DNA of 64,000 nt, taken from positions 26,660,001 to 26,724,000 of the forward strand of contig OZ024764.1 in the NCBI GenBank assembly GCA_964016885.1. Direction: 5' to 3'. Shown piece after piece: positions 1 through 64,000 of this stretch. The stretch is from Eledone cirrhosa (taxonomy: Eukaryota). Every line of letters starts with the position of its first letter. Positions within the stretch are counted from its first letter, which is position 1. Made by a program: the position numbers and the translations under genes. The notes under the pieces are model-generated. The model made no database searches. It was not told the DNA's origin and worked only from the letters and a program-made list of their open reading frames with translations.

Positions 1-3000
1 CATAACATTACATGTCTGAATTATTAGCCACAGGGGCGGAGACGTCCATAACATTACATGATAGAATTATTAGCCACAGGGGCAGAGATGACCATAACAT
101 TACATGACAATTATTAGCCACAGGGGCAGATATATCAATAACATTACATGATAGAGTTTCATCTCGCGCTCTCTCTCTCTCGTTTCATCTTGCTCTCTCT
201 CTCTCTCGTTTCATCTCTGTCTTCCTCTCTCTCGTTCCATCTCTCTCTTCCTCTCTCTCGTTCCATCTCTCTCATCCTCTCTCTCGTTTCATCTCTATCT
301 CCCTCCTTTCATCTGTCTCTCTCTCTGTCGTTTCATCTCGTGCTCTCTCTCTCTCGTTTCATCTCGCGCCCTCTCTGTCTCGTTTCATCTCGCTCTCTCT
401 CTCTCTCGTTTCATCTCTGTCTTCCTCTCTCTCGTTCCATCTCTCTCTTCCTCTCTCTCTTCCTCTCTCTCGTTTCATCTCTATCTCCCTCGTTTCATCT
501 CTCTCTCGCTCTCTCGTTTCATCTCTCTCTCCCTCTCGTTTCATCTCGCTCTCTACTCTCGTTTGCTCTCTGTCTCGTTCCATCCCGCTCTCTCTCTCTC
601 ACATTACATCTCGCTCTCTCTGTCTCGTTTCATCTCGCTCTCTCTCTCTCTCGTTTCATCTCGATCTCACTCGCTCGTTTCATCTCGCTTCTCTCACTAT
701 TGCGTTTCATCTCGCTCACCCTGTCTCATTTCATCTCGCTCTCTCTCTCTCTCTTCCTCTCTCTCTCTTGTTTCAACACTCTAATCCCTCACTTGTTTTA
801 TCTCTCTCTAATCCCTCCCTTGTTTCATCTCTCTCAGAATTATTAGCCACTGGGGCAGAGATGTCCATAACATTACATGTCAGAGTTATTAGCCACAGGG
901 GCAGAGATGTCCATAACATTACATGACAATTATTAGCCCCAAGGGCAGATATGTGCATAACATTACATGACAGAGTTTCATCTCGCGCTCTCTCTCTCTC
1001 GTTTCATCTCGCGCTCTCTCCCTTCCTCTCTCTCGTTTCATCTCGATCTCTCTCTCTCTCGTTTCACCTCTGTCTTTCATCTCTCTCTTCCTCTCTCTCG
1101 TTCCATCTCTCTCTTCCTCTCTCTCGTTTCATCTCTATCTCCCTCCTTTCATCTGTCTCTCTCTCTGTCGTTTCATCTCGCGCTCTCTCTCTCTCCTTTC
1201 ATCTCGTGCTCTCTCTCTCTCGTTTCATCTCGCTCTCTCTCTCTCTCGTTTCATCTCTGTCTTCCTCTCTCTCGTTCCATCTCTCTCTTCCTCTCTCTCT
1301 TCCTCTCTCTCGTTTCATCTCTATCTCCCTCGTTTCATCTCTCTCTCCCTCTCGTTTCATCTCGCTCTCTCTCTCTCCTGTTTCATCTCGCTCTCTACTC
1401 TCGTTTCCTCTCTCTCGTTTCCTCTCTGTCTCGTTCCATCCCGCTCTCTCTCTCTCTCATTACATCTCGCTCTCTCTGTCTCGTTTCATCTCGCTCTCTG
1501 TCTCTCTCGTTTCATCTCGCTCTCACTCTCTCGTTTCATCTCGCGTTTCATCTCACTCTCCCTGTCTCATTTCATCTCGCTCTCTCTCTCTCTTCCTCTC
1601 TCTCTCTTGTTTCAACACTCTAATCCCTCACTTGTTTTATCTCTCTCTAATCCCTCACTTGTTTCATCTCTCTCAGAATTATTAGCCACAGGGGCAGAGA
1701 TGTCCATAACATTACATGTCAGAATTATTAGCCACAGGGCAGAGATGTCCATAACATTACATGTCAGAATTATTAGCCACAGGGGCAGAGATGTCCATAA
1801 CATTACATGTCAGAATTATTAGCCACAGGGGCGGAGACGTCCATAACATTACATGACAGAATTATTAGCCACAGGGGCAGAGATGACCATAACATTACAT
1901 GACAATTATTAGCCACAGGGGCAGATATATCAATAACATTACATGATAGAGTTTCATCTCGCGCTCTCTCTCTCGTTTCATCTTGCGCTCTCTCTCTCTC
2001 GTTTCATCTTGCTCTCTCTCTCTCTCGTTTCATCTCTGTCTTCCTCTCTCTCGTTCCATCTCTCTATTCCTCTCTCTCGTTCCATCTCTCTCATCCTCTC
2101 TCTCGTTTTATCTGTATCTCCCTCCTTCAATCTGTCTCTCTCTCTGTCATTTCATCTCGTGCTCTCTCTCTCTCGTTTCATCTCGCGCTCTCTCTGTCTC
2201 GTTTCATCTCGCTCTCTCTCTCTCTCTCGTTTCATCTCTGTCTTCCTCTCGCTCGTTCCATCTCTCTCTTCCTCTTTCTCGTTCCATCTCTCTCTTCCTC
2301 TCTCTCGTTTCATCTCTATCTCCCTCGTTTCATCTCTCTCTCGCTCTCTCGTTTCATCTCTCTCTCCCTCTCGTTTCATCTCCCTCTCTACTCTCGTTTC
2401 CTCTCTGTCTCGTTCCATCCCGCTCTCTCTCTCTCTCATTACATCTCGCTCTCTCTGTCTCGTTTCATCTCGCTCTCTCTCGCTCTTGTTTCATCTCGCT
2501 CTCACTCTCTCGTTTCATCTCGCTTCTCTCACTATTGCGTTTCATCTCGCTCTCCCTGTCTCATTTCATCTCGCTCTCTCTCTCTCTCTTCCTCTTGTTT
2601 CAACACTCTAATCCCTCACTTGTTTTATCTCTCTCTAATCCCTCACTTGTTTCATCTCTCTCAGAATTATTAGCCACAGGGGCAGAGATGTCCATAACAT
2701 TACATGTCAGAGTTATTAGCCACAGGGGCAGAGATGTCCATAACATTACATGACAATTATTAGCCCCAAGGGCAGATATGTCCATAACATTACATGACAG
2801 AGTTTCATCTCGCGCTCTCTCTCTCTCGTTTCATCTCGCGCTCTCTCTCTTCCTCTCTCTCGTTTCATCTCGCTCTCTCTCTCTCTCGTTTCACCTCTGT
2901 CTTCCTCTCTCTCGTTCCATCTCACTCTTCCTCTCTCTCATTTCATCTCTCTCTCTCTCGTTTCATCTGTCTCTCTCTCTCTGTCGTTTCATCTCCCTCT

Positions 3001-3838
3001 ATCTCTCTCTCCCTCTCGTTTCATCTCGCTCTCTCTCTCCTGTTTCATCTCGCTCTCTCTCTCTCATTTCATCTCGCTCTCTCTCTCTCATTTCATCTCG
3101 CTCTCTCTCTCTCGTTTCATCTCGCTCTCACTCTCTCGTTTCATCTCGCTCTCACTCTCTCGTTTCATCTCGCTCTCCCTGTCTCGTTTCATCTCGCTCA
3201 CACTCTCTCATTTCATCTCGCTCTCTCTCTCTTCTTTCAACACTCTAATCCCTCACTTGTTTCATCTCTCTCAGAATTATTAGCCACAGGGGCAGAGATG
3301 TCCATAACATTACATGTCAGAATTATTAGCCACAGGGGCAGAGATGTCCATAACATCACATGTCAGAATTATTAGCCACAGGGGCAGAGATGTCCATAAC
3401 ATTACATGTCAGAATTATTAGCCACAGGGGCAGAGATGTCCATAACATTACATGACAGATTTATTAGCCACAGGGGCAGAGATGTCCATAACATTACATG
3501 GCAGATTTATTAGCCACAGGGGCAGAGATGTCCATAACATTACATGTCAGAATTATTAGCCACAGGGGCAGAGATGTCCATAACATTACATGACAGATTT
3601 ATTAGCCACAGGGGCAGAGATGTCCATAACATTACATGACAGATTTATTAGCCACAGGGGCAGAGATGTCTATAACATTACATGACATAATTATTAGCCA
3701 CAGGGGCAGAGATGTCCATAACATTACATGACAGATTTATTAGCCATAGGGGCAGAGATGACCATAACATTACATGACAGAATTATTAGCCACAGGGGCA
3801 GAGATGTCCATAACATTACATGACAGAATTATTAGCCA
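1..3838 (+). repeat. Composite satellite, forward orientation: 46-bp minisatellite runs (AGAATTATTAGCCACAGGGGCAGAGATGTCCATAACATTACATGTC) alternating with 0.5-0.7-kb CT-rich blocks
   Basis: 46-bp period seen directly (TCCATAA at 3301 and 3347). CT blocks at ~154-833, 973-1673, 1949-2661 and 2800-3271 are built from CGTTTCATCT-like words plus (CT)n, and each ends in the cap TTTCAACACTCTAATCCCTCACTTG. Confidence 0.97.
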
Positions 3839-4067
3839 CATGTAATGTTATGGACATCTCTGCCCCTGTGGCTAATAATTCTGTCATGTTATGTTATGGA
3901 CATCTCTGCCCCTGTGGCTAATAATTCTGACATGTAATGTTAGGGACATCTCTGCCCCAGTGGCTCATAATTCTGACATGTAATGTTATGGACATCTCTG
4001 CCCCTGTGGCTAATAATTCTGTCATGTAATGTTATGGACATCTCTGCCCCTGTGGCTAATAATTCTG
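3839..4067 (-). repeat. 46-bp minisatellite, ~5 units in inverted orientation
   Basis: CATGTAATGTTATGGACATCTCTGCCCCTGTGGCTAATAATTCTG is the reverse complement of the preceding array. Confidence 0.97.
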
Positions 4068-5109
4068 TTCAAATCTGACTGACATGCATGGTATATATTT
4101 ATGTTTCATTAGACACCGCCACAATACACAGGAACTTATAAAGATATGTATATATTGTCCAGGAGTTTCGTGTTTAGTGGGAATTGTACAAATCTCAATT
4201 GGAGCTAGTCCCTGCAAGATCAGCATAAATAATGTTATACCTTTTCATGAAATCTTGCACACCCGATATTTTATACATGATTATTTAAAGGTGAACAAAA
4301 ACCGAAGAACATTGAGCAGCATTTCTCAACCTTTCTACCCAATAGTTTTTATGTCTCAAGGAAGCCTTGCATAAAATATACTTTTTCTATCTCTAGAGCA
4401 GTGGTTCCCAAATCGTGTGCTGTGAGATGAAACTAGATGAGCTGCAAAAGACTAAGATTAAGTTTTAAGATGTGAAAAATATAAAACTGAAATTTCATAT
4501 AAAAGTTCAAATATAGCTACAGCCACAAACCTAGGCTCCACACCCCGCAACGCAGAGGAGAGTAAGATAGTACTGAGGCCTGACTCACCTCTTCCGCTCC
4601 ATTGAGACCTCTGCCATACTTGGTCCCCCTACTGCTGATTTCCTCCATAAAGTCGGGAGGAAAGACGGCAGGAGCCTCGTGAGGAGGGGCAACTATTGTA
4701 GCAGGTGTCTCTGGCCTTGTTCCGAGGTAACGCTTTTACGTTTCTTCCACGTGTTGCGGCTGAGGGACCACTTAGACTGGGGTGAAGTGTCTGTCCCTCC
4801 CCCGACTTCTTACTTCCTTTTTTTTCTCCTTTTCAATTTCTTTTCTCTTCTTGCTTATCTCTGCTATACCACGGCATCAAAAAGATATATGATATATGTA
4901 TGTATGGTATAGGTGTATTTATATTTAGGATAGTTATCAAAGGTAAATAGACTGGTTGGAGTAATAACAGTCTTGTTTATGTATATACACACATATATAC
5001 ATATATATATATATATATATATGTTTGTTCTTGTATTTCTATAGAAAAGGTAAAGAAAAGAAGAGTGCTCTATGTATTGTACAGAGCTATTTAATTACAT
5101 AATAAACAA

Positions 5110-7394
5110 CAGAATGGAAAACATTCAGACAGAGAAGAATGGATAATGAGCGTTGTAAGAGAAATTGGCCAACAATTAATATTAATGGAAATGTAGAAGA
5201 ATTTCATATTAGTGATATGAATGTTTCGTGTGATCACTGTGGAGCTTTGAAATTTAGAAATGAAAATTGTAACTGTTGTAATAAAGGAAAGGTTGTGTTG
5301 CCACCATTGCAAATATACCCTGAGAGACTGAGAAATCTCTTTGAAAGAGGCCAGGAAGCAGTTGATTTCACAGAAACATCTGCAATTAAAACTACATTTA
5401 TTTCACTTCATTTGGTGTTACCACCCGGCAGAGGCCCGTATAGCTTTCATATTCAGGGTCAAACATATCAATACACCCCCATCTCTGTAACCTGCAGAAA
5501 ATACACCACAATATGGCCAGTTATATATTATTGATGGGAATGAAAGTGTGTAGCACAGATTGGAAGTACAACCAAATAATTGTTTCTGGCACAAGGCCAG
5601 CAATTACTGGTACTTTATTCTATCGACCTCATAAGGATGAAAACAAAGTCAACCTTAGAGGGATTTGAACCCAGAACGTAAAGGGCCATAACCCTATGCT
5701 GCAAAGCATGGTGTCTGACGCTCTACCGATACTGCCAATCCACCGCCCTAGTACCAACAAATAATGACTGCTCACCACAAAAAATGGCTATGATAAGAGA
5801 GGTGTTGCATGAATGTTATCCATATGTCGAAGTGTACAATACAATGCATGGCATCAAACAGCAAAGTTCTAGAAGAGAAAATTGTCGTGTACAGAACTGT
5901 GAATTAAGATTTAGAAGAGGATCAGATATGAGCTGCTATAATTTACCAACTAGTAATGATAGCTGTTGTTTTGTGGGGGATTGAGGGCACACCACCTGTA
6001 CAAAGAGATATTATCATCTTTCCTAAAGACCATCCTCCTCAGAAAATACCACATAATTCATGCCACTTGGACCTCATGACCGACCGATAATGGTGAATTT
6101 TGGTGGCATAGTGACATGGAGAGGAATGCAGGACCTGTGTTTGCAATAGACTGACAATGCAGGAGTATTACATATACTGTATAGCATATAGAGGAGGATT
6201 TAGTGCGATATATAGGGCAGGTAAATTATTTTAGCAGTATTTAGTGGATGCCTATATGAAAGTAGAGGGATGCAGGCTTCAATATTTGAGGAACAATCAA
6301 GCCCAATTGTGAGTGGATGAGTATAATGGTTTAATGAATTATCTAAACAGATGATAACACTGAGCCTTAAAAAATGAAGACAAGATATGAAACAGAGAAG
6401 ACATTGACAGAATCGTGTCAGCAGAAATACCTGCATTGGAAGATGATCAAGTACTACATGAGCAGGTTTAAAAGTTTATTATCCACAGGCCATGTGGTTC
6501 TGGAAACCCTTTTCCCCCATTTATACAAAATGGATTTTTCCAAAAGAACTATCCAAAAACCTACAGAAGGGAAACATTATTGAACCTAAATGGATACCCA
6601 GAGTACAGGAGGTGCAAGACAGGAACTGCAGTGTAAATTGGATGACATTCAGTAGATAACAGGAATGTTGTGCCACTTAATGCCTTTTTGCTTAAGAAAT
6701 ATTGTGCACATATTAATGTTGAAGTTTGCGCTTCTGTAAAAAGTGTCAAGTACCTCTTTAAATATGTTACATGGGGCATGATTGTACATCTATAGAAGTA
6801 ACGAATAATGCATTACCTAATGAGGCTCAGAACCAACACAACCATGATGAAATAAGAACCTATCTTTGTTGCAGGTATGTGTCTCAGCCAGAAGCAGTGT
6901 TGTGTCTCTCAGAATTTAAGCTTCATGGTACATCACATACAGTATACAGCCTAGCCACACACCTGGAGAACAAACAGAGTTTACTTTCAAAGAGGCAATG
7001 CTTACACCTTCTGGGATGCCGCCTCACTAACTCCAATTAAAAGCAGGATCAATAATAATGCTTCTATGGAATATTTCAATCCAGAACAGATTATTTTATT
7101 GGCACAAGATTAGAAGTAGTGGAACTGCATAAACATTTTATCGAAGCTTCTCATATCTATGGTCCTTTGATGGGCAGGTGTGTTTTGATCCGAAGACTGA
7201 AGTTAGTTCCCAGTGGTGCCAACATCCCTTTTACTTTGGAAAGACCCCAGTTTCCATTAAGACTGTCATATGCCATGACAATCAACAAGAACCATGGTCA
7301 AATACATGATAAAGTGGGTCTGTTCCTCCCTGAGCAAGTATTTAACCCTGGACAATTGTATGTTGCTTTTTCAAGAGTTCACAGACAGATGTAA
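5110..7394 (+). pseudogene. Decayed, internally deleted Helitron RepHel (copy 0)
   Basis: Frame-broken motifs in Helitron order: CDHCGALKF..E..CCNKGKVVLP; QYLVDAY; DIDRIVSAEIP; HRPCG; VDNRNVVP.NAFLLKKYCAHINVEVCASVKSVKYLFKY; DEIRTYL.CRYVS.PEA; Pif1 C-terminus QFPLRLSYAMTINK and QLYVAFSRV. Confidence 0.92.
5588..5748 (-). mobile_element. tRNA-derived SINE with Nin/Deu-like core, inserted in the Helitron ORF
   Basis: Minus strand shows A-box-like TGGCAGTATCGG, B-box GGTTCAAATCC and core TTTCATCCTTATGAGGTCGATAGAATAAAGTACCAG. Flanked by a near-duplicate target AGTACAACCAAATAAT / AGTACCAACAAATAAT. Confidence 0.8.
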
Positions 7395-8134
7395 AAATTA
7401 ATCCTAGCAAACCCCCACCACTCCTACAACTGTTAGCTGTTAGACCACCCCCAGCACCACCCAACCTCCATTCTAGTCCCACCGTTAGAACCAATGCTGC
7501 TTACCCTGCCTCTTTTACTAGTTCACTCCTTCGCTCGAATTTCAAAGCTGGCCCTCTACACTTGGTCGTGCTCTCTGTGTCCGCACTAGCCGGTACCTAA
7601 ACACAATAAAATGTCACCTGTGCTACCAAAACTACCACAGGAACTCTGTCGGCATCAGCAAGGCTCAAGCCGAAAGGCTTCAATACTAGACCTGTAATCA
7701 GGGCCACTTTACCTCCGACGACCAGCTTTCTACCGATTGTGTGTTGATGGAGGGGACATGAGACCAGCAAAGTCCTAGGAGTAGAGACTAGTAAATAATA
7801 AACGGTCCTAGCTATGTTAAGAAGACAAGAGAAATAAATATTTACCTCTTTCATGTAGGTAATATAGCGGTGTTATAAAAGTAATTATACGACCGGTGTA
7901 ACAGTCGGTATAAATGAAAGATGTAGAAATGAAAGTTGCAACAATGACATGAATAAATATACAGTAATTTAATATGAGCAAGAATAAATATTTAATGGAA
8001 TTAATTAAGTGTAATTTAATAAGAAATAAGAAATAAGTAAAACAGTAAAAGAAACAATAACAAACAAAATGGAGTCACATAAAATTTGGTTTATCTTTAT
8101 AAAGCTTATTTTAAACGCGATTTTCCTTTTAAAT

Positions 8135-8430
8135 CCGTAGCTCCGCTTACTAACCTTAGGGCTGTAACGTTACATGGTTCGAATCTTACACTCTTCTCTA
8201 TAGTGCCACACGAGTTATCTCCTAGTCTTTTTATATAGTTTCACTGTTTAGTGAAAGAGGGCGCTACGAACAGTTACTTATGTAGATGGGTGGTTAGCGA
8301 TTCGGCTTACAAACATTAGCATCATGACGTTACATGGGTTCGAACCCTTCCGGCGCCTCAATTTTTCAAATAGAGTTATCACCCATGGTTCTTTAGAGTT
8401 TCATTGCTTACTCGAAAGATGGCGCGGGGA
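8135..8430 (+). repeat. Two diverged tandem ~160-bp tRNA-derived SINE-like units
   Basis: Both have ACGTTACATGG(G)TTCGAA(T/C)C (B-box), followed by GAGTTATC, AGTTTCA(C/T)TG and GAAAGA(G/T)GGCGC. Confidence 0.5.
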
Positions 8431-9169
8431 TCATCTTTTACGATGAGTAGTAAGAGACAATAATACATGGAAGGAGGAGAAATAGAGAGAGATAGAAAGA
8501 CGAATGTGTCACACACTCAATTCTCTCACCCTCTCTTTACTTTTATTACTCTATCTACCTCTACTTTCTCACCCTCTCTTTTCTTCTATTACACTTTCTT
8601 CCTCGTATTTCTCACCCTCTCTTTATTTCTATTACTCTATCTACCTCATATTTCTCACCCTATCTTTACTTCTTTTATTCTTTCTTCTTTGTATTTCTCA
8701 CCCTCTATCTATCTCTTATTTCTCATCTCTCTTTACTTCTGACAGAGTGATAGATGTAAAGAGAAGGTGAGAAATAAGAGGTTGATAGATTTGGCTGTTA
8801 TTTTTAACATTTTCTAATCATATGAGAGAGAGAGAGAGAGTATAAGATATATAGAGAGGGGGAAATCGCCGATGTTTACGTTGAGAAAACCTTATAAAAT
8901 GTTATAAATGGGTTTATAAAGAACAGAATGAGATAAACAAGACAAAGACAGATAAAATAAAATCAGCGATTTATTTATAATATTTTAATATATTTTTCCT
9001 GGTCGTCTGCTTCCATTGATAGAGAGAGGAGTGGTGGGAGGTAGCCATAACAACCGTGGTAGCAACACTGTGGTTTTTAAAGAAGTGAATACAAGAAAAA
9101 CTAAACAAGCAACAAATTTAATTTACTAAAATTAGTTTAAACATCTAAATCTTAAGAATATTAAATCTC

Positions 9170-9385
9170 TTACCCCTTTAGCATTCACATTACTCTATAT
9201 ATACTATTGTATTTTCACAGTAACGGCTTTATCTCACATAATATCGAATCTATGAGATTTCGATATTATTTATTTTCAGAACAATACTTTAACATCAGTA
9301 TGAGTGGTTAATTAGGGCTGGTTTGAACAGAAAGAGGTGAGAGAATTCTGGCCGGTTACAGCTGGTTTTAATGCTAAGGGGTTAA
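9170..9385. mobile_element. MITE with 16-bp imperfect TIRs and TTAA/CCC-type (piggyBac-like) ends
   Basis: Left end TTACCCCTTTAGCATT versus reverse complement of right end TTAACCCCTTAGCATT (14/16). AT-rich non-coding interior. Confidence 0.65.
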
Positions 9386-11630
9386 GCCCTTCAAGATGTG
9401 TATGACGAGAAAGAAGCCGTTTTAGAATCGTATGACATAGATAATAACTGGAATTTCTTATGTGACAACTTACTGCAGGCTGCTGAAGACACTTGTGGCT
9501 GGAGCAGAGCTCCGACCAGACAGAGAGTGACCTGGTGGTGGGACAACACGGTAGATAAGGCCATTAGAGACAAAAGACTAGCATGGAACACTTGGATAAA
9601 TGGTGGGAGTAGAGACCGATGCACAGCCGCTAAGAAAGAAGCTAGACGTCAGGTGTACTTAGCACGCAGGGAGGCTGAGAATAGGAGGGTTGCCAATGTT
9701 CTGTGACGGGAAGATCAAAGACGTGCGGTGTTCCGCATTGCAAGCCAGTGTGTCAGTGTAAATCGGGATGTTGTTGGAGATAAATGTGTCCGGAATGATG
9801 CTGGTGTACTCAGTGTCAATAATGATCAGAAAAAGGAGGCCTGGAAATGCCATTATGAGAGGCTGATGAATGTAGAGAATGAATGGGAGAGAGAGAAACT
9901 ACCCACATTTGACCGAACAGAGGGACCAGCTATTGAGATTGTTGACTATAGGGTCAAAGAGGCAATTAAAGAAAGGAAAAATGGTAAGGCAGCTGGACCA
10001 TCAGGGATAGTTGCTGAGATGCTGAAGGCATGAGGAGAAGTAGGTACTAAACTGGTTGCAAGCATAATCAATCAAGCTATATATGGCGGAGTCATACCCA
10101 AAGACTGGTGCAGCAGTATTCTCATAAATTGCTACAAAGGTAAAGGGGATGCTCTGGAGAGGATCAATTATAGAGGCAGAAAACTGATGGATCAGGTTAT
10201 GAAAGTGGCAGAAAGGATATTAGAGCAACTAATTAGAGAAAGAGTCAAACTAGATGAGATGCAGTTTGGTTTTGTGCCTGGGAAAAGTACAACCGATGCC
10301 CTCTTCTTAGAGAAGAATAAGCCATTATACTTAGCTTTTGTTGACCTAGAGAAAGCCTTTGATAGTGTACCCCAGTCTGTCATCTGGTGATCCCTAAGGA
10401 AACTAGGTGTTGAGGAATGGCTTGTGAGGACAGTACAAGCTTTGTACAGAGGTACTGTCTGTAAAGTGAGGGTAGGAATGGAGTTTAGTGAGGAATTCCA
10501 GATACAAGGAGGAGTCCATCAGAGTTCGGTCCTCAGCCCGCTCTTCTTCATTATAGTCCTCCAAGCCATAACAGAGGAGTTTAAGACTAGCTGCCCATGG
10601 GAACTTCTCTATACTGACAATCTGGTTTTTATAGCAGAATCAGTAGAGGAGCTAGAGAATAAATTCTGGCTATGGAAACAGCAGTTGGAATTAAGAGGAC
10701 TGAGAGTGAACCCAGCTAAAACAAAAGTGTTGATAAGTAGAAAAAAGGACAAAACTCTGATGGCCATGTTCGATATGCAGAAAAGGAACTGGCATACATT
10801 CTATAAAATGTACACAATGCAGATCTTGGGTACACACGAGATGTAGTGGGATAGCAGGCAAACTAACAGGTAGGGAAAACTACGTTTGCAGTAGATGTAC
10901 AGGGAAATTTGACAGTAGAAGTCGCATTGATAGACACATTTTTCAAATGCAAGTTGGTTCTATAAAAGTGGTTGATAGCTTCAGTACCTAGGTGATCAGA
11001 TTAGTATGGGAGGGGGGGGGGGGTGTTCCGAGGCCATAGTATCTAGAATAAGGACGGGCTGGAAGAAGTTTAGGGAGCTGCCTCCTCTGGTGACAAAGAG
11101 GGTTTCTCCCTGCATACAAAAGGTTGGTTGTTTGATGCCTGTGTGAGATGCACAATGTTGCATGGTAGTGAGACATGGGCAGCAACTGCAGAGGATATGC
11201 GAAGGCTGAAGAGAAATGAAGCAAGCATGCTCCATTGGATGTGCAATGTCAATGTGCGTGAAAGACCAAGCATGGACGAGTTGAGAGTGAAACTCTATAA
11301 GAAGGATAAACTGCAGTGTGCGGGAGAAAAGACTGCGTTGGTATGGCCATGCGATGTGTATGCAGGATTACCGCAGGGTGAAGAAGTGCCAAGTAATCCC
11401 AGTGGGAGGAATATGCAGTAGAGGAAGACCAAGGAAGATATGGGCAGAGGTAGTGAGAGCTGACCTCAGATCGTTGAAGCTCAGAGGAGATGATGAAGGA
11501 GAGATGCTGCGCTGAAGAGGATCTGTCCCACCCTTATAAGCAGGGAAAAGTGGATGTATAATGATGATGATATATATATATGTCCCACCCTTGCAAACAG
11601 GGAAAAGCAGACGTAAAATGAAAATGATGA
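9386..11630 (+). mobile_element. Degenerate 5'-truncated RTE-clade LINE (RT pseudogene) with duplicated 3' tail
   Basis: Fragments colinear with the ORF at 14576-17314 (TWWWD, KAAGPSGIVAEMLKA, QFGFVPGKST, AFVDLEKAFD, GVHQSSVLSP, LLYTDNL, LHGSETW, LRWYGH) with many stops and frameshifts. (GAT)n-type tail module occurs twice at ~11524-11630. Confidence 0.93.
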
Positions 11631-11653
11631 TATATATATAGATAGATAGATAG

Positions 11654-11700
<47 letters not shown>

Positions 11701-12074
11701 CTTATACGTCATGGTGGCTACAGGTGCCAAGAGGAAGAAGCCGGACAATCCTCTGATATTTGTTTATCTTCCTTTCCTTCGTGGGCCGCGGTACCCGGGT
11801 TTGTGGCCGAAGCGACCAAGTTGAAATCGGCCACCGGTGGTTGATATCACCAGGTTAGGAAACCCTGGTTTAGTCGCTCCAGTTATTACTTCGTTAGACA
11901 TAGTCAGTAATTGAAATTAAAGCCTAAAGGTGTACTAAAGCCACAAACGTTTTTCTATCTATGAATTATTAGTGGTGTAAACAGATGAATTAAAGTCAAA
12001 GCTAACAAATATATCACCAAGAAGAATATCTAAGGATTTCCAAAGTGTAAAGTCAGCTCAAGCCTGGAGACTTA

Positions 12075-12270
12075 TCAAGCAGGTGCCTGTCCCAGTTCCT
12101 CTAGCGTAAAGGGACTGAGAGTACATGACTTCCCCCTGGACATGATGTCAGTCCATCGCAGGGTTAACCCCCCACCTATGTGAAATTAAGTTTTTGCTCA
12201 AGTAAAACAACTAACAACACGGTCCAGGAATCGAATACACATATGATCGTAAGACCACGGGCCTCCACTA
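12075..12270 (-). mobile_element. Decayed tRNA-derived SINE with CORE/V-domain-like segments
   Basis: Minus strand: B-box-like ATTCGATTCC, TTGAGCAAAAACTT, AACCCTGCGATGGACTGACATC..CCAGGGG. Confidence 0.55.
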
Positions 12271-12819
12271 TCGAAGGATCTACCCTTCATTAAAGAATAA
12301 ATTAGACTTATGCTTACATCGCCGACATAATTATGGTCGGAAAGGACATTACTGAAAATAAGGAATGAACAACTAAAGGAAGACAGAAACGGTCCCTCCT
12401 ATCTGAAATATTAAGGAAGGAATCTACACAGGAGGGCCCATCTTCCTACCAAAAGAATTATTTTAACAAGCCTACATCCTACTGAGCCAAAGAAAGGGGC
12501 CTCATAACTAGAACATGCTTCATTTGTCCTAAATACGGAGCTGACTTTACATATAATTATATATATGTATATATATATAGTATGTGTGTGTGTGTATGAA
12601 GATGTATGACCCCTAGCAAGCCAAACTACAGTTACTCCCCAACATGGATAGCAAATTAAAACATTACCTGTTAGAGACAAACGTGAAATGATTTGTTAGT
12701 GAACTACCGGTGTAACAGTAATTATGTTACCGGTGTAACTATTTCTGTTTACCTTATTTTTAAATCACACTCCTATATTAGTTTAGTGACCTTTCAATTC
12801 AAATAAATTCTTGATGATG

Positions 12820-13235
12820 ATTGAACTCGCATCGGAGTAGCCCAACGCCTTGGCCTCCGCGTGTGTGAGCCACATAAATGCTCTCAACGACATAGTGAGA
12901 AGAAGCCTGGACGCAGCTGAATTTCCATCTCAACTGGAGCCAGCAGGCCTAGGCCGCGGAGATGGCAAGCACCCCGAGGGAATCACCCTCTTCCCATTCG
13001 AAGGAGGTAGATCCACAAACCCCAGCATCGCTGCCCGTCTCGCAGATGAACATAAAATAAACAAATTCCGGTGTTTGTCCTGGAGCCTCTTCTAAGCACC
13101 AGCCGCCGTCGAGACCCCGGGCCAACTTGGACCCATTACAGCCGAGCTCCTCCGCAACATCGCAGTGTCTGTGGCCCGTCTGAGGATGGAGTCCCACGAG
13201 GTTGGATGCCTGTTGCAGCAGGTGTCACTGTCCTT
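12820..13235 (+). mobile_element. Fragment of a CRE-like non-LTR retrotransposon (restriction-like endonuclease domain)
   Basis: H.NALNDIVRRSL..A.FPSQLEPAGLGRGDGKHPEGITLFPFEGG ... K.NKF ... PAAVETPGQLG ... LLQQVSLSL resembles the CRE RLE consensus (DGKRPDG, P.A.ET.G). Confidence 0.75.
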
Positions 13236-13337
13236 ACATATATATACGTAAATGTTCCCTTGACTGCTATTTCTAGCATATATTAATAGACACTTTAGAA
13301 ACAGCAGCTAAAAATCAAGAAACAACAGTGTGTGTCT

Positions 13338-13351
13338 GTATATATATACAC

Positions 13352-13412
<61 letters not shown>

Positions 13413-13496
13413 AGCCAAAGACACGCACACACGCACATACACATACACACAGGTGTATGTCTGCGTGTATGTATATATATGTGTGTGTCTTTTCGT

Positions 13497-13539
<43 letters not shown>
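13338..13539. repeat. Compound microsatellite arranged as an inverted repeat: (TA)n-(GA)n-(CA)n // (TG)n-(TC)n-(TA)n
   Basis: Read directly. AAAGACAC(G)CACAC pairs with GTGTGTGTCTTT. Paralogs at ~23240-23440 and ~40238-40485. Confidence 0.8.
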
Positions 13540-13907
13540 CAGTGATCCCCCTCGCAACCTTTAATTAAACAAACCTGCGATGAGGCGATGATCAAAATAA
13601 ACACCAAAGTGTAAACAAACAGCCCATAGGTGCTGCCGGATACACGATAACATGTGTAGACGAAGTAAAACTTTTATTACTGTAATATAAAGTAGAAACC
13701 CTTTATTTAAACAAAGCTGCGTGGCAGCGATGATCAAAACAAACTTCAAAGTGTAAACAAACCTCTCGTAGGTGCGGCCAGATACACGCTAACATGTGTA
13801 TACGAAGTGTAACAGGGAGTTGGGTCGTATTATATGACTTTCAAATTGACCCCTATTATATTCAAATTATCCCCTGTGGGGCGTGCACCCCACGTTGAGA
13901 ATCCCTC
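13540..13907 (+). mobile_element. hAT-like MITE remnant with internal ~135-bp duplication
   Basis: Starts CAGTGATCCCC and ends GTTGAGAATCCCTC (cf. hAT-MITE CAGTG..CCCAAC / GTTG.GAA...CTG ends). Internal repeat TTAAACAAA.CTGCG..GCGATGATCAAAA..AACATGTGTA.ACGAAGT. Confidence 0.5.
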
Positions 13908-14270
13908 ATAAATAAATATATGTGAGTGTGTTGCTATGACTGCTATTTCTAGCAGGTTTACTGCAGTCCTGTAGACGCACAACAAAAACCGGAAGTGGCA
14001 GCCATTAAAAAACTTTGGCTTAAAATCAGGCAAAAGTTTTTTAACAATTTGCCAAGAAAGATAACTCTTGTCTGACTTAATCGCAAAAATCGAGGCAAAA
14101 ATTTTGCGGCTGTGCAGTTTGTTTGGTGTATTTGACTGCTATTTCTAGCATGTATGGACGTATGTACGGTATAGGTGTATTTATATTTAGGATAGTTATC
14201 AAAGGTAAATAGACTGGTTGGAGTAATAACAGTCTTGTTTATGTATATACACACATATATACATATATAT

Positions 14271-17200
14271 CATCATCATCATCATCATCATCACCGTTTT
14301 ACGTCCGTTCTTCCACGCTAGCATGGGTTAGACGGGTTGTCCTGTTGTGGGCAGTGTCTGGTCGGCTGACCATGCCTTGCTCATACAGGAACTGATCTGG
14401 CTTGATTTCTACAGCTGGATGCCCTTCCTAACACCAACCTCATTTACAGTGAGTGCTGGGTGCTTTTTCGTGGCGCCTACACGTCCACTTTACAGTGTGG
14501 GCTGGGTGCTTTTTTGCCGTGGCACCTCCACGACCACCATGCGGTGGGGGGGGGGGGGCATATTGTTTATATGCTTCAGCATGTACCCATGGGAGGTCGG
14601 GTACCCTGTATTACTGCGTGACGCCAGAAGTCACGGTCGTGTGTCATTGACTTTGAGAGGTGTAGTTGGGTAAGGTCGGCTTTTATCACCTCATCCCAAG
14701 TCATCTTGGGTCTCCCCACTCCGCGGTTTCCATCAACTTCTAGTGCTCTGCACCTTTTTATGCAGCTGTCATCCTTCATACGCATCACATGTCCATACCA
14801 GCGTAACCGCCTCTCCTGCACGCAGCATTTGATTCCTCTTATGCTCAGTCTCTCTCTCAATTCATTTATGCTTTGTCGTTCATGTATATTACTGTTACAC
14901 ATCCATCGGAGCATGCAGGCTTCGTTTCTCTCTAATCTACGTAAGTCTTCCACCTTCAGCGCCCAGGTCTCACTACCATGCAACATCGCTGTTCGGATAC
15001 ACGCATCATACAGTCTGCCTTTCATTCTGAGGGAGAAGCCTTTTGCAGCTAGCAGTGGTAGTAGTTCCCTAAACTTCTTCCATCCCGTTCTTACCCTAGT
15101 TATTGTACTTTCTGAGCACCCACCTCCGTTGCTAATTCGGTCACCTAAGTAGCAGAAGCTGTCTACTGTTTCTACAGGGCCCTCCCAGAGATTGGTGGTA
15201 CTTGTTTCCTGTGGCTGTTTGCTTGCTGTTTCAGCACAGCTGCTGCATGTGAATCCTACATTCTTAATTAAGCTTCCTGAGATCCCGCTACATCTCTTGT
15301 GTACCCATTGGTTGCATTTGGGGCAAAGAATGGAGTTCCTACCTACACCTTTCCTACATACTGAGCAAGGCCATTTCCCTGAGGGGATCTGGGTTCTGTT
15401 TTCTCGTCTACTTATAAGGACCTTAGTCTTTGTCATGTTGACTTTGAGGCCCTTTCTCTCTAGTCCCTGCTTCCAGGTTTGGAATTTATTCTCTAGTTCT
15501 ACCATAGATTCAGCTATGAGTGCGAGGTCATCAGCATACAGGAGTTCCCATGGGCATCCGGTCTTAAACTCCTCCGTTATTGCCTGCAGGACTATGATGA
15601 ACAGGAGAGGGCTAAGAACAGAGCCCTGGTGGACCCCAACCTGTACGCTAAATTCCTCGCTATACTCATTGCCAATCCTAACTTTGCTGACTGCTCCCCT
15701 ATACATGGCTTGTACCGCTTTCACAAGCCATTCATCTACTCCTAGTTTTCTAAGAGCCCACCAGATTACTGCACGTGGAACTCTGTCAAAGGCTTTCTCA
15801 AGGTCGACAAATGCCAAGTAGAGTGGCTTACTTTTAGCTAGGTACTTTTCCTGTAATTGCCTCACAAGGAAGAGCGCATCAGTGGTGCCTTTCCCTGGTA
15901 CAAACCCAAATTGCATCTCGTCTATATTCACCCGGTCCCTAATCAGCTGTGCTATAACTCTTTCTGTTACTTTCATGACCTGGTCCATCAACTTTATACC
16001 TCTATAGTTTCCTCTATCTAGTGCATCGCCTTTACCCTTGTAGCAGTTGACAATGATGCTACTGCACCAATCTTTTGGTATGGCCCCCTCTAGTATTACC
16101 TGGTTAACAATACGTGTGGTTATAGTGTGACCTACAGACCCAGATGCCTTCAGCATCTCGGCAGCTATACCCGATGGACCGGTTGCCTTCCCTATCTTCA
16201 TATCTCTGATTGCCTTACTTACTACGCTGCCGCTGACTTGTACTGCTGGTCCCTCTATAGGGTCTACGTGGGGTAGGGTCTCTTCTTCCCATGCATTCTC
16301 CTCATTTAGTAATCTATCATAATGACTCTTCCATGCATCTTTCTTCTCAGCACTTGTGAGGGCAAGCTCACCTTTATCATTCCGGATACACTTCTCTCCA
16401 ATGACATCACAACTATCTCTGACACACTGCCTCGCAATCTTGAATACCTCCTGTTTCTGGTCCTCACGTTGTAAAACATGCTTGAATTTTCTATCCTCTG
16501 CTTCCCTCCTAGCTAAGTATACTTGTCGCCTAGCTTCCCTCTTGGTCTCTATGTAATGTACCCTGCTCCCCCCGTTCTTCCATTCTTTCCATGCCTGTCT
16601 CTTGGCCTTGACTGCTTCATCTACCTTATTGTTCCACCACCAAGTCACTCTCCTCCTGCTTGAGGTCTTACTCCAGCCACAAACCTCATCCGTCGCCTCT
16701 AGTAAGTTATTTTTTAGGAACTCCCAGTTCTCTTCTACGTTAAATGTCTCTATCTGTTCTTCTTTACTGTCGTAGGCGTTGAGTAAAATATCTTTAAATC
16801 TGTTACTGGTTGAGGGGACTTTCAGCTTCCAGATCTTTCTTCTCCAGGTTGGCCTCTGTTTCAGGGCTCGTCTAGTTCTGACCGTGAGGTCGCTGACAAC
16901 TAAGCTATGTTGGGATGTACATTCCTCACTAGGGAAGGCTTTTGTGTTTACGACCGTCCATCTGTCACGTCCTCTGATGAGGATAAAATCTAACTGACTA
17001 GAGTGCTCCCCTGATCTATAGGTGATCAGGTGGTTGTCGGGTTTTTTAAAGTTTGTGTTACATATCGACATGTCATTGGCGTCGCAGAATTCTAGAAGTC
17101 TGAATCCTTCCTCATTCCTTGTGCCAACTCCATGGCCTCCATGTACTCTATTGAAGCCGTCGCAGTGTTTACCTACATGTCCGTTAAAATCTCCTGCAAT

Positions 17201-17314
17201 GATTAGGAAGTCCTTGTCGTCTGTTAGAGCAGTAGTGTGTATTAGGGACTCGTAAAACCTATCCTTAAGTTCGTCTGGCAGCCCCGATTGGGGTGCGTAA
17301 GCTGATATTATTGT

Positions 17315-17316
<2 letters not shown>
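14271..17316 (-). mobile_element. Young 5'-truncated RTE-clade LINE inserted in a (TA)n tract
   Basis: (GAT)n 3' tail at 14271-14293, ~280-bp 3' UTR and an uninterrupted ORF. The flanks rejoin to the empty site seen at ~4971-5030 and ~27251-27310. Confidence 0.96.
14576..17314 (-). CDS. RTE ORF: partial AP endonuclease, reverse transcriptase and PHD-type zinc finger (5'-truncated; the Met at 17071 is internal)
   Basis: Frame stays open upstream of 17071 (TIISAYAPQ...IAGDFNGHVG). APE motifs SQLDFIL and SQHSLV; RT motifs NYRGIKL, QFGF, FVDLEKAFD, GVHQGSVLSP, YADD; C4HC3 at 15236-15367; LRWYGHVMR and GRPK.TW C-terminus. Confidence 0.93.
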   Translation of the reverse strand, partial: TIISAYAPQSGLPDELKDRFYESLIHTTALTDDKDFLIIAGDFNGHVGKHCDGFNRVHGGHGVGTRNEEGFRLLEFCDANDMSICNTNFKKPDNHLITYRSGEHSSQLDFILIRGRDRWTVVNTKAFPSEECTSQHSLVVSDLTVRTRRALKQRPTWRRKIWKLKVPSTSNRFKDILLNAYDSKEEQIETFNVEENWEFLKNNLLEATDEVCGWSKTSSRRRVTWWWNNKVDEAVKAKRQAWKEWKNGGSRVHYIETKREARRQVYLARREAEDRKFKHVLQREDQKQEVFKIARQCVRDSCDVIGEKCIRNDKGELALTSAEKKDAWKSHYDRLLNEENAWEEETLPHVDPIEGPAVQVSGSVVSKAIRDMKIGKATGPSGIAAEMLKASGSVGHTITTRIVNQVILEGAIPKDWCSSIIVNCYKGKGDALDRGNYRGIKLMDQVMKVTERVIAQLIRDRVNIDEMQFGFVPGKGTTDALFLVRQLQEKYLAKSKPLYLAFVDLEKAFDRVPRAVIWWALRKLGVDEWLVKAVQAMYRGAVSKVRIGNEYSEEFSVQVGVHQGSVLSPLLFIIVLQAITEEFKTGCPWELLYADDLALIAESMVELENKFQTWKQGLERKGLKVNMTKTKVLISRRENRTQIPSGKWPCSVCRKGVGRNSILCPKCNQWVHKRCSGISGSLIKNVGFTCSSCAETASKQPQETSTTNLWEGPVETVDSFCYLGDRISNGGGCSESTITRVRTGWKKFRELLPLLAAKGFSLRMKGRLYDACIRTAMLHGSETWALKVEDLRRLERNEACMLRWMCNSNIHERQSINELRERLSIRGIKCCVQERRLRWYGHVMRMKDDSCIKRCRALEVDGNRGVGRPKMTWDEVIKADLTQLHLSKSMTHDRDFWRHAVIQGTRPPMGTC

Positions 17317-17358
<42 letters not shown>

Positions 17359-17484
17359 TGGTATATATATATATATATATGTTTGTTCTTGTATTTCTAT
17401 AGAAAAGGTAAAGAAAAGAAGAATGCTCTATGTATTGTACAGAGCTATTTAATTACATAATAAACAACAGAATATAATTATTCC

Positions 17485-19839
17485 ATGCAAATAGACTTAG
17501 AATGGAAAACATTCAGACAGAGAAGAATGGATAATGAGCGTCATAAGAGAAATTGGCCAACAATTAATATTAATGGAAATCTAGAAGAATTTCATATTAG
17601 TGATATGAATGTTTCGTGTGATCACTGTGAAGCTTTGAAATTTAGAAATGAAAATTCTAACTGTTGTAATAAAGGAAAGGTTGTGTTGCCTCCATTGCAA
17701 ATATACCCCGAGAGACTGAGAAATCTCTTTGAAAGAGGCCAGGAAGCAGTTGATTTCACAGAAACATCTGCAATTAAAACTACATTTATTTCACTTCATT
17801 TGGTGTTACCACCCGGCAGAGGCCCGTATAGCTTTCATATTCAGGGTCAAACATATTACTACACCCCCACCTCTGTAACCTGCAGAAAATACACCACAAT
17901 ATGGCCAGTTATATATTATTGATGGGAACGAAGGTGTGTAGCACAGATTGGAAGTACGACCAAATAATTGTTTCTGGCACAAGGCCAGCAATTACTGGTA
18001 CTTTATTCTATCGACCTCATAAGGATGAAAACAAAGTCAACCTTGGAGGGATTTGAACCCAGAACGTAAAGGGCCATAACCCTATGCTGCAAAGCATGGT
18101 GTCTGACGCTCTACCGATACTGCCAATCCACCGCCCTAGTACCAACAAATAATGACTGCTCACCACAAAAAATGGCTATGATAAGAGAGGTGTTGCATGA
18201 ATGTTATCCATATGTCGAAGTGTACAATACAATGCATGGCATCAAACAGCAAAGTGCAAGAAGAGAAAATTGTCGTGTACAGAACTGTGAATTAAGATTT
18301 AGAAGAGGATCAGATATGAGCTGCTATAATTTACCAACTAGTAATGATAGCTGTTGTTTTGTGGGGTTTGAGGGCAGACCACCTGTACAAAGAGATATTA
18401 TCATCTTTCCTAAAGACCATCCTCCTCAGAAAATATCACATAATTCATGCCACTTGGACCTCATGACTGACCCATAATGGTGAATTTTGGTGGCATAGTG
18501 ACATGGAGAGGAATGCAGGACCTGTGTTTGCAATAGACTGACAATGCAGGAGTATTACATATACAGCATAGCATATAGAGGAGGATTTAGTGTGATATAT
18601 AGGGCAGGTAAATTATTTTAGCAGTATTTAGTGGATGCCTATATGAAAGTAGAGGGATGCAGGCTTCTATATTTGAGGAACAATCAAGCCCAATTGTGAG
18701 TGGATGAGTATAATGGTTTAATGAATTATCTAAACAGATGATAACACTGAGCCTTAAAAAATGAAGACAAGATAAGAAACAGAGAAGACATTGACAGAAT
18801 CGTGTCAGCAGAAATACCTGCATTGGAAGATGATCCAGTACTACATGAGCAGGTTTAAAAGTTTATGATCCACAGGCCATGTGGTTCTGGAAACCCTTTT
18901 CCCCCATTTATACAAAATGGATTTTTCAAAAAGAACTATCCAAAAACCTACAGAAGGGAAACATTATTGAACCTAAATGGATACCCAGAGTACAGGAGGT
19001 GCAAGACAGGAACTGCAGTGTAAATTGGATGACATTCAGTAGATAACAGGAATGTTGTGCCATTTAATGCCTTTTTGATTAAGAAATATTGTGCACATAT
19101 TAATGTTGAAGTTGGCGCTTCTGTAAAAAGTGTCAAGTACCTCTTTAAATATGTTACATGGGGCATGATTGTACATCTATAGAAGTAACGAATAATGCAT
19201 TACCTAATGAGGCTCAGAACCAACACAACCATGATGAAATAAGAACCTATCTTTGTTGCAGGTATGTGTCTCAGCCAGAAGCAGTGTCGTGTCTCTCGGA
19301 ATTTAAGCTTCATGGTACATCACATACAGTATACAGCCTAGTCACACACCTGGAGAACAAACAGAGTTTACTTTCAAAGAGGCAATGCTCAGGTTGTGGT
19401 AGAAATGCAGGGACCCTTGCTGCCTGGTTCAAGCTAAATGAACTTGCTTACACCTTCTGGGATGCCGCCTCACAAACTCCAATTATAAGCAGGATCAATA
19501 ATAATGCTTCTATGGAATATTTCAATCCAGAACAGATTATGTAATGGCACAAGATTAGAAGTAGTAGAACTGCATAAACATTTTATCAAAGCTTCTCATA
19601 TCTATGGTCCTTTGATGGGCAGGTGTGTTTTGATCCCAAGACTGAAGTTATCCCCCAGTGGTGCCAACATCCCTTTTACTTTGGAAAGACCCCAGTTTCC
19701 ATTAAGACTGTCATATGCCATGACAATCAACAAGAACCATGGTCAAATACATGATAAAGTGGGTCTGTTCCTCCCTGAGCAAGTATTTAACCCTGGACAA
19801 TTGTATGTTGCTTTTTCAAGAGTTCACAGACAGATGTAA
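17485..19839 (+). pseudogene. Decayed Helitron RepHel (copy A, most complete)
   Basis: Same motifs as 5110-7394, plus TLAAWFKLN and RLCNGTRLEV..IPRLKLSPS. Carries the same SINE at ~17976-18136. Confidence 0.92.
17976..18136 (-). mobile_element. Nin/Deu-like SINE (paralog of 5588-5748; also at ~33076-33236 and ~49846-50008)
   Basis: Near-identical sequence at the same Helitron position. Confidence 0.8.
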
Positions 19840-20409
19840 AAATTAATCCTAGCAAACCCCCACCACTCCTACAACTGTTAGCTGTTAGCCCACCCCAGCA
19901 CCACCCAACCTCCGTTCTAGTCCCACCGTTAGAACCAATGCTGCTTACCCTGCCTCTTTTACTAGTTCACTCCGTCGCTCGAATTTCAAAGCTGGCCCTC
20001 TACACTTGGTCGTTGCCAGCTCACCACCTGGTTGTGCTCTCTGTGTCCGCACTAGCCGGTACCTAAACACAATAAAATGTCACCTGTGCTACCAAAACTA
20101 CCACAGGAACTCTGTCGGCATCAGCAAGGCTCAAGCCGAAAGGCTTCAATACTAGACCTGTAATCAGGGCCACTTTACCTCCGACGACCAGCTTTCTACC
20201 GAGTGTGTGTTGATGGAGGGGACATGAGACCAGCAAAGTCCTAGGAGTAGAGACTAGTAAATAATAAACGGTCCTAGCTATGTTAAGAATATATATAAGA
20301 AAAATGTTCTATACATTTAAGAAGACAAGAGAAATAAATATTTACCTCTTTCATGTAGGTAATATAGCGGTGTTATAAAAGTATAATAACTGATGCAGGT
20401 AGTTTGTTT

Positions 20410-20778
20410 CAAACTATAACACATATAACTCTATCAGTGAAGCCCTTTAGTATAGGTCAACTAGGAAACTATAACACATATAACCCTATCAGTGAAGTCC
20501 TTTAGTATAGGTCAACTGGGAAACGATAACACATATAACCCTATCAGTGAAGTCCTCTGGGAAACTATAACACATATAACTCTATCAGTGAAGCCCTTTA
20601 TTATAGGTCAACTGGGAAACTATAACACATATAACCCTATCAGTGAAGTCCTTTAGTATAGGTCAACTGGGAAACTATAACACATATAACCCTATCAGTG
20701 AAGTCCTTTAGTATAGGTCAACTGGGAAATTATAACACATATAACCCTATCAGTGAAGTCCTTTAGTATAGGTCAACT
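20410..20778 (+). repeat. 55-bp minisatellite (~7 units) followed by a hAT-MITE-like end
   Basis: Unit GGGAAACTATAACACATATAACCCTATCAGTGAAGTCCTTTAGTATAGGTCAACT (CAGTG at 20641 and 20696). Downstream GTGGCCCGCGGGCCGCCTGTTGCACGCCCC. Paralog with ~5 units at ~37468-37725. Confidence 0.92.
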
Positions 20779-20862
20779 AACAGAAGTATTAAGGTGGGCT
20801 CGATTGTGGCCCGCGGGCCGCCTGTTGCACGCCCCTCCTTTAGACAGAATATCTATCACAGT

Positions 20863-21079
20863 TAAGTAATACTGTGATCTGTCGGCCAACTACATTTTCC
20901 AGCCTGAGGCGTTTGGGGGAGTCGGGATACTGACTGCGAGATTCCTATCTTCACTGGCGGCTAGCCTGACGAAGGTGACTGGTGAAGCTCGTGAGGGCAC
21001 TTGGTTGTTCCAGCTCCTCAGCCTCGCCATCGCCCGAGGTAACGCTGCAGACGTGCTGGCTTGCCTAAAAAATCATTAG
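20863..21079 (+). mobile_element. C-terminal fragment of a second CRE-like element (paralog ~37872-38086)
   Basis: Translates as Y.DL..NYIFQPEAFGGVG..TARFLSSLAASLTKVTGEAREGTWLFQLLSLAIARGNAADVL*, matching the QRLS.A.QRGNA terminus of CRE RLE proteins. Confidence 0.72.
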
Positions 21080-21160
21080 AGAGGTTTCCCAGTGCTCCTC
21101 GCGATACTGTTATCTTTTGCTCTAGTAGCAGCTCGTTTGTCCACCCCTTTCGCCTGCCTT

Positions 21161-21345
21161 TGGTTGTATGTCGTCCTAGATGTGTGTATTACCTGCTTGT
21201 GTGTTGTATGTGGTCCTAGATGTGTGTATTACCTGCTTATGTGGTCCTAGATGTATGTATTACCTGCTGGTGTGTTGTATGTGGTCCCAGATGTGTGCAT
21301 TACCTGTTTTTGTGTTGTATGTGGTCCCAAATGTGTGTGCTACCC
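21161..21345 (+). repeat. ~40-bp minisatellite downstream of the CRE stop codon (paralog ~38169-38350)
   Basis: GTGTTGTATGTGGTCCTAGATGTGTGTATTACCTGCTTGT repeated ~5 times (GTCCTAGA at 21173 and 21213). Confidence 0.85.
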
Positions 21346-22080
21346 GCTTCTGTGATTTGTTTTGTTCCTTCTTTCTCTCTTCCGAGAAACAATCCTGTAT
21401 TTTTTTAATCTATTCCATGCGTTAAGTAATTAGCAGCAACAACAAACTGATTTTCAGTTGTAAAAAGAATCTTTAAACCTTCACCATTTACATTAACACA
21501 TACCATACGTTGTCCCAGCCACAAATAAACAGTAAAAAAAACTTACTTTGCGGTTAAATTCTTCACAATTAAAAGAAAAATATTTCTAACACGTTTCTAG
21601 ACAACACCAAGTTTACACCTTCAATATCCGGTAAAAGTAAAAACAAATTCTGGAGACATTTAACGAAACGAAACTATGTAAAGAAAAACGAAAATTAAAC
21701 GAAGACAAGTAGTAAATTTTAATTTTTATTAAATAAAATACCAGTAATTCACTGCAGTAGATTTAATCAACTTTACTCTCTCTGCACGAAAGAAGAAAAA
21801 AATTCCCGACTTAGTGCTTAATATATAGAGAGGGGGAGAGTTTGGTGTTACTTCATATAGAGAGGGGTATTGGAAGAGAGTGCCGTGTAGTAGATATAGA
21901 GAGGGAGAGAGTGTGTGCTAATTGATATAAAGAGGGGGATTTGCACCCCCCCCCCCCCGCCGCCTAGAAAAATTCTGAAATGCTTCGACCTCCCTGTACA
22001 TATATATATATATATAGTATACACACACAGACATATATATGTATATATTATATATATAGTAAATAAATGTGTGTGTGTAT

Positions 22081-23252
22081 CAGTGGTCGCCAAACTTTTC
22101 TGTTCCACACCCCTCCTCTAAAATATGTTTATGTTCCCCTTTAATATAAAAACAATCCGAGTATTCTGAAAGTATTATTACTGTAATATAAAGTAGAAAC
22201 CCTTTATTTAAACAAAGCTACGATGCAGCGATGATCAAAACAAACTTCTCGTAGGTGCTGCCAAGCGGGGAAAAGTGGATGTATAATGATGATGATATAT
22301 ATATATATGCCCCACCCTTGCAAACAGGGAAAAGCAGACGTAAAATGAAAATGATGATATATATATAGATAGATAGATATGTATTTATACTTATACGTCA
22401 TGGTGGCTACAGGTGCCAAGAGGAAGAAGCCGGTCAAATCCTCTGATATTTGTTTATCTTCCTTTCCTTTGTATATATATATATAGTATGTGTGTATGAA
22501 GATGTATGACCCCCTAGCAAGCCAAACTACAGTTACTCCCCAACATGGAGAGCAAATTAAAACATTACCTGTTAGAGAGGAACGTGAAATGAATTGTTAG
22601 TGAACTACCGGTGTAACAGTAATTATGTTACCGGTGTAACTATTTCTGTTTACCTTATTTTTAAATGACACTCCTATATTAGTTTAGTGACCTTTCAATT
22701 CAAATAAATTCTTGATGATGATTGAACTCGCATCGGAGTAGCCCAACGCCTTGGCCTCCGCGTGTGTGAGCCACATAAATGCTCTCAACGACATAGTGAG
22801 AAGAAGCCTGGACGCAGCTGAATTTCCATCTCAACTGGAGCCAGCAGGCCTAGGCCGCGGAGATGGCAAGCACCGCGAGGGAATCACCCTCTTCCCATTC
22901 GAAGGAGGTAGATCCACAAACCCCAGCATCGCTGCCCGTCTCGCAGATGAACATAAAATAAACAAATTCCGGTGTTTGTCCTGGAGCCTCTTCTAAGCAC
23001 CAGCCGCCGTCGAGACCCCGGGCCAACTTGGACCCATTACAGCCGAGCTCCTCCGCAACATCGCAGTGTCTGTGGCCCGTCTGAGGATGGAGTCCCACGA
23101 GGTTGGATGCCTGTTGCAGCAGGTGTCACTGTCCTTACATATATATACGTAAATGTTCCCTTGACTGCTATTTCTAGCATATATTAATAGACACTTTAGA
23201 AACAGCAGCTAAAAATCAAGAAACAACAGTGTGTGTCTGTATATATATACAC

Positions 23253-23288
<36 letters not shown>

Positions 23289-23368
23289 CAGCCAAAGACA
23301 CGCACACACGAACATACACATACACACAGGTGTATGTCTGCGTGTATGTATATATATGTGTGTGTCTT

Positions 23369-23444
<76 letters not shown>

Positions 23445-23774
23445 GTCAGTGATCCCCCTCGCAACCTTTAATTAAACAAACCTGCGATGAGGCGATGATC
23501 AAAATAAACACCAAAGTATAAACAAACAGCCCATAGGTGCTGCCGGATACACGATAACATGTGTAGACGAAGTAAAACTTTTATTACTGTAATATAAAGT
23601 AGAAACCCTATATTTAAACAAAGCTGCGATGCAGCGATGATCAAAACAAACTTCAAATAACATGTGTATACGAAGTGTATCTGGAAGCTTGGTCGTATTA
23701 TATGACTTTCAAATTGACCCCTATTATATTCAAATTATCCCCTGTGGGGCGTGCACCCCACGTTGAGAATCCCT
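22081..23774 (+). mobile_element. hAT-like MITE ends enclosing captured RTE tail, CRE fragment and microsatellite hairpin (paralog ~39064-40818)
   Basis: Starts CAGTGGTC(G/C)CCAAACTTTT and ends GTTGAGAATCCCTC. The interior ~22263-23447 is homologous to 11538-13540 minus ~11780-12560. Confidence 0.5.
22722..23136 (+). mobile_element. CRE-like RLE fragment (paralog of 12820-13235; third copy ~39720-40135)
   Basis: Near-identical translation in the ORF track (22751, 39749). Confidence 0.75.
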
Positions 23775-24502
23775 CATAAATAAAAATATGTGAGTGTGTT
23801 GCTATGACTGCTATTTCTAGCAGGTTTACTGCAGTCCTGTAGACGCACAACAAAAACCGGAAGTGGCAGCCATTAAAAAACTTTGGCTTAAAATCAGCCA
23901 AAAGATTTTCAATAATAGTAAAATTTTATTTTTGACAAGGACGATAACTTTTGTCTTACTTAATCGCAAAAATCGAGGCAAAAATTTTGCGGGTGTGCAG
24001 TTTACACGCTAAAATAAACCTGCTAGAAATAGCAGTTATAGCAACTCACATATATTTATATATCATATATATATATATATATATATATCAGCCAAACACA
24101 CACCCTTATATATGTACGTGTGTGTGTGTTGACCGCTATATATATATATAGCAGCCAAACACATACACAGACACACATATATATATATATACATGTGTGT
24201 GTATATGTGTGTGTCCTCCTCTCGTCTATGGCTGTTATTTTTACATTGTCCTTTTTGTTATTTTTCTCGGGATTTGCCCGGATTCGAACATGCGACCACC
24301 TATTTACAATATAGAATCTTTACAGCTTTACTGACTTTTAAGTAATCCAAGTTGTAACCCCGGATTTAGTAGTGTTTAATTTATTTTGAAGTATTTTATT
24401 ATTGGCCTTAGTTAGACGATCGTCCAAGACCATGCTGGGGCATATATATATATATGTATATATATGTGTGTGTGTGTGTGTATGCTGGGGCATATATATA
24501 TA

Positions 24503-24560
<58 letters not shown>

Positions 24561-25090
24561 CTAGGGCATATATATATATGTGTGTGTGTGTATATATATA
24601 TATATGTGTGTGTGTCCTTTCTGTTATTCGCTGCTATTTCTAAAGTGTCAATATATATATCATATATATATATATATGATATATAAATATATGTAAGTGA
24701 GTTGCTATGACTGCTATTTCTAGCAGGTTTATTTTTAGCGTGTAAACTGCACACCCTCAAAATTTTTGCCTCGATTTTTGCGATTAAGTAAGACAAAAGT
24801 TATCGTCCTTGTCAAAAATAAAATTTTACTATTATTGAAAATCTTTTGGCTGATTTTAAGCCAAAGTTTTTTAATGGCTGCCACTTCCGGTTTTTGTTGT
24901 GCGTCTACAGGACTGCAGTAAACCTGCTAGAAATAGCAGTCATAGCAACACACTCACATATATTTATTTATGAGGGATTCTCAACGTGGGGTGCACGCCC
25001 CACAGCGGATAATTTGAATATAATAGGGGTCAATTTGAAAGTCATATAATACGACCCAACTCCCTGTTACACTTCGTATACACATGTTAT
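23657..25090. repeat. Long inverted repeat: arms ~23657-24080 and ~24662-25090, ~580-bp spacer
   Basis: Arms are near-perfect reverse complements; the ORF track shows mirrored ORFs 23698..23901(-) and 24846..25049(+). Confidence 0.95.
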
Positions 25091-25876
25091 CGTGTATCTG
25101 GCAGCACCTGCGAGAAGTTTGTTTACATTTTGGGGTTTGCTTTGATGATCGCTGCATCGCAGCTTTGTTTAAATAAAAGGTTTCTACTTTATATTACAGT
25201 AATAACACTTTTACAAGACTCGGATTGTTTTTATATTAAAGGGGACATGTTTTTTAAACTCTGAACTCAGCATCTTTCTGTTGTTCTCCGGGATTCTAGC
25301 AAAGTATAAAAATATATATATATATATAGCTGGCAGTCAACCTCAGACTCGAAAAAGCCGCCGCTAATCGTGATCGTTGGGGTTATAATTAGACTAAAAG
25401 TGCTTCCACTGGGCACCATTAGCTGATTGTGATCATTGGAGAATTCTTTCTGCGCTGAAAGAGCCTAGGACTAAAAGATATATATATAGATGTCGAAACG
25501 GCAGTAGCACAGCCGTTGGGGTCCTGAATATTTTCACATCTATATATGTGTGAGTATTCTGCGACATTTATAATTACATAAGCAAGCATATTTGAATAAC
25601 AAAATTTGAGGTTTAAATACTTTATTTTTTACCAATAACATAGAGAAAGGCATGAACAACACCACATGTTAATTACTTTAATATTGAAAGTAGGGTTATA
25701 AAGATTAAAAAAGCAGATTTTTTAATCTTTCATGGTGGTCTGGTGGGTGATACCAGAGATGGTGGTAGTCCTGGTTTCGGTTTCAATCCCGGTCATGGGT
25801 TACATATAAGGTCTCATTTTTTTTTTTCTTTCTTTCAGTTTTCTTCTTATCTCTAGATATAAATATATATACATAA

Positions 25877-25985
25877 GGTAATTTGGTAGAATTGTTAGAA
25901 CATCAGATAGAATTCTTTGCAGTATTTTTCCAGTTCTTTACTCTGAGTTCAACTTTACCTTTCTTCCATTCGGTGTCGATAAGTC
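25877..25985 (+). mobile_element. Highly decayed Nin/Deu-like SINE (once per 2.6-kb unit)
   Basis: TTGGTAGAATTGTTAGAAC...CTGAGTTCAA.CTTTACCTTTCTTCCATTCGGTGTCGATAA resembles the SINE at 5588-5748 in sense orientation. Confidence 0.55.
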
Positions 25986-27677
25986 TTGAATATGTCTAAC
26001 GTAGCAATAATTGGAGCTACTTAACCAAGTTTTCCCAACCTAGTCGATGTCACCTACTGGTTGGCGATTTAAACTGTTGGCTGGGACAATGACCAACTAA
26101 TCAGTCAGATTCGAACTCACTATGTCTGGCATATATTTTATATTTTATATTTGAATGACGTTCTGTAAGTAACCTGGTGGCTTAGATGGCAATACTGCTC
26201 GAATAGATGGCTTCTATTATGAAGTTATAAGTTCATTCCCTATCCAGGATTGTAGAATTAATTTTATTTAGTTATTATTTAATCAATTGTTTTAACAAAC
26301 AAATTATATCTATAAAACGCCAAATATAGTGAGTTCAAATCTGACTGACATGCATGGTATATATTTATGTTTCATTATACAACGACACAATACACAGGAA
26401 CTTATAAAGATATGTATATATTGTCCAGGAGTTTCGAGTTTAGTGGGAATTGGTACAACTCTCAATTGGAGCTAGTTCCTGCAAGATCAGCATAAATAAT
26501 GTTATACCTTTTCATGAAATCTTGCACACCCGATGTTTTATACATGATTATTTAAAGGTGAACAAAAACCAAAGAACATTGTGCAGCATTTCTCAACCTT
26601 TCTACCCATGTCGATCTCTTGAAATAGTTTTTATGTCTCAGGGATGCCCTGCATAAAATATACTTTTTCTATCTCTAGAGCAGTGGTTCCCAAATCGTGT
26701 GCTGCGAGATGAAACAAGATGAGCTGCAAAAGACTAAGATTAAGTTTTAAGATGTGAAAAATATAAAACTGAAATTTCATATAAAAGTTCAAATATAGCT
26801 ACAGCCACAAACCTAGGCTCCACACCCCGCAATGCAAAGGATAGTAAGATAGTACCAAGGCCTGACTCACCTCTTCCACTCCATTGAGACCTCTGCCATA
26901 CTTGGTCCCTGTACTGCTGATTTCCTCCATAAAGTCGGGAGGAAAGACGACAGGAGCTTCATGAGGAGGGGCGACTATTGTAGCAGGTGTCTCTGGCCTT
27001 GCTCCGAGGTAACGCTTTTACGTTTCTTCCACAGGTTGCGGCTGAGGGACCACTTAGACTGGGGTGAAGTGTCTGTCCCTCCCCCGACTTCTTACTTCTT
27101 TTTTTTTCTCATTTTCATTTTCTTTTCTCTTCTTGCTTATCTCTGCTATACCACGGCATCAAAAACATATATGATATGTGTATGTATGGTATAGGTGTAT
27201 TTATATTTAGGATAGTTATCAAAGGTAAATAGACTGGTTGAAGCAATAACAGTCTTGTTTATGTATATACACACATATATATATATATATATATATATCT
27301 GTTTGTTCTTGTATTTCCATAGAAAAGGTAAAGAAAAGAAGAATGCTCTATGTATTGTACAGAGCTATTTAATTACATAATAAACAACAGAATATAATTA
27401 TTCCATGCAAATAGACTTAGACTGGAAAACATTCAGACAGAGAAGAATGGATAATGAGCGTCGTAAGAGAAATTGGCCAACAATTAATATTAATGGAAAT
27501 GTAGAAGGATTTCATATTAGTGATATGAATGTTTCGTGTGATCACTGTGGAGCTTTGAAATTTAGAAATGAAAATTGTAACTGTTGTAATAAAGGAAAGG
27601 TTGTGTTGCCACCATTGCAAATATACCCTGAGAGACTGAGAAATCTCTTTGAAAGAGATTTCTCAGTCTCTCAGGGT

Positions 27678-28389
27678 ATATATTCCCGCCGTTGAAATAA
27701 AAATTTTAATAGAAAAGCGGCGGGAATATATGTTACAACCCAATCTATATATATTTAGGTTGTAACATATATTCCCGCCGTTGAAATAAAAATTTTAATA
27801 GAAAAACGGCGGGAATATATGTTACAGCCCAATCTATATATATTTGGGTTTTAACATATATTCCCGCCGTTGAAATAAACATTTTAATAGAAAAACGGCG
27901 GGAATATATGTTACAACCCAATCTACATATATTTGGGTTGTAACATATATTCCCGCCGTTGAAATAAAAATTTTAACATAAAAACGGCGGGAATATATAT
28001 TACAACCCAAACATATATAGGTTGGGTTGTAACATATATTCCCGCCGTTGAAATAAAAATTTTAACATAAAAACGGCGGGAATATATATTACAACCCAAA
28101 CATATATAGGTTGGGTTGTAACATATATTCCCGCCGTTTTTCTATTAAAATTTTTATTTCAACGGCGGGAATATATGTTACAACCCCAAAATATGTAGCT
28201 TGGATTGTAACATATATTCCCGCCGTTTTTCTATTAAAATTTTTATTTCAACGGCGGGAATATATGTTACAACTCAAATATATATAGATTGGGTTGTAAC
28301 ATATATTCCCGCCGTTTTTCTATTAAAATTTTTATTTCACCGGCAGGAATATGTTACAACCCAAATATATATATATTGAGTTGTAACAT
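27678..28389. repeat. 89-bp satellite of alternating inverted ~28-bp cores (8 units)
   Basis: ATTCCCGCCG at 27682, 27771 and 27860. Core TTGGGTTGTAACATATATTCCCGCCGTT alternates with its reverse complement. Confidence 0.96.
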
Positions 28390-29848
28390 GGGTTACATAT
28401 AAGGTCTCATTTTTTTTCTTTTCTTTCTTTCAGTTTTCTTCTTATCTCTAGATATAAATATATATACATAAGGTAACTTGGTAGAATTGTTAGAACATCA
28501 GATAGAATTCTTTGCAGTATTTTTCCAGTTCTTTACTCTGAGTTCAACTTTACCTTTCTTCCATTCAGTGTCGATAAGTCTTGAATATGTCTAACGTAGC
28601 AATAATTGGAGCTACTTAACCAAGTTTTCCCAACCTAGTCGATGTCACCTACTGGTTGGCGATTTAAAATGTTGGCTGCGACAATGACCAACTATTCAGT
28701 CAGATTCGAACTCACTATGTCTGGCATATATTTTATATTTTATATTTGAATGAAGTTCTGTAAGTAACCTGGTGGCTTAGATGGCAATACTGCTCGAATA
28801 GATGGCTTCTAGTTCATTCCCTATCCAGGATTGTAGAATTAATTTTATTTAGTTATTATTTAATCAATTGTTTTAACAAACAAATTATATCTATAAAACG
28901 CCAAATATAGTGAGTTCAAATCTGACTGACATGCATGGTATATATTTATGTTTCATTATACAGCGACACAATACACAGGAACTTATAAAGATATGTATAT
29001 ATTGTCCAGGAGTTTCGAGTTTAGTGGGAATTGGTACAACTCTCAGTTGGAGCTAGTCCCTGCAAGATCAGCATAAATAATGTTATACCTTTTCATGAAA
29101 TCTTGCACACCCGATATTTTATACATGATTATTTAAAGGTGAACAAAAACCAAAGAACATTGTGCAGCATTCTCAACCTTTCTACCCATGTCGATCTCTT
29201 GAAATAGTTTTTATGTCTCAGGGAAGCCCTGCATAAAATATACTTTTTCTATCTCTAGAGCAGTGGTTCCCAAATCGTGTGCTGAGAGATGAAACAAGAT
29301 GAGCTGCAAAAGACTAAGATTAAGTTTTATGATGTGAAAAATATAAAACTGAAATTTCATATAAAAGTTCAAATATAGCTACAGCCACAAACCTAGGCTC
29401 CACACCCCGCAATGCAGAGGATAGTAAGATAGTACCAAGGCCTGACTCACCTCTTCCACTCCATTGAGACCTCTGCCATACTTGGTCCCTGTACTGCTGA
29501 TTTCCTCCATAAAGTCGGGAGGAAAGACGACAGGAGCTTCATGAGGAGGGGCGACTATTGTAGCAGGTGTCTCTGGCCTTGCTCTGAGGTAACGCTTTTA
29601 CGTTTCTTCCACAGGTTGCGGCTGAGGGACCACTTAGACTGGGGTGAAGTGTCTGTCCCTCCCCCGACTTCTTACTTCTTTTTTTTTCTCATTTTCATTT
29701 TCTTTTCTCTTCTTGCTTATCTCTGCTATACCACGGCATCAAAAACATATATGATATATGTATGTATGGTATAGGTGTATTTATATTTAGGATAGTTATC
29801 AAAGGTAAATAGACTGGTTGGAGCAATAACAGTCTTGTTTATGTATGT

Positions 29849-29897
<49 letters not shown>

Positions 29898-30271
29898 TGT
29901 TCTTGTATTTCCATAGAAAAGGTAAAGAAAAGAAGAATGCTCTATGTATTGTACAGAGCTATTTAATTACATAATAAACAACAGAATATAATTATTCCAT
30001 GCAAATAGACTTAGAATGGAAAACATTCAGACAGAGAAGAATGGATAATGAGCGTCGTAAGAGAAATTGGCCAACAATTAATATTAATGGAAATGTAGAA
30101 GGATTTCATATTAGTGATATGAATGTTTCGTGTGATCACTGTGGAGCTTTGAAATTTAGAAATGAAAATTGTAACTGTTGTAATAAAGGAAAGGTTGTGT
30201 TGCCACCATTGCAAATATACCCTGAGAGACTGAGAAATCTCTTTGAAAGAGATTTCTCAGTCTCTCAGGGT

Positions 30272-30983
30272 ATATATTCCCGCCGTTGAAATAAAAATTT
30301 TAATAGAAAAACGGCGGGAATATATGTTACAACCCAATCTATATATATTTAGGTTGTAACATATATTCCCGCCGTTGAAATAAAAATTTTAATAGAAAAA
30401 CGGCGGGAATATATGTTACAGCCCAATCTATATATATTTGGGTTTTAACATATATTCCCGCCGTTGAAATAAACATTTTAATAGAAAAACGGCGGGAATA
30501 TATGTTACAACCCAATCTACATATATTTGGGTTGTAACATATATTCCCGCCGTTGAAATAAAAATTTTAACATAAAAACGGCGGGAATATATGTTACAAC
30601 CCAAACATATATAGGTTGGGTTGTAACATATATTCCCGCCGTTGAAATAAAAATTTTAACATAAAAACGGCGGGAATATATATTACAACCCAAACATATA
30701 TAGGTTGGGTTGTAACATATATTCCCGCCGTTTTTCTATTAAAATTTTTATTTCAACGGCGGGAATATATGTTACAACCCCAAAATATGTAGCTTGGATT
30801 GTAACATATATTCCCGCCGTTTTTCTATTAAAATTTTTATTTCAACGGCGGGAATATATGTTACAACTCAAATATATATAGATTGGGTTGTAACATATAT
30901 TCCCGCCGTTTTTCTATTAAAATTTTTATTTCACCGGCAGGAATATGTTACAACCCAAATATATATATATTGAGTTGTAACAT
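30272..30983. repeat. 89-bp inverted-core satellite (8 units)
   Basis: Near-identical to 27678-28389. Confidence 0.96.
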
Positions 30984-32442
30984 GGGTTACATATAAGGTC
31001 TCATTTTTTTTCTTTTCTTTCTTTCAGTTTTCTTCTTATCTCTAGATATAAATATATATACATAAGGTAACTTGGTAGAATTGTTAGAACATCAGATAGA
31101 ATTCTTTGCAGTATTTTTCCAGTTCTTTACTCTGAGTTCAACTTTACCTTTCTTCCATTCAGTGTCGATAAGTCTTGAATATGTCTAACGTAGCAATAAT
31201 TGGAGCTACTTAACCAAGTTTTCCCAACCTAGTCGATGTCACCTACTGGTTGGCGATTTAAAATGTTGGCTGCGACAATGACCAACTATTCAGTCAGATT
31301 CGAACTCACTATGTCTGGCATATATTTTATATTTTATATTTGAATGAAGTTCTGTAAGTAACCTGGTGGCTTAGATGGCAATACTGCTCGAATAGATGGC
31401 TTCTAGTTCATTCCCTATCCAGGATTGTAGAATTAATTTTATTTAGTTATTATTTAATCAATTGTTTTAACAAACAAATTATATCTATAAAACGCCAAAT
31501 ATAGTGAGTTCAAATCTGACTGACATGCATGGTATATATTTATGTTTCATTATACAGCGACACAATACACAGGAACTTATAAAGATATGTATATATTGTC
31601 CAGGAGTTTCGAGTTTAGTGGGAATTGGTACAACTCTCAGTTGGAGCTAGTCCCTGCAAGATCAGCATAAATAATGTTATACCTTTTCATGAAATCTTGC
31701 ACACCCGATATTTTATACATGATTATTTAAAGGTGAACAAAAACCAAAGAACATTGTGCAGCATTCTCAACCTTTCTACCCATGTCGATCTCTTGAAATA
31801 GTTTTTATGTCTCAGGGAAGCCCTGCATAAAATATACTTTTTCTATCTCTAGAGCAGTGGTTCCCAAATCGTGTGCTGAGAGATGAAACAAGATGAGCTG
31901 CAAAAGACTAAGATTAAGTTTTATGATGTGAAAAATATAAAACTGAAATTTCATATAAAAGTTCAAATATAGCTACAGCCACAAACCTAGGCTCCACACC
32001 CCGCAATGCAGAGGATAGTAAGATAGTACCAAGGCCTGACTCACCTCTTCCACTCCATTGAGACCTCTGCCATACTTGGTCCCTGTACTGCTGATTTCCT
32101 CCATAAAGTCGGGAGGAAAGACGACAGGAGCTTCATGAGGAGGGGCGACTATTGTAGCAGGTGTCTCTGGCCTTGCTCTGAGGTAACGCTTTTACGTTTC
32201 TTCCACAGGTTGCGGCTGAGGGACCACTTAGACTGGGGTGAAGTGTCTGTCCCTCCCCCGACTTCTTACTTCTTTTTTTTTCTCATTTTCATTTTCTTTT
32301 CTCTTCTTGCTTATCTCTGCTATACCACGGCATCAAAAACATATATGATATATGTATGTATGGTATAGGTGTATTTATATTTAGGATAGTTATCAAAGGT
32401 AAATAGACTGGTTGGAGCAATAACAGTCTTGTTTATGTATGT

Positions 32443-32483
<41 letters not shown>

Positions 32484-32584
32484 TGTTCTTGTATTTCCAT
32501 AGAAAAGGTAAAGAAAAGAAGAATGCTCTATGTATTGTACAGAGCTATTTAATTACATAATAAACAACAGAATATAATTATTCC

Positions 32585-33344
32585 ATGCAAATAGACTTAG
32601 AATGGAAAACATTCAGACAGAGAAGAATGGATAATGAGCGTCGTAAGAGAAATTGGCCAACAATTAATATTAATGGAAATGTAGAAGAATTTCATATTAG
32701 TGATATGAATGTTTCGTGTGATCACTGTGGAGCTTTGAAATTTAGAAATGAAAATTGTAACTGTTGTAATAAAGGAAAGGTAGTGTTGCCACCATTGCAA
32801 ATATACCCTGAGAGACTGAGAAATCTCTTTGAAAGAGGCCAGGAAGCAGTTGATTTCACAGAAACATCTGCAATTAAAACTACATTTATTTCACTTCATT
32901 TGGTGTTACCACCCGGCAGAGGCCCGTATAGATTTCATATTCAGGGTCAAACATATCAATACACACCCATCTCTGTAACCTGCAGAAAATACACCACAAT
33001 ATGGCCAGTTATATATTATTGATGGGAACGAAGGTGTGTAGCACAGATTGGAAGTACAACCAAATAATTGTTTCTGGCACAAGGCCAGCAATTACTGGTA
33101 CTTTATTCTATCGACCTCATAAGGATGAAAACAAAGTCAACCTTAGAGGGATTTGAACCCAGAACGTAAAGGGCCATAACCCTATGCTGCAAAGCATGGT
33201 GTCTGACGCTCTACCGATACTGCCAATCCACTGCCCTAGTCCCAACAAATAATGACTGCTCACCACAAAAAATGGCTATGATAAGAGAGGTGTTGCATGA
33301 ATATAATCCATATGTCGAAGTGTACAATACAATGCATGGCATCA
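32585..33344 (+). pseudogene. Helitron RepHel 5' part, interrupted at 33344
   Basis: Same as 17485-18244. The sequence resumes at 35946. Confidence 0.9.
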
Positions 33345-33892
33345 CAAATGAATATATATATATATACTACTAAAGTGTATGTAAAATTTTAAAATAAATA
33401 CTTAAATTCAATTTGTATAATTACACATACAATATGTTTTGTTGTAAAACCCTAAATAATGATTTAAGAAATGATGTCAATCTCTTTGTACAGAGAAAAA
33501 CAATTTATATATATGCATCGTGTGCGCGTGTATACTCCATTTAAGACAGCGAAAAACCTAGTACCTCCTTCAAAGAATGCCAAATAGTTTATGCCTAAGG
33601 TGTAACACTAATTAAGTTACTGGTATAGATATTTCAGTTGAACCCTGCTTCAAACATGCATATTATTATTATATATTTTCAAACACACTTACATACATTA
33701 TATTTATACACATAGAAATGTTAAAACTAAAGTATAATGATATAACAACAGTATATAATAGTTTTCTTCACTTTATTGAGATGCAATCGTTTTAAAGAAA
33801 AAACATGACAGTATAAGAAATATTTAATATGATAACATAATATTTCAGGTAGGATGGTGGTTTCTCTTTGAACTAATAATTGTTTCTACTTT

Positions 33893-34045
33893 AGGCACAA
33901 GGCCAGCAATTAACCAGTACATTACTGGTACTTTATTTTATCGACCCCGTAAGGATGAAAGGCAAAGTTAACCTCGGATCGTAAAGGGACGTAACTATGC
34001 TGGAAAGCATGGCGTCAGACCCTCTACCGATACTGCCAATTCACC
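33893..34045 (-). mobile_element. Nin/Deu-like SINE with B-box region deleted (paralog ~50708-50860)
   Basis: ACTGGTACTTTATTTTATCGACCCCGTAAGGATGAAAGGCAAAG...CTCTACCGATACTGCCAAT. Confidence 0.78.
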
Positions 34046-34244
34046 ATACAGTATAATTATACAAATATGCATATAGATAGCAATATATATACACTAATAT
34101 GTATGTACATATTTATACATATATACATATATATAGGGAGAGAGAGAGACACATGTATGTATATATATATACACATGCGTGTATGTATGTGTTTATGTAC
34201 ATTCTTCGGTATATATATATGAGTCACGGTTTATTACACATTGG

Positions 34245-34906
34245 AGACACAGAGAGAAAGAGTTGAAACGAGAGGTGAGAGAGTTGAAACAAGAGAGGAG
34301 AGAGTTGAAACGAGAAAAGAGAGAGAGAGTTGAAACGAGAGGAGAGAGAGAGAGAGTTGTAACGAGAGGAGAGAGAGAGAGAGAGTTGAAACGAGAGGAG
34401 AGAGAGTTGAAACGAGGAGAGAGTTGAAACAAGAGGGTGAGGGGAGAGAGGGGAGAGAGTGATGAAACGAGTCGGAGATAGAGTGTGAAAGAGAGAGAGA
34501 GAGGAAGAGAGAGAGAGAGAGGAAGAGAGAGAGAGAGGAAGAGAGAGAGAGAAAGAGAGAGAGAGAGGAAGAGAGAGAGAGGAAGAGAGAGAGAGGAAGA
34601 GGGAGAGGGGGGATGAAACAAGAGGGTGAGGGATGAAACAAGAGAGAGAGGGGAGAGAAAGAGAGAGGGGAGAGAAAGAGAGAGGGGAGAGAAAGAGAGA
34701 GAGAGAGAGAGAGAACGAATTGAAACAAGAGAGAGATGAAACAAGTGAGGGATTAGAGTGTTGAAACAAGAGAGAGAGGAAGAGAGAGAGAGAGCAAGAT
34801 GGAACGAGAGAGAGAGAGCGAGATGAAATGAGAGCGAGATGAAACGAGAGAGAGAGAGAGTGAGATGAAATGAGAGAGAGAGAGAGCGAGAGAGAGAGCG
34901 AGATGA

Positions 34907-34943
<37 letters not shown>

Positions 34944-35928
34944 TGAAATGAGACAGAGAGAGCGAGATGAAACGAGAGAGAGAGAGAGCGAGATGAAATG
35001 AGAGAGTGAGTGCGAGATGAAATGAGAGAGAGTGAGAGCGACATGAAATGAGAGAGAGAGAGCGAGATGAAACGAGAGAGAGAGAGAGCGAGATGAAATG
35101 AGAGAGAGTCAGAGCGAGATGAAATGAGAGAGTGAGAGCGAGATGAAATGAGAGAGAGAGAGCGAGATGAAATGAGAGAGAGTGAGAGCGAGATGAAATG
35201 AGAGAGAGAGAGCGAGATGAAATGAGAGAGAGAGGAAACGAGACTAGAGAGCGAGATGAAACAGGAGAGAGAGAGCGAGATGAAACAGGAGAGATCGAGA
35301 TGAAACGAGAGGGAGAGAGAGATGAAATGAGAGAGCGAGAGAGAGATAGAGGGAGATGAAACGACAGAGAGAGAGACAGATGAAACGAGAGAGAGAAATA
35401 GAGATGAAACGAGAGAGAGTGATGAAACGAGAGAGAGGAAGAGAGAGATGGAACGAGAGAGAGGAGGAGAGAGATGGAACGAGAGAGAGGAAGACAGAGA
35501 TGAAATGAGAGAGAGGAAGACAGAGATGAAACGAGAGAGAGAGAGAGCGAGATGAAACGAGAGAGAGAGAGCGCGAGATGAAACTCTGTCATGTAATGTT
35601 ATGGACATATCTGCCCCTGGGGCTAATAATTGTCATGTAATGTTATGGTCATCTCTGCCCCTGTGGTTAATAATTCTGTCATGTAATGTTATGGTCATGT
35701 CTGCACCTGTGGCTAATAAATCTGTCATGTAATGTTATGGTCATCTCTGCCCCTGTGGCTAATAATTCTGTCATGTAATGTTATGGACATCTCTGCCCCT
35801 GTGGCTAATAATTCTGACATGTAATGTTATGGACATCTCTGCCCCGGTGGCTAATAATTCTGACATGTAATGTTATGGACATCTCTGCCCCTGTGGCTAA
35901 TAATTCTGACATGTAATGTTATGGACAT
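34245..35928 (-). repeat. Composite satellite, reverse orientation (GA-rich block plus ~7.5 46-bp units)
   Basis: Cap GTGAGGGATTAGAGTGTTGAAAC at ~34745; 46-mers at ~35586-35928. Confidence 0.96.
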
Positions 35929-35945
35929 TGCTATCTTGTTTCATC

Positions 35946-37119
35946 TCAAACAGCAAAGTGCAAGAAGAGAAAATTGTCGTGTACAGAACTGTGAATTAAG
36001 ATTTAGAAGAGGATCAGATATGAGCTGCTCTAATTTACCAACTAGTAATGATAGCTGTTGTTTTGTGGGGGATTGAGGGCACACCACCTGTACAAAGAGA
36101 TATTATCATCTTTCCTAAAGACCATCCTCCTCAGAAAATACCACATAATGCATGCCACTTGGACCTCATGACCGACCGATAATGGTGAATTTTGGTGGCA
36201 TAGTGCCATGGAGAGGAATGTAGGACCTGTGTTTGCAATAGACTGACAATGCAGGAGTATTACATATACTGTATAGCATATAGAGGAGGATTTAGTGCAA
36301 TATATAGGGCAGGTAAATTATTTTAGCAGTATTTAGTGGATGCCTATATGAAAGTAGAGGGATGCAGGCTTCAATATTTGAGGAACAATCAAGCCCAATT
36401 GTGAGTGGATGAGTATAATGGTTTAATGAATTATCTAAACAGATGATAACACTGAGCCTTAAAAAATGAAGACAAGATAAGAAACAGAGAAGACATTGAC
36501 AGAATCGTGTCAGCAGAAATACCTGCATTGGAAGATGATCCAGTACTACATGAGCAGGTTTAAAAGTTTATGATCCACAGGCCATGTGGTTCTGGAAACC
36601 CTTTTCCCCCATTTATACAAAATGGATTTTTCAAAAAGAACTATCCAAAAACCTACAGAAGGGAAACATTATTGAACCTAAATGGATACCCAGAGTACAG
36701 GAGGTGCAAGACAGGAACTGCAGTGTAAATTGGATGACATTCAGTAGATAACAGGAATGTTATGCCATTTAATGCCTTTTTGCTTAAGAAATATTGTGCA
36801 CATATTAATGTTGAAGTTTGCGCTTCTGTAAAAAGTGTCAAGTACCTCTTTAAATATGTTACATGGGGCATGATTGTACATCTATAGAAGTAACGAATAA
36901 TGCATTACCTAATGAGGCTCAGAACCAACACAACCATGATGAAATAAGAACCTATCTTTGTTGCAGGTATGTGTCTCAACCAGAAGCAGTGTCGTGTCTC
37001 TCGGAATTTAAGCTTCATGGTACATCACATACAGTATACAGCCTAGCCACACACCTGGAGAACAAACAGAGTTTACTTTCAAAGAGGCAATGCTCAGGTT
37101 GTGGTAGAAATGCAGGGAC
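35946..37119 (+). pseudogene. Helitron RepHel continuation, helicase C-terminus deleted
   Basis: Colinear with 18242-19416, then jumps via ACC microhomology to the equivalent of ~20061. Confidence 0.9.
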
Positions 37120-40100
37120 CTAAACACAATAAAATGTCACCTGTGCTACCAAAACTACCACAGGAACTCTGTCGGCATCAGCAAGGCTCAAGCCGAAAGG
37201 CTTCAATACTAGACCTGTAATCAGGGCCACTTTACCTCCGACGACCAGCTTTCTACCGAGTGTGTGTTGATGGAGGGGACATGGGACCAGCAAAGTCCTA
37301 GGAGTAGAGACTAGTAAATAATAAACGGTCCTAGCTATGTTAAGAATATATATAAGAAAAATGTTCTATACATTTAAGAAGACAAGAGAAATAAATATTT
37401 ACCTCTTTCATGTAGGTAATATAGCGGTGTTATAAAAGTATAATAACTGATGCAGGTAGTTTGTTTCAAACTATAACACATATAACTCTATCAGTGAAGC
37501 CCTTTAGTATAGGTCAACTGGGAAACTATAACACATATAACCCTATCAGTGAAGCCCTCTGGGAAACTATAACACATATAACTCTATCAGTGAAGCCCTT
37601 TAGTATAGGTCAACTGGGAAACTATAACACATATAACCCTATCAGTGAAGTCCTTTAGTATAGGTCAACTGGGAAATTATAACACATATAACCCTATCAG
37701 TGAAGTCCTTTAGTATAGGTCAACTAACAGAAGTATTACGGGTATGGAAAAAATTCTAAATAAGCCTACAACAGTCATTGCGGGCCACTCTGACTGGTCA
37801 GGTGGGCTCGATTGTGGCCCGCGGGCCGCCTGTTGCACGCCCCTCCTTTAGACAGAATATCTATCACTGTTAAGTAATACTGTGATCTGTCGGCTAACTA
37901 CATTTCCCAGCCTGTGGCGTTTGGGGGAGTCGGGATACTGACTGCGAGATTCCTATCTTCACTGGCGGCTAGCCTGACGAAGGTGACTGGTGAAGCTCGT
38001 GAGGGCACTTGGTTGTTCCAGCTCCTCAGCCTCGCCATCGCCCGGGGTAACGCTGCAGACGTGCTGGCTTGCCTAAAAAATCATTAGAGAGGTTTCCCAG
38101 TGCTCCTCGCGATACTGTTATCTTTTGCTCTAGTAGCAGCTCGTTTGTCCACCCCTTTCGCCTGCCTTTGGTTGTATGTCGTCCTAGATGTGTGTATTAC
38201 CTGCTTGTGTGTTGTATGTGGTCCTAGATGTGTGTATTGCCTGCTTATGTGGTCCTAGATGTATGTATTACCTGCTGGTGTGTTGTATGTGGTCCCAGAT
38301 GTGTGGATTACCTGTTTTTGTGTTGTATGTGGTCCCAAATGTGTGTGCTACCCGCTTCTGTGATTTGTTGTTTCTTCTTTCTCTCTTCCGAGAAACAATC
38401 CTGTATTTTTTTAATCTATTCCATGCGTTAAGTAATTAGCAGCAACAACAAACTGATTTTCAGTTGTAAAAAGAATCTTTAAACCTTCACCATTTACATT
38501 AACACATACCATACGTTGTCCCAGCCACAAATAAACAGTAAAAAAAACTTACTTTGCGGTTAAATTCTTCACAATTAAAAGAAAAATATTTCTAACACGT
38601 TTCTAGACAACACCAAGTTTACACCTTCAATATCCGGTAAAAGTAAAAACATATTCTGGAGACATTTAACGAAACGAAACTATGTAAAGAAAAACGAAAA
38701 TTAAACGAAGACAAATAGTAAATTTTAATTTTTATTAAATAAAATACCAGTAATTCACTGCAGTAGATTTAATCAACTTTACTCTCTCTGCACGAAAGAA
38801 GAAAAAAATTCCTGACTTAGTGCTTAATATATAGAGAGGGGGAGAGTTTGGTGTTACTTCATATAGAGAGGGGTATTGGAAGAGAGTGCCGTGTAGTAGA
38901 TATAGAGAGGGAGAGAGTGTGTGCTAATTGATATAAAGAGGGGGATTTGCACCCCCCCCCCGCCTAGTAAAATTCTGAAATGCTTCGACCTCCCTGTACA
39001 TATATATATATATATAGTATACACACACAGACATATATATAGTAAATAAATGTGTGTGTGTATCAGTGGTCCCCAAACTTTTCTGTTCCACACCCCTCCT
39101 CTAAAATATGTTTATGTTCCCCTTTAATATAAAAACAATCCGAGTATTCTGAAAGTATTATTACTGTAATATAAAGTAGAAACCCTTTATTTAAACAAAG
39201 CTACGATGCAGCGATGATCAAAACAAACTTCTCGTAGGTGCTGCCAAGCGGGGAAAAGTGGATGTATAATGATGATGATATATATATATATGCCCCACCC
39301 TTGCAAACAGGGAAAAGCAGACGTAAAATGAAAATGATGATATATATATAGATAGATAGATATGTATATATATATATTTATACTTATACGTCATGGTGGC
39401 TACAGGTGCCAAGAGGAAGAAGCCGGTCAAATCCTCTGATATTTGTTTATCTTCCTTTCCTTTGTACATATATATATATAGTATGTGTGTGTGTATGAAG
39501 ATGTATGACCCCTAGCAAGCCAAACTACAGTTACTCCCCAACATGGAGAGCAAATTAAAACATTACCTGTTAGAGAGGAACGTGAAATGAATTGTTAGTG
39601 AACTACCGGTGTCACAGTAATTATGTTACCGGTGTAACTATTTCTGTTTACCTTATTTTTAAATGACACTCCTATATTAGTTTAGTGACCTTTCAATTCA
39701 AATAAATTCTTGATGATGATTGAACTCGCATCGGAGTAGCCCAACGCCTTGGCCTCCGCGTGTGTGAGCCACATAAATGCTCTCAACGACATAGTGAGAA
39801 GAAGCCTGGACGCAGCTGAATTTCCATCTCAACTGGAGTCAGCAGGCTTAGGCCGCGGAGATGGCAAGCACCCCGAGGGAATCACCCTCTTCCCATTCGA
39901 AGGAGGTAGATCCACAAACCCCAGCATCGCTGCCCGTCTCGCAGATGAGCATAAAATAAACAAATTCCGGTGTTTGTCCTGGAGCCTCTTCTAAGCACCA
40001 GCCGCCGTCGAGACCCCGGGCCAACTTGGACCCATTACAGCCGAGCTCCTCCGCAACATCGCAGTGTCTGTGGCCCGTCTGAGGATGGAGTCCCACGAGG

Positions 40101-40250
40101 TTGGATGCCTGTTGCAGCAGGTGTTACTGTCCTTACATATATATACGTAAATGTTCCCTTGACTGCTATTTCTAGCATATATTAATAGACACTTTAGAAA
40201 CAGCAGCTAAAAATCAAGAAACAACAGTGTGTGTCTGTATATATATACAC

Positions 40251-40317
<67 letters not shown>

Positions 40318-40425
40318 AGCCAAAGACACGCACACACGAACATACACATACACACAGGTGTATGTCTGCGTGTATGTATATATATGTGTGTGTCTTTTCG
40401 TTCTCTCTCTCTCTCTCTCTCTCTC

Positions 40426-40488
<63 letters not shown>

Positions 40489-40700
40489 GTCAGTGATCCC
40501 CCTCGCAACCTTTAATTAAACAAACCTGCGATGAGGCGATGATCAAAATAAACACCAAAGTATAAACAAACAGCCCATAGGTGCTGCCGGATACACGATA
40601 ACATGTGTAGACGAAGTAAAACTTTTATTACTGTAATATAAAGTAGAAACCCTTTATTTAAACAAAGCTGCGATGCAGCGATGATCAAAACAAACTTCAA

Positions 40701-41721
40701 ATAACATGTGTATACGAAGTGTATCTGGAAGCTTGGTCGTATTATATGACTTTCAAATTGACCCCTATTATATTCAAATTATCCCCTGTGGGGCGTGCAC
40801 CCCACGTTGAGAATCCCTCATAAATAAATATATGTGAGTGTGTTGCTATGACTGCTATTTCTAGCAGGTTTACTGCAGTCCTGTAGACGCACAACAAAAA
40901 CCGGAAGTGGCAGCCATTAAAAAACTTTGGCTTAAAATCAGGCAAAAGTTTTTTAACAATTTGCCAAGAAAGATAACTCTTGTCTTACTTAATCGCAAAA
41001 ATCGAGGCAAAAATTTTGTGGGTGTACAGTTTGTTTGGTGTATTTGACTGCTATTTCTAGCATGTATGGACACTTTAGAAATAGCAGCGAAAAACGGAAA
41101 ACAGCAGAAAGAAGGACACACACCTATATATATATATATATATACCAGCTATACACTCACCCATACATATATATATATACCAGCTATACACACACCCATA
41201 TCTACGTATAGGTGTGTGTGCGCGCGTGTATGTATATATAAATATATATATTTAAATGTATATATCTGTGCATATATATATGTATATATATATATACGTG
41301 TGTGTCCTTCTTTCTTATGTTTCCCGTGTTTCGCTGCTATTTCTAAAGTGTCCATATATGCTAGAAATAGCAGTCAAATACACCAAACAAACTGCACACC
41401 CGCAAAATTTTTTGCCTCGATTTTTGCGATTAAGTAAGACAAGAGTTATCTTTCTTGGCAAATTGTTAAAAAACTTTTGCCTGATTTTAAGCCAAAGTTT
41501 TTTAATGGCTTCCACTTCCGGTTTTTGTTGTGCGTCTACAGGACTGCAGTAAACCTGCTAGAAATAGCAGTCATAGCAACACACTCACATATATTTATTT
41601 ATGAGGGATTCTCAACGTGGGGTGCACGCCCCACAGGGGATAATTTGAATATAATAGGGGTCAATTTGAAAGTCATATAATACGACCCAACTCCCTGTTA
41701 CACTTCGTATACACATGTTAT
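40701..41721. repeat. Long inverted repeat: arms ~40701-41140 and ~41282-41721, short microsatellite spacer
   Basis: Mirrored ORFs 40742..40945(-) and 41477..41680(+); arms read as reverse complements. Confidence 0.95.
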
Positions 41722-43909
41722 CGTGTATCTGGCAGCACCTGCGAGAAGTTTGTTTACATTTTGGGGTTTGCTTTGATGATCGCTGCATCTCAGCTTTGTT
41801 TAAATAAAGGGTTTCTACTTTATATTACAGTAATAACACTTTTACAAGACTCGGATTGTTTTTATATTAAAGGGGGACATGTTTTTTAAACTCTGAACTC
41901 AGCATCTTTCTGTTGTTCTCCGGGATTCTAGCAAAGTATAAAAAAAAATATATATATATAGATATATATATATATATCTGGCAGTCAACCTCAGACTCGA
42001 AAAAGCCGCCGCTAATCGTGATCGTTGGGGTTATAATTCGACTAAAGTGCTTCCACTGGGCACCATTAGCTGGTTGTGATCATTGGAGAATTCTTTCTGC
42101 GCTGAAAGAGCCTAGGACTAAAAGATATATATATAGATGTCGAAACGGCAGTAGCACAGCCGTTGGGGTCCTGAATATTTTCACATCTATATATGTGTGT
42201 GTATTCTGCGACATTTATAATTACATAAGCAAGCATATTTGAATAACAAAATTTGAGGTTTAAATACTTTATTTTTTACCAATAACATAGAGAAAGGCAT
42301 GAACAACACCACATGTTAATTACTTTAATATTGAAAGTAGGCTTATAAATATTAAAAAAGCAGATGTTTGTATCTTTCATGGTGGTCTGGTGGGTGATAC
42401 CAGAGATGGTGGTAGTCATGGTTTCGGTTTCAATCCTGGTCATGGGTTACATATAAGGTCTCATTTTTCTTTCTTTCAGTTTTCTTCTTATCTCTAGATA
42501 TAAATATATATACATAAGGTAATTTGGTAGAATTGTTAGAACATCAGATAGAATTCTTTGCAGTATTTTTCCAGTTCTTTACTCTGAGTTCAACTTTACC
42601 TTTCTTCCATTCGGTGTCGATAAGTCTTGAATATGTCTAACGTAGCAATAACTGGAGCTACTTAACCAAGTTTTCCCAACCTAGTCGATGTCACCTACTG
42701 GTTGGCGATTTAAACTGTTGGCTGGGACAATGACCAACTAATCAGTCAGATTCCAACTCACTATGTCTGGCATATATTTTATATTTTATATTTGAATGAA
42801 GTTCTGTAAGTAACCTGGTGGCTTAGATGGCAATACTGCTCGAATAGATGGCTTCTATTATGAAGTTATAAGTTCATTCCCTATCCAGGATTGTAGAATT
42901 AATTTTATTTAGTTATTATTTAATCAATTGTTTTAACAAACAAATTATATCTATAAAACGCCAAATATAGTGAGTTCAAATCTGACTGACATGCATGGTA
43001 TATATTTATGTTTCATTATACAGCGACACAATACACAGGAACTTATAAAGATATGTATATATTGTCCAGGAGTTTCGAGTTTAGTGGGAATTGGTACAAC
43101 TCTCAATTGGAGCTAGTCCCTGCAAGATCAGCATAAATAATGTTATACCTTTTCATGAAATCTTGCACACCCGATATTTTATACATGATTATTTAAAGGT
43201 GAACAAAAACCAAAGAACATTGTGCAGCATTTCTCAACCTTTCTACCCATGTCGATCTCTTGAAATAGTTTTTATGTCTCAGGGAAGCCCTGCATAAAAT
43301 ATACTTTTTCTATCTCTAGAGCAGTGGTTCCCAAATCGTGTGCTGCGAGATGAAACAAGATGAGCTGCAAAAGACTAAGATTAAGTTTTAAGATGTGAAA
43401 AATATAAAACTGAAATTTCATATAAAAGTTCAAATATAGCTACAGCCACAAACCTAGGCTCCACACCCAGCAATGCAGAGGATAGTAAGATAGTACCAAG
43501 GCCTGACTCACCTCTTCCACTCCATTGAGACCTCTGCCATACTTGGTCCCTGTACTGCTGATTTCCTCCATAAAGTCGGGAGGAAAGACAACAGAAGCCT
43601 CATGAGGAGGGGCAACTATTGTAGCAGGTGTCTCTGGCCTTGTTCCGAGGTAACGCTTTTACGTTTCTTCCACAGGTTGCGGCTGAGGGACCACTTAGAC
43701 TGGGGTGAAGTGTCTGTCCCTCCCCCGACTTCTTACTTCTTTTTTTTTCTCATTTTCATTTTCTTTTCTCTTCTTGCTTATCTCTGCTATACCACGGCAT
43801 CAAAAACATATATAATATGTGTATGTATGGTATAGGTGTATTTATATTTAGGATAGTTATCAAAGGTAAATAGACTGGTTGGAGCAATAACAGTCTTGTT
43901 TATGTATAT

Positions 43910-44006
<97 letters not shown>

Positions 44007-44379
44007 TGTTCTTGTATTTCCATAGAAAAGGTAAAGAAAAGAAGAATGCTATATATATTGTACAGAGCTATTTAATTACATAATAAACAACAGAATATAA
44101 TTATTCCATGCAAATAGACTTAGACTGGAAAACATTCAGACAGAGAAGAATGGATAATGAGCGTCGTAAGAGAAATTGCCAACAATTAATATTAATGGAA
44201 ATGTAGAAGAATTTCATATTAGTGATATGAATGTTTCGTGTGATCACTGTGGAGCTTTGAAATTTAGAAATGAAAATTGTAACTGTTGTAATAAAGGAAA
44301 GGTTATGTTGCCACCATTGCAAATATACCCTGAGAGACTGAGAAATCTCTTTGAAAGAGATTTCTCAGTCTCTCAGGGT

Positions 44380-45180
44380 ATATATTCCCGCCGGTGAAAT
44401 AAAAATTTTAATAGAAAAACGGCGGGAATATATGTTACAACCCAACCTACATATTTTTGGGTTGTAACATATATTCCCGCCGTTGAAATAAATATTTTAA
44501 TAGAAAAACGGCGGGAATATATGTTACAACCCAATCTATATATATTTGAGTTGTAACATATATTCCCGCCGTTGAAATAAAAATTTTAATAGAAAAACGG
44601 CGGGAATATATGTTACAACGCAATCTATATATATTTGGGTTGTAACATATATTCCCGCCGTTGAAATAAAAATTTTAATAGAAAAACGGCGGGAATATAT
44701 GTTACAACCCAACCTATATATGTTTGGGTTGTAATATATATTCCCGCCGTTTTTCTGTTAAAATTTTTATTTCAACGGCGGGAATATATGTTACAACCCA
44801 AATATATGTAGATTGGGTTGTAACATATATTCCCGCCGTTTTTCTATTAAAATTTTTATTTCGACGGCGGGAATATATGTTACAACCCAAATATATATAG
44901 ATTGCGTTGTAACATATATTCCCGCCGTTTTTCTATTAAAATTTTTATTTCAACGGCGGGAATATATGTTACAACCCAAATATATGTAGATTGGATTGTA
45001 ACATATATTCCCGCCGTTTTTCTATTCAAATTTTTATTTCAACGGCGGGAATATATGTTACAACTCAAATATATATAGATTGGGTTGTAACATATATTCC
45101 CGCCGTTTTTCTATTAAAATTTTTATTTCACCGGCGGGAATATGTTACAACCCAAATATATATATATTGAGTTGTAACAT
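44380..45180. repeat. 89-bp inverted-core satellite (9 units)
   Basis: Same cores; 4 forward and 5 reverse long spacers. Confidence 0.96.
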
Positions 45181-46654
45181 GGGTTACATATAAGGTCTCA
45201 TTTTTTTTCTTTTCTTTCTTTCAGTTTTCTTCTTATCTCTAGATATAAATATATATACATGAGGTAACTTGGTAGAATTGTTAGAACATCAGATAGAATT
45301 CTTTGCAGTATTTTTCCAGTTCTTTACTCTGAGTTCAACTTTACCTTTCTTCCATTCAGTGTCGATAAGTCTTGGATATGTCTAACGTAGCAATAACTGG
45401 AGCTACTTAACCAAGTTTTGCCAACCTAGTCGATGTCACCTACTGGTTGGCGATTTAAACTGTTGGCTGGGACAATGACCAACTAATCAGTCAGATTCGA
45501 ACTCACTATGTCTGGCATATATTTTATATTTTATATTTGAATGAAGTTCTGTAAGTAACCTGGTGGCTTAGATGGCAATACTGCTCGAATAGATGGCTTC
45601 TATTATGCAGTTATAAGTTCATTCCCTATCCAGGATTGTAGAATTAATTTTATTTAGTTATTATTTAATCAATTGTTTTAACAAACAAATTATATCTATA
45701 AAACGCCAAATATAGTGAGTTCAAATCTGACTGACATGCATGGTATATATTTATGTTTCATTATACAGCGACACAATACACAGGAACTTATAAAGATATG
45801 TATATATTGTCCAGGAGTTTCGAGTTTAGTGGGAATTGGTACAACTCTCAATTGGAGCTAGTCCCTGCAAGATCAGCATAAATAATGTTATACCTTTTCA
45901 TGAAATCTTGCACACCCGATATTTTATACATGATTATTTAAAGGTGAACAAAAACCAAAGAACATTGTGCAGCATTTCTCAACCTTTCTACCCATGTCGA
46001 TCTCTTGAAATAGTTTTTATGTCTCAGGGAAGCCCTGCATAAAATATACTTTTTCTATCTCTAGAGCAGTGGTTCCCAAATCGTGTGCTGCGAGATGAAA
46101 CAAGATGAGCTGCAAAAGACTAAGATTAAGTTTTAAGATGTGAAAAATATAAAACTGAAATTTCATATAAAAGTTCAAATATAGCTACAGCCACAAACCT
46201 AGGCTCCACACCCCGCAATGCAAAGGATAGTAAGATAGTACCAAGGCCTGACTCACCTCTTCCACTCCATTGAGACCTCTGCCATACTTGGTCCCTGTAC
46301 TGCTGATTTCCTCCATAAAGTCGGGAGGAAAGACAACAGGAGCCTCATGAGGAGGGGCGACTATTGTAGCAGGTGTCTCTGGCCTTGCTCCGAGGTAACG
46401 CTTTTACGTTTCTTCCACAGGTTGCGGCTGAGGGACCACTTAGACTGGGGTGAAGTGTCTGTCCCTCCCCCGACTTCTTACTTCTTTTTTTTTCTCATTT
46501 TCATTTTCTTTTCTCTTCTTGCTTATCTCTGCTATACCACGGCATCAAAAACATATATAATATGTGTATGTATGGTATAGGTGTATTTATATTTAGGATA
46601 GTTATCAAAGGTAAATAGACTGGTTGGAGCAATAACAGTCTTGTTTATGTATAT

Positions 46655-46699
<45 letters not shown>

Positions 46700-47073
46700 T
46701 GTTCTTGTATTTCCATAGAAAAGGTAAAGAAAAGAAGAATGCTATATATATTGTACAGAGCTATTTAATTACATAATAAACAACAGAATATAATTATTCC
46801 ATGCAAATAGACTTAGACTGGAAAACATTCAGACAGAGAAGAATGGATAATGAGCGTCGTAAGAGAAATTGGCCAACAATTAATATTAATGGAAATGTAG
46901 AAGGATTTCATATTAGTGATATGAATGTTTCGTGTGATCACTGTGGAGCTTTGAAATTTAGAAATGAAAATTGTAACTGTTGTAATAAAGGAAAGGTTAT
47001 GTTGCCACCATTGCAAATACACCCTGAGAGACTGAGAAATCTCTTTGAAAGAGATTTCTCAGTCTCTCAGGGT

Positions 47074-47785
47074 ATATATTCCCGCCGTTGAAATAAATAT
47101 TTTAATAGAAAAACGGCGGGAATATATGTTACAACCCAATCTATATATATTTAAGTTGTAACATATATTCCCGCCGTTGAAATAAAAATTTTAATAGAAA
47201 AACGGCGGGAATATATGTTACAACGCAATCTATATATATTTGGGTTGTAACATATATTCCCGCCGTTGAAATAAAAATTTTAATAGAAAAACGGCGGGAA
47301 TATATGTTACAACCCAACCTACATATGTTTGGGTTATAATATATATTCCCGCCGTTTTTCTGTTAAAATTTTTATTTCAACGGCGGGAATATATGTTACA
47401 ACCCAAATATATGTAGATTGGGTTGTAACATATATTCCCGCCGTTTTTCTATTAAAATTTTTATTTCGACGGCGGGAATATATGTTACAACCCAAATATA
47501 TATAGATTGCGTTGTAACATATATTCCCGCCGTTTTTCTATTAAAATTTTTATTTCAACGGCGGGAATATATGTTACAACCCAAATATATGTACATTGGA
47601 TTGTAACATATATTCCCGCCGTTTTTCTATTCAAATTTTTATTTCAACGGCGGGAATATATGTTACAACTCAAATATATATAGATTGGGTTGTAACATAT
47701 ATTCCCGCCGTTTTTCTATTAAAATTTTTATTTCACCGGCGGGAATATGTTACAACCCAAATATATATATATTGAGTTGTAACAT
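47074..47785. repeat. 89-bp inverted-core satellite (8 units)
   Basis: Same cores; 3 forward and 5 reverse long spacers. Confidence 0.96.
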
Positions 47786-49369
47786 GGGTTACATATAAGG
47801 TCTCATTTTTTTTCTTTTCTTTCTTTCAGTTTTCTTCTTATCTCTAGATATAAATATATATACATGAGGTAACTTGGTAGAATTGTTAGAACATCAGATA
47901 GAATTCTTTGCAGTATTTTTCCAGTTCTTTACTCTGAGTTCAACTTTACCTTTCTTCCATTCAGTGTCGATAAGTCTTGAATATGTCTAACGTAGCAATA
48001 ACTGGAGCTACTTAACCAAGTTTTGCCAACCTAGTCGATGTCACCTACTGGTTGGCGATTTAAACTGTTGGCTGGGACAATGACCAACTAATCAGTCAGA
48101 TTCGAACTCACTATGTCTGGCATATATTTTATATTTTATATTTGAATGAAGTTCTGTAAGTAACCTGGTGGCTTAGATGGCAATACTGCTCGAATAGATG
48201 GCTTCTATTATGCAGTTATAAGTTCATTCCCTATCCAGGATTGTAGAATTAATTTTATTTAGTTATTATTTAATCAATTGTTTTAACAAACAAATTATAT
48301 CTATAAAACGCCAAATATAGTGAGTTCAAATCTGACTGACATGCATGGTATATATTTATGTTTCATTATACAGCGACACAATACACAGGAACTTATAAAG
48401 ATATGTATATATTGTCCAGGAGTTTCGAGTTTAGTGGGAATTGGTACAACTCTCAATTGGAGCTAGTCCCTGCAAGATCAGCATAAATAATGTTATACCT
48501 TTTCATGAAATCTTGCACACCCGATATTTTATACATGATTATTTAAAGGTGAACAAAAACCAAAGAACATTGTGCAGCATTTCTCAACCTTTCTACCCAT
48601 GTCGATCTCTTGAAATAGTTTTTATGTCTCAGGGAAGCCCTGCATAAAATATACTTTTTCTATCTCTAGAGCAGTGGTTCCCGAATCGTGTGCTGCGAGA
48701 TGAAACAAGATGAGCTGCAAAAGACTAAGATTAAGTTTTATGATGTGAAAAATGTAAAGCTGAAATTTCATACAAAAGTTCAAATATAGCTACAGCCACA
48801 AACCTAGGCTCCACACCCCGCAATGCAGAGGATAGTAAGATAGTACCAAGGCCTGACTCACCTCTTCCACTCCATTGAGACCTCTGCCATACTTGGTCCC
48901 TGTACTGCTGATTTCCTCCATAAAGTCGGGAGGAAAGATGACAGGAGCCTCATGAGGAGGGGCGACTATTGTAGCAGGTGTCTCTGGCCTTGCTCCGAGG
49001 TAACGCTTTTACGTTTCTTCCACAGGTTGCGGCTGAGGGACCACTTAGACTGGGGTGAAGTGTCTGTCCCTCCCCCGACTTCTTACTTCTTTTTTTTTCT
49101 CCTTTTCATTTTCTTTTCTCTTCTTGTTTATCTCTGCTATACCACGGCATCAAAAACATATATGATATATGTATGTATGGTATAGGTGTATTTATATTTA
49201 GGATAGTTATCAAAGGTAAATAGACTGGTTGGAGCAATAACAGTCTTGTTTATGTATATACATATATATATATATTTATATGTTTGTACTTGTATTTCCA
49301 TAGAAAAGGTAAAGAAAAGAAGAGTGCTCTATGTATTGTACAGAGCTATTTAATTACATAATAAACAAC

Positions 49370-50115
49370 AGAATGGAAAACATTCAGACAGAGAAGAATG
49401 GATAATGAGCGTTGTAAGAGAAATTGGCCAACAATTAATATTAATGGAAATGTAGAAGAATTTCATATTAGTGATATGAATGTTTCGTGTGATCACTGTG
49501 GAGCTTTGAAATTTAGAAATGAAAATTGTAACTGTTGTAATAAAGGAAAGGTTGTGTTGCCACCATTGCAAATATACCCTGAGAGACTGAGAAATCTCTT
49601 TGAAAGAGGCCAGGAAGCAGTTGATTTCACAGAAACATCTGCAATTAAAACTACATTTATTTCACTTCATTTGGTGTTACCACCCGGCAGAGGCCCGTAT
49701 AGCTTTCATATTCAGGGTCAAACATATCACTACACCCCCATCTCTGTAACCTGCAGAAAATACACCACAATATGGCCAGTTATATATTATTGATGGGAAC
49801 GAAGGTATGTAGCACAGATTGGAAGTACGTCCAAATAATTGTTTCTAGCACAAGGCCAGCAATTACTGGTACTTTATTCTATCGACCTAATAAGGATGAA
49901 AACAAAGTCAACCTTGGAGGGATTTGAACCCAGAACGTAAAGGGACATAACCCTATGCTGTAAAGCATGGTGTCTGGCGCTCTACCGATACTGCCAATCC
50001 ACTGCCCTAGTACCAACAAATAATGACTGCTCACCACAAAAAATGGCTATGATAAGAGAAGTGTTGCATGAATGTAATTCATATGTCGAAGTGTACAATA
50101 CAATGCATGGCATCA
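49370..50115 (+). pseudogene. Helitron RepHel 5' part, interrupted at the same GGCATCA site
   Basis: Same junction as 33344 (GGCATCA|CAAATGAATA). Confidence 0.9.
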
Positions 50116-50119
50116 CAAA

Positions 50120-50160
<41 letters not shown>

Positions 50161-51054
50161 TACTAAAGAGTATGTAAAATTTTAAAATAAATACTTAAAT
50201 TCAATTTGTATAATTACACATACAATATGTTTTGTTGTAAAACCCTAAATAATGATTTAAGAAATGATGTCAATCTCTTTGTACAGAGAAAAACAATTTA
50301 TATATATGCATTGTGTGCGCGTGTATACTCCATTTAAGACAGTGAAAAACCTAGTACCTCCTTCAAAGAATGCCAAATAGTTTATGCCTAAGGTGTAACA
50401 CTAATTAAGTTACCGGTGTAGATATTTCAGTTGAACCCTGCTTCAAACATGCATATTATTATTATATATTTTCAAACACACTTACATACATTATATTTAT
50501 ACACATAGAAATAATAAGTTAAAACTAAAGTATAATGATATAACAACAGTATATAATAGTTTTCTTCACTTTATTGAAATGCAATCGTTTTAAAGAAAAA
50601 ACATGACAGTATAAGAAATATTTAATATGATAACATAATATTTCAGGTAGGATGGTCGTTTCTCTATGATGGTGGTTTCTCTTTGAACTAATAATTGTTT
50701 CTATTTTAGGCACAAGGTCAGTAATTAACCAGTACATTACTGGTACTTTATTTTATCGACCCCGTAAGGATGAAAGGCAAAGTTGACCTCGGATCGTAAA
50801 GGGACGTAACTATGCTGGAAAGCATGGCGTCAGACCCTCTACCGATACTGCCAATTCACCATACAGTATAATTATACAAATATGCATATAGATAGCAATA
50901 TATATACACTAATATGTATGTACATATTTACACATATGTACATATATATAGGGAGAGAGAGAGACACATGTATGTATATATATATACACATGCGTGTATG
51001 CATGTGTGTTTATGTACATTCTTCGGTATATATATCTGTATACACATTGGAGAC

Positions 51055-51249
51055 ACAGAGAGAGAGAGTTGAAACGAGAGGTGAGAGAGTTGAAACAAGA
51101 GAGGAGATGGTTGAAACACGAGGAGAGAGAGAGAGAGAGGAAGAGAGAGAGAGGGGATGAGAGAGAGGAATAGAGATAGAGGGGAAGAGAGAGAGGGGGA
51201 GAGAAGGGGATGAAACAACAGAGAGAGGGGAGAGAAAGAGAGAGGGGAT

Positions 51250-51284
<35 letters not shown>

Positions 51285-54200
51285 ATTGAAACAAGAGAGA
51301 GATGAAGCAAGTGAGGGATTAGAGAGAGATGAAACAAGTGAGGGATTAGAGTGTTGAAACAAGAGAGAGAGAGCGAGATGAAATGAGAGAAAGAGAGTGA
51401 GATGAAATGAGAGAGTGGGAGCGAGATGAAACGAGACAGGGAGAGCGAGATGAAATGAGAGAGTTAGAGTGAGATGAAACGAGAGAGTGAGAGCGAGATG
51501 AAACGAGAGACAGAGAGAGCGAGATGACACGAGACAGAGAGCGAGATGAAATGAGAGAGAGAGAGTGAGAGAGAGAGATGAAACGAGAGAGAGAGTGCGA
51601 GATGAAACGAGAGTGAGAGAGCGAGATGAAACGAGAGAGTGAGAGCGAGATGAAATGAGAGAGAGAGAGAACGAGATGAAATGAGAGAGAGAGAGAGCGA
51701 GATGAAATGAGACATAGAGAGATGAAACGAGAGAGAGATGAAACGAGAAAGAGAGGAAACGAGAGAGAGGAAACGTGAGTAGAGAGCGAGATGAAACAGG
51801 AGCGAGAGAGCGAGATGAAACGAGAGGGAGAGAGAGATGAAACGAGAGCGAGAGAGAGATAGAGGGAAATGAAACGTCAGAGAGAGAGACAGATGAAACG
51901 AGGGATATAGAGATGAAACGAGAGAGAGAGATGAAACGAGAGAGAGAAAGAGAGAGATAGAACGAGAGAGAGGAAGAGAGAGATGAAACGAGAGAGAAGA
52001 AGACAGAGGTGAAACGAGAGAGAGAGCGAGATGAAACGAGAGAGAGAGCGAGATGAAACGAGAGAGAGGAAGAGAGAGAGCGAGAGATGAAACTCTGTCA
52101 TGGACATATCTGACCCTGGGGCTAATAATTGTCATGTAATGTTATGGACATCTCTGCCCCTGTGGCTAATAATTCTGTCATGTAATGTTATGGACATCTC
52201 TGCCCCTGTGGCTAATAATTCTGTCATGTAATGTTATGGAAATCTCTGCCCCTGTGGCTAATAATTCTGACATGTAATGTTATGGAATCTCTGCCCCTGT
52301 GGCTAATAAATCTGTCATTTGATGTTACGGACATCTCTGCCCCTGTGGCTAATAAATCTGTCATGTAATGTTATGGACATCTCTGCCCCTGTGGCTAATA
52401 ATTCTGACATGTAATGTTATGGACATCTCTGCCCCTGTAGCTAATAATTCTGACATGTAATGTTATGGACATCTCTGCCCCTGTGGCTAATAAATTCGTC
52501 ATGTAATGTTATGGACATCTCTGCCTCTGTGGCTAATAAATCTGTCATGTAATGTTATGGACATCTCTGCCCCTGTGGCTAATAATTCTGACATGTAATG
52601 TTATGGACATCTCTGCCCCTGTGGCTAATAATTCTGACATGTAATGTTATGGACATCTCTGCCCCTGTGGCTAATAATTCTGAGAGAGATGAAACAAGTG
52701 AGGGATTAGAGAGAGATGAAACAAGTGAGGGATTAGAGTGTTGAAACAAGAGAGAGAGAGGAAGAGAGAGTGAGAGCGAAATCAAACGAGAGAGAGCGAG
52801 ATGAAATGAGAGAGTGAGAGCGAGATGAAACGAGAGAGAGAGGAAACGAGAGAGAGAGGAAACGAGAGAGAGGAAACGAGAGAGAGGAAACGAGAGTAGA
52901 GAGCAAGATGAAACAGGAGAGAGAGAGAGCGAGATGAAACCGGAGAGAGAGAGCGAGATGAAACGAGAGGGAGGGAGAGATGAAACGAGAGAGCGAGAGA
53001 GAGATAGAGGGAGATGAAACGAGAGAGTGATAGCTAGATGAAACGAGAGAGAGAGGAATAGAGAGATGGAACGAGAGAGAGGAAGACAGATATGAAACGA
53101 GAGAGAGAGAGAGCGAGATGAAACGAGAGAGAGGAAGAGAGAGAGCGCGAGATGAAACGAGAGAGAGAGAGCGAGATGAAACGAGAGAGAGAGCGAGATG
53201 AAACGAGAGAGAGGAAGAGAGAGAGCGCGAGATGAAAGTCTGTCATGTAATGTTATGGACATCTCTGCCCCTGTGGCTAATAATTCTGACATGTAATGTT
53301 ATGGACATCTCTGCCCCTGTGGCTAATAATTCTGAGAGAGATGAAACAAGTGAGGGATTAGAGAGAGATGAAACAAGTGAGGGATTAGAGTGTTGAAACA
53401 AGAGAGAGAGAGAGGAAGAGAGAGTGAGAGCGAAATCAAACGAGAGAGAGCGAGATGAAATGAGAGAGTGAGAGCGAGATGAAACGAGAGAGAGAGAGAG
53501 AGCGAGCTGAAATGAGAGAGAGACAGCGAGATGAAATGAGAGAGAGAGAGCGAGATGAAACGAGACAGAGAGAGCGGGATGAAACGAGACAGAGAGAGCG
53601 AGAGCGAGATGAAACGAGACAGAGAGAGCGAGATGAAACGAGAGAGAGAGAGCGAGATGAAATGAGAGAGAGAGAGCGAGATGAAATGAGAGAGAGAGAA
53701 TGAGATGAAACGAGAGAGTGAGAGCGAGATGGAACGAGACAGAGAGAGCGAGATGAAACGAGAGTGGGAGAGCTAGATGAAACGAGAGAGAGAGGAAACG
53801 AGAGAGACGAAACGAGAGAGAGGAAACGAGAGTAGAGAGCGAGATGAAACAGGAGAGAGAGAGCGAGATGAAACAGGAGAGAGAGAGCGAGATGAAACGA
53901 GAGGGAGAGAGAGATGAAACGAGAGAGCGAGAGAGAGATAGAGGGAGATGAAACGACAGAGAGAGAGACAGATGAAACGAGGGAGATAGAGATGAAACGA
54001 GAGAGAGAGATGAAACGAGAGAGAGGAAGAGAGAGATGGAACGAGAGAGAGGAAGGGAGAGATGGAACGAGAGAGAGGAAGACAGAGATGAAACGAGAGA
54101 GAGAGAGAGCAAGATGAAACGAGAGAGAGAGATGAAACGAGAGAGAGGAAGAGAGAGATGGAACGAGAGAGAGGAAGAGAGAGATGGAACGAGCGAGAGG

Positions 54201-57200
54201 AAGACAGAGATGAAACGAGACAGAGAGAGATCGAGATGAAACGAGAGAGAGGAAGAGAGAGAGCGCAAGATGAAACGAGAGAGAGAGAGAGAGCGAGATG
54301 AAACGAGAGAGAGGAAGAGAGAGAGCGCGAGATGAAACGAGAGAGAGGAAGAGAGAGAGCGCGAGATGAAATGAGAGAGAGAGAGCGAGATGAAATGAGA
54401 GATTGAGAGTGAGATGAAACGAGAGAGTGAGAGAGAGCGAGATGAAATGACAGAGAGAGAGCGAGATGAAATGAGAGAGAGACAGCGAGATGAAACGAGA
54501 CAGAGAGAGCGGGATGAAACGAGACAGAGAGATCGAGATGAAATGAGAGCGAGAGAGCGAGATGAAATGAGAGAGAGAGAGCGAGATGAAACGAGAGAGT
54601 GAGAGCGAGATGGAACGAGTCAGAGAGAGCGAGATGAAACGAGAGAGTGAGAGCTAGATGAAACGAGAGAGAGAGGAAACGAGAGAGAGAGGAAACGAGA
54701 GGGAGGAAACGAGAGAGAGGAAACGAGAGTAGAGAGCAAGATGAAACAGGAGAGAGAGAGAGCGAGATGAAACCGGAGAGAGAGAGCGAGATGAAACGAG
54801 AGGGAGGGAGAGATGAAACGAGAGAGCGAGAGAGAGATAGAGGGAGATGAAACGAGAGAGTGATAGCTAGATGAAACGAGAGAGAGAGGAATAGAGAGAT
54901 GGAACGAGAGAGAGGAAGACAGATATGAAACGAGAGAGAGAGAGAGCGAGATGAAACGAGAGAGAGGAAGAGAGAGAGCGCGAGATGAAACGAGAGAGAG
55001 AGAGCGAGATGAAACGAGAGAGAGAGCGAGATGAAACGAGAGAGAGGAAGAGAGAGAGCGCGAGATGAAAGTCTGTCATGTAATGTTATGGACATATCTG
55101 CCCTTGGGGCTAATAATTGTCATGTAATGTTATGGACATATCTACCCTTGGGGCTAATAATTGTCATGTAATGTTATGTACATCTCTGCCCCTGTGGCAA
55201 ATAATTCTGTCATGTAATGTTATGGACACCTCTGTCCCTGTGGCTAATAATTATGTCATGTAATGTTATGGACATCTCTGCCCCTGTGGCTAATAATTCT
55301 GTCATGTAATGTTATGGACATCTCTGCCCCTGTGGCTAATAAATTCGTCATGTAATGTTATGGACATCTCTGCCCCTGTGGCTAATAAATCTGTCATGTA
55401 ATGTTTTGGACATCTCTTCCCCTGTGGCTAATAATTCTGACATGTAATGTTATGGATATCTCTGCCCCTGTGGCTAATAATTCTGAGAGAGATGAAACAA
55501 GTGAGGGATAAGAGAGAGATGAAACAAGTGAGGGATTAGAGTGTTGAAACAAGAGAGAGAGAGGAAGAGAGAGTGAGAGCGAGATCAAACGAGAGAGAGA
55601 GAGAGCGAGATGAAATGAGAGAGTGAGAGCGAGATGAAACGAGAGAGAGAGAGCGAGATGAAATGAGAGAGAGAGAGCGAGATGAAATGAGAGAGAGAGA
55701 GCGAGATGAAACGAGACAGAGAGAGCGAGGTGAAACGAGAGAGAGAGAGAGAGCGAAATGAAACGAGACAGATTAGAGCGAGATGAAACGAGAGAGAGAG
55801 AGCAAGATGAAATGAGAGAGAGAGAGCGAGATGAAACGAGAGAGTGAGAGCTAGAGGAAACGATAGAGAGAGGAAACGAGAGAGAGAGGAAACGAGAGAG
55901 AGGATACGAGAGAGAGGAAACGAGAGAGAGGAAGAGAGAGAGCGCAAGATGAAACGAGAGAGAGAGCGCGAGATGAAAGTCTGTCATGTAATGTTATGGA
56001 CATATCTGCCATTGGGGCTAATAATTGTCATGTAATGTTATGGCAATCTCTGCCCCTGTGGCTAATAATTCTGTCATGTAATGTTATGGACATCTCTGCC
56101 CCTGTGGCTAATAATTCTGTCATGTAATGTTATGGACATCTCTGCCCCTGTGGCTAATAAATCTGTCATGTAATGTTATGGACATCTCTGCCCCTGTGGC
56201 TAATAATTCTGACATGTAATGTTATGGACATCTCTGCCCCTGTGGCTAATAAATATGACATGTAATGTTATGGACATCTCTGCCCCTGTGGCTAATAAAT
56301 CTGTCATGTAATGTTATGGACATCTCTGCCCCTGTGGCTAATAATTCTGACATGTAATGTTATGGACATCTCTGCCCCTGTGGCTAATAAATCTGTCATG
56401 TAATGTTATGGACATCTCTGCCCCTGTGGCTAATAATTCTGACATGTAATGTTATGGACATCTCTGCCCCTGTGGCTAATAATTCTGTCATGTAATGTTA
56501 TGGACATCTCTGCCCCTGTGGCTAATAAATTCGTCATGTAATGTTATGGACATCTCTGCCCCTGTGGCTAATAAATCGGTCATGTAATGTTATGGACATC
56601 TCTGCCCCTGTGGTTAATAATTCTGACATGTAATGTTATGGATATCTCTGCCCCTGTGGCTAATAATTCTGAGAGAGATGAAACAAGTGAGGGATAAGAG
56701 AGAGATGAAACAAATGAGGGATTAGAGTGTTGAAACAAGAGAGAGAGAGGAAGAGAGAGTGAGAGCGAGATCAAACGAGAGAGAGAGCGAGATGAAATGA
56801 GAGAGTGAGAGCGAGATGAAACGAGAGAGAGAGAGCGAGATGAAATGAGAGAGCGAGAGCGAGATGAAATGAGAGAGAGAGAGCGAGATGAAACGAGACA
56901 GAGAGAGCGAGATGAAACGAGAGAGAGAGAGAGCGAAATGAAACGAGTCAGATTAGAGCGAGATGAAACGAGAGAGAGAGAGCGAGATGAAATGAGAGAG
57001 AGAGAGCGAGATGAAACGAGAGAGTGAGAGCTAGAGGAAACGAGAGAGAGAGGAAACGAGAGAGAGGATACGAGAGAGAGGAAACGAGAGTAGAGAGCGA
57101 GATGAAACAGGAGAGAGAGAGCGAGATGAAACAGGAGAGAGAGAGCGAGATGAAACGAGAGGGAGAGAGAGATGAAACGAGAGAGCGAGAGAGAGATAGA

Positions 57201-60200
57201 GGGAGATGAAACGACAGAGAGAGAGACAGATGAAACGAGGGAGATAGAGATGAAACGAGAGAGAGAGATGAAACGAGAGAGAGGAAGAGAGAGATGGAAC
57301 GAGAGAGAGGAAGAGAGAGATGGAACGAGAGAGAGGAAGACAGAGATGAAACGAGAGAGAGAGAGAGCGAGATGAAACGAGAGAGAGGAAGAGAGAACGC
57401 GAGATGAAACGAGAGAGAGAGAGAGCAAGATGAAACGAGAGAGAGGAAGAGAGAGAGCGCAAGATGAAACGAGAGAGAGAGCGCGAGATGAAAGTCTGTC
57501 ATGTAATGTTATGGACATATCTGCCCTTGGGGCTAATAATTGTCATGTAATGTTATGGAAATCTCTGCCTCTGTGGCTAATAATTCTTTCATGTAATGTT
57601 ATGGACATCTCTGCCCCTGTGGCTAATAATTCTGTCATGTAATGTTATGGACATCTCTGCCCCTGTGGCTAATAAATCTGTCATGTAATGTTATGGACAT
57701 CTCTGCCCCTGTGGCTAATAATTCTGACATGTAATGTTATGGACATCTCTGCCCCTGTGGCTAATAAATCTGTCATGTAATGTTATGGACATCTCTGCCC
57801 CTGTGGCTAATAATTCTGACATGTAATGTTATGGACATCTCTGCCCCTGTGGCTAATAATTCTGAGAGAGATGAAACAAGTGAGGGATTAGAGAGAGATG
57901 AAACAAGTGAGGGATTAGAGTGTTGAAACAAGAGAGAGAGAGAGGAAGAGAGAGTGAGAGCGAAATCAAACGAGAGAGAGCGAGATGAAATGAGAGAGTG
58001 AGAGCGAGATGAAACGAGAGAGAGAGAGAGAGCGAGATGAAATGAGAGAGAGAGAGCGAGATGAAATGAGAGAGAGAGAGAGCGAGATGAAACGAGACAG
58101 AGAGAGCGGGATGAAACGAGACAGAGAGAGCGAGAGCGAGATGAAACGAGACAGAGAGAGCGAGATGAAACGAGAGAGAGAGAGCGAGATGAAATGAGAG
58201 AGAGAGAGCGAGATGAAATGAGAGAGAGAGAGCGAGATGAAACGAGAGAGTGAGAGCGAGATGAAACGAGAGAGTGAGAGCGAGATGGAACGAGACAGAG
58301 AGAGCGAGATGAAACGAGAGTGGGAGAGCTAGATGAAACGAGAGAGAGAGGAAACGAGAGACGAAACGAGAGAGAGGAAACGAGAGTAGAGAGCGAGATG
58401 AAACAGGAGAGAGAGAGCGAGATGAAACAGGAGAGAGAGAGCGAGATGAAACGAGAGGGAGAGAGAGATGAAACGAGAGAGCGAGAGAGAGATAGAGGGA
58501 GATGAAACGACAGAGAGAGAGACAGATGAAACGAGGGAGATAGAGATGAAACGAGAGAGAGAGATGAAACGAGAGAGAGGAAGAGAGAGATGGAACGAGA
58601 GAGAGGAAGGGAGAGATGGAACGAGAGAGAGGAAGACAGAGATGAAACGAGAGAGAGAGAGAGCAAGATGAAACGAGAGAGAGAGATGAAACGAGAGAGA
58701 GGAAGAGAGAGATGGAACGAGAGAGAGGAAGAGAGAGATGGAACGAGCGAGAGGAAGACAGAGATGAAACGAGACAGAGAGAGATCGAGATGAAACGAGA
58801 GAGAGGAAGAGAGAGAGCGCAAGATGAAACGAGAGAGAGAGAGAGAGAGAGCGAGATGAAACGAGAGAGAGGAAGAGAGAGAGCGCGAGATGAAACGAGA
58901 GAGAGGAAGAGAGAGAGCGCGAGATGAAATGAGAGAGAGAGAGCGAGATGAAATGAGAGATTGAGAGTGAGATGAAACGAGAGAGTGAGAGAGAGCGAGA
59001 TGAAATGACAGAGAGAGAGCGAGATGAAATGAGAGAGAGAGAGCGAGATGAAACGAGACAGAGAGAGCGGGATGAAACGAGACAGAGAGATCGAGATGAA
59101 ATGAGAGAGAGAGAGCGAGATGAAATGAGAGAGAGAGAGCGAGATGAAACGAGAGAGTGAGAGCGAGATGGAACGAGTCAGAGAGAGCGAGATGAAACGA
59201 GAGAGTGAGAGCTAGATGAAACGAGAGAGAGAGGAAACGAGAGAGAGAGGAAACGAGAGAGAGGAAACGAGAGAGAGGAAACGAGAGTAGAGAGCAAGAT
59301 GAAACAGGAGAGAGAGAGAGCGAGATGAAACCGGAGAGAGAGAGCGAGATGAAACGAGAGGGAGGGAGAGATGAAACGAGAGAGCGAGAGAGAGATAGAG
59401 GGAGATGAAACGAGAGAGTGATAGCTAGATGAAACGAGAGAGAGAGGAATAGAGAGATGGAACGAGAGAGAGGAAGACAGATATGAAACGAGAGAGAGAG
59501 AGAGCGAGATGAAACGAGAGAGAGGAAGAGAGCGCGAGATGAAACGAGAGAGAGAGAGCGAGATGAAACGAGAGAGAGAGCGAGATGAAACGAGAGAGAG
59601 GAAGAGAGAGAGCGCGAGATGAAAGTCTGTCATGTAATGTTATGGACATATCTGCCCTTGGGGCTAATAATTGTCATGTAATGTTATGGACATATCTACC
59701 CTTGGGGCTAATAATTGTCATGTAATGTTATGTACATCTCTGCCCCTGTGGCAAATAATTCTGTCATGTAATGTTATGGACACCTCTGTCCCTGTGGCTA
59801 ATAATTATGTCATGTAATGTTATGGACATCTCTGCCCCTGTGGCTAATAATTCTGTCTTGTAATGTTATGGACATCTCTGCCCCTGTGGCTAATAAATTC
59901 GTCATGTAATGTTATGGACATCTCTGCCCCTGTGGCTAATAAATCTGTCATGTAATGTTTTGGACATCTCTTCCCCTGTGGCTAATAATTCTGACATGTA
60001 ATGTTATGGATATCTCTGCCCCTGTGGCTAATAATTCTGAGAGAGATGAAACAAGTGAGGGATAAGAGAGAGATGAAACAAGTGAGGGATTAGAGTGTTG
60101 AAACAAGAGAGAGAGAGGAAGAGAGAGTGAGAGCGAGATCAAACGAGAGAGAGAGAGCGAGATGAAATGAGAGAGTGAGAGCGAGATGAAACGAGAGAGA

Positions 60201-61250
60201 GAGAGCGAGATGAAATGAGAGAGAGAGAGCGAGATGAAATGAGAGAGAGAGAGCGAGATGAAACGAGACAGAGAGAGCGAGGTGAAACGAGAGAGAGAGA
60301 GAGCGAAATGAAACGAGACAGATTAGAGCGAGATGAAACGAGAGAGAGAGAGAGCAAGATGAAATGAGAGAGAGAGAGCGAGATGAAACGAGAGAGTGAG
60401 AGCTAGAGGAAACGATAGAGAGAGGAAACGAGAGAGAGAGGAAACGAGAGAGAGGATACGAGAGAGAGGAAACGAGAGTAGAGAGCGAGATGAAACAGGA
60501 GAGAGAGAGCGAGATGAAACAGGAGAGAGAGAGCGAGATGAAACGAGAGGGAGAGTGAGATGAAACGAGAGAGGGAGAGAGAGATAGAGGGAGATGAAAC
60601 GACAGAGAGAGAGACAGATGAAACGAGGGAGATAGAGATGAAACGAGAGAGAGAGATGAAACGAGAGAGAGGAAGAGAGAGATGGAACGAGAGAGAGGAA
60701 GAGAGAGATGGAACGAGAGAGAGGAAGACAGAGATGAAACGAGAGAGAGAGAGAGCGAGATGAAACGAGAGAGAGGAAGAGAGAGAACGCGAGATGAAAC
60801 GAGAGAGAGAGCAAGATGAAACGAGAGAGAGGAAGAGAGAGAGCGCAAGATGAAACGAGAGAGAGAGAGCGCGAGATGGAAGTCTGTCATGTAATGTTAT
60901 GGACATATCTGCCCTTGGGGCTAATAATTGTCATGTAATGTTATGGAAATCTCTGCCCCTGTGGCTAATAATTCTGTCATGTAATGTTATGGACATCTCT
61001 GCCCCTGTGGCTAATAAATATGACATGTAATGTTATGGACATCTCTGCCCCTGTGGCTAATAAATCTGTCATGTAATGTTATGGACATCTCTGCCCCTGT
61101 GGCTAATAATTCTGCCATGTAATGTTATTGACATCTCTGCCCCTGTGGCTAATAAATCTGTCATGTAATGTTATGGACATCTCTGCCCCTGTGGCTAATA
61201 ATTCTGACATGTAATGTTATGGACATCTCTGCCCCTGTGGCTAATAATTC
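51055..61250 (-). repeat. Expanded composite satellite, reverse orientation, with a ~4.5-kb higher-order duplication
   Basis: Seven GA-rich blocks alternate with 46-bp runs; shared diagnostic variants at ~55133/59689 and ~55403/59956. Confidence 0.97.
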
Positions 61251-64000
61251 TGATTTATTAGCCACAGGGGCAGAGATGTCCATAACATTACATGACGGAA
61301 TTATTAGCCACAGGGGCAGAGATTTCCATAACATTACATGTCAGAATTATTAGCCACAGGGGCAGAGATGTCCATAACATTACATGTCAGAATTATTAGC
61401 CACAGGGGCAGAGATGTCCATAACATTACATGACAGAATTATTAGCCACAGGGGCAGAGATGACCATAACATTACATGACAATTATTAGCCACAGGGGCA
61501 GATATGTCAATAACATTACATGACAGAGTTTCATCTTGCGCTCTCTCTCTCTCGTTTCATCTCGCTCTCCCTCTCTCTCGTTTCATCTCTGTCTTCCTCT
61601 CTCTCGTTTCATCTCGCTCTCTCTCTCTCTCGTTTCATCTCTGTCTTCCTCTCTCTCGTTCCATCTCTCTCTTCCTCTCTCTCGTTCCATCTCTCTCTTC
61701 CTCTCTTTCGTTTCATCTCTATCTCCCTTCTTTCATCTGTCTCTCTCTCTGTCGTTTCATCTCGCGCTCTCTCTCTCTCGTTTCATCTTGCGCTCTCTCT
61801 CTCTCGTTTCGTCTTGCTCTCTCTCTCTCTCGTTTCATCTCTGTCTTCCTCTCTCTCGTTCCATCTCTCTATTCCTCTCTCTCGTTCCATCTCTCTCATC
61901 CTCTCTCTCGTTTCATCTCTATCTCCCTCCTTTCATCTGTCTCTCTCTCTGTCGTTTCATCTCGCGCTCTCTCTCTCTCGTTTCATCTTGCGCTCTCTCT
62001 CTCTCGTTTCATCTCGTTCTCTCTCTCGTTTCATCTCTGTCTTCCTCTCTCTCGTTCCATCTCTCTCTTCCTCTCTCTCGTTCCATCTCTCTCTTCCTCT
62101 CTCTCGTTTCATCTCTATCTCCCTTCTTTCATCTGTCTCGCTCTCTGTCGTTTCATCTCGCGCTCTCTCTCTCTCGTTTCATGTCGCGCTCTCTCTCTCT
62201 CGTTTCATCTCGCTCTCTCTCTCTCGTTTCATCTCTGTCTTCCTCTCTCTCGTGCCATCTCTCTCTTCCTCTCTCTCTTCCTCTCTCTCGTTTCATCTCT
62301 ATCTCCCTTGTTTCATCTCTCTCTCGCTCTCTCGTTTCATCTCTCTCTCCCTCTCGTTTCATCTCGCTCTCTCTCTCCTGTTTCATCTCGCTCTCTCTCT
62401 CTCGTTTCATCTCTGTCTTCCTCTCTCTCGTTCCATCTCTGTCTTCCTCTCTCTCGTTCCATCTCTCGCTTCCTCTCTCTCGTTTCATCTCGCTCTCCCT
62501 CGTTTCATCTCTCTCTCGCTCTCTCGTTTCATCTCTCTCTCCCTCTCATTTCATCTCGCTCTCTCTCTCCTGTTTCATCTGGCTCTCTCTCTCTCCTGTT
62601 TCATCTCGCTCTCTACTCTCGTTTCCTCTCTCTCTCTCGTTTCATCTCTCTCTCCCTCCCGTTTCATCTCGCTCTCTCTCTCTCATTTCATCTCGCTCTC
62701 TCTCTCTCGTTTCATCTCGCTCTCCCTCTCTCGTTTCATCCCGCTCTCACTCTCTCATTTCTTCTCGCTCTCTCTCTCTTGTTTCAACACTCTAATCCCT
62801 CACTTGTTTACTATCTCTCAGAATTATTAGCCACAGGGGCAGAGATGACCATAACATTACATGTCAGAATTATTAGCCACAAGGGCAGAGATGTCCATAA
62901 CATTACATGACAGAATTATTAGCCACAGGGGCAGATATGTCAATAACATTACATGGCAGAGTTTCATCTCGCGCTCTCTCTCTCTCGTTTCATCTTGCGC
63001 TCTCTCTCTCTCTCGTTTCATCTTGCTCTCTCTCTCGTTTCATCTCTGTCTTCCTCTCTCTCGTTCCATCTCTCTCTTCCTCTCTCTCGTTCCATCTCTC
63101 TCATCCTCTCTCTCGTTTCATCTCTATCTCCCTCCTTTCATCTGTCTCTCTCTCTGTCGTTTCATCTCGCGCTCTCTCTCTCTCTCGTTTCATCTCGCGC
63201 TCTCTCTGTCTCGTTTCATCTCGCTCTCTCTCTCTCTCGTTTCATCTCTGTCTTCCTCTCTCTCGTTCCATCTCTCTCTTCCTCTCTCTCGTTCCATCTC
63301 TCTCTTCCTCTCTCTCGTTTCATCTCTATCTCCCTCGTTTCATCTCTCTCTCGCTCTCTTGTTTCATCTCTCTCTCTCGCTCTCTCTCTCCTGTTTCATC
63401 TCGCTCTCTACTCTCGTTTCCTCTCTCTCGTTTCCTCTCTGTCTCGTTTCATCTCGCTCTCTCTCTTTCTCGTTTGATCTCGCTCTCACTCTCTCGTTTC
63501 ATCTCGCTTCTCTCACTCTCTTGATTCATCTCGCTCTCTCTCTCTCTTGTTTCAACACTCTAATCCCTCACTTGTTTTATCTCTCTCTAATCCCTCACTT
63601 GGTTCATCTCTCTCAGAATTATTAGCCACAGGAGCAGAGATGTCCATAACATTACATGTCAGAATTATTAGCCACAGGGCAGAGATGTCCATAACATTAC
63701 ATGTCAGAATTATTAGCCACTGGGGCAGAGATGTCCATAACATTACATGTCAGAATTATTAGCCACAGGGGTAGAGATGTCCATAACATTACATGTCAGA
63801 ATTATTAGCCACAGGGGCAGAGATGTCCATAACATTACATGACAGAATTATTAGCCACAGGGGCAGTGATGTCCATAACATTACATGACAATTATTAGCC
63901 CCAAGGGCAGATATGTCCATAACATTACATGACAGAGTTCCATCTCGCGCTCTCTCTCTTCCTCTCTCTCGTTTCATCTCGCTCTCTCTCTCTCTCGTTT
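61251..64000 (+). repeat. Composite satellite, forward orientation, running off the window
   Basis: Strand switch at GGCTAATAA-TTCTGAT-TTATTAGCC; CT blocks at ~61526-62818 and ~62959-63613. Confidence 0.97.

Follow-up and report, generated by a model that had tools for sequence, protein, structure and literature searches.

DNA ends that fold back and copy themselves have been described in several systems. In yeast, breaks are followed by local fold-back inversions of 5-34 bp and, separately, by insertions from distant sites in two inverted halves joined through microhomology of 0-4 bp (Yu et al. 2024, PMC11724301). The same primer-repeat logic underlies snap-back SD-MMEJ in Drosophila (Yu and McVey 2010, PMC2943611), polymerase theta can be templated alternately in cis and in trans (Kent et al. 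2016, PMC4912351), and template switching in primates creates stems of 30-55 bp (Monttinen et al. 2023, PMC10710096). Tandem repeats and satellites derived from MITEs are represented by Xstir, miDNA4 and Angel (reviewed in PMC12628747). In this study, we describe a complex junction within a dead Helitron of Eledone cirrhosa, which most probably was made once by break or fork repair and then amplified to 88 copies.

The palindrome at 27621-27681 of the window (the whole stretch of 64,000 nucleotides herewith analysed, located on contig C25 of the 3.0-Gb animal genome) had been noted in a preliminary description as a pair of 30-bp arms around a 1-nt loop, and the palindrome scan confirmed this reading. 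Perfect palindromes with 30-bp arms and a 1-nt loop (G) were found at 27621-27681, 30215-30275 and 44323-44383, while the one at 47017-47077 carries one substitution in its left arm and retains a perfect core of 26 bp. These recurrences agree with those listed before, except that the genome contains not four but 88 copies. The chance expectation for such a palindrome is about 6e-8 per 3 Gb. The DNA fold of the palindrome strand gave -31.7 kcal/mol (z -11.3; none of 200 shuffles equally good), with 29 rather than 30 bp paired in the physical hairpin, for which a 3-nt loop is required. The intact Helitron locus folds no better than its shuffles (z -0.55), and the seed alone forms 5 bp with a 3-nt loop (-2.1 kcal/mol). 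The 61-base palindrome is real and lies inside a dead Helitron.

The seed of 13 nt, followed by the intact Helitron continuation, is present in the window at 5337, 17725, 32825 and 49596 [the first three agree with the earlier positions, but the fourth had been placed 20 nucleotides off, at 49616], and 2364 bp of the Helitron element contain two seeds of this type (6-bp inverted repeat with a 1-nt centre). The primer repeat, that is, the 6-bp seed, exists in the intact copies and its end coincides exactly with the breakpoint, and the fold-back insertion is the reverse complement of the adjoining sequence in 24/24 nt. Both the seed in the intact copies and the 24/24 match support the earlier proposal that the palindrome grew from the seed by fold-back and self-copying of 24 nt. 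The fold-back product and the array overlap by ATAT at 27678-27681; the proposed switch through ATAT stands as a real 4-nt overlap, but shrinks to 2 nt if the terminal unit with the 2-nt shift (see below) was the template. The junction carries the three sequence-level features of snap-back templated insertion, i.e., a primer repeat, a reverse-complement insertion and a microhomology end. A single event of break repair, in which a DNA end folded back and copied itself, probably left the palindrome as its scar.

Self-alignment of the window gave the pattern X-J-X-J-X, in which X is a segment of 1864 bp and J, composed of the 24-nt fold-back copy and an array of 89-bp units, sits between tandem copies of X (Table 1). 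J passes into the array through the 4-nt overlap, and 3 shared nucleotides (CAT) lead back to the start of X. The last X of the run continues as intact Helitron sequence, and the entire X-J run is repeated about 17 kb downstream. Non-junction copies on C18 and C23 run from the same upstream context into X without interruption. The palindrome forms one side of the junction that closes a 1.86-kb tandem duplication. This duplication with its closure via CAT, the nature of the array as a MITE multimer and a large inverted repeat, and the absence of the array core from the rest of the assembly were missing in the preliminary description, which to this extent was incomplete.

Table 1. Coordinates of the Helitron remnant, the X segments and the junctions in the window
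Feature	Position	Strand	Remarks
Decayed, frameshifted Helitron RepHel remnant without junction	17464..19839	+	intact-state reference; seed 17725-17737
Segment X, first copy	25794..27657	+	1864 bp, duplicated unit; ends within decayed Helitron RepHel 5' coding region
Left arm of palindrome	27621..27650	+	ancestral Helitron sequence, fold-back template
Ancestral seed	27645..27657	+	6-bp inverted repeat, 1-nt centre
New 24-nt inverted copy of 27621-27644 (fold-back product)	27658..27681	+	last 4 nt overlap array
89-bp array, 5 forward + 3 inverted units	27678..28389	.	78-bp MITE copy + 11-nt TA-rich spacer; both ends inside MITE terminal repeat
Exit microhomology CAT, array to X start	28387..28389	+	same junction point in 88/88 copies
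Second X copy	28387..30251	+	self-alignment
Second junction	30215..30983	+	palindrome 30215-30275, array 5+3
Third X copy	30981..33344	+	continues into intact Helitron, seed 32825-32837
Third junction	44323..45180	+	palindrome 44323-44383, array 4+5; centre opposite in orientation to first junction
Fourth junction	47017..47785	+	palindrome with one substitution, array 3+5

The array unit is composed of a 78-bp element with 28-bp terminal inverted repeats and a TA-rich spacer of 11 nt, and the junctions carry 4-15 units each (759 units in total). Every array is organized as n forward units followed by m inverted units with a single switch. The central linker at this switch is oriented one way in 43 copies, the opposite way in 23, and otherwise in 22. 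Since the neighbouring units are inverted together with the linker, the two centre orientations point to recombination between the array arms. A variant at position 8 of the core was detected in 36 of the 88 first units and 84 of the 88 last units, against 0 of 583 internal units, and in at least 81 of the 88 arrays the last unit is shifted by 2 nt at the site that mirrors the entry point. This confinement of the variant to the outermost units, together with the mirrored shift, indicates that the array arms are mirror-related out to their ends. All 469 exact matches to the array core genome-wide fall inside the 88 junctions, as do 739 of 751 matches to a second array 26-mer, of which one more lies in a single MITE on C13 and 11 are unplaced. 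By exact core match, no separate donor array is present in this assembly, and a single donor MITE with a changed core could have served instead.

Related MITE loci were collected for comparison with the array unit. Both terminal repeats are present in 27 of 29 distinct loci, which measure 75-81 bp from end to end with terminal repeats of about 28 bp and show a mean identity of 83% to the array unit. TA is found on both sides, as a target-site duplication, in 21 of the 27 loci, many of the flanks being (TA)n. The hairpin has 604 matches genome-wide, of which 520 lie in arrays; about 84 copies with perfect inner arms are located outside arrays. The family, about 79 bp in length, TA-flanked and with at least two core types, is dispersed on many chromosomes, often within (TA)n runs. 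The array unit is one copy of this dispersed MITE plus a TA-rich spacer. The TA flanks suggest a Tc1/mariner origin, possibly of the MADE1-like type. No long partner of the MITE was identified among 30 terminal-repeat loci, and the search for an autonomous mariner partner gave no convincing match (at best 10 mismatches in 31 nt) in the 30 top-ranking loci out of 150 that were scored, from 3185 Transposase_1 candidates. Foldback (FB-type) transposons, with long terminal inverted repeats of tandem units, occupy many insertion sites and generate a target duplication. The array resembles them in being an inverted repeat of tandem units, but this candidate was rejected after finding one insertion context in 88/88 copies and no target duplication.

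Genome-wide, the palindrome centre gave 85 exact matches, all in three clusters on C18 (16), C20 (13) and C25 (56), and the exit junction gave 82 exact matches in the same three clusters; the union of both searches is a set of 88 junctions (C18, 18; C20, 14; C25, 56). They are arranged in runs of one (50 runs), two (11), three (4) or four (1) junctions, with a mean divergence among copies of 0.7-1.8% over 311 bp. The entry and exit points are identical in 88/88 junctions, and because all copies share them, we conclude that there was one founder event, amplified with a macrosatellite/segmental-duplication block. The spread to three chromosomes was probably passive, by duplications. Other Helitron copies were compared at the seed, as had been suggested beforehand, and the intact members proved to be without the palindrome: an ancestral palindrome was not found in 223 seed matches that go on with C/G/T (most of these being counted rather than read individually; the first 100 matches listed lie on 8 contigs). 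The seed followed by A/C/T is present at 92 sites, of which 85 are junction copies, whereas the other 7 differ from intact copies by point changes; on this basis, repeated truncation at this seed was rejected.

As to the surroundings of these clusters, a megabase-scale composite macrosatellite, including the Helitron remnant, LINE pieces (RTE), a 46-bp satellite and CT-rich blocks, is common to the three chromosomes, spanning 26.47-29.07 Mb on C25, 34.9-35.8 Mb on C18 and 26.8-27.2 Mb on C20. On C23 (8.61-8.63, 15.19-15.29 and 17.45-17.57 Mb), the same Helitron remnant is arranged head-to-tail with a period of about 8.2-8.6 kb (in some cases 11 kb), without the palindrome junction. Within the window, the 46-bp satellite switches its orientation at 3839-3840 and at 61208-61294, the latter switch being itself palindromic (arms of 40 bp, loop of 7 nt), i.e., a fold-back-like junction. 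An RTE-type LINE is located at 14576-17452 on the minus strand, with a 958-aa open frame that includes endonuclease, RVT_1 and a PHD-finger match, and a decayed relative lies at 9400-11400 (+). A repeat of about 470-500 bp, possibly another MITE, occurs in both orientations (24744-25244, 13665-14159, 23572-24003 and 41350-41845), often as an inverted pair upstream of X. A 55/41-bp tandem array is present in the repeated block at 20411-20779 and 37468-37725, and its unit number differs between the copies.

The Helitron itself is represented by decayed sequence. A Pif1_2B_dom match was obtained at 19489-19836 (E 7.6e-07, above cut-off), and the N-terminal piece at 32564 has as its nearest named Atlas cluster one with Helitron_like_N in 25% of its members (score 0.90), while five further Helitron pieces gave no significant Pfam match. 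The remnant listed first in Table 1 also contains motifs that we take to be Rep-like. The RepHel reading frames are broken into small pieces, and the Helitron ends (5' TC and 3' hairpin-CTRR) were not located, the DNA search for the 5' end having scored the 40 best of 1368 candidates.

In the order of events that we consider most likely for the founder, a 3' end that had broken or stalled at the 6-bp seed would fold back, or switch strands there [the 1-nt centre fits an interstrand template switch without a hairpin], and copy 24 nt of itself. The copied end would then be joined through the 2-4-nt overlap to the inverted MITE-derived array, whose far end would be joined through CAT (3 nt) at a point 1.86 kb upstream, giving the tandem duplication. 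Subsequently, unequal exchange would vary the number of junctions (runs of 1-4) and of array units (4-15), and segmental duplication would carry the junctions to three chromosomes. The polymerase would be of the Pol theta or Pol delta type. The fold-back and the array entry given in the preliminary description are present in the product; we infer the priming on the seed, the order of steps (there, fold-back first and array second) and the later spread by unequal exchange and segmental duplication. Among the findings that run against this reading of the founder, the capture step has no visible source array, and even the shortest array (4 units, about 350 bp) exceeds the median of 50-150 bp for inverted insertions in PMC11724301.

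Palindromes are a typical chimera product, and the 88 junctions might be regarded as a sequencing or assembly artefact, produced by fold-back chimera of long reads. The Illumina reads of three other samples, however, cover the fold-back arm, so that the raw-read check suggested beforehand came out in favour of the palindrome. The depth on the arm was about 17, 39 and 10, compared with 89, 94 and 27 for the reads continuing intact [three samples with the same species label from one reduced-representation study, the values being bin depths rather than counts of junction-spanning reads]. The fold-back share is 16-29% in the reads, near the expected share of about 28% in the assembly (88 versus about 229). 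A 48-nt contig that lies over the entry junction extends for fewer than 31 letters to either side, and was not counted as bridging. Moreover, the 88 copies carry private and shared substitutions, including mismatches in one arm. Because of the arm depth in the reads and these one-arm substitutions, an artefact is very unlikely. The same substitutions bear on the proposal that the hairpin is functional or actively maintained, as a source of pre-miRNA or siRNA or as a protein-binding cruciform, or through repeated arm-to-arm correction. The perfect 30-bp stem falls in the size range of the miRNA stems born by template switching (PMC10710096). The full 61 nt are kept in 88/88 copies, including all 82 selected by the exit junction alone, with no loss of length, and no palindrome variant has reached three copies. 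Perfect palindromes are found in 75 of the 88; the other 13 carry 14 substitutions (11 distinct) and no indels. Variants in at least three copies are 0 of 11 in the palindrome against 11 of 37 in the flank (Fisher p 0.048, binomial p 0.09), and most flank variants reaching this level are absent from the 22 intact copies examined, which hints weakly at correction between the arms instead of pure neutrality. Against maintenance, the density of distinct substitutions per site is the same as in the flank (0.18 versus 0.165 in the 200-bp upstream flank; binomial p 0.59 on 249 flank sites), none of the 88 palindromes holds a compensating pair, and the loop is far below the 10 nt or more preferred for pri-miRNA (PMC10710096). 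The Rfam search of the palindrome gave 0/133 matches at gathering score, and a known pre-miRNA or other RNA family was rejected. Since the full length is present in all 88 copies with a flank-like density of substitutions, no function is needed to explain retention; the palindrome is likely without function, and active maintenance is improbable. The retention in four copies, presented earlier as a puzzle for a cruciform-prone sequence, loses its basis, as these four belong to 88 passive copies of one event. The human genome has about 180,000 palindromes longer than 40 bp, and cruciform extrusion requires supercoiling (PMC7999016); for both reasons the survival of this palindrome is unremarkable.

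The remaining alternatives concern the origin of the run and of its array. If the run were a rolling-circle concatemer of the Helitron, with the palindrome acting as a surrogate 3' terminator hairpin, X-J-X-J-X would represent aberrant head-to-tail replication products, and each run indeed has several 5' parts and one 3' continuation, like the truncated Helitron arrays reviewed in PMC12628747. In non-junction copies, however, the same upstream DNA runs uninterrupted across the left breakpoint, which thus is not like an element end; dispersed single insertions are absent (all 88 lie in three clusters), the RepHel frames survive only in small pieces, and the hairpin is followed by the array instead of a CTRR end. 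With all these points, we regard a concatemer as highly improbable. A two-step history, in which a short inverted MITE cluster pre-existed, perhaps joined to the start of X, and the fold-back arose later by the same mechanism when the Helitron end was joined to this cluster (the array being captured, not made in that event), is a tentative but serious possibility. In contigs of another organism, B, the 89-bp tandem joint is present, as is a piece that corresponds to the array's terminal hairpin, including its 2-nt shift. In a 568-nt Helitron contig of B, on the other hand, the seed is passed without a break, and no contig covers the fold-back arm. Because organism B has array pieces together with an intact seed and an uncovered arm, the array may have preceded the palindrome, and more than one step may have gone into building the junction; these contigs, however, drop rare variants and cannot prove absence. 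The MITEs are frequently found within (TA)n runs, in which dimers or duplications by slippage would arise easily. On the other side, this assembly contains no palindrome-free array, and the position-8 variant, being restricted to the outermost unit at either end, is in keeping with a mirror copy that extended as far as the entry point. The converse, a satellite born at the repair junction, would require that one old MITE was multiplied by repeated copying and that a second fold-back, at the time of the event or shortly afterwards, added the mirror image, giving a self-folding array. It would further require that the array flip-flops and changes its unit number in the 88 copies, and that correction between the arms keeps old variants out of the 30-bp palindrome; taken as a whole, this chain is rather unlikely. 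An array captured ready-made and one grown in place are variants of the same reading, that of a single founder made by break or fork repair.

This founder and its descendants constitute a natural experiment: with 88 copies of one repair junction, a spacerless palindrome with 30-bp arms is seen to pass the animal germline undeleted. The array shows a MITE becoming a minisatellite that expands, contracts and inverts its centre. If it is true that the array arose at the junction, break repair would be a directly observed cradle for satellite DNA.

Among the known systems, the fold-back events of yeast share with this junction a short inverted microhomology by the break (here priming the 24-nt inverted copy), an insert in two inverted halves, and overlaps of 0-4 bp. 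The local example in PMC11724301 has a 41-nt spacer and an imperfect 10-bp seed, compared with 1 nt and 6 bp here. Furthermore, both event types are combined in our case, the insert is a multi-unit MITE array, and a 1.86-kb tandem duplication is closed; the product has been inherited and amplified in an animal germline. With SD-MMEJ and polymerase theta (PMC2943611 and PMC4912351), it shares the inverted primer repeat on one side, the extension up to a microhomology, the inverted repeat across the junction, and templating in cis and then in trans. The typical insertions there, in contrast, are short (median 7 bp in vitro), and an array of 350-1300 bp is too long for a single event of this kind. 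Template switching in primates likewise yields a perfect stem of about 30 bp in one step from a quasi-palindrome, and its loop inversion between inverted arms may be compared with the array centre. In the events of PMC10710096, replication returns to the nearby original template, whereas here it leaves for another sequence and a duplication results.

Xstir, miDNA4 and Angel agree with the present array in being tandem arrays derived from a tiny inverted-repeat element. In comparison with those reviewed in PMC12628747, each unit here consists of an entire MITE and a TA-rich spacer; the array as such forms an inverted repeat, its centre occurring in two orientations, and is restricted to one repair junction. 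No description of a MITE array confined to a fold-back junction was found in the titles and abstract openings of the literature, from which no claim of absence is made. Fold-back scars of this size are already well described, and the palindrome itself is ordinary; the less ordinary part is the junction-confined MITE array with its 88 natural replicates.

Follow-up and report, generated by a model that had tools for sequence, protein, structure and literature searches.

Palindromic tandem arrays of a MITE-derived unit in Eledone cirrhosa and the probable origin of their orientation patterns

A 64,000-nucleotide stretch of the Eledone cirrhosa genome (the window) contains four tandem arrays in which a short core alternates in direction, while the spacers between the cores face one way in part of each array and the other way in the rest. 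Is this sequence that is inverted again and again, in the manner of a shufflon, as a preliminary description of the locus proposed, or does it preserve the trace of rarer events? We consider it probable that the palindromic arrays arose from a unit derived from a MITE (a small transposable element with inverted repeats at its ends), and that their orientation patterns reflect one ancestral inversion combined with gain, loss and conversion of units.

Array anatomy and the source of the repeat unit

Tandem Repeats Finder delimited four head-to-tail arrays with a period of 89 bp and 7.6-9 copies in the window, at 27678-28389 (8.0 copies), 30272-30983 (8.0), 44380-45180 (9.0) and 47112-47785 (7.6). 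Each is made up of a core, spacer A, an inverted core and spacer b. A motif scan placed 58 cores (at most 5 mismatches) and 33 A spacers (at most 4 mismatches), all of them within the four arrays, with strict alternation of core direction. The arrays are listed here with the numbers of forward (F) and reverse (R) A spacers from the same scan.

27678..28387, forward strand: array 1, 89-bp units, 5F+3R, element order BABABAbAbabab
30272..30981, forward strand: array 2, tandem paralogue of array 1 lying 2594 bp downstream, also 5F+3R
44380..45178, forward strand: array 3, 4F+5R, palindrome centre at spacer b
47074..47783, forward strand: array 4, 3F+5R, equal to array 3 without the leading 89-bp unit

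The period, the alternating inverted cores and the A orientations match the preliminary description exactly. The quasi-palindromic geometry that it had seen was likewise borne out: each array is a simple palindrome, with forward units followed by reverse units. The inverted cores are 28 bp long and spaced only 11-22 nt apart. When folded as DNA over its whole length, array 1 formed one long hairpin of -313.7 kcal/mol, and none of 20 shuffled sequences was as stable (shuffle mean -75.3, z = -35).

A MITE or foldback element had been guessed as the donor of the 89-mer, rightly as it turned out. A dispersed MITE of 80 bp, flanked by TA, has the core as its terminal inverted repeat and spacer A as its loop, and spacer b corresponds to 11 bp of flanking sequence rich in TA; the 89-bp unit as a whole is a complete 80-bp MITE copy plus the 11 bp of TA-rich flank. 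A search for an 83-nt solo element gave 389 first-look candidates, 40 of which were scored (80 match rows, both strands). All 40 matched at least 76 of the 83 nt, with 87-100% identity, and they were spread over many chromosomes (contigs C1 to C28 and the unplaced C1714). Among 21 fetched copies, 20 had distinct flanks (two rows were identical), and their lengths were 77-81 bp. Every fetched copy had inverted terminal arms of 28-29 bp and TA on its right side; TA was present on both sides in 19. The solo element is small, non-coding and present in many dispersed copies at unrelated sites; its family prefers TA-rich sequence, and its TA target would fit a Tc1/mariner-type element. Forward spacer A aligned to the MITE loop with a score of 11, whereas shuffles averaged 2.1 and 0.2% of 2000 reached that value; reverse-orientation spacer A gave no alignment to the loop.

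The exact core had 682 matches in the genome, as opposed to 0 for a reversed control pattern, and 672 of the 682 belonged to arrays with the junctions described below. With up to 3 mismatches there were 1830 matches, 1343 of which sit within arrays, so that about 487 lie elsewhere.

The array junctions and their origin

The arrays lie at the junctions of nested duplications, beside a truncated Helitron reading frame, as follows.

20055..34300, forward strand: segmental duplication of about 14-17 kb with arrays 1 and 2
37112-51106: paralogous block carrying arrays 3 and 4, 94-97% identical to the 20055..34300 block
25794..27657, forward strand: segment X-H5', 1.86 kb, in tandem triplicate with an array at each internal junction
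25794-27657, 28387-30251 and 30981-32837: copies of segment X-H5' in the first block
42441-44359, 45178-47053 and 47783 onward: copies of segment X-H5' in the duplicate block
27384..27657, forward strand: Helitron Rep/Hel ORF, N-terminal fragment that palindrome and array break off at ...LRNLFER
29978-30251, and second-block sites ending at 44359 and 47053: the same Helitron truncation
32564..33022, forward strand: the same Helitron ORF, uninterrupted (…LFERGQEAVDF…), within segment X's third copy, showing the site without an array
5106-5534, 17464-17922 and 49365-49793: further uninterrupted copies of this ORF
27621..27681, no strand assigned: left junction of array 1, perfect palindrome of 30+1+30 nt
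30215-30275, 44323-44383 and 47017-47077: equivalent palindromes

The Helitron N-terminal ORF showed 54% identity (E 1.8e-29) to P0001, a protein of 1530 aa with PF14214 and PF05970, and a Pif1_2B match at 19489-19839 reached 29.2 bits (cut-off 23.9). Judged from this combination of Helitron_like_N and PIF1 helicase relationships, the left-flank ORF is that of a Helitron Rep/Hel whose copies in the window are decayed. Helitron_like_N gave no Pfam match on the decayed N-terminal ORF pieces of the window, and the copy is internally deleted, with about 2.4 kb from the N-terminus to Pif1_2B compared with the 1530 aa of P0001.

Native ORF sequence reaches 27657 on the left side of array 1 and is followed by an inverted copy of the adjacent sequence (27658-27681). 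The nucleus of the palindrome is the short native inverted repeat CTCTTT-G-AAAGAG, which has become two 30-nt arms around a single G; the uninterrupted paralogues show the native continuation. Microhomology was found at both switches: the final ATAT of the palindrome is shared with array 1, and CAT is shared where the array passes into segment X.

In the 3.0-Gb genome, the left and right junction patterns each occurred exactly 88 times (each 42 forward and 46 reverse). We fetched all 88 arrays and parsed their unit order; 56 are on C25, 18 on C18 and 14 on C20. The same two junctions were present, identically, in 88/88 arrays, and we therefore conclude that they had a single origin and spread by segmental duplication. 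The arrays are 353-1332 bp long and sum to 67,731 bp, and each is embedded in the same higher-order repeat of 2.6 kb and 14-17 kb. The long homogeneous arrays, many kb to Mb in length, that are expected of a satellite were not found in the genome, only these 88 short ones. The exact palindrome had 81 genomic copies, all adjoining an array junction. A search of the genome yielded neither a donor array with other flanks nor any array-free junction with the palindrome, and the structure may therefore have formed in one complex event or by stepwise growth in place.

A single origin is probable for the composite junction, at a 3′ end that had broken or stalled within the Helitron fragment. By snapping back at the native CTCTTT-G-AAAGAG hairpin, this end may have served as its own template for 24 nt, and then switched through the ATAT microhomology into hairpin-prone MITE-array sequence, which would have been copied in both orientations. 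Re-entry 1.86 kb upstream through the CAT microhomology would produce a tandem duplication holding a palindromic insert made by templated copying, and segmental duplication may then have carried the composite to three chromosomes.

Fold-back and templated insertions at DNA breaks reportedly have a human counterpart. In yeast, breaks are described as giving rise to inverted fold-back duplications (5-34 bp) and to templated insertions that are paired, inverted and drawn from fragile loci (PMC11724301). The fold-back events resemble the Eledone junction in placing a short inverted copy beside the break, nucleated by a microhomology hairpin (24-30 nt here versus 5-34 bp); the templated insertions resemble it in joining two inverted pieces from fragile, structure-forming sequence with microhomology at each switch (PMC11724301). 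The events of yeast and human break repair are experimental or somatic, whereas the Eledone structure is fixed in the germline and amplified 88-fold.

It is possible, although we think it doubtful, that the array instead grew in place: a MITE or short MITE array, newly inserted at a plain tandem-duplication junction or already sitting there, would later have been turned, through unequal exchange or hairpin-induced slippage, first into tandem units and then into an inverted duplication. The preference of the MITE family for TA-rich sequence speaks for such growth, as do the 22 combinations of arm lengths (below), which show that unit numbers have clearly varied over time. Each array, moreover, begins and ends at nearly the same core register (…GTAAC / ATATATT…), and a GGGT tetranucleotide can be placed ambiguously on both sides of it, as fits an insertion that split a junction. 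These two features are not predicted by the template-switch model and could reflect insertion into a pre-existing junction or a circular intermediate. Against growth in place, however, all 81 exact palindromes abut arrays, and the array ends fall in the middle of the terminal inverted repeat rather than at the TA-flanked ends of the MITE.

The Helitron in the left flank offers another reading, namely that the 89-mer was an internal tandem repeat carried by a Helitron and that rolling-circle amplification produced the 2.6-kb periodicity. Arrays do occur in runs of 2-4 at spacings of 2.5-2.8 kb on C18, C20 and C25, and satellite-like repeats are reportedly carried by Helentrons and Helitrons in oyster. 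Helentrons and Helitrons can carry and tandemise repeats, as the part of a review that treats them states (PMC12628747). The Eledone repeat, too, is physically tied to a Helitron-family element, but it does not appear to be cargo between Helitron termini: instead of occupying a non-coding internal region, the array truncates the coding sequence of the Rep/Hel ORF at a rearrangement junction, the snap-back palindrome. Given also that all that is left of this Helitron copy is a fragment, decayed and with internal deletion, we regard Helitron activity as an unlikely source of the arrays.

Spacer orientation and the marked axis unit

One segment of the arrays is marked by sequence variants, comprising the A variant AACATAAA, the core variant ATATTAC and the spacer b ACATATATAGG. 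This unit (A* c* b*) lies forward twice in array 1, at 27961-28021 and 28050-28110, and is reverse-complemented (b* C* a*) at 44713-44773 in array 3 and 47318-47378 in array 4; the preliminary description had noticed the two orientations in arrays 1 and 3, and the motif scan confirmed them. Across the 88 arrays the marked axis unit is forward in 57, reverse in 23 and absent from 8, and no array has it in both orientations. All 23 arrays with the reverse unit are on C25 and form one clade. In a tree built from the flanks (FastTree, 290+650 bp), they grouped together with three arrays that have lost the marked unit, and Fitch parsimony required 1 change between forward and reverse. One ancestral inversion with unit gain, loss and conversion therefore covers everything in the assembly.

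In its inverted form, A* (tttctgtt...) matches exactly the reverse complement of the C18 version of A* (...aacagaaa). The sole irregular order of spacer b in the 88 parsed arrays is AbAb in arrays 1 and 2 of the window, where the marked axis unit has been copied over the neighbouring unit with the length unchanged at 710 bp. A single inversion across inverted cores, or a strand switch with the same effect, best explains the difference between arrays 3/4 and arrays 1/2. An exchange of inverted cores that took place out of register, once, on C25 would have flipped a three-spacer axis segment (A* c* b* C a) and so moved the palindrome centre from spacer A to spacer b. Unequal exchange or slippage may have altered the arm lengths to those seen now.

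By contrast, ongoing or recurrent inversion between inverted cores, whether as a shufflon-like switch or a recombinational flip-flop, would keep reshuffling the spacers. Inverted cores of 28 bp spaced so closely lend themselves well to exchange, the hairpin into which the array folds is near-perfect, and one inversion of the axis segment did happen. Nevertheless, 0/763 A spacers genome-wide (436 F and 327 R) are out of order, even though no event would be easier than flipping one A that lies between neighbouring cores. In 88/88 arrays the A spacers have the form F+R+ with exactly one F-to-R switch; the arms comprise 2-12 forward and 2-5 reverse units in 22 distinct (F,R) combinations, the unit counts of individual arrays being those of one assembly. 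Orientation also follows phylogeny, with the single change noted above. Shufflons (multiple inversion systems of the R64 type) have short inverted repeats flanking short invertible segments; the Eledone arrays share the short inverted repeats around short segments, but as assembled they have no permuted spacers, their segments are not coding, they belong to a eukaryotic host and no recombinase was seen. This last result concerns 19 stop-to-stop ORFs of at least 130 aa between 4 and 51 kb, none of which appeared recombinase-like, in agreement with the preliminary description. Pfam was run on four of them (32564-33022, 17464-17922, 18070-18477 and 14576-17452) and on five shorter frames, with LINE EN/RT as the only match; the other ORFs of the 19, judged by eye only, were Helitron-like fragments or low-complexity frames. 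Recurrent inversion is thus very unlikely in our view. Of the earlier proposal, inversion between inverted cores stands as one event that fits arrays 3/4 against arrays 1/2, whereas neither "repeated" nor "shufflon-like" is supported. One ancestral inversion plus unit gain and loss, which that proposal had set against itself, is what the assembly supports, the inverted unit being confined to one C25 clade (n = 23). The differing orientation patterns are likely fossils of this inversion and of unit gain, loss and conversion, and not signs of ongoing flipping.

Little probability attaches, either, to the idea that a transposon of the foldback type, its arms composed of tandem subrepeats, inserted here as the array. 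The unequal inverted arms of tandem subrepeats do recall Tetris, as that element is described (PMC4079207), and the subrepeat does come from the terminal inverted repeat of a transposon. However, independent insertion sites were not found: both flanks are common to all 88 arrays, so there is no evidence for a second insertion site. Those flanks correspond to the opposite ends of a segment that was duplicated, no "empty" site has them contiguous, and apart from the ambiguous GGGT no target-site duplication is clear.

Long-read libraries are known to fail by forming palindromes, but it is scarcely credible that the arrays are assembly artefacts of chimeric fold-back reads: the 88 copies combine consistent junctions with independent substitutions and unit numbers, raw RAD reads (MseI-cut, at most 89 bp per fragment) from three further individuals cover the array with continuous depth over the boundary between array and segment X, and k-mer contigs of other runs also cover it.

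Probable satellite birth from a MITE

Routes from MITE to satellite are described, in the section of a review devoted to them, for examples such as Xenopus Xstir and miDNA4 (PMC12628747). There, as in Eledone, a miniature inverted-repeat element supplies the tandem monomer, stem-loop formation is invoked as the driver and AT-rich microhomologies lie at the borders (PMC12628747). As these cases are presented there, the Eledone monomer differs in being a whole 80-bp MITE plus 11 bp of flank and not an internal repeat, and the Eledone array differs in being palindromic, outside any mobile MITE and bounded by one genomic junction for 88 copies.

The Tetris foldback transposon and the TIR-220 satellite of Drosophila virilis are similar, in the account that PMC4079207 gives of them, in having inverted tandem-repeat arms related to MITE terminal repeats, with the repeats amplified in repeat-rich chromatin. 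Tetris is described there as dispersed and mobilisable, with internal sequence and 220-bp repeats (PMC4079207), whereas the Eledone arrays show no sign of mobility or of a middle domain, and their arms abut directly at a spacer.

The Eledone arrays are thus likely a case of the birth of a MITE-derived satellite, ordinary if tidy, and not an active DNA switch. We think it improbable, but the arrays, if transcribed, might produce long hairpin RNA as a source of small RNAs that silence the dispersed 80-bp MITE, or might be structure-prone, fragile sites at which flipping or breakage persists in some cells and fuels segmental amplification at the C25 end. If that were true, the 88 near-perfect hairpin arrays would not be inert.

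Anatomy and setting of the arrays

We characterized the four arrays by Tandem Repeats Finder and a motif scan. Their 89-bp unit consists of a 28-bp core, spacer A, an inverted core and spacer b; upper and lower case letters denote opposite orientations, asterisks denote the marked variants of the axis unit, and F and R stand for forward and reverse.

Arrays of 89-bp period (Tandem Repeats Finder, motif scan), numbered from left to right
27678-28389, array 1, spacer A 5F+3R
30272-30983, array 2, spacer A 5F+3R
44380-45180, array 3, spacer A 4F+5R
47112-47785, array 4, spacer A 3F+5R

All 58 cores and 33 A spacers found by the motif scan of the window lie within these arrays, and the direction of the core alternates strictly along them. 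A marked unit, whose spacer A carries AACATAAA, whose core variant is ATATTAC and whose spacer b is ACATATATAGG, occurs forward twice in arrays 1 and 2 and once, as the reverse complement, in arrays 3 and 4. Folded as DNA, array 1 formed a single long hairpin (-313.7 kcal/mol, z = -35), which none of 20 shuffles equaled. Thus, the preliminary description of the alternating core, the orientations of spacer A and the marked segment was accurate in every detail. Arrays 1 and 2 differ from their nearest relatives, such as the fetched locus L001, solely in that, at constant length, the axis unit has been copied over the unit adjacent to the axis, which accounts for their local AbAb order. Array 4 is array 3 minus its first unit.

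Self-comparison of the window showed the arrays to be embedded in a larger repeat structure. A segment of 1.86 kb, X-H5′ (hereafter X), is present in three tandem copies (25794-27657, 28387-30251 and 30981-32837), each internal junction of which holds one array, and this region belongs to a segmental duplication of 14-17 kb (20055-34300 versus 37112-51106), whose second copy bears arrays 3 and 4. The sequence before the first X copy (25794) is unrelated. An ORF (...CDHCGALKFRNENCNCCNKGKVVLPPLQIYPERLRNLFER) flanks every array on the left and continues unbroken in the third X copy (...GQEAVDF...). Its decayed N-terminal pieces in the window gave no Pfam match, so that identification required a homology search, in which the ORF matched the N-terminus of a 1530-aa protein with Helitron_like_N and PIF1 domains at 54% identity (E 1.8e-29); a Pif1_2B domain was found downstream in another copy.

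Other repeats accompany the arrays. Beside a Helitron fragment, a non-LTR retrotransposon is inserted:

14576-17452, minus strand, non-LTR retrotransposon ORF, 958 aa without a stop, with endonuclease, reverse transcriptase and PHD finger (RVT_1, E 7.3e-32)

The segmental duplication also contains short tandem arrays with periods of 55 and 40 bp (20411-20779 / 37468-37725 and 21163-21354 / 38171-38362). CT/GA-rich repeats of 24-27 bp are interspersed in alternation with a 46-bp satellite (unit CAGAATTATTAGCC...) at 1-4068, 34318-35928 and 51060-64000; the arrays of this satellite change strand head-to-head at ~3839 and ~61253, so that it likewise makes palindromic junctions, and GC and AT skew flip in step with the switches.

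Genome-wide census and probable inversion history

In the 3.0-Gb genome, where the window is C25:26,660,001-26,724,000, the exact core occurs 682 times, compared with 0 for a control, and 1830 times at ≤3 mismatches. Searches for the left and right junctions, each 32 nt long, gave exactly 88 matches apiece. We fetched and parsed all 88 arrays, which are distributed over contigs C25 (56), C18 (18) and C20 (14), measure 353-1332 bp (67.7 kb in total) and contain 672 of the 682 exact cores; those on C25 span 26.47-29.07 Mb of the 29.35-Mb contig. From the identical left and right junctions and this census, we conclude that all of the genome's arrays derive from one composite junction, which was spread by segmental duplication and not by transposition.

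The array-bearing regions are C25 26.47-29.07 Mb, C18 34.94-35.74 Mb and C20 26.83-27.23 Mb. On C25, forward-axis and reverse-axis array blocks alternate ~14.6-17 kb apart in pairs repeated every ~50-125 kb, and block strand changes beyond 28.65 Mb; this layout suggests a large higher-order amplification close to the end of the chromosome. Expanded forward arms are found in L026 (C18, 1332 bp, 12 units) and L035 (C20, 1243 bp, 11 units), whose reverse arms keep the usual 3 units. A local subfamily of eight C20 arrays is marked by a 2-nt deletion within one core, which was parsed as a gap of 59 nt.

In 88/88 arrays, the A spacers run forward and then reverse with exactly one switch (436 forward and 327 reverse; 0/763 out of order), and forward arms of 2-12 units are paired with reverse arms of 2-5 units in 22 combinations. 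Each array is therefore a plain palindrome, its apparently moving axis reflecting arms of unequal length. In the majority, the marked spacer A* forms the center (...B C A* c* b* C a...), and in a second group, including arrays 3 and 4, the marked spacer b* does so (...A c B* C* a* c b...). The A*-centered arrangement becomes exactly the b*-centered one when a three-spacer segment (A* c* b* C a) is inverted between the inverted cores that flank it, and the inverted a* (tttctgtt...) is the exact reverse complement of the A* variant retained on C18 (...aacagaaa). We rejected an in-register 89-bp deletion alone as the source of the b*-centered arrays, as the marked variants of spacer A, the core and spacer b all appear as reverse complements. 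Of the 88 arrays, 57 have the marked unit forward and 23, all on C25, have it reversed; 8 lack it, and none contains both orientations. In a tree of the 940-bp flank, the reverse arrays formed one group together with three arrays lacking the unit, and Fitch parsimony required one change between forward and reverse.

The single inversion step, the single change on the tree, the conversion by the axis unit and the loss of a unit in array 4 together indicate that one ancestral inversion, with unit gain, loss and conversion, explains every pattern in the assembly. The preliminary description had proposed repeated inversion or template switching between inverted cores, shufflon-like in geometry. 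Frequent exchange between adjacent inverted cores would yield flips of a single A spacer as its commonest product, and the 763 A spacers include none. Across these spacers, the 88 arrays and the flank tree, the assembly fits instead one ancestral inversion plus unit turnover, the very outcome that the description had set against its own proposal, and the arrays, with one forward-to-reverse switch each, are most probably not a shufflon-like switch.

The 89-mer array is also present in RAD reads of three further individuals, in which depth continues unbroken across the boundary between array and X. These reads end at the TTAA present in every A spacer, giving fragments of ≤89 bp that match both strands of the palindrome as well as many of the 88 paralogues, and the lack of joints in them weighs neither for nor against orientation polymorphism. 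Alongside the arrays, these individuals have the uninterrupted Helitron site, as 95, 101 and 26 RAD reads go from 27657 into the native continuation. Logan k-mer contigs from other sequencing runs end inside the array, and none spans a whole one. Those of organism A (X1) cover segment X and, separately from it, the final ~170 nt of array 3, and not one has 31 nt on both sides of the boundary; those of organism B (X2) cover only a high-copy element at 45269-45370. This very high-copy element lies to the right of each array (45269-45370 and the paralogous 28475-28580 region) and produces a spike in word depth even in organisms A and B. Its loose ends (...GAGTTCAAATCC...) are presumably tRNA-like, which suggests a tRNA-derived SINE.

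MITE donor and junction structure

Outside the arrays, the exact core was found on C13 in a solo hairpin, within (TA)n, whose two inverted cores enclose a loop of 24 nt. A genome search with the exact loop found no copy besides that on C13, and the family was recovered only by a BLAST-type search with the 83-nt C13 element. Of the 389 first-look candidates, 40 were scored, and all 40, from many chromosomes, matched over at least 76/83 nt with 87-100% identity.

L038 4774-4856 and L074-L093 (fetched loci), dispersed MITE copies of 77-81 bp, TA-flanked, with 28-bp terminal inverted repeats, often inside (TA)n

The 21 fetched copies, representing 20 distinct loci, have unrelated flanks and, in 19/21 cases, TA on both sides. 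The solo element is a TA-targeting MITE; the ~487 core-like matches outside the arrays are consistent with a few hundred such elements. Forward spacer A aligned to the MITE loop with a score equaled in 0.2% of 2000 shuffles, reverse-orientation spacer A gave no alignment to the loop, and spacer b is TA-rich, resembling the usual flanks of the MITE. The loop alignment and the TA-rich spacer b indicate that the 89-mer is one MITE plus 11 bp of flank. An origin of the two arms from separate MITE insertions in opposite orientations was rejected: spacer b, which is flank, changes orientation along with spacer A, and the arms are thus an inverted duplication of whole units. MITE-to-satellite transitions via stem-loop formation are described in a review for Xenopus and other animals (PMC12628747), and foldback elements with tandem-repeat arms are described as seeding satellites in Drosophila virilis (PMC4079207).

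A small inverted repeat, CTCTTT-G-AAAGAG, is native to the ORF. In interrupted copies, ...GAAAGAG is followed by the reverse complement of the previous 24 nt, which creates a perfect 30+1+30 palindrome at 27621-27681, with 81 exact genomic copies that each adjoin an array junction. The final four bases of the palindrome, ATAT, are also the first of the array, which begins mid-core; the right end is likewise mid-core (...GTTGTAAC), and CAT is common to the array and X. The palindrome, the shared ATAT and CAT, and the X copies indicate that the arrays are filler of a tandem-duplication junction.

The junctions read as the putative signature of fold-back plus microhomology template switching, in which a 3′ end would fold back on its own sequence and then switch template via microhomology. 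The array junction in the window matches the fold-back and inverted templated insertions described at yeast breaks, which include fold-back inverted duplications of 5-34 bp, complex insertions made of two pieces of one locus inverted relative to each other, and inserts derived preferentially from fragile sequence (PMC11724301). However, template switching leaves unexplained why the array starts and ends in nearly the same core register and why GGGT is readable on either side of it. The palindromic array may have been laid down in one event with the snap-back palindrome, or it may have grown in place after that palindrome formed; genome searches found neither a donor array with different flanks nor a junction intermediate.

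Significance of the arrays

The arrays are a MITE-derived, palindromic, satellite-like repeat that was fixed at the junction of a rearrangement and amplified along with the sequence around it. They fall under known kinds, namely MITE-derived tandem repeats and fold-back templated-insertion junctions, and reveal neither a new mechanism nor a programmed switch. One genome displays in turn the 80-bp TA-flanked MITE donor, the monomer of MITE and flank, the palindromic arrangement, a break-repair-like junction with its perfect snap-back palindrome and microhomologies, and the 88-fold spread by segmental duplication, and subsequent changes can be counted in the arrays, namely one inversion and numerous gains and losses of units. 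Since donor, monomer, junction and spread are all readable together, the arrays are a useful case, for teaching or calibration, of the way in which hairpin-forming transposons give rise to satellite-like repeats and of the rate of inversion relative to that of unit turnover in palindromic arrays.

What the first reader, a model, noticed from the sequence alone, without database searches (positions are those of the whole stretch)
33345..35945. Satellite-seeding cassette inserted at an exact Helitron position, then massively expanded in the sister copy
Seen: the Helitron stops at GGCATCA (33344) and resumes at TCAAACAGC (35946) with no loss and TCA duplicated; empty sites are at ~5850 and ~18238. 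The insert carries one GA block and ~7.5 46-mers. The same left junction at 50115 leads into >12.9 kb of the satellite. No TIRs, poly(A) or ORF are visible. Inference: a non-canonical mobile or captured module that delivers a satellite seed which then expands in place, so empty, seeded and expanded states all appear in one window.
Basis: partly seen in the sequence, partly recalled or inferred. Interest (0 to 1): 0.78.

Follow-up and report, generated by a model that had tools for sequence, protein, structure and literature searches.

The report
Repair patch that seeded a satellite
A 2.6-kb patchwork of other repeats sits at one exact spot in a dead Helitron transposon and recurs about 118 times in this genome, with the same surroundings in every copy examined, so it is likely a one-off DNA-repair patch copied along with its host repeat rather than a mobile element, and the long satellite arrays attached to many copies likely grew from it through later rearrangements.

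Summary

The insert (33345-35945) interrupts a decayed Helitron Rep fragment. Its diagnostic internal junction occurs 118 times, on four contigs. All 38 body-anchored copies checked share the same Helitron left flank.

The insert is a mosaic: two internal pieces of an unrelated ~6.2-kb repeat, a SINE, a GA block, 46-mers and an inverted templated filler, joined at 2-4 bp microhomologies. These microhomologies also explain the "TCA duplication".

The array at 50115 runs 24 kb, folds back at 61254 and never resumes at TCAAACAGC. It rejoins the host 937 bp upstream. 43 of 44 right junctions close a single-block insert; the 44th lies across an assembly gap. Short and long forms are sister lineages.

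Best reading: one repair patch, co-amplified with a host macrosatellite, followed in one lineage by unit duplication, fold-back and new exits. The mechanisms are known; this is a well-preserved case.

The parts
32564..33344 (+). Host: 5' part of a decayed Helitron Rep fragment, including an older SINE at 33063-33231; ends at the left junction
   Evidence: continuous with 35946 onward in the empty copies at 5850 and 18238
33345..33653 (+). Piece 1: internal fragment of another repeat (family X, ~6.2-kb tandem unit on C22; also C24 and C18:33.63 Mb); 2-bp microhomology CA with the host
   Evidence: 96.4% to the C18 donor, 88-89% to the C22/C24 donors; donor sequence continues on both sides
33654..33868 (+). 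Piece 2: a second internal fragment of family X from ~2 kb further along the unit; joined at a 4-bp microhomology plus one extra base; internal deletion against the donors
   Evidence: junction found 118 times, the 100 listed all in host clusters
33869..34257 (+). Piece 3: tRNA-like SINE (33875-34045, minus strand) plus TA-rich tract; lies upstream of piece 2 in a C24 donor, so the donor order is scrambled
   Evidence: SINE depth 10^3 to 10^5 times the flank in public contigs
34258..35584 (+). GA-rich block with a 27-bp head motif at ~34735; a similar GA block without 46-mers lies ~800 bp downstream of piece 1 in the C18:33.63 Mb donor
35585..35928 (+). 46-bp minisatellite, 7.5 copies (5-35 in other short copies)
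35929..35947 (-). Inverted templated filler at the right junction: 15-bp exact match to the reverse strand of the host at ~31880, 13-bp match to the GA head; last two bases (TC) shared with the host
   Evidence: 0 of 2000 shuffles reach 15 bp, 9 of 2000 reach 13 bp
35946..37120 (+). Host Helitron fragment resumes with no loss
50116..64000 (+). Long sister copy: same left junction, then tandem [GA block + 46-mers] units; continues to ~74,197 (24 kb) and exits into host 937 bp upstream of the junction
61190..61320 (.). Fold-back centre of the long array: near-perfect hairpin with a 7-nt loop; the same junction occurs in 15 fetched arrays, in both orientations
   Evidence: z = -21
1..4068 (.). 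Tail of the previous long copy (19.8 kb): minus arm, second inversion at ~3839, exit into host 1,837 bp upstream of the junction position
5850..5862 (+). Empty site, reached through the exit of the long array at 4068
18238..18250 (+). Empty site

Best explanation
The insert is a mosaic of pieces from other repeats joined at 2-4 bp microhomologies and found at one host position only; it is likely a single templated repair patch (polymerase-theta-like end joining or microhomology template switching) that was then likely copied passively with its host macrosatellite, with the long arrays likely arising later in a sister lineage. Step 1 (inferred): a break in a dead Helitron fragment inside an 8-17 kb tandem unit was filled by copying pieces of repeat family X, a GA block and 46-mers, and closed with a short inverted filler. 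Step 2 (shown as a pattern): the filled unit occurs about 118 times in clusters on C1, C18, C20 and C25, beside 128 empty sites, some in clusters with no insert at all. Step 3 (junctions shown, order inferred): in one lineage the [GA block + 46-mers] unit was tandemly duplicated at a GA microhomology (708 such junctions), folded back on itself, and rejoined the host at new points 850, 937 or 1,837 bp upstream. This lost the original right junction and gave 1.6-29 kb arrays. The upstream exits fit aborted gap repair, in which a broken empty copy copies from a filled one (inferred).
For: Same left flank in 20 of 20 and 18 of 18 body-anchored copies. The 12 different-flank sites are donors that share only piece 1. 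Donor junction comparison shows microhomologies and a scrambled order. The filler has a 15-bp inverted template nearby, reached by 0 of 2000 shuffles. 43 of 44 right junctions lie 2.1-3.3 kb from the cassette, and the 44th lies across an N gap. Of 42 left junctions followed in fetched sequence, 9 end in the original right junction (all with 0 unit junctions), 16 in upstream exits, 15 run off and 2 hit gaps. In the left-flank tree (79 rows), 52 of 54 filled rows fall in one group (support 93/85, not starred) holding a long clade and a short clade, against empty-only clusters on C23/C24. A 17-bp duplication absent from donors is in 29 of 29 non-right-junction copies and 2 of 13 right-junction copies. 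Short templated inverted insertions at breaks are described in PMC11724301 (abstract seen).
Against: No donor was found for the 46-mer or for the GA-to-46-mer joint, so part of the mosaic may have been assembled before the insertion. Donor identity is 88-96% while copies differ by about 1%, so the true donor copy was not found. The trees are shallow, with many open forks and some recombinants: the short label needs 3-4 changes and the long label 5-6. The 17-bp site is an imperfect marker, because 6 long copies carry the donor base in the first repeat while short copies carry the derived base. The different-flank search catches only donors without G at one position and with conserved ends, and 18 of 118 junction sites were not listed.
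Confidence: 0.75

Rival explanations
1. The mosaic and a multi-unit array were assembled earlier at a donor locus that is now lost or unassembled. One event captured several units, and the short form is a collapse between 46-mer blocks that kept both junctions.
For: A GA block lies ~800 bp from piece 1 in the closest donor, C18:33.63 Mb. Long arrays do collapse: four 1.6-kb exit-A copies exist on C18. A public contig under a second organism label spans the piece 1/2 junction and carries long-type alleles (record 15).
Against: No two-unit intermediate with the original right junction was seen: 43 of 44 lie within single-block distance, and 9 of 9 read through have no unit junction. Cluster spans times observed densities give ~4,240 cores against 4,327 counted, leaving little room for a free array in this assembly (rough).
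Confidence: 0.12
2. A long form with an upstream exit was the original event (a tandem duplication with a templated insert), and the short form arose later by a rejoin that landed exactly on the original breakpoint.
For: Tandem duplications with templated inserts are common products of break repair (established knowledge). Many short copies on C25 are identical in the cassette and carry derived bases against the donors at 2 of 3 substitution sites in piece 1.
Against: It needs a rejoin within ~3 bp of the old breakpoint, whereas the three other exits lie 850-1,837 bp away. Right-junction copies on C18, C20 and three parts of C25 are about as diverged in their right flank as the empty copies beside them.
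Confidence: 0.08
3. A non-canonical mobile element (HINE-like or other) that targets this Helitron position and delivers a satellite seed, which then expands in place.
For: About 118 copies on four contigs; exact insertion point; 46-mer number varies from 5 to 35 between intact junctions. Helentron-derived elements do carry tandem arrays in oyster (PMC7492417, passages seen).
Against: Filled copies share flank substitutions and nearly all form one group, which points to inheritance and not to repeated targeting. The left end is the middle of another repeat. There are no subterminal repeats. Long arrays lack the right end. The remote 46-mer piece on C7 and the left end of the C1 block break inside the satellite, not at cassette ends.
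Confidence: 0.03
4. The long palindromic arrays or the copy numbers are assembly artefacts.
For: There are N gaps inside two arrays, and one of them falsely joins a long array to a right junction.
Against: The same fold-back and exit junctions recur on three to four contigs in copies that differ by substitutions. Public contigs hold the piece 1/2 junction.
Confidence: 0.02

Closest known systems
Templated insertions at breaks (TMEJ / MMBIR / fold-back; e.g. PMC11724301, abstract seen; PMC8421209, search listing)
   Same: Multi-piece insert, 2-4 bp microhomologies, short inverted filler templated nearby, internal fragments of donors, no termini.
   Different: Here the product is 2.6 kb, germline-fixed and amplified about 118-fold, and it carries a satellite unit.
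Inverted triplication / ODIRA / DUP-TRP/INV-DUP (PMC10766183, PMC11293582; search listings with abstract starts)
   Same: Plus-minus(-plus) arrays with a hairpin centre, small loop and microhomology switches.
   Different: It occurs inside a satellite. The arms kept expanding separately and are no longer mirror images. Replication-origin dependence was not tested.
Co-amplification of tandem repeats with flanking transposon debris (rye pSc200/pSc250, PMC4857426, abstract seen); macrosatellites carrying satellite blocks (D4Z4 with beta satellite, recalled)
   Same: Satellite blocks spread as passengers of larger tandem units by unequal and illegitimate recombination.
   Different: Here the first insertion, its empty site and its donors are all still readable.
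HINE / Helentron elements carrying satellite arrays (oyster Cg_HINE, PMC7492417, passages seen; Drosophila DINE-1, recalled)
   Same: Left module, microsatellite-like tract, central tandem array; link to Helitron DNA.
   Different: The Helitron is the target and not the carrier; no subterminal repeats; one insertion site instead of many.

Membership tests
HINE/Helentron non-autonomous element | 11-12 bp subterminal inverted repeats in the left and right modules | tested here: not met
   Longest inverted match 5 bp and longest direct match 6 bp between the 80-bp ends; feature from PMC7492417
HINE/Helentron non-autonomous element | Many independent insertion sites, TT preference | tested here: not met
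   One host site in 38 of 38 body-anchored copies; the site is not TT
HINE/Helentron non-autonomous element | 3' palindrome in the right module | not tested
   The right end is only ~17 bp of filler after the last 46-mer; it was not folded
Any transposable element (MITE, SINE, LINE-mobilised) | Fixed element termini with varied flanks | tested here: not met
   The left end is internal to family X; four different right exits
Any transposable element (MITE, SINE, LINE-mobilised) | True target-site duplication or poly(A) tail | tested here: not met
   The TCA overlap is explained by donor-shared CA and template-shared TC; no tail
Templated repair insertion (TMEJ/MMBIR type) | Short microhomology at the junctions | tested here: met
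   CA (left), 4 bp plus 1 extra base (piece 1/2), TC (right); GT, CT and 4 bp at the three later exits. The GA-to-46-mer joint could not be tested: no donor found
Templated repair insertion (TMEJ/MMBIR type) | Insert copied from identifiable templates, often inverted or scrambled | tested here: met
   Family X pieces out of donor order; 15-bp inverted filler, 0 of 2000 shuffles
Templated repair insertion (TMEJ/MMBIR type) | Single origin | tested here: met
   Shared junctions and near-monophyly of filled flanks, with moderate support and some recombinants
Templated repair insertion (TMEJ/MMBIR type) | Dependence on polymerase theta or BIR enzymes | not testable with these tools
   Historic event
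Inverted triplication (ODIRA-like) | Hairpin centre with short loop and a second switch back to the first orientation | tested here: met
   7-nt loop, one centre junction in 15 arrays, second switch in 4; exit-B and exit-D arrays have no second switch
Helitron (host) | Rep-helicase coding similarity | tested here: met
   tblastn E 6e-23, 41% identity, broken frames; Pfam found no Helitron family in the fragments; element ends not sought

The most novel reading that the evidence does not exclude
A whole composite satellite family (4,327 exact 46-mer cores, 708 unit junctions, roughly 1 Mb by estimate) was born from one DNA-repair patch inside a macrosatellite. Donors, empty site, single-unit patch, first tandem duplication, fold-back and gap-repair-like exits are all still present in one genome: a readable record of satellite birth by repair capture rather than by transposition.
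Probability: 0.45. Interest if true: 0.5.

Novelty: new member of a known kind. Interest (0 to 1): 0.3.

Why it matters
It is not a new mobile element. Its value is as a case study. Satellite origins are usually erased, whereas here the empty site, the donors, the single-unit state and each later junction can be ordered, and copies can be compared across individuals and a related species. It is also a caution: 'empty, seeded and expanded' states in one window, and a 3-bp 'target duplication', can come from segmental co-amplification and microhomology alone.

Tried and rejected
1. Long array closed by the original right junction (C20, ~27.045 Mb). First read as in-place expansion; rejected because a run of N lies between them.
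2. C25:14.7 Mb and 29.09 Mb copies as older donors. Rejected: they are deletions across the left junction with the same host upstream.
3. A 10-bp microhomology for the C7 46-mer piece. Rejected after comparison with intact SINE copies: about 10 bp of SINE is replaced by 134 bp of satellite with only 1-2 shared bases. The direction of that copy is unresolved.
4. Pfam on 12 host fragments found no Helitron family; tblastn was needed.
5. Rfam gave only TA-rich matches below the gathering score.
6. DNA searches return only the best 40 and were saturated by identical copies. About 97 of 197 mid-cassette matches were not listed.
7. Public contigs of runs X1, X2 and X3 cover the empty site and the 46-mers, but no listed piece covers the filler at 35929-35945; X6 laid nothing. 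The tool warns that a hole proves nothing, so this is not used as evidence. The 46-mer-to-GA-head loose ends in X2 and X3 are under 31 letters and are weak. X1 may be the assembly's own sample.
8. No RNA holder was listed.
9. Family X has no convincing ORF.
10. Paper searches for octopus + satellite DNA + Helitron (4 papers) and for origin of satellite DNA + templated insertion + double-strand break (1 paper) showed no description of this family in their listings. Subscription journals are not covered and no supplements were read.
11. Earlier scan notes: none for this genome.

Full report
Setting. The window is G000:C25:26,660,001-26,724,000 in a 3.0-Gb animal assembly. The SINEs recall those of octopuses (from memory, not tested). 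Self-BLAST shows the window is built from repeated 12-17 kb host units with nested 2.6-kb units, flanked by a composite GA/46-mer satellite at 1-4068 and from ~51,050.

1. Observation. All stated coordinates are right. The host is a broken Helitron Rep fragment (41% identity, E 6e-23; Pfam found no Helitron family in 12 fragments). No terminal repeats or tail exist.

2. Copies and flanks. Genome-wide counts are: cassette body 112 exact, left junction 99 exact, piece 1/2 junction 118 at up to 1 mismatch, right junction 44 exact, and empty site 128 at up to 1 mismatch. Filled copies cluster at C25 (14.7, 26.5-28.0 and 28.6-29.1 Mb), C18 (25.0-25.1 and 34.9-35.8 Mb), C20 (26.8-27.2 Mb) and C1 (212.6 Mb). 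Lists stop at 100 rows, so 12, 18 and 28 sites were unlisted. All 20 best DNA hits and all 18 copies picked from the other clusters have the same Helitron left flank; four more have lost the junction by one shared deletion. Empty sites also form tandem clusters on C23 and C24 where no cassette match was listed. Six such stretches share the host unit and hold no 46-mer. The host is therefore a macrosatellite older than the insert.

3. What the insert is made of. A pattern that excludes the Helitron flank found 12 sites. All 12 match only the first 309 bp or less of the cassette body and run on into unrelated sequence on both sides. They belong to another repeat, family X, with a ~6.2-kb tandem unit on C22. 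Piece 2 comes from ~2 kb further along X, and piece 3 lies upstream of piece 2 in a C24 donor. The closest donor of piece 1 (96.4%, C18:33.63 Mb) has a GA block ~800 bp downstream but no 46-mers. The joints show 2-4 bp microhomology. The ~19-bp filler before the host resumes has a 15-bp exact inverted match 1.46 kb upstream of the break in the host and a 13-bp match to the GA head; 0 of 2000 shuffles reach 15 bp. The donor supplies CA on the left and the template supplies TC on the right, so the TCA overlap needs no target duplication. This anatomy is that of templated break repair (PMC11724301, abstract seen; otherwise established knowledge), not of an element with ends.

4. The long arrays. 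The array from 50115 runs 24.06 kb, reverses strand at a hairpin at 61254 (7-nt loop) and rejoins the host 937 bp upstream of the junction, then meets another left junction. The array ending at 4068 reverses twice and rejoins 1,837 bp upstream. A third exit, ~850 bp upstream, occurs on C18. Of 42 left junctions followed in fetched sequence, 9 end at the original right junction (2.1-3.0 kb, no unit junction), 9 at exit A (1.6-26.9 kb), 6 at exit B (15-29 kb), 1 at exit D (25 kb), 15 run off and 2 hit gaps. From coordinates, 43 of 44 right junctions lie 2.1-3.3 kb from a cassette; the exception spans an N gap. One fold-back junction is shared by 15 arrays, 10 in one orientation and 5 in the other. 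Between intact junctions only the 46-mer count changes (5-35 in 13 copies).

5. Order of events. In the left-flank tree (79 rows), empty-only clusters lie outside and 52 of 54 filled rows form one group (93/85) with a long clade (99/94) and a short clade (88/86), with some recombinants. The cassette tree agrees. Each lineage has its own derived characters: a 17-bp duplication in 29 of 29 non-right-junction and 2 of 13 right-junction copies, and a 5-bp deletion in 10 of 13 right-junction copies. So the copy at 33345 is a sister of the one at 50115, not its seed. The right junction is most simply the original one, since it alone rejoins at the entry point. Every later unit starts at one 46-mer-to-GA-head joint (708 exact) that the short form lacks, so a single-unit state came first; whether that duplication happened before or after the insertion is not shown. 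The upstream exits, usually followed by an empty site, fit aborted gap repair from a filled into an empty copy (inference).

6. How much of the satellite this explains. The 32-bp 46-mer core occurs 4,327 times. Cluster spans times observed densities give ~4,240 (rough). Among the first 100 listed, the only outlier is a 134-bp piece inside a SINE on C7, without the cassette. The C1 block begins inside the satellite, joined to a LINE-like sequence. Satellite pieces and host blocks move, but not as the cassette. A public contig under a second organism label spans the piece 1/2 junction with long-type alleles, so the mosaic is not private to this assembly.

7. Comparison and verdict. It works like a templated repair insertion followed by co-amplification (rye, PMC4857426, abstract seen) and inverted-duplication events (PMC10766183, PMC11293582, listings). 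It fails membership of HINE-type carriers (PMC7492417, passages seen) on termini and on site diversity. It is a new member of known kinds. The part still worth attention is that a satellite of perhaps 1 Mb appears traceable to one patch; the source of the 46-mer remains unknown. Interest 0.3.

Noticed in passing
window 14576-17452 (-): Open 957-aa LINE frame with endonuclease, reverse transcriptase (PF00078, E 7e-32) and PHD finger. A 97.5% copy sits at another position of the host unit on C23 (L141), so the family is young.
   Followed up: partly
window 27678-28389, 30272-30983, 44380-45180, 47074-47785: Arrays of an 89-bp unit made of two hairpin-like halves that also match themselves on the reverse strand, inside the 2.6-kb repeat.
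   Followed up: no
window ~31855-31900 and its copies: A short element with a hAT-like end (recalled) contains the same GAGATGAAAC motif as the GA satellite block and as the right-junction filler; it may be a template for one or both.
   Followed up: partly
L119 9764-9897 (G000:C7:42172764-42172897): About three 46-mers, up to 98% identical to the window's, replace ~10 bp of a tRNA-like SINE: a separate small capture of the satellite.
   Followed up: partly
G000:C22:17.73-17.77 Mb (L082-L089): Family X: ~6.2-kb tandem repeat with internal long inverted repeats and no convincing ORF.
   Followed up: partly
G000:C23 8.6, 15.2, 17.5 Mb; C24 3.8, 5.5 Mb: Tandem clusters (8.2-8.6 kb and ~16 kb spacing) of the empty host unit; with family X and regularly spaced Helitron hits on C20, C19 and C27, the small contigs look rich in transposon-derived macrosatellites.
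   Followed up: partly
L059 (C20, ~27.07 Mb): In this C20 short copy the TA run just after the left junction is replaced by a short ATG-repeat-bearing piece; eight C20 copies align only from base 20 of the cassette.
   Followed up: no
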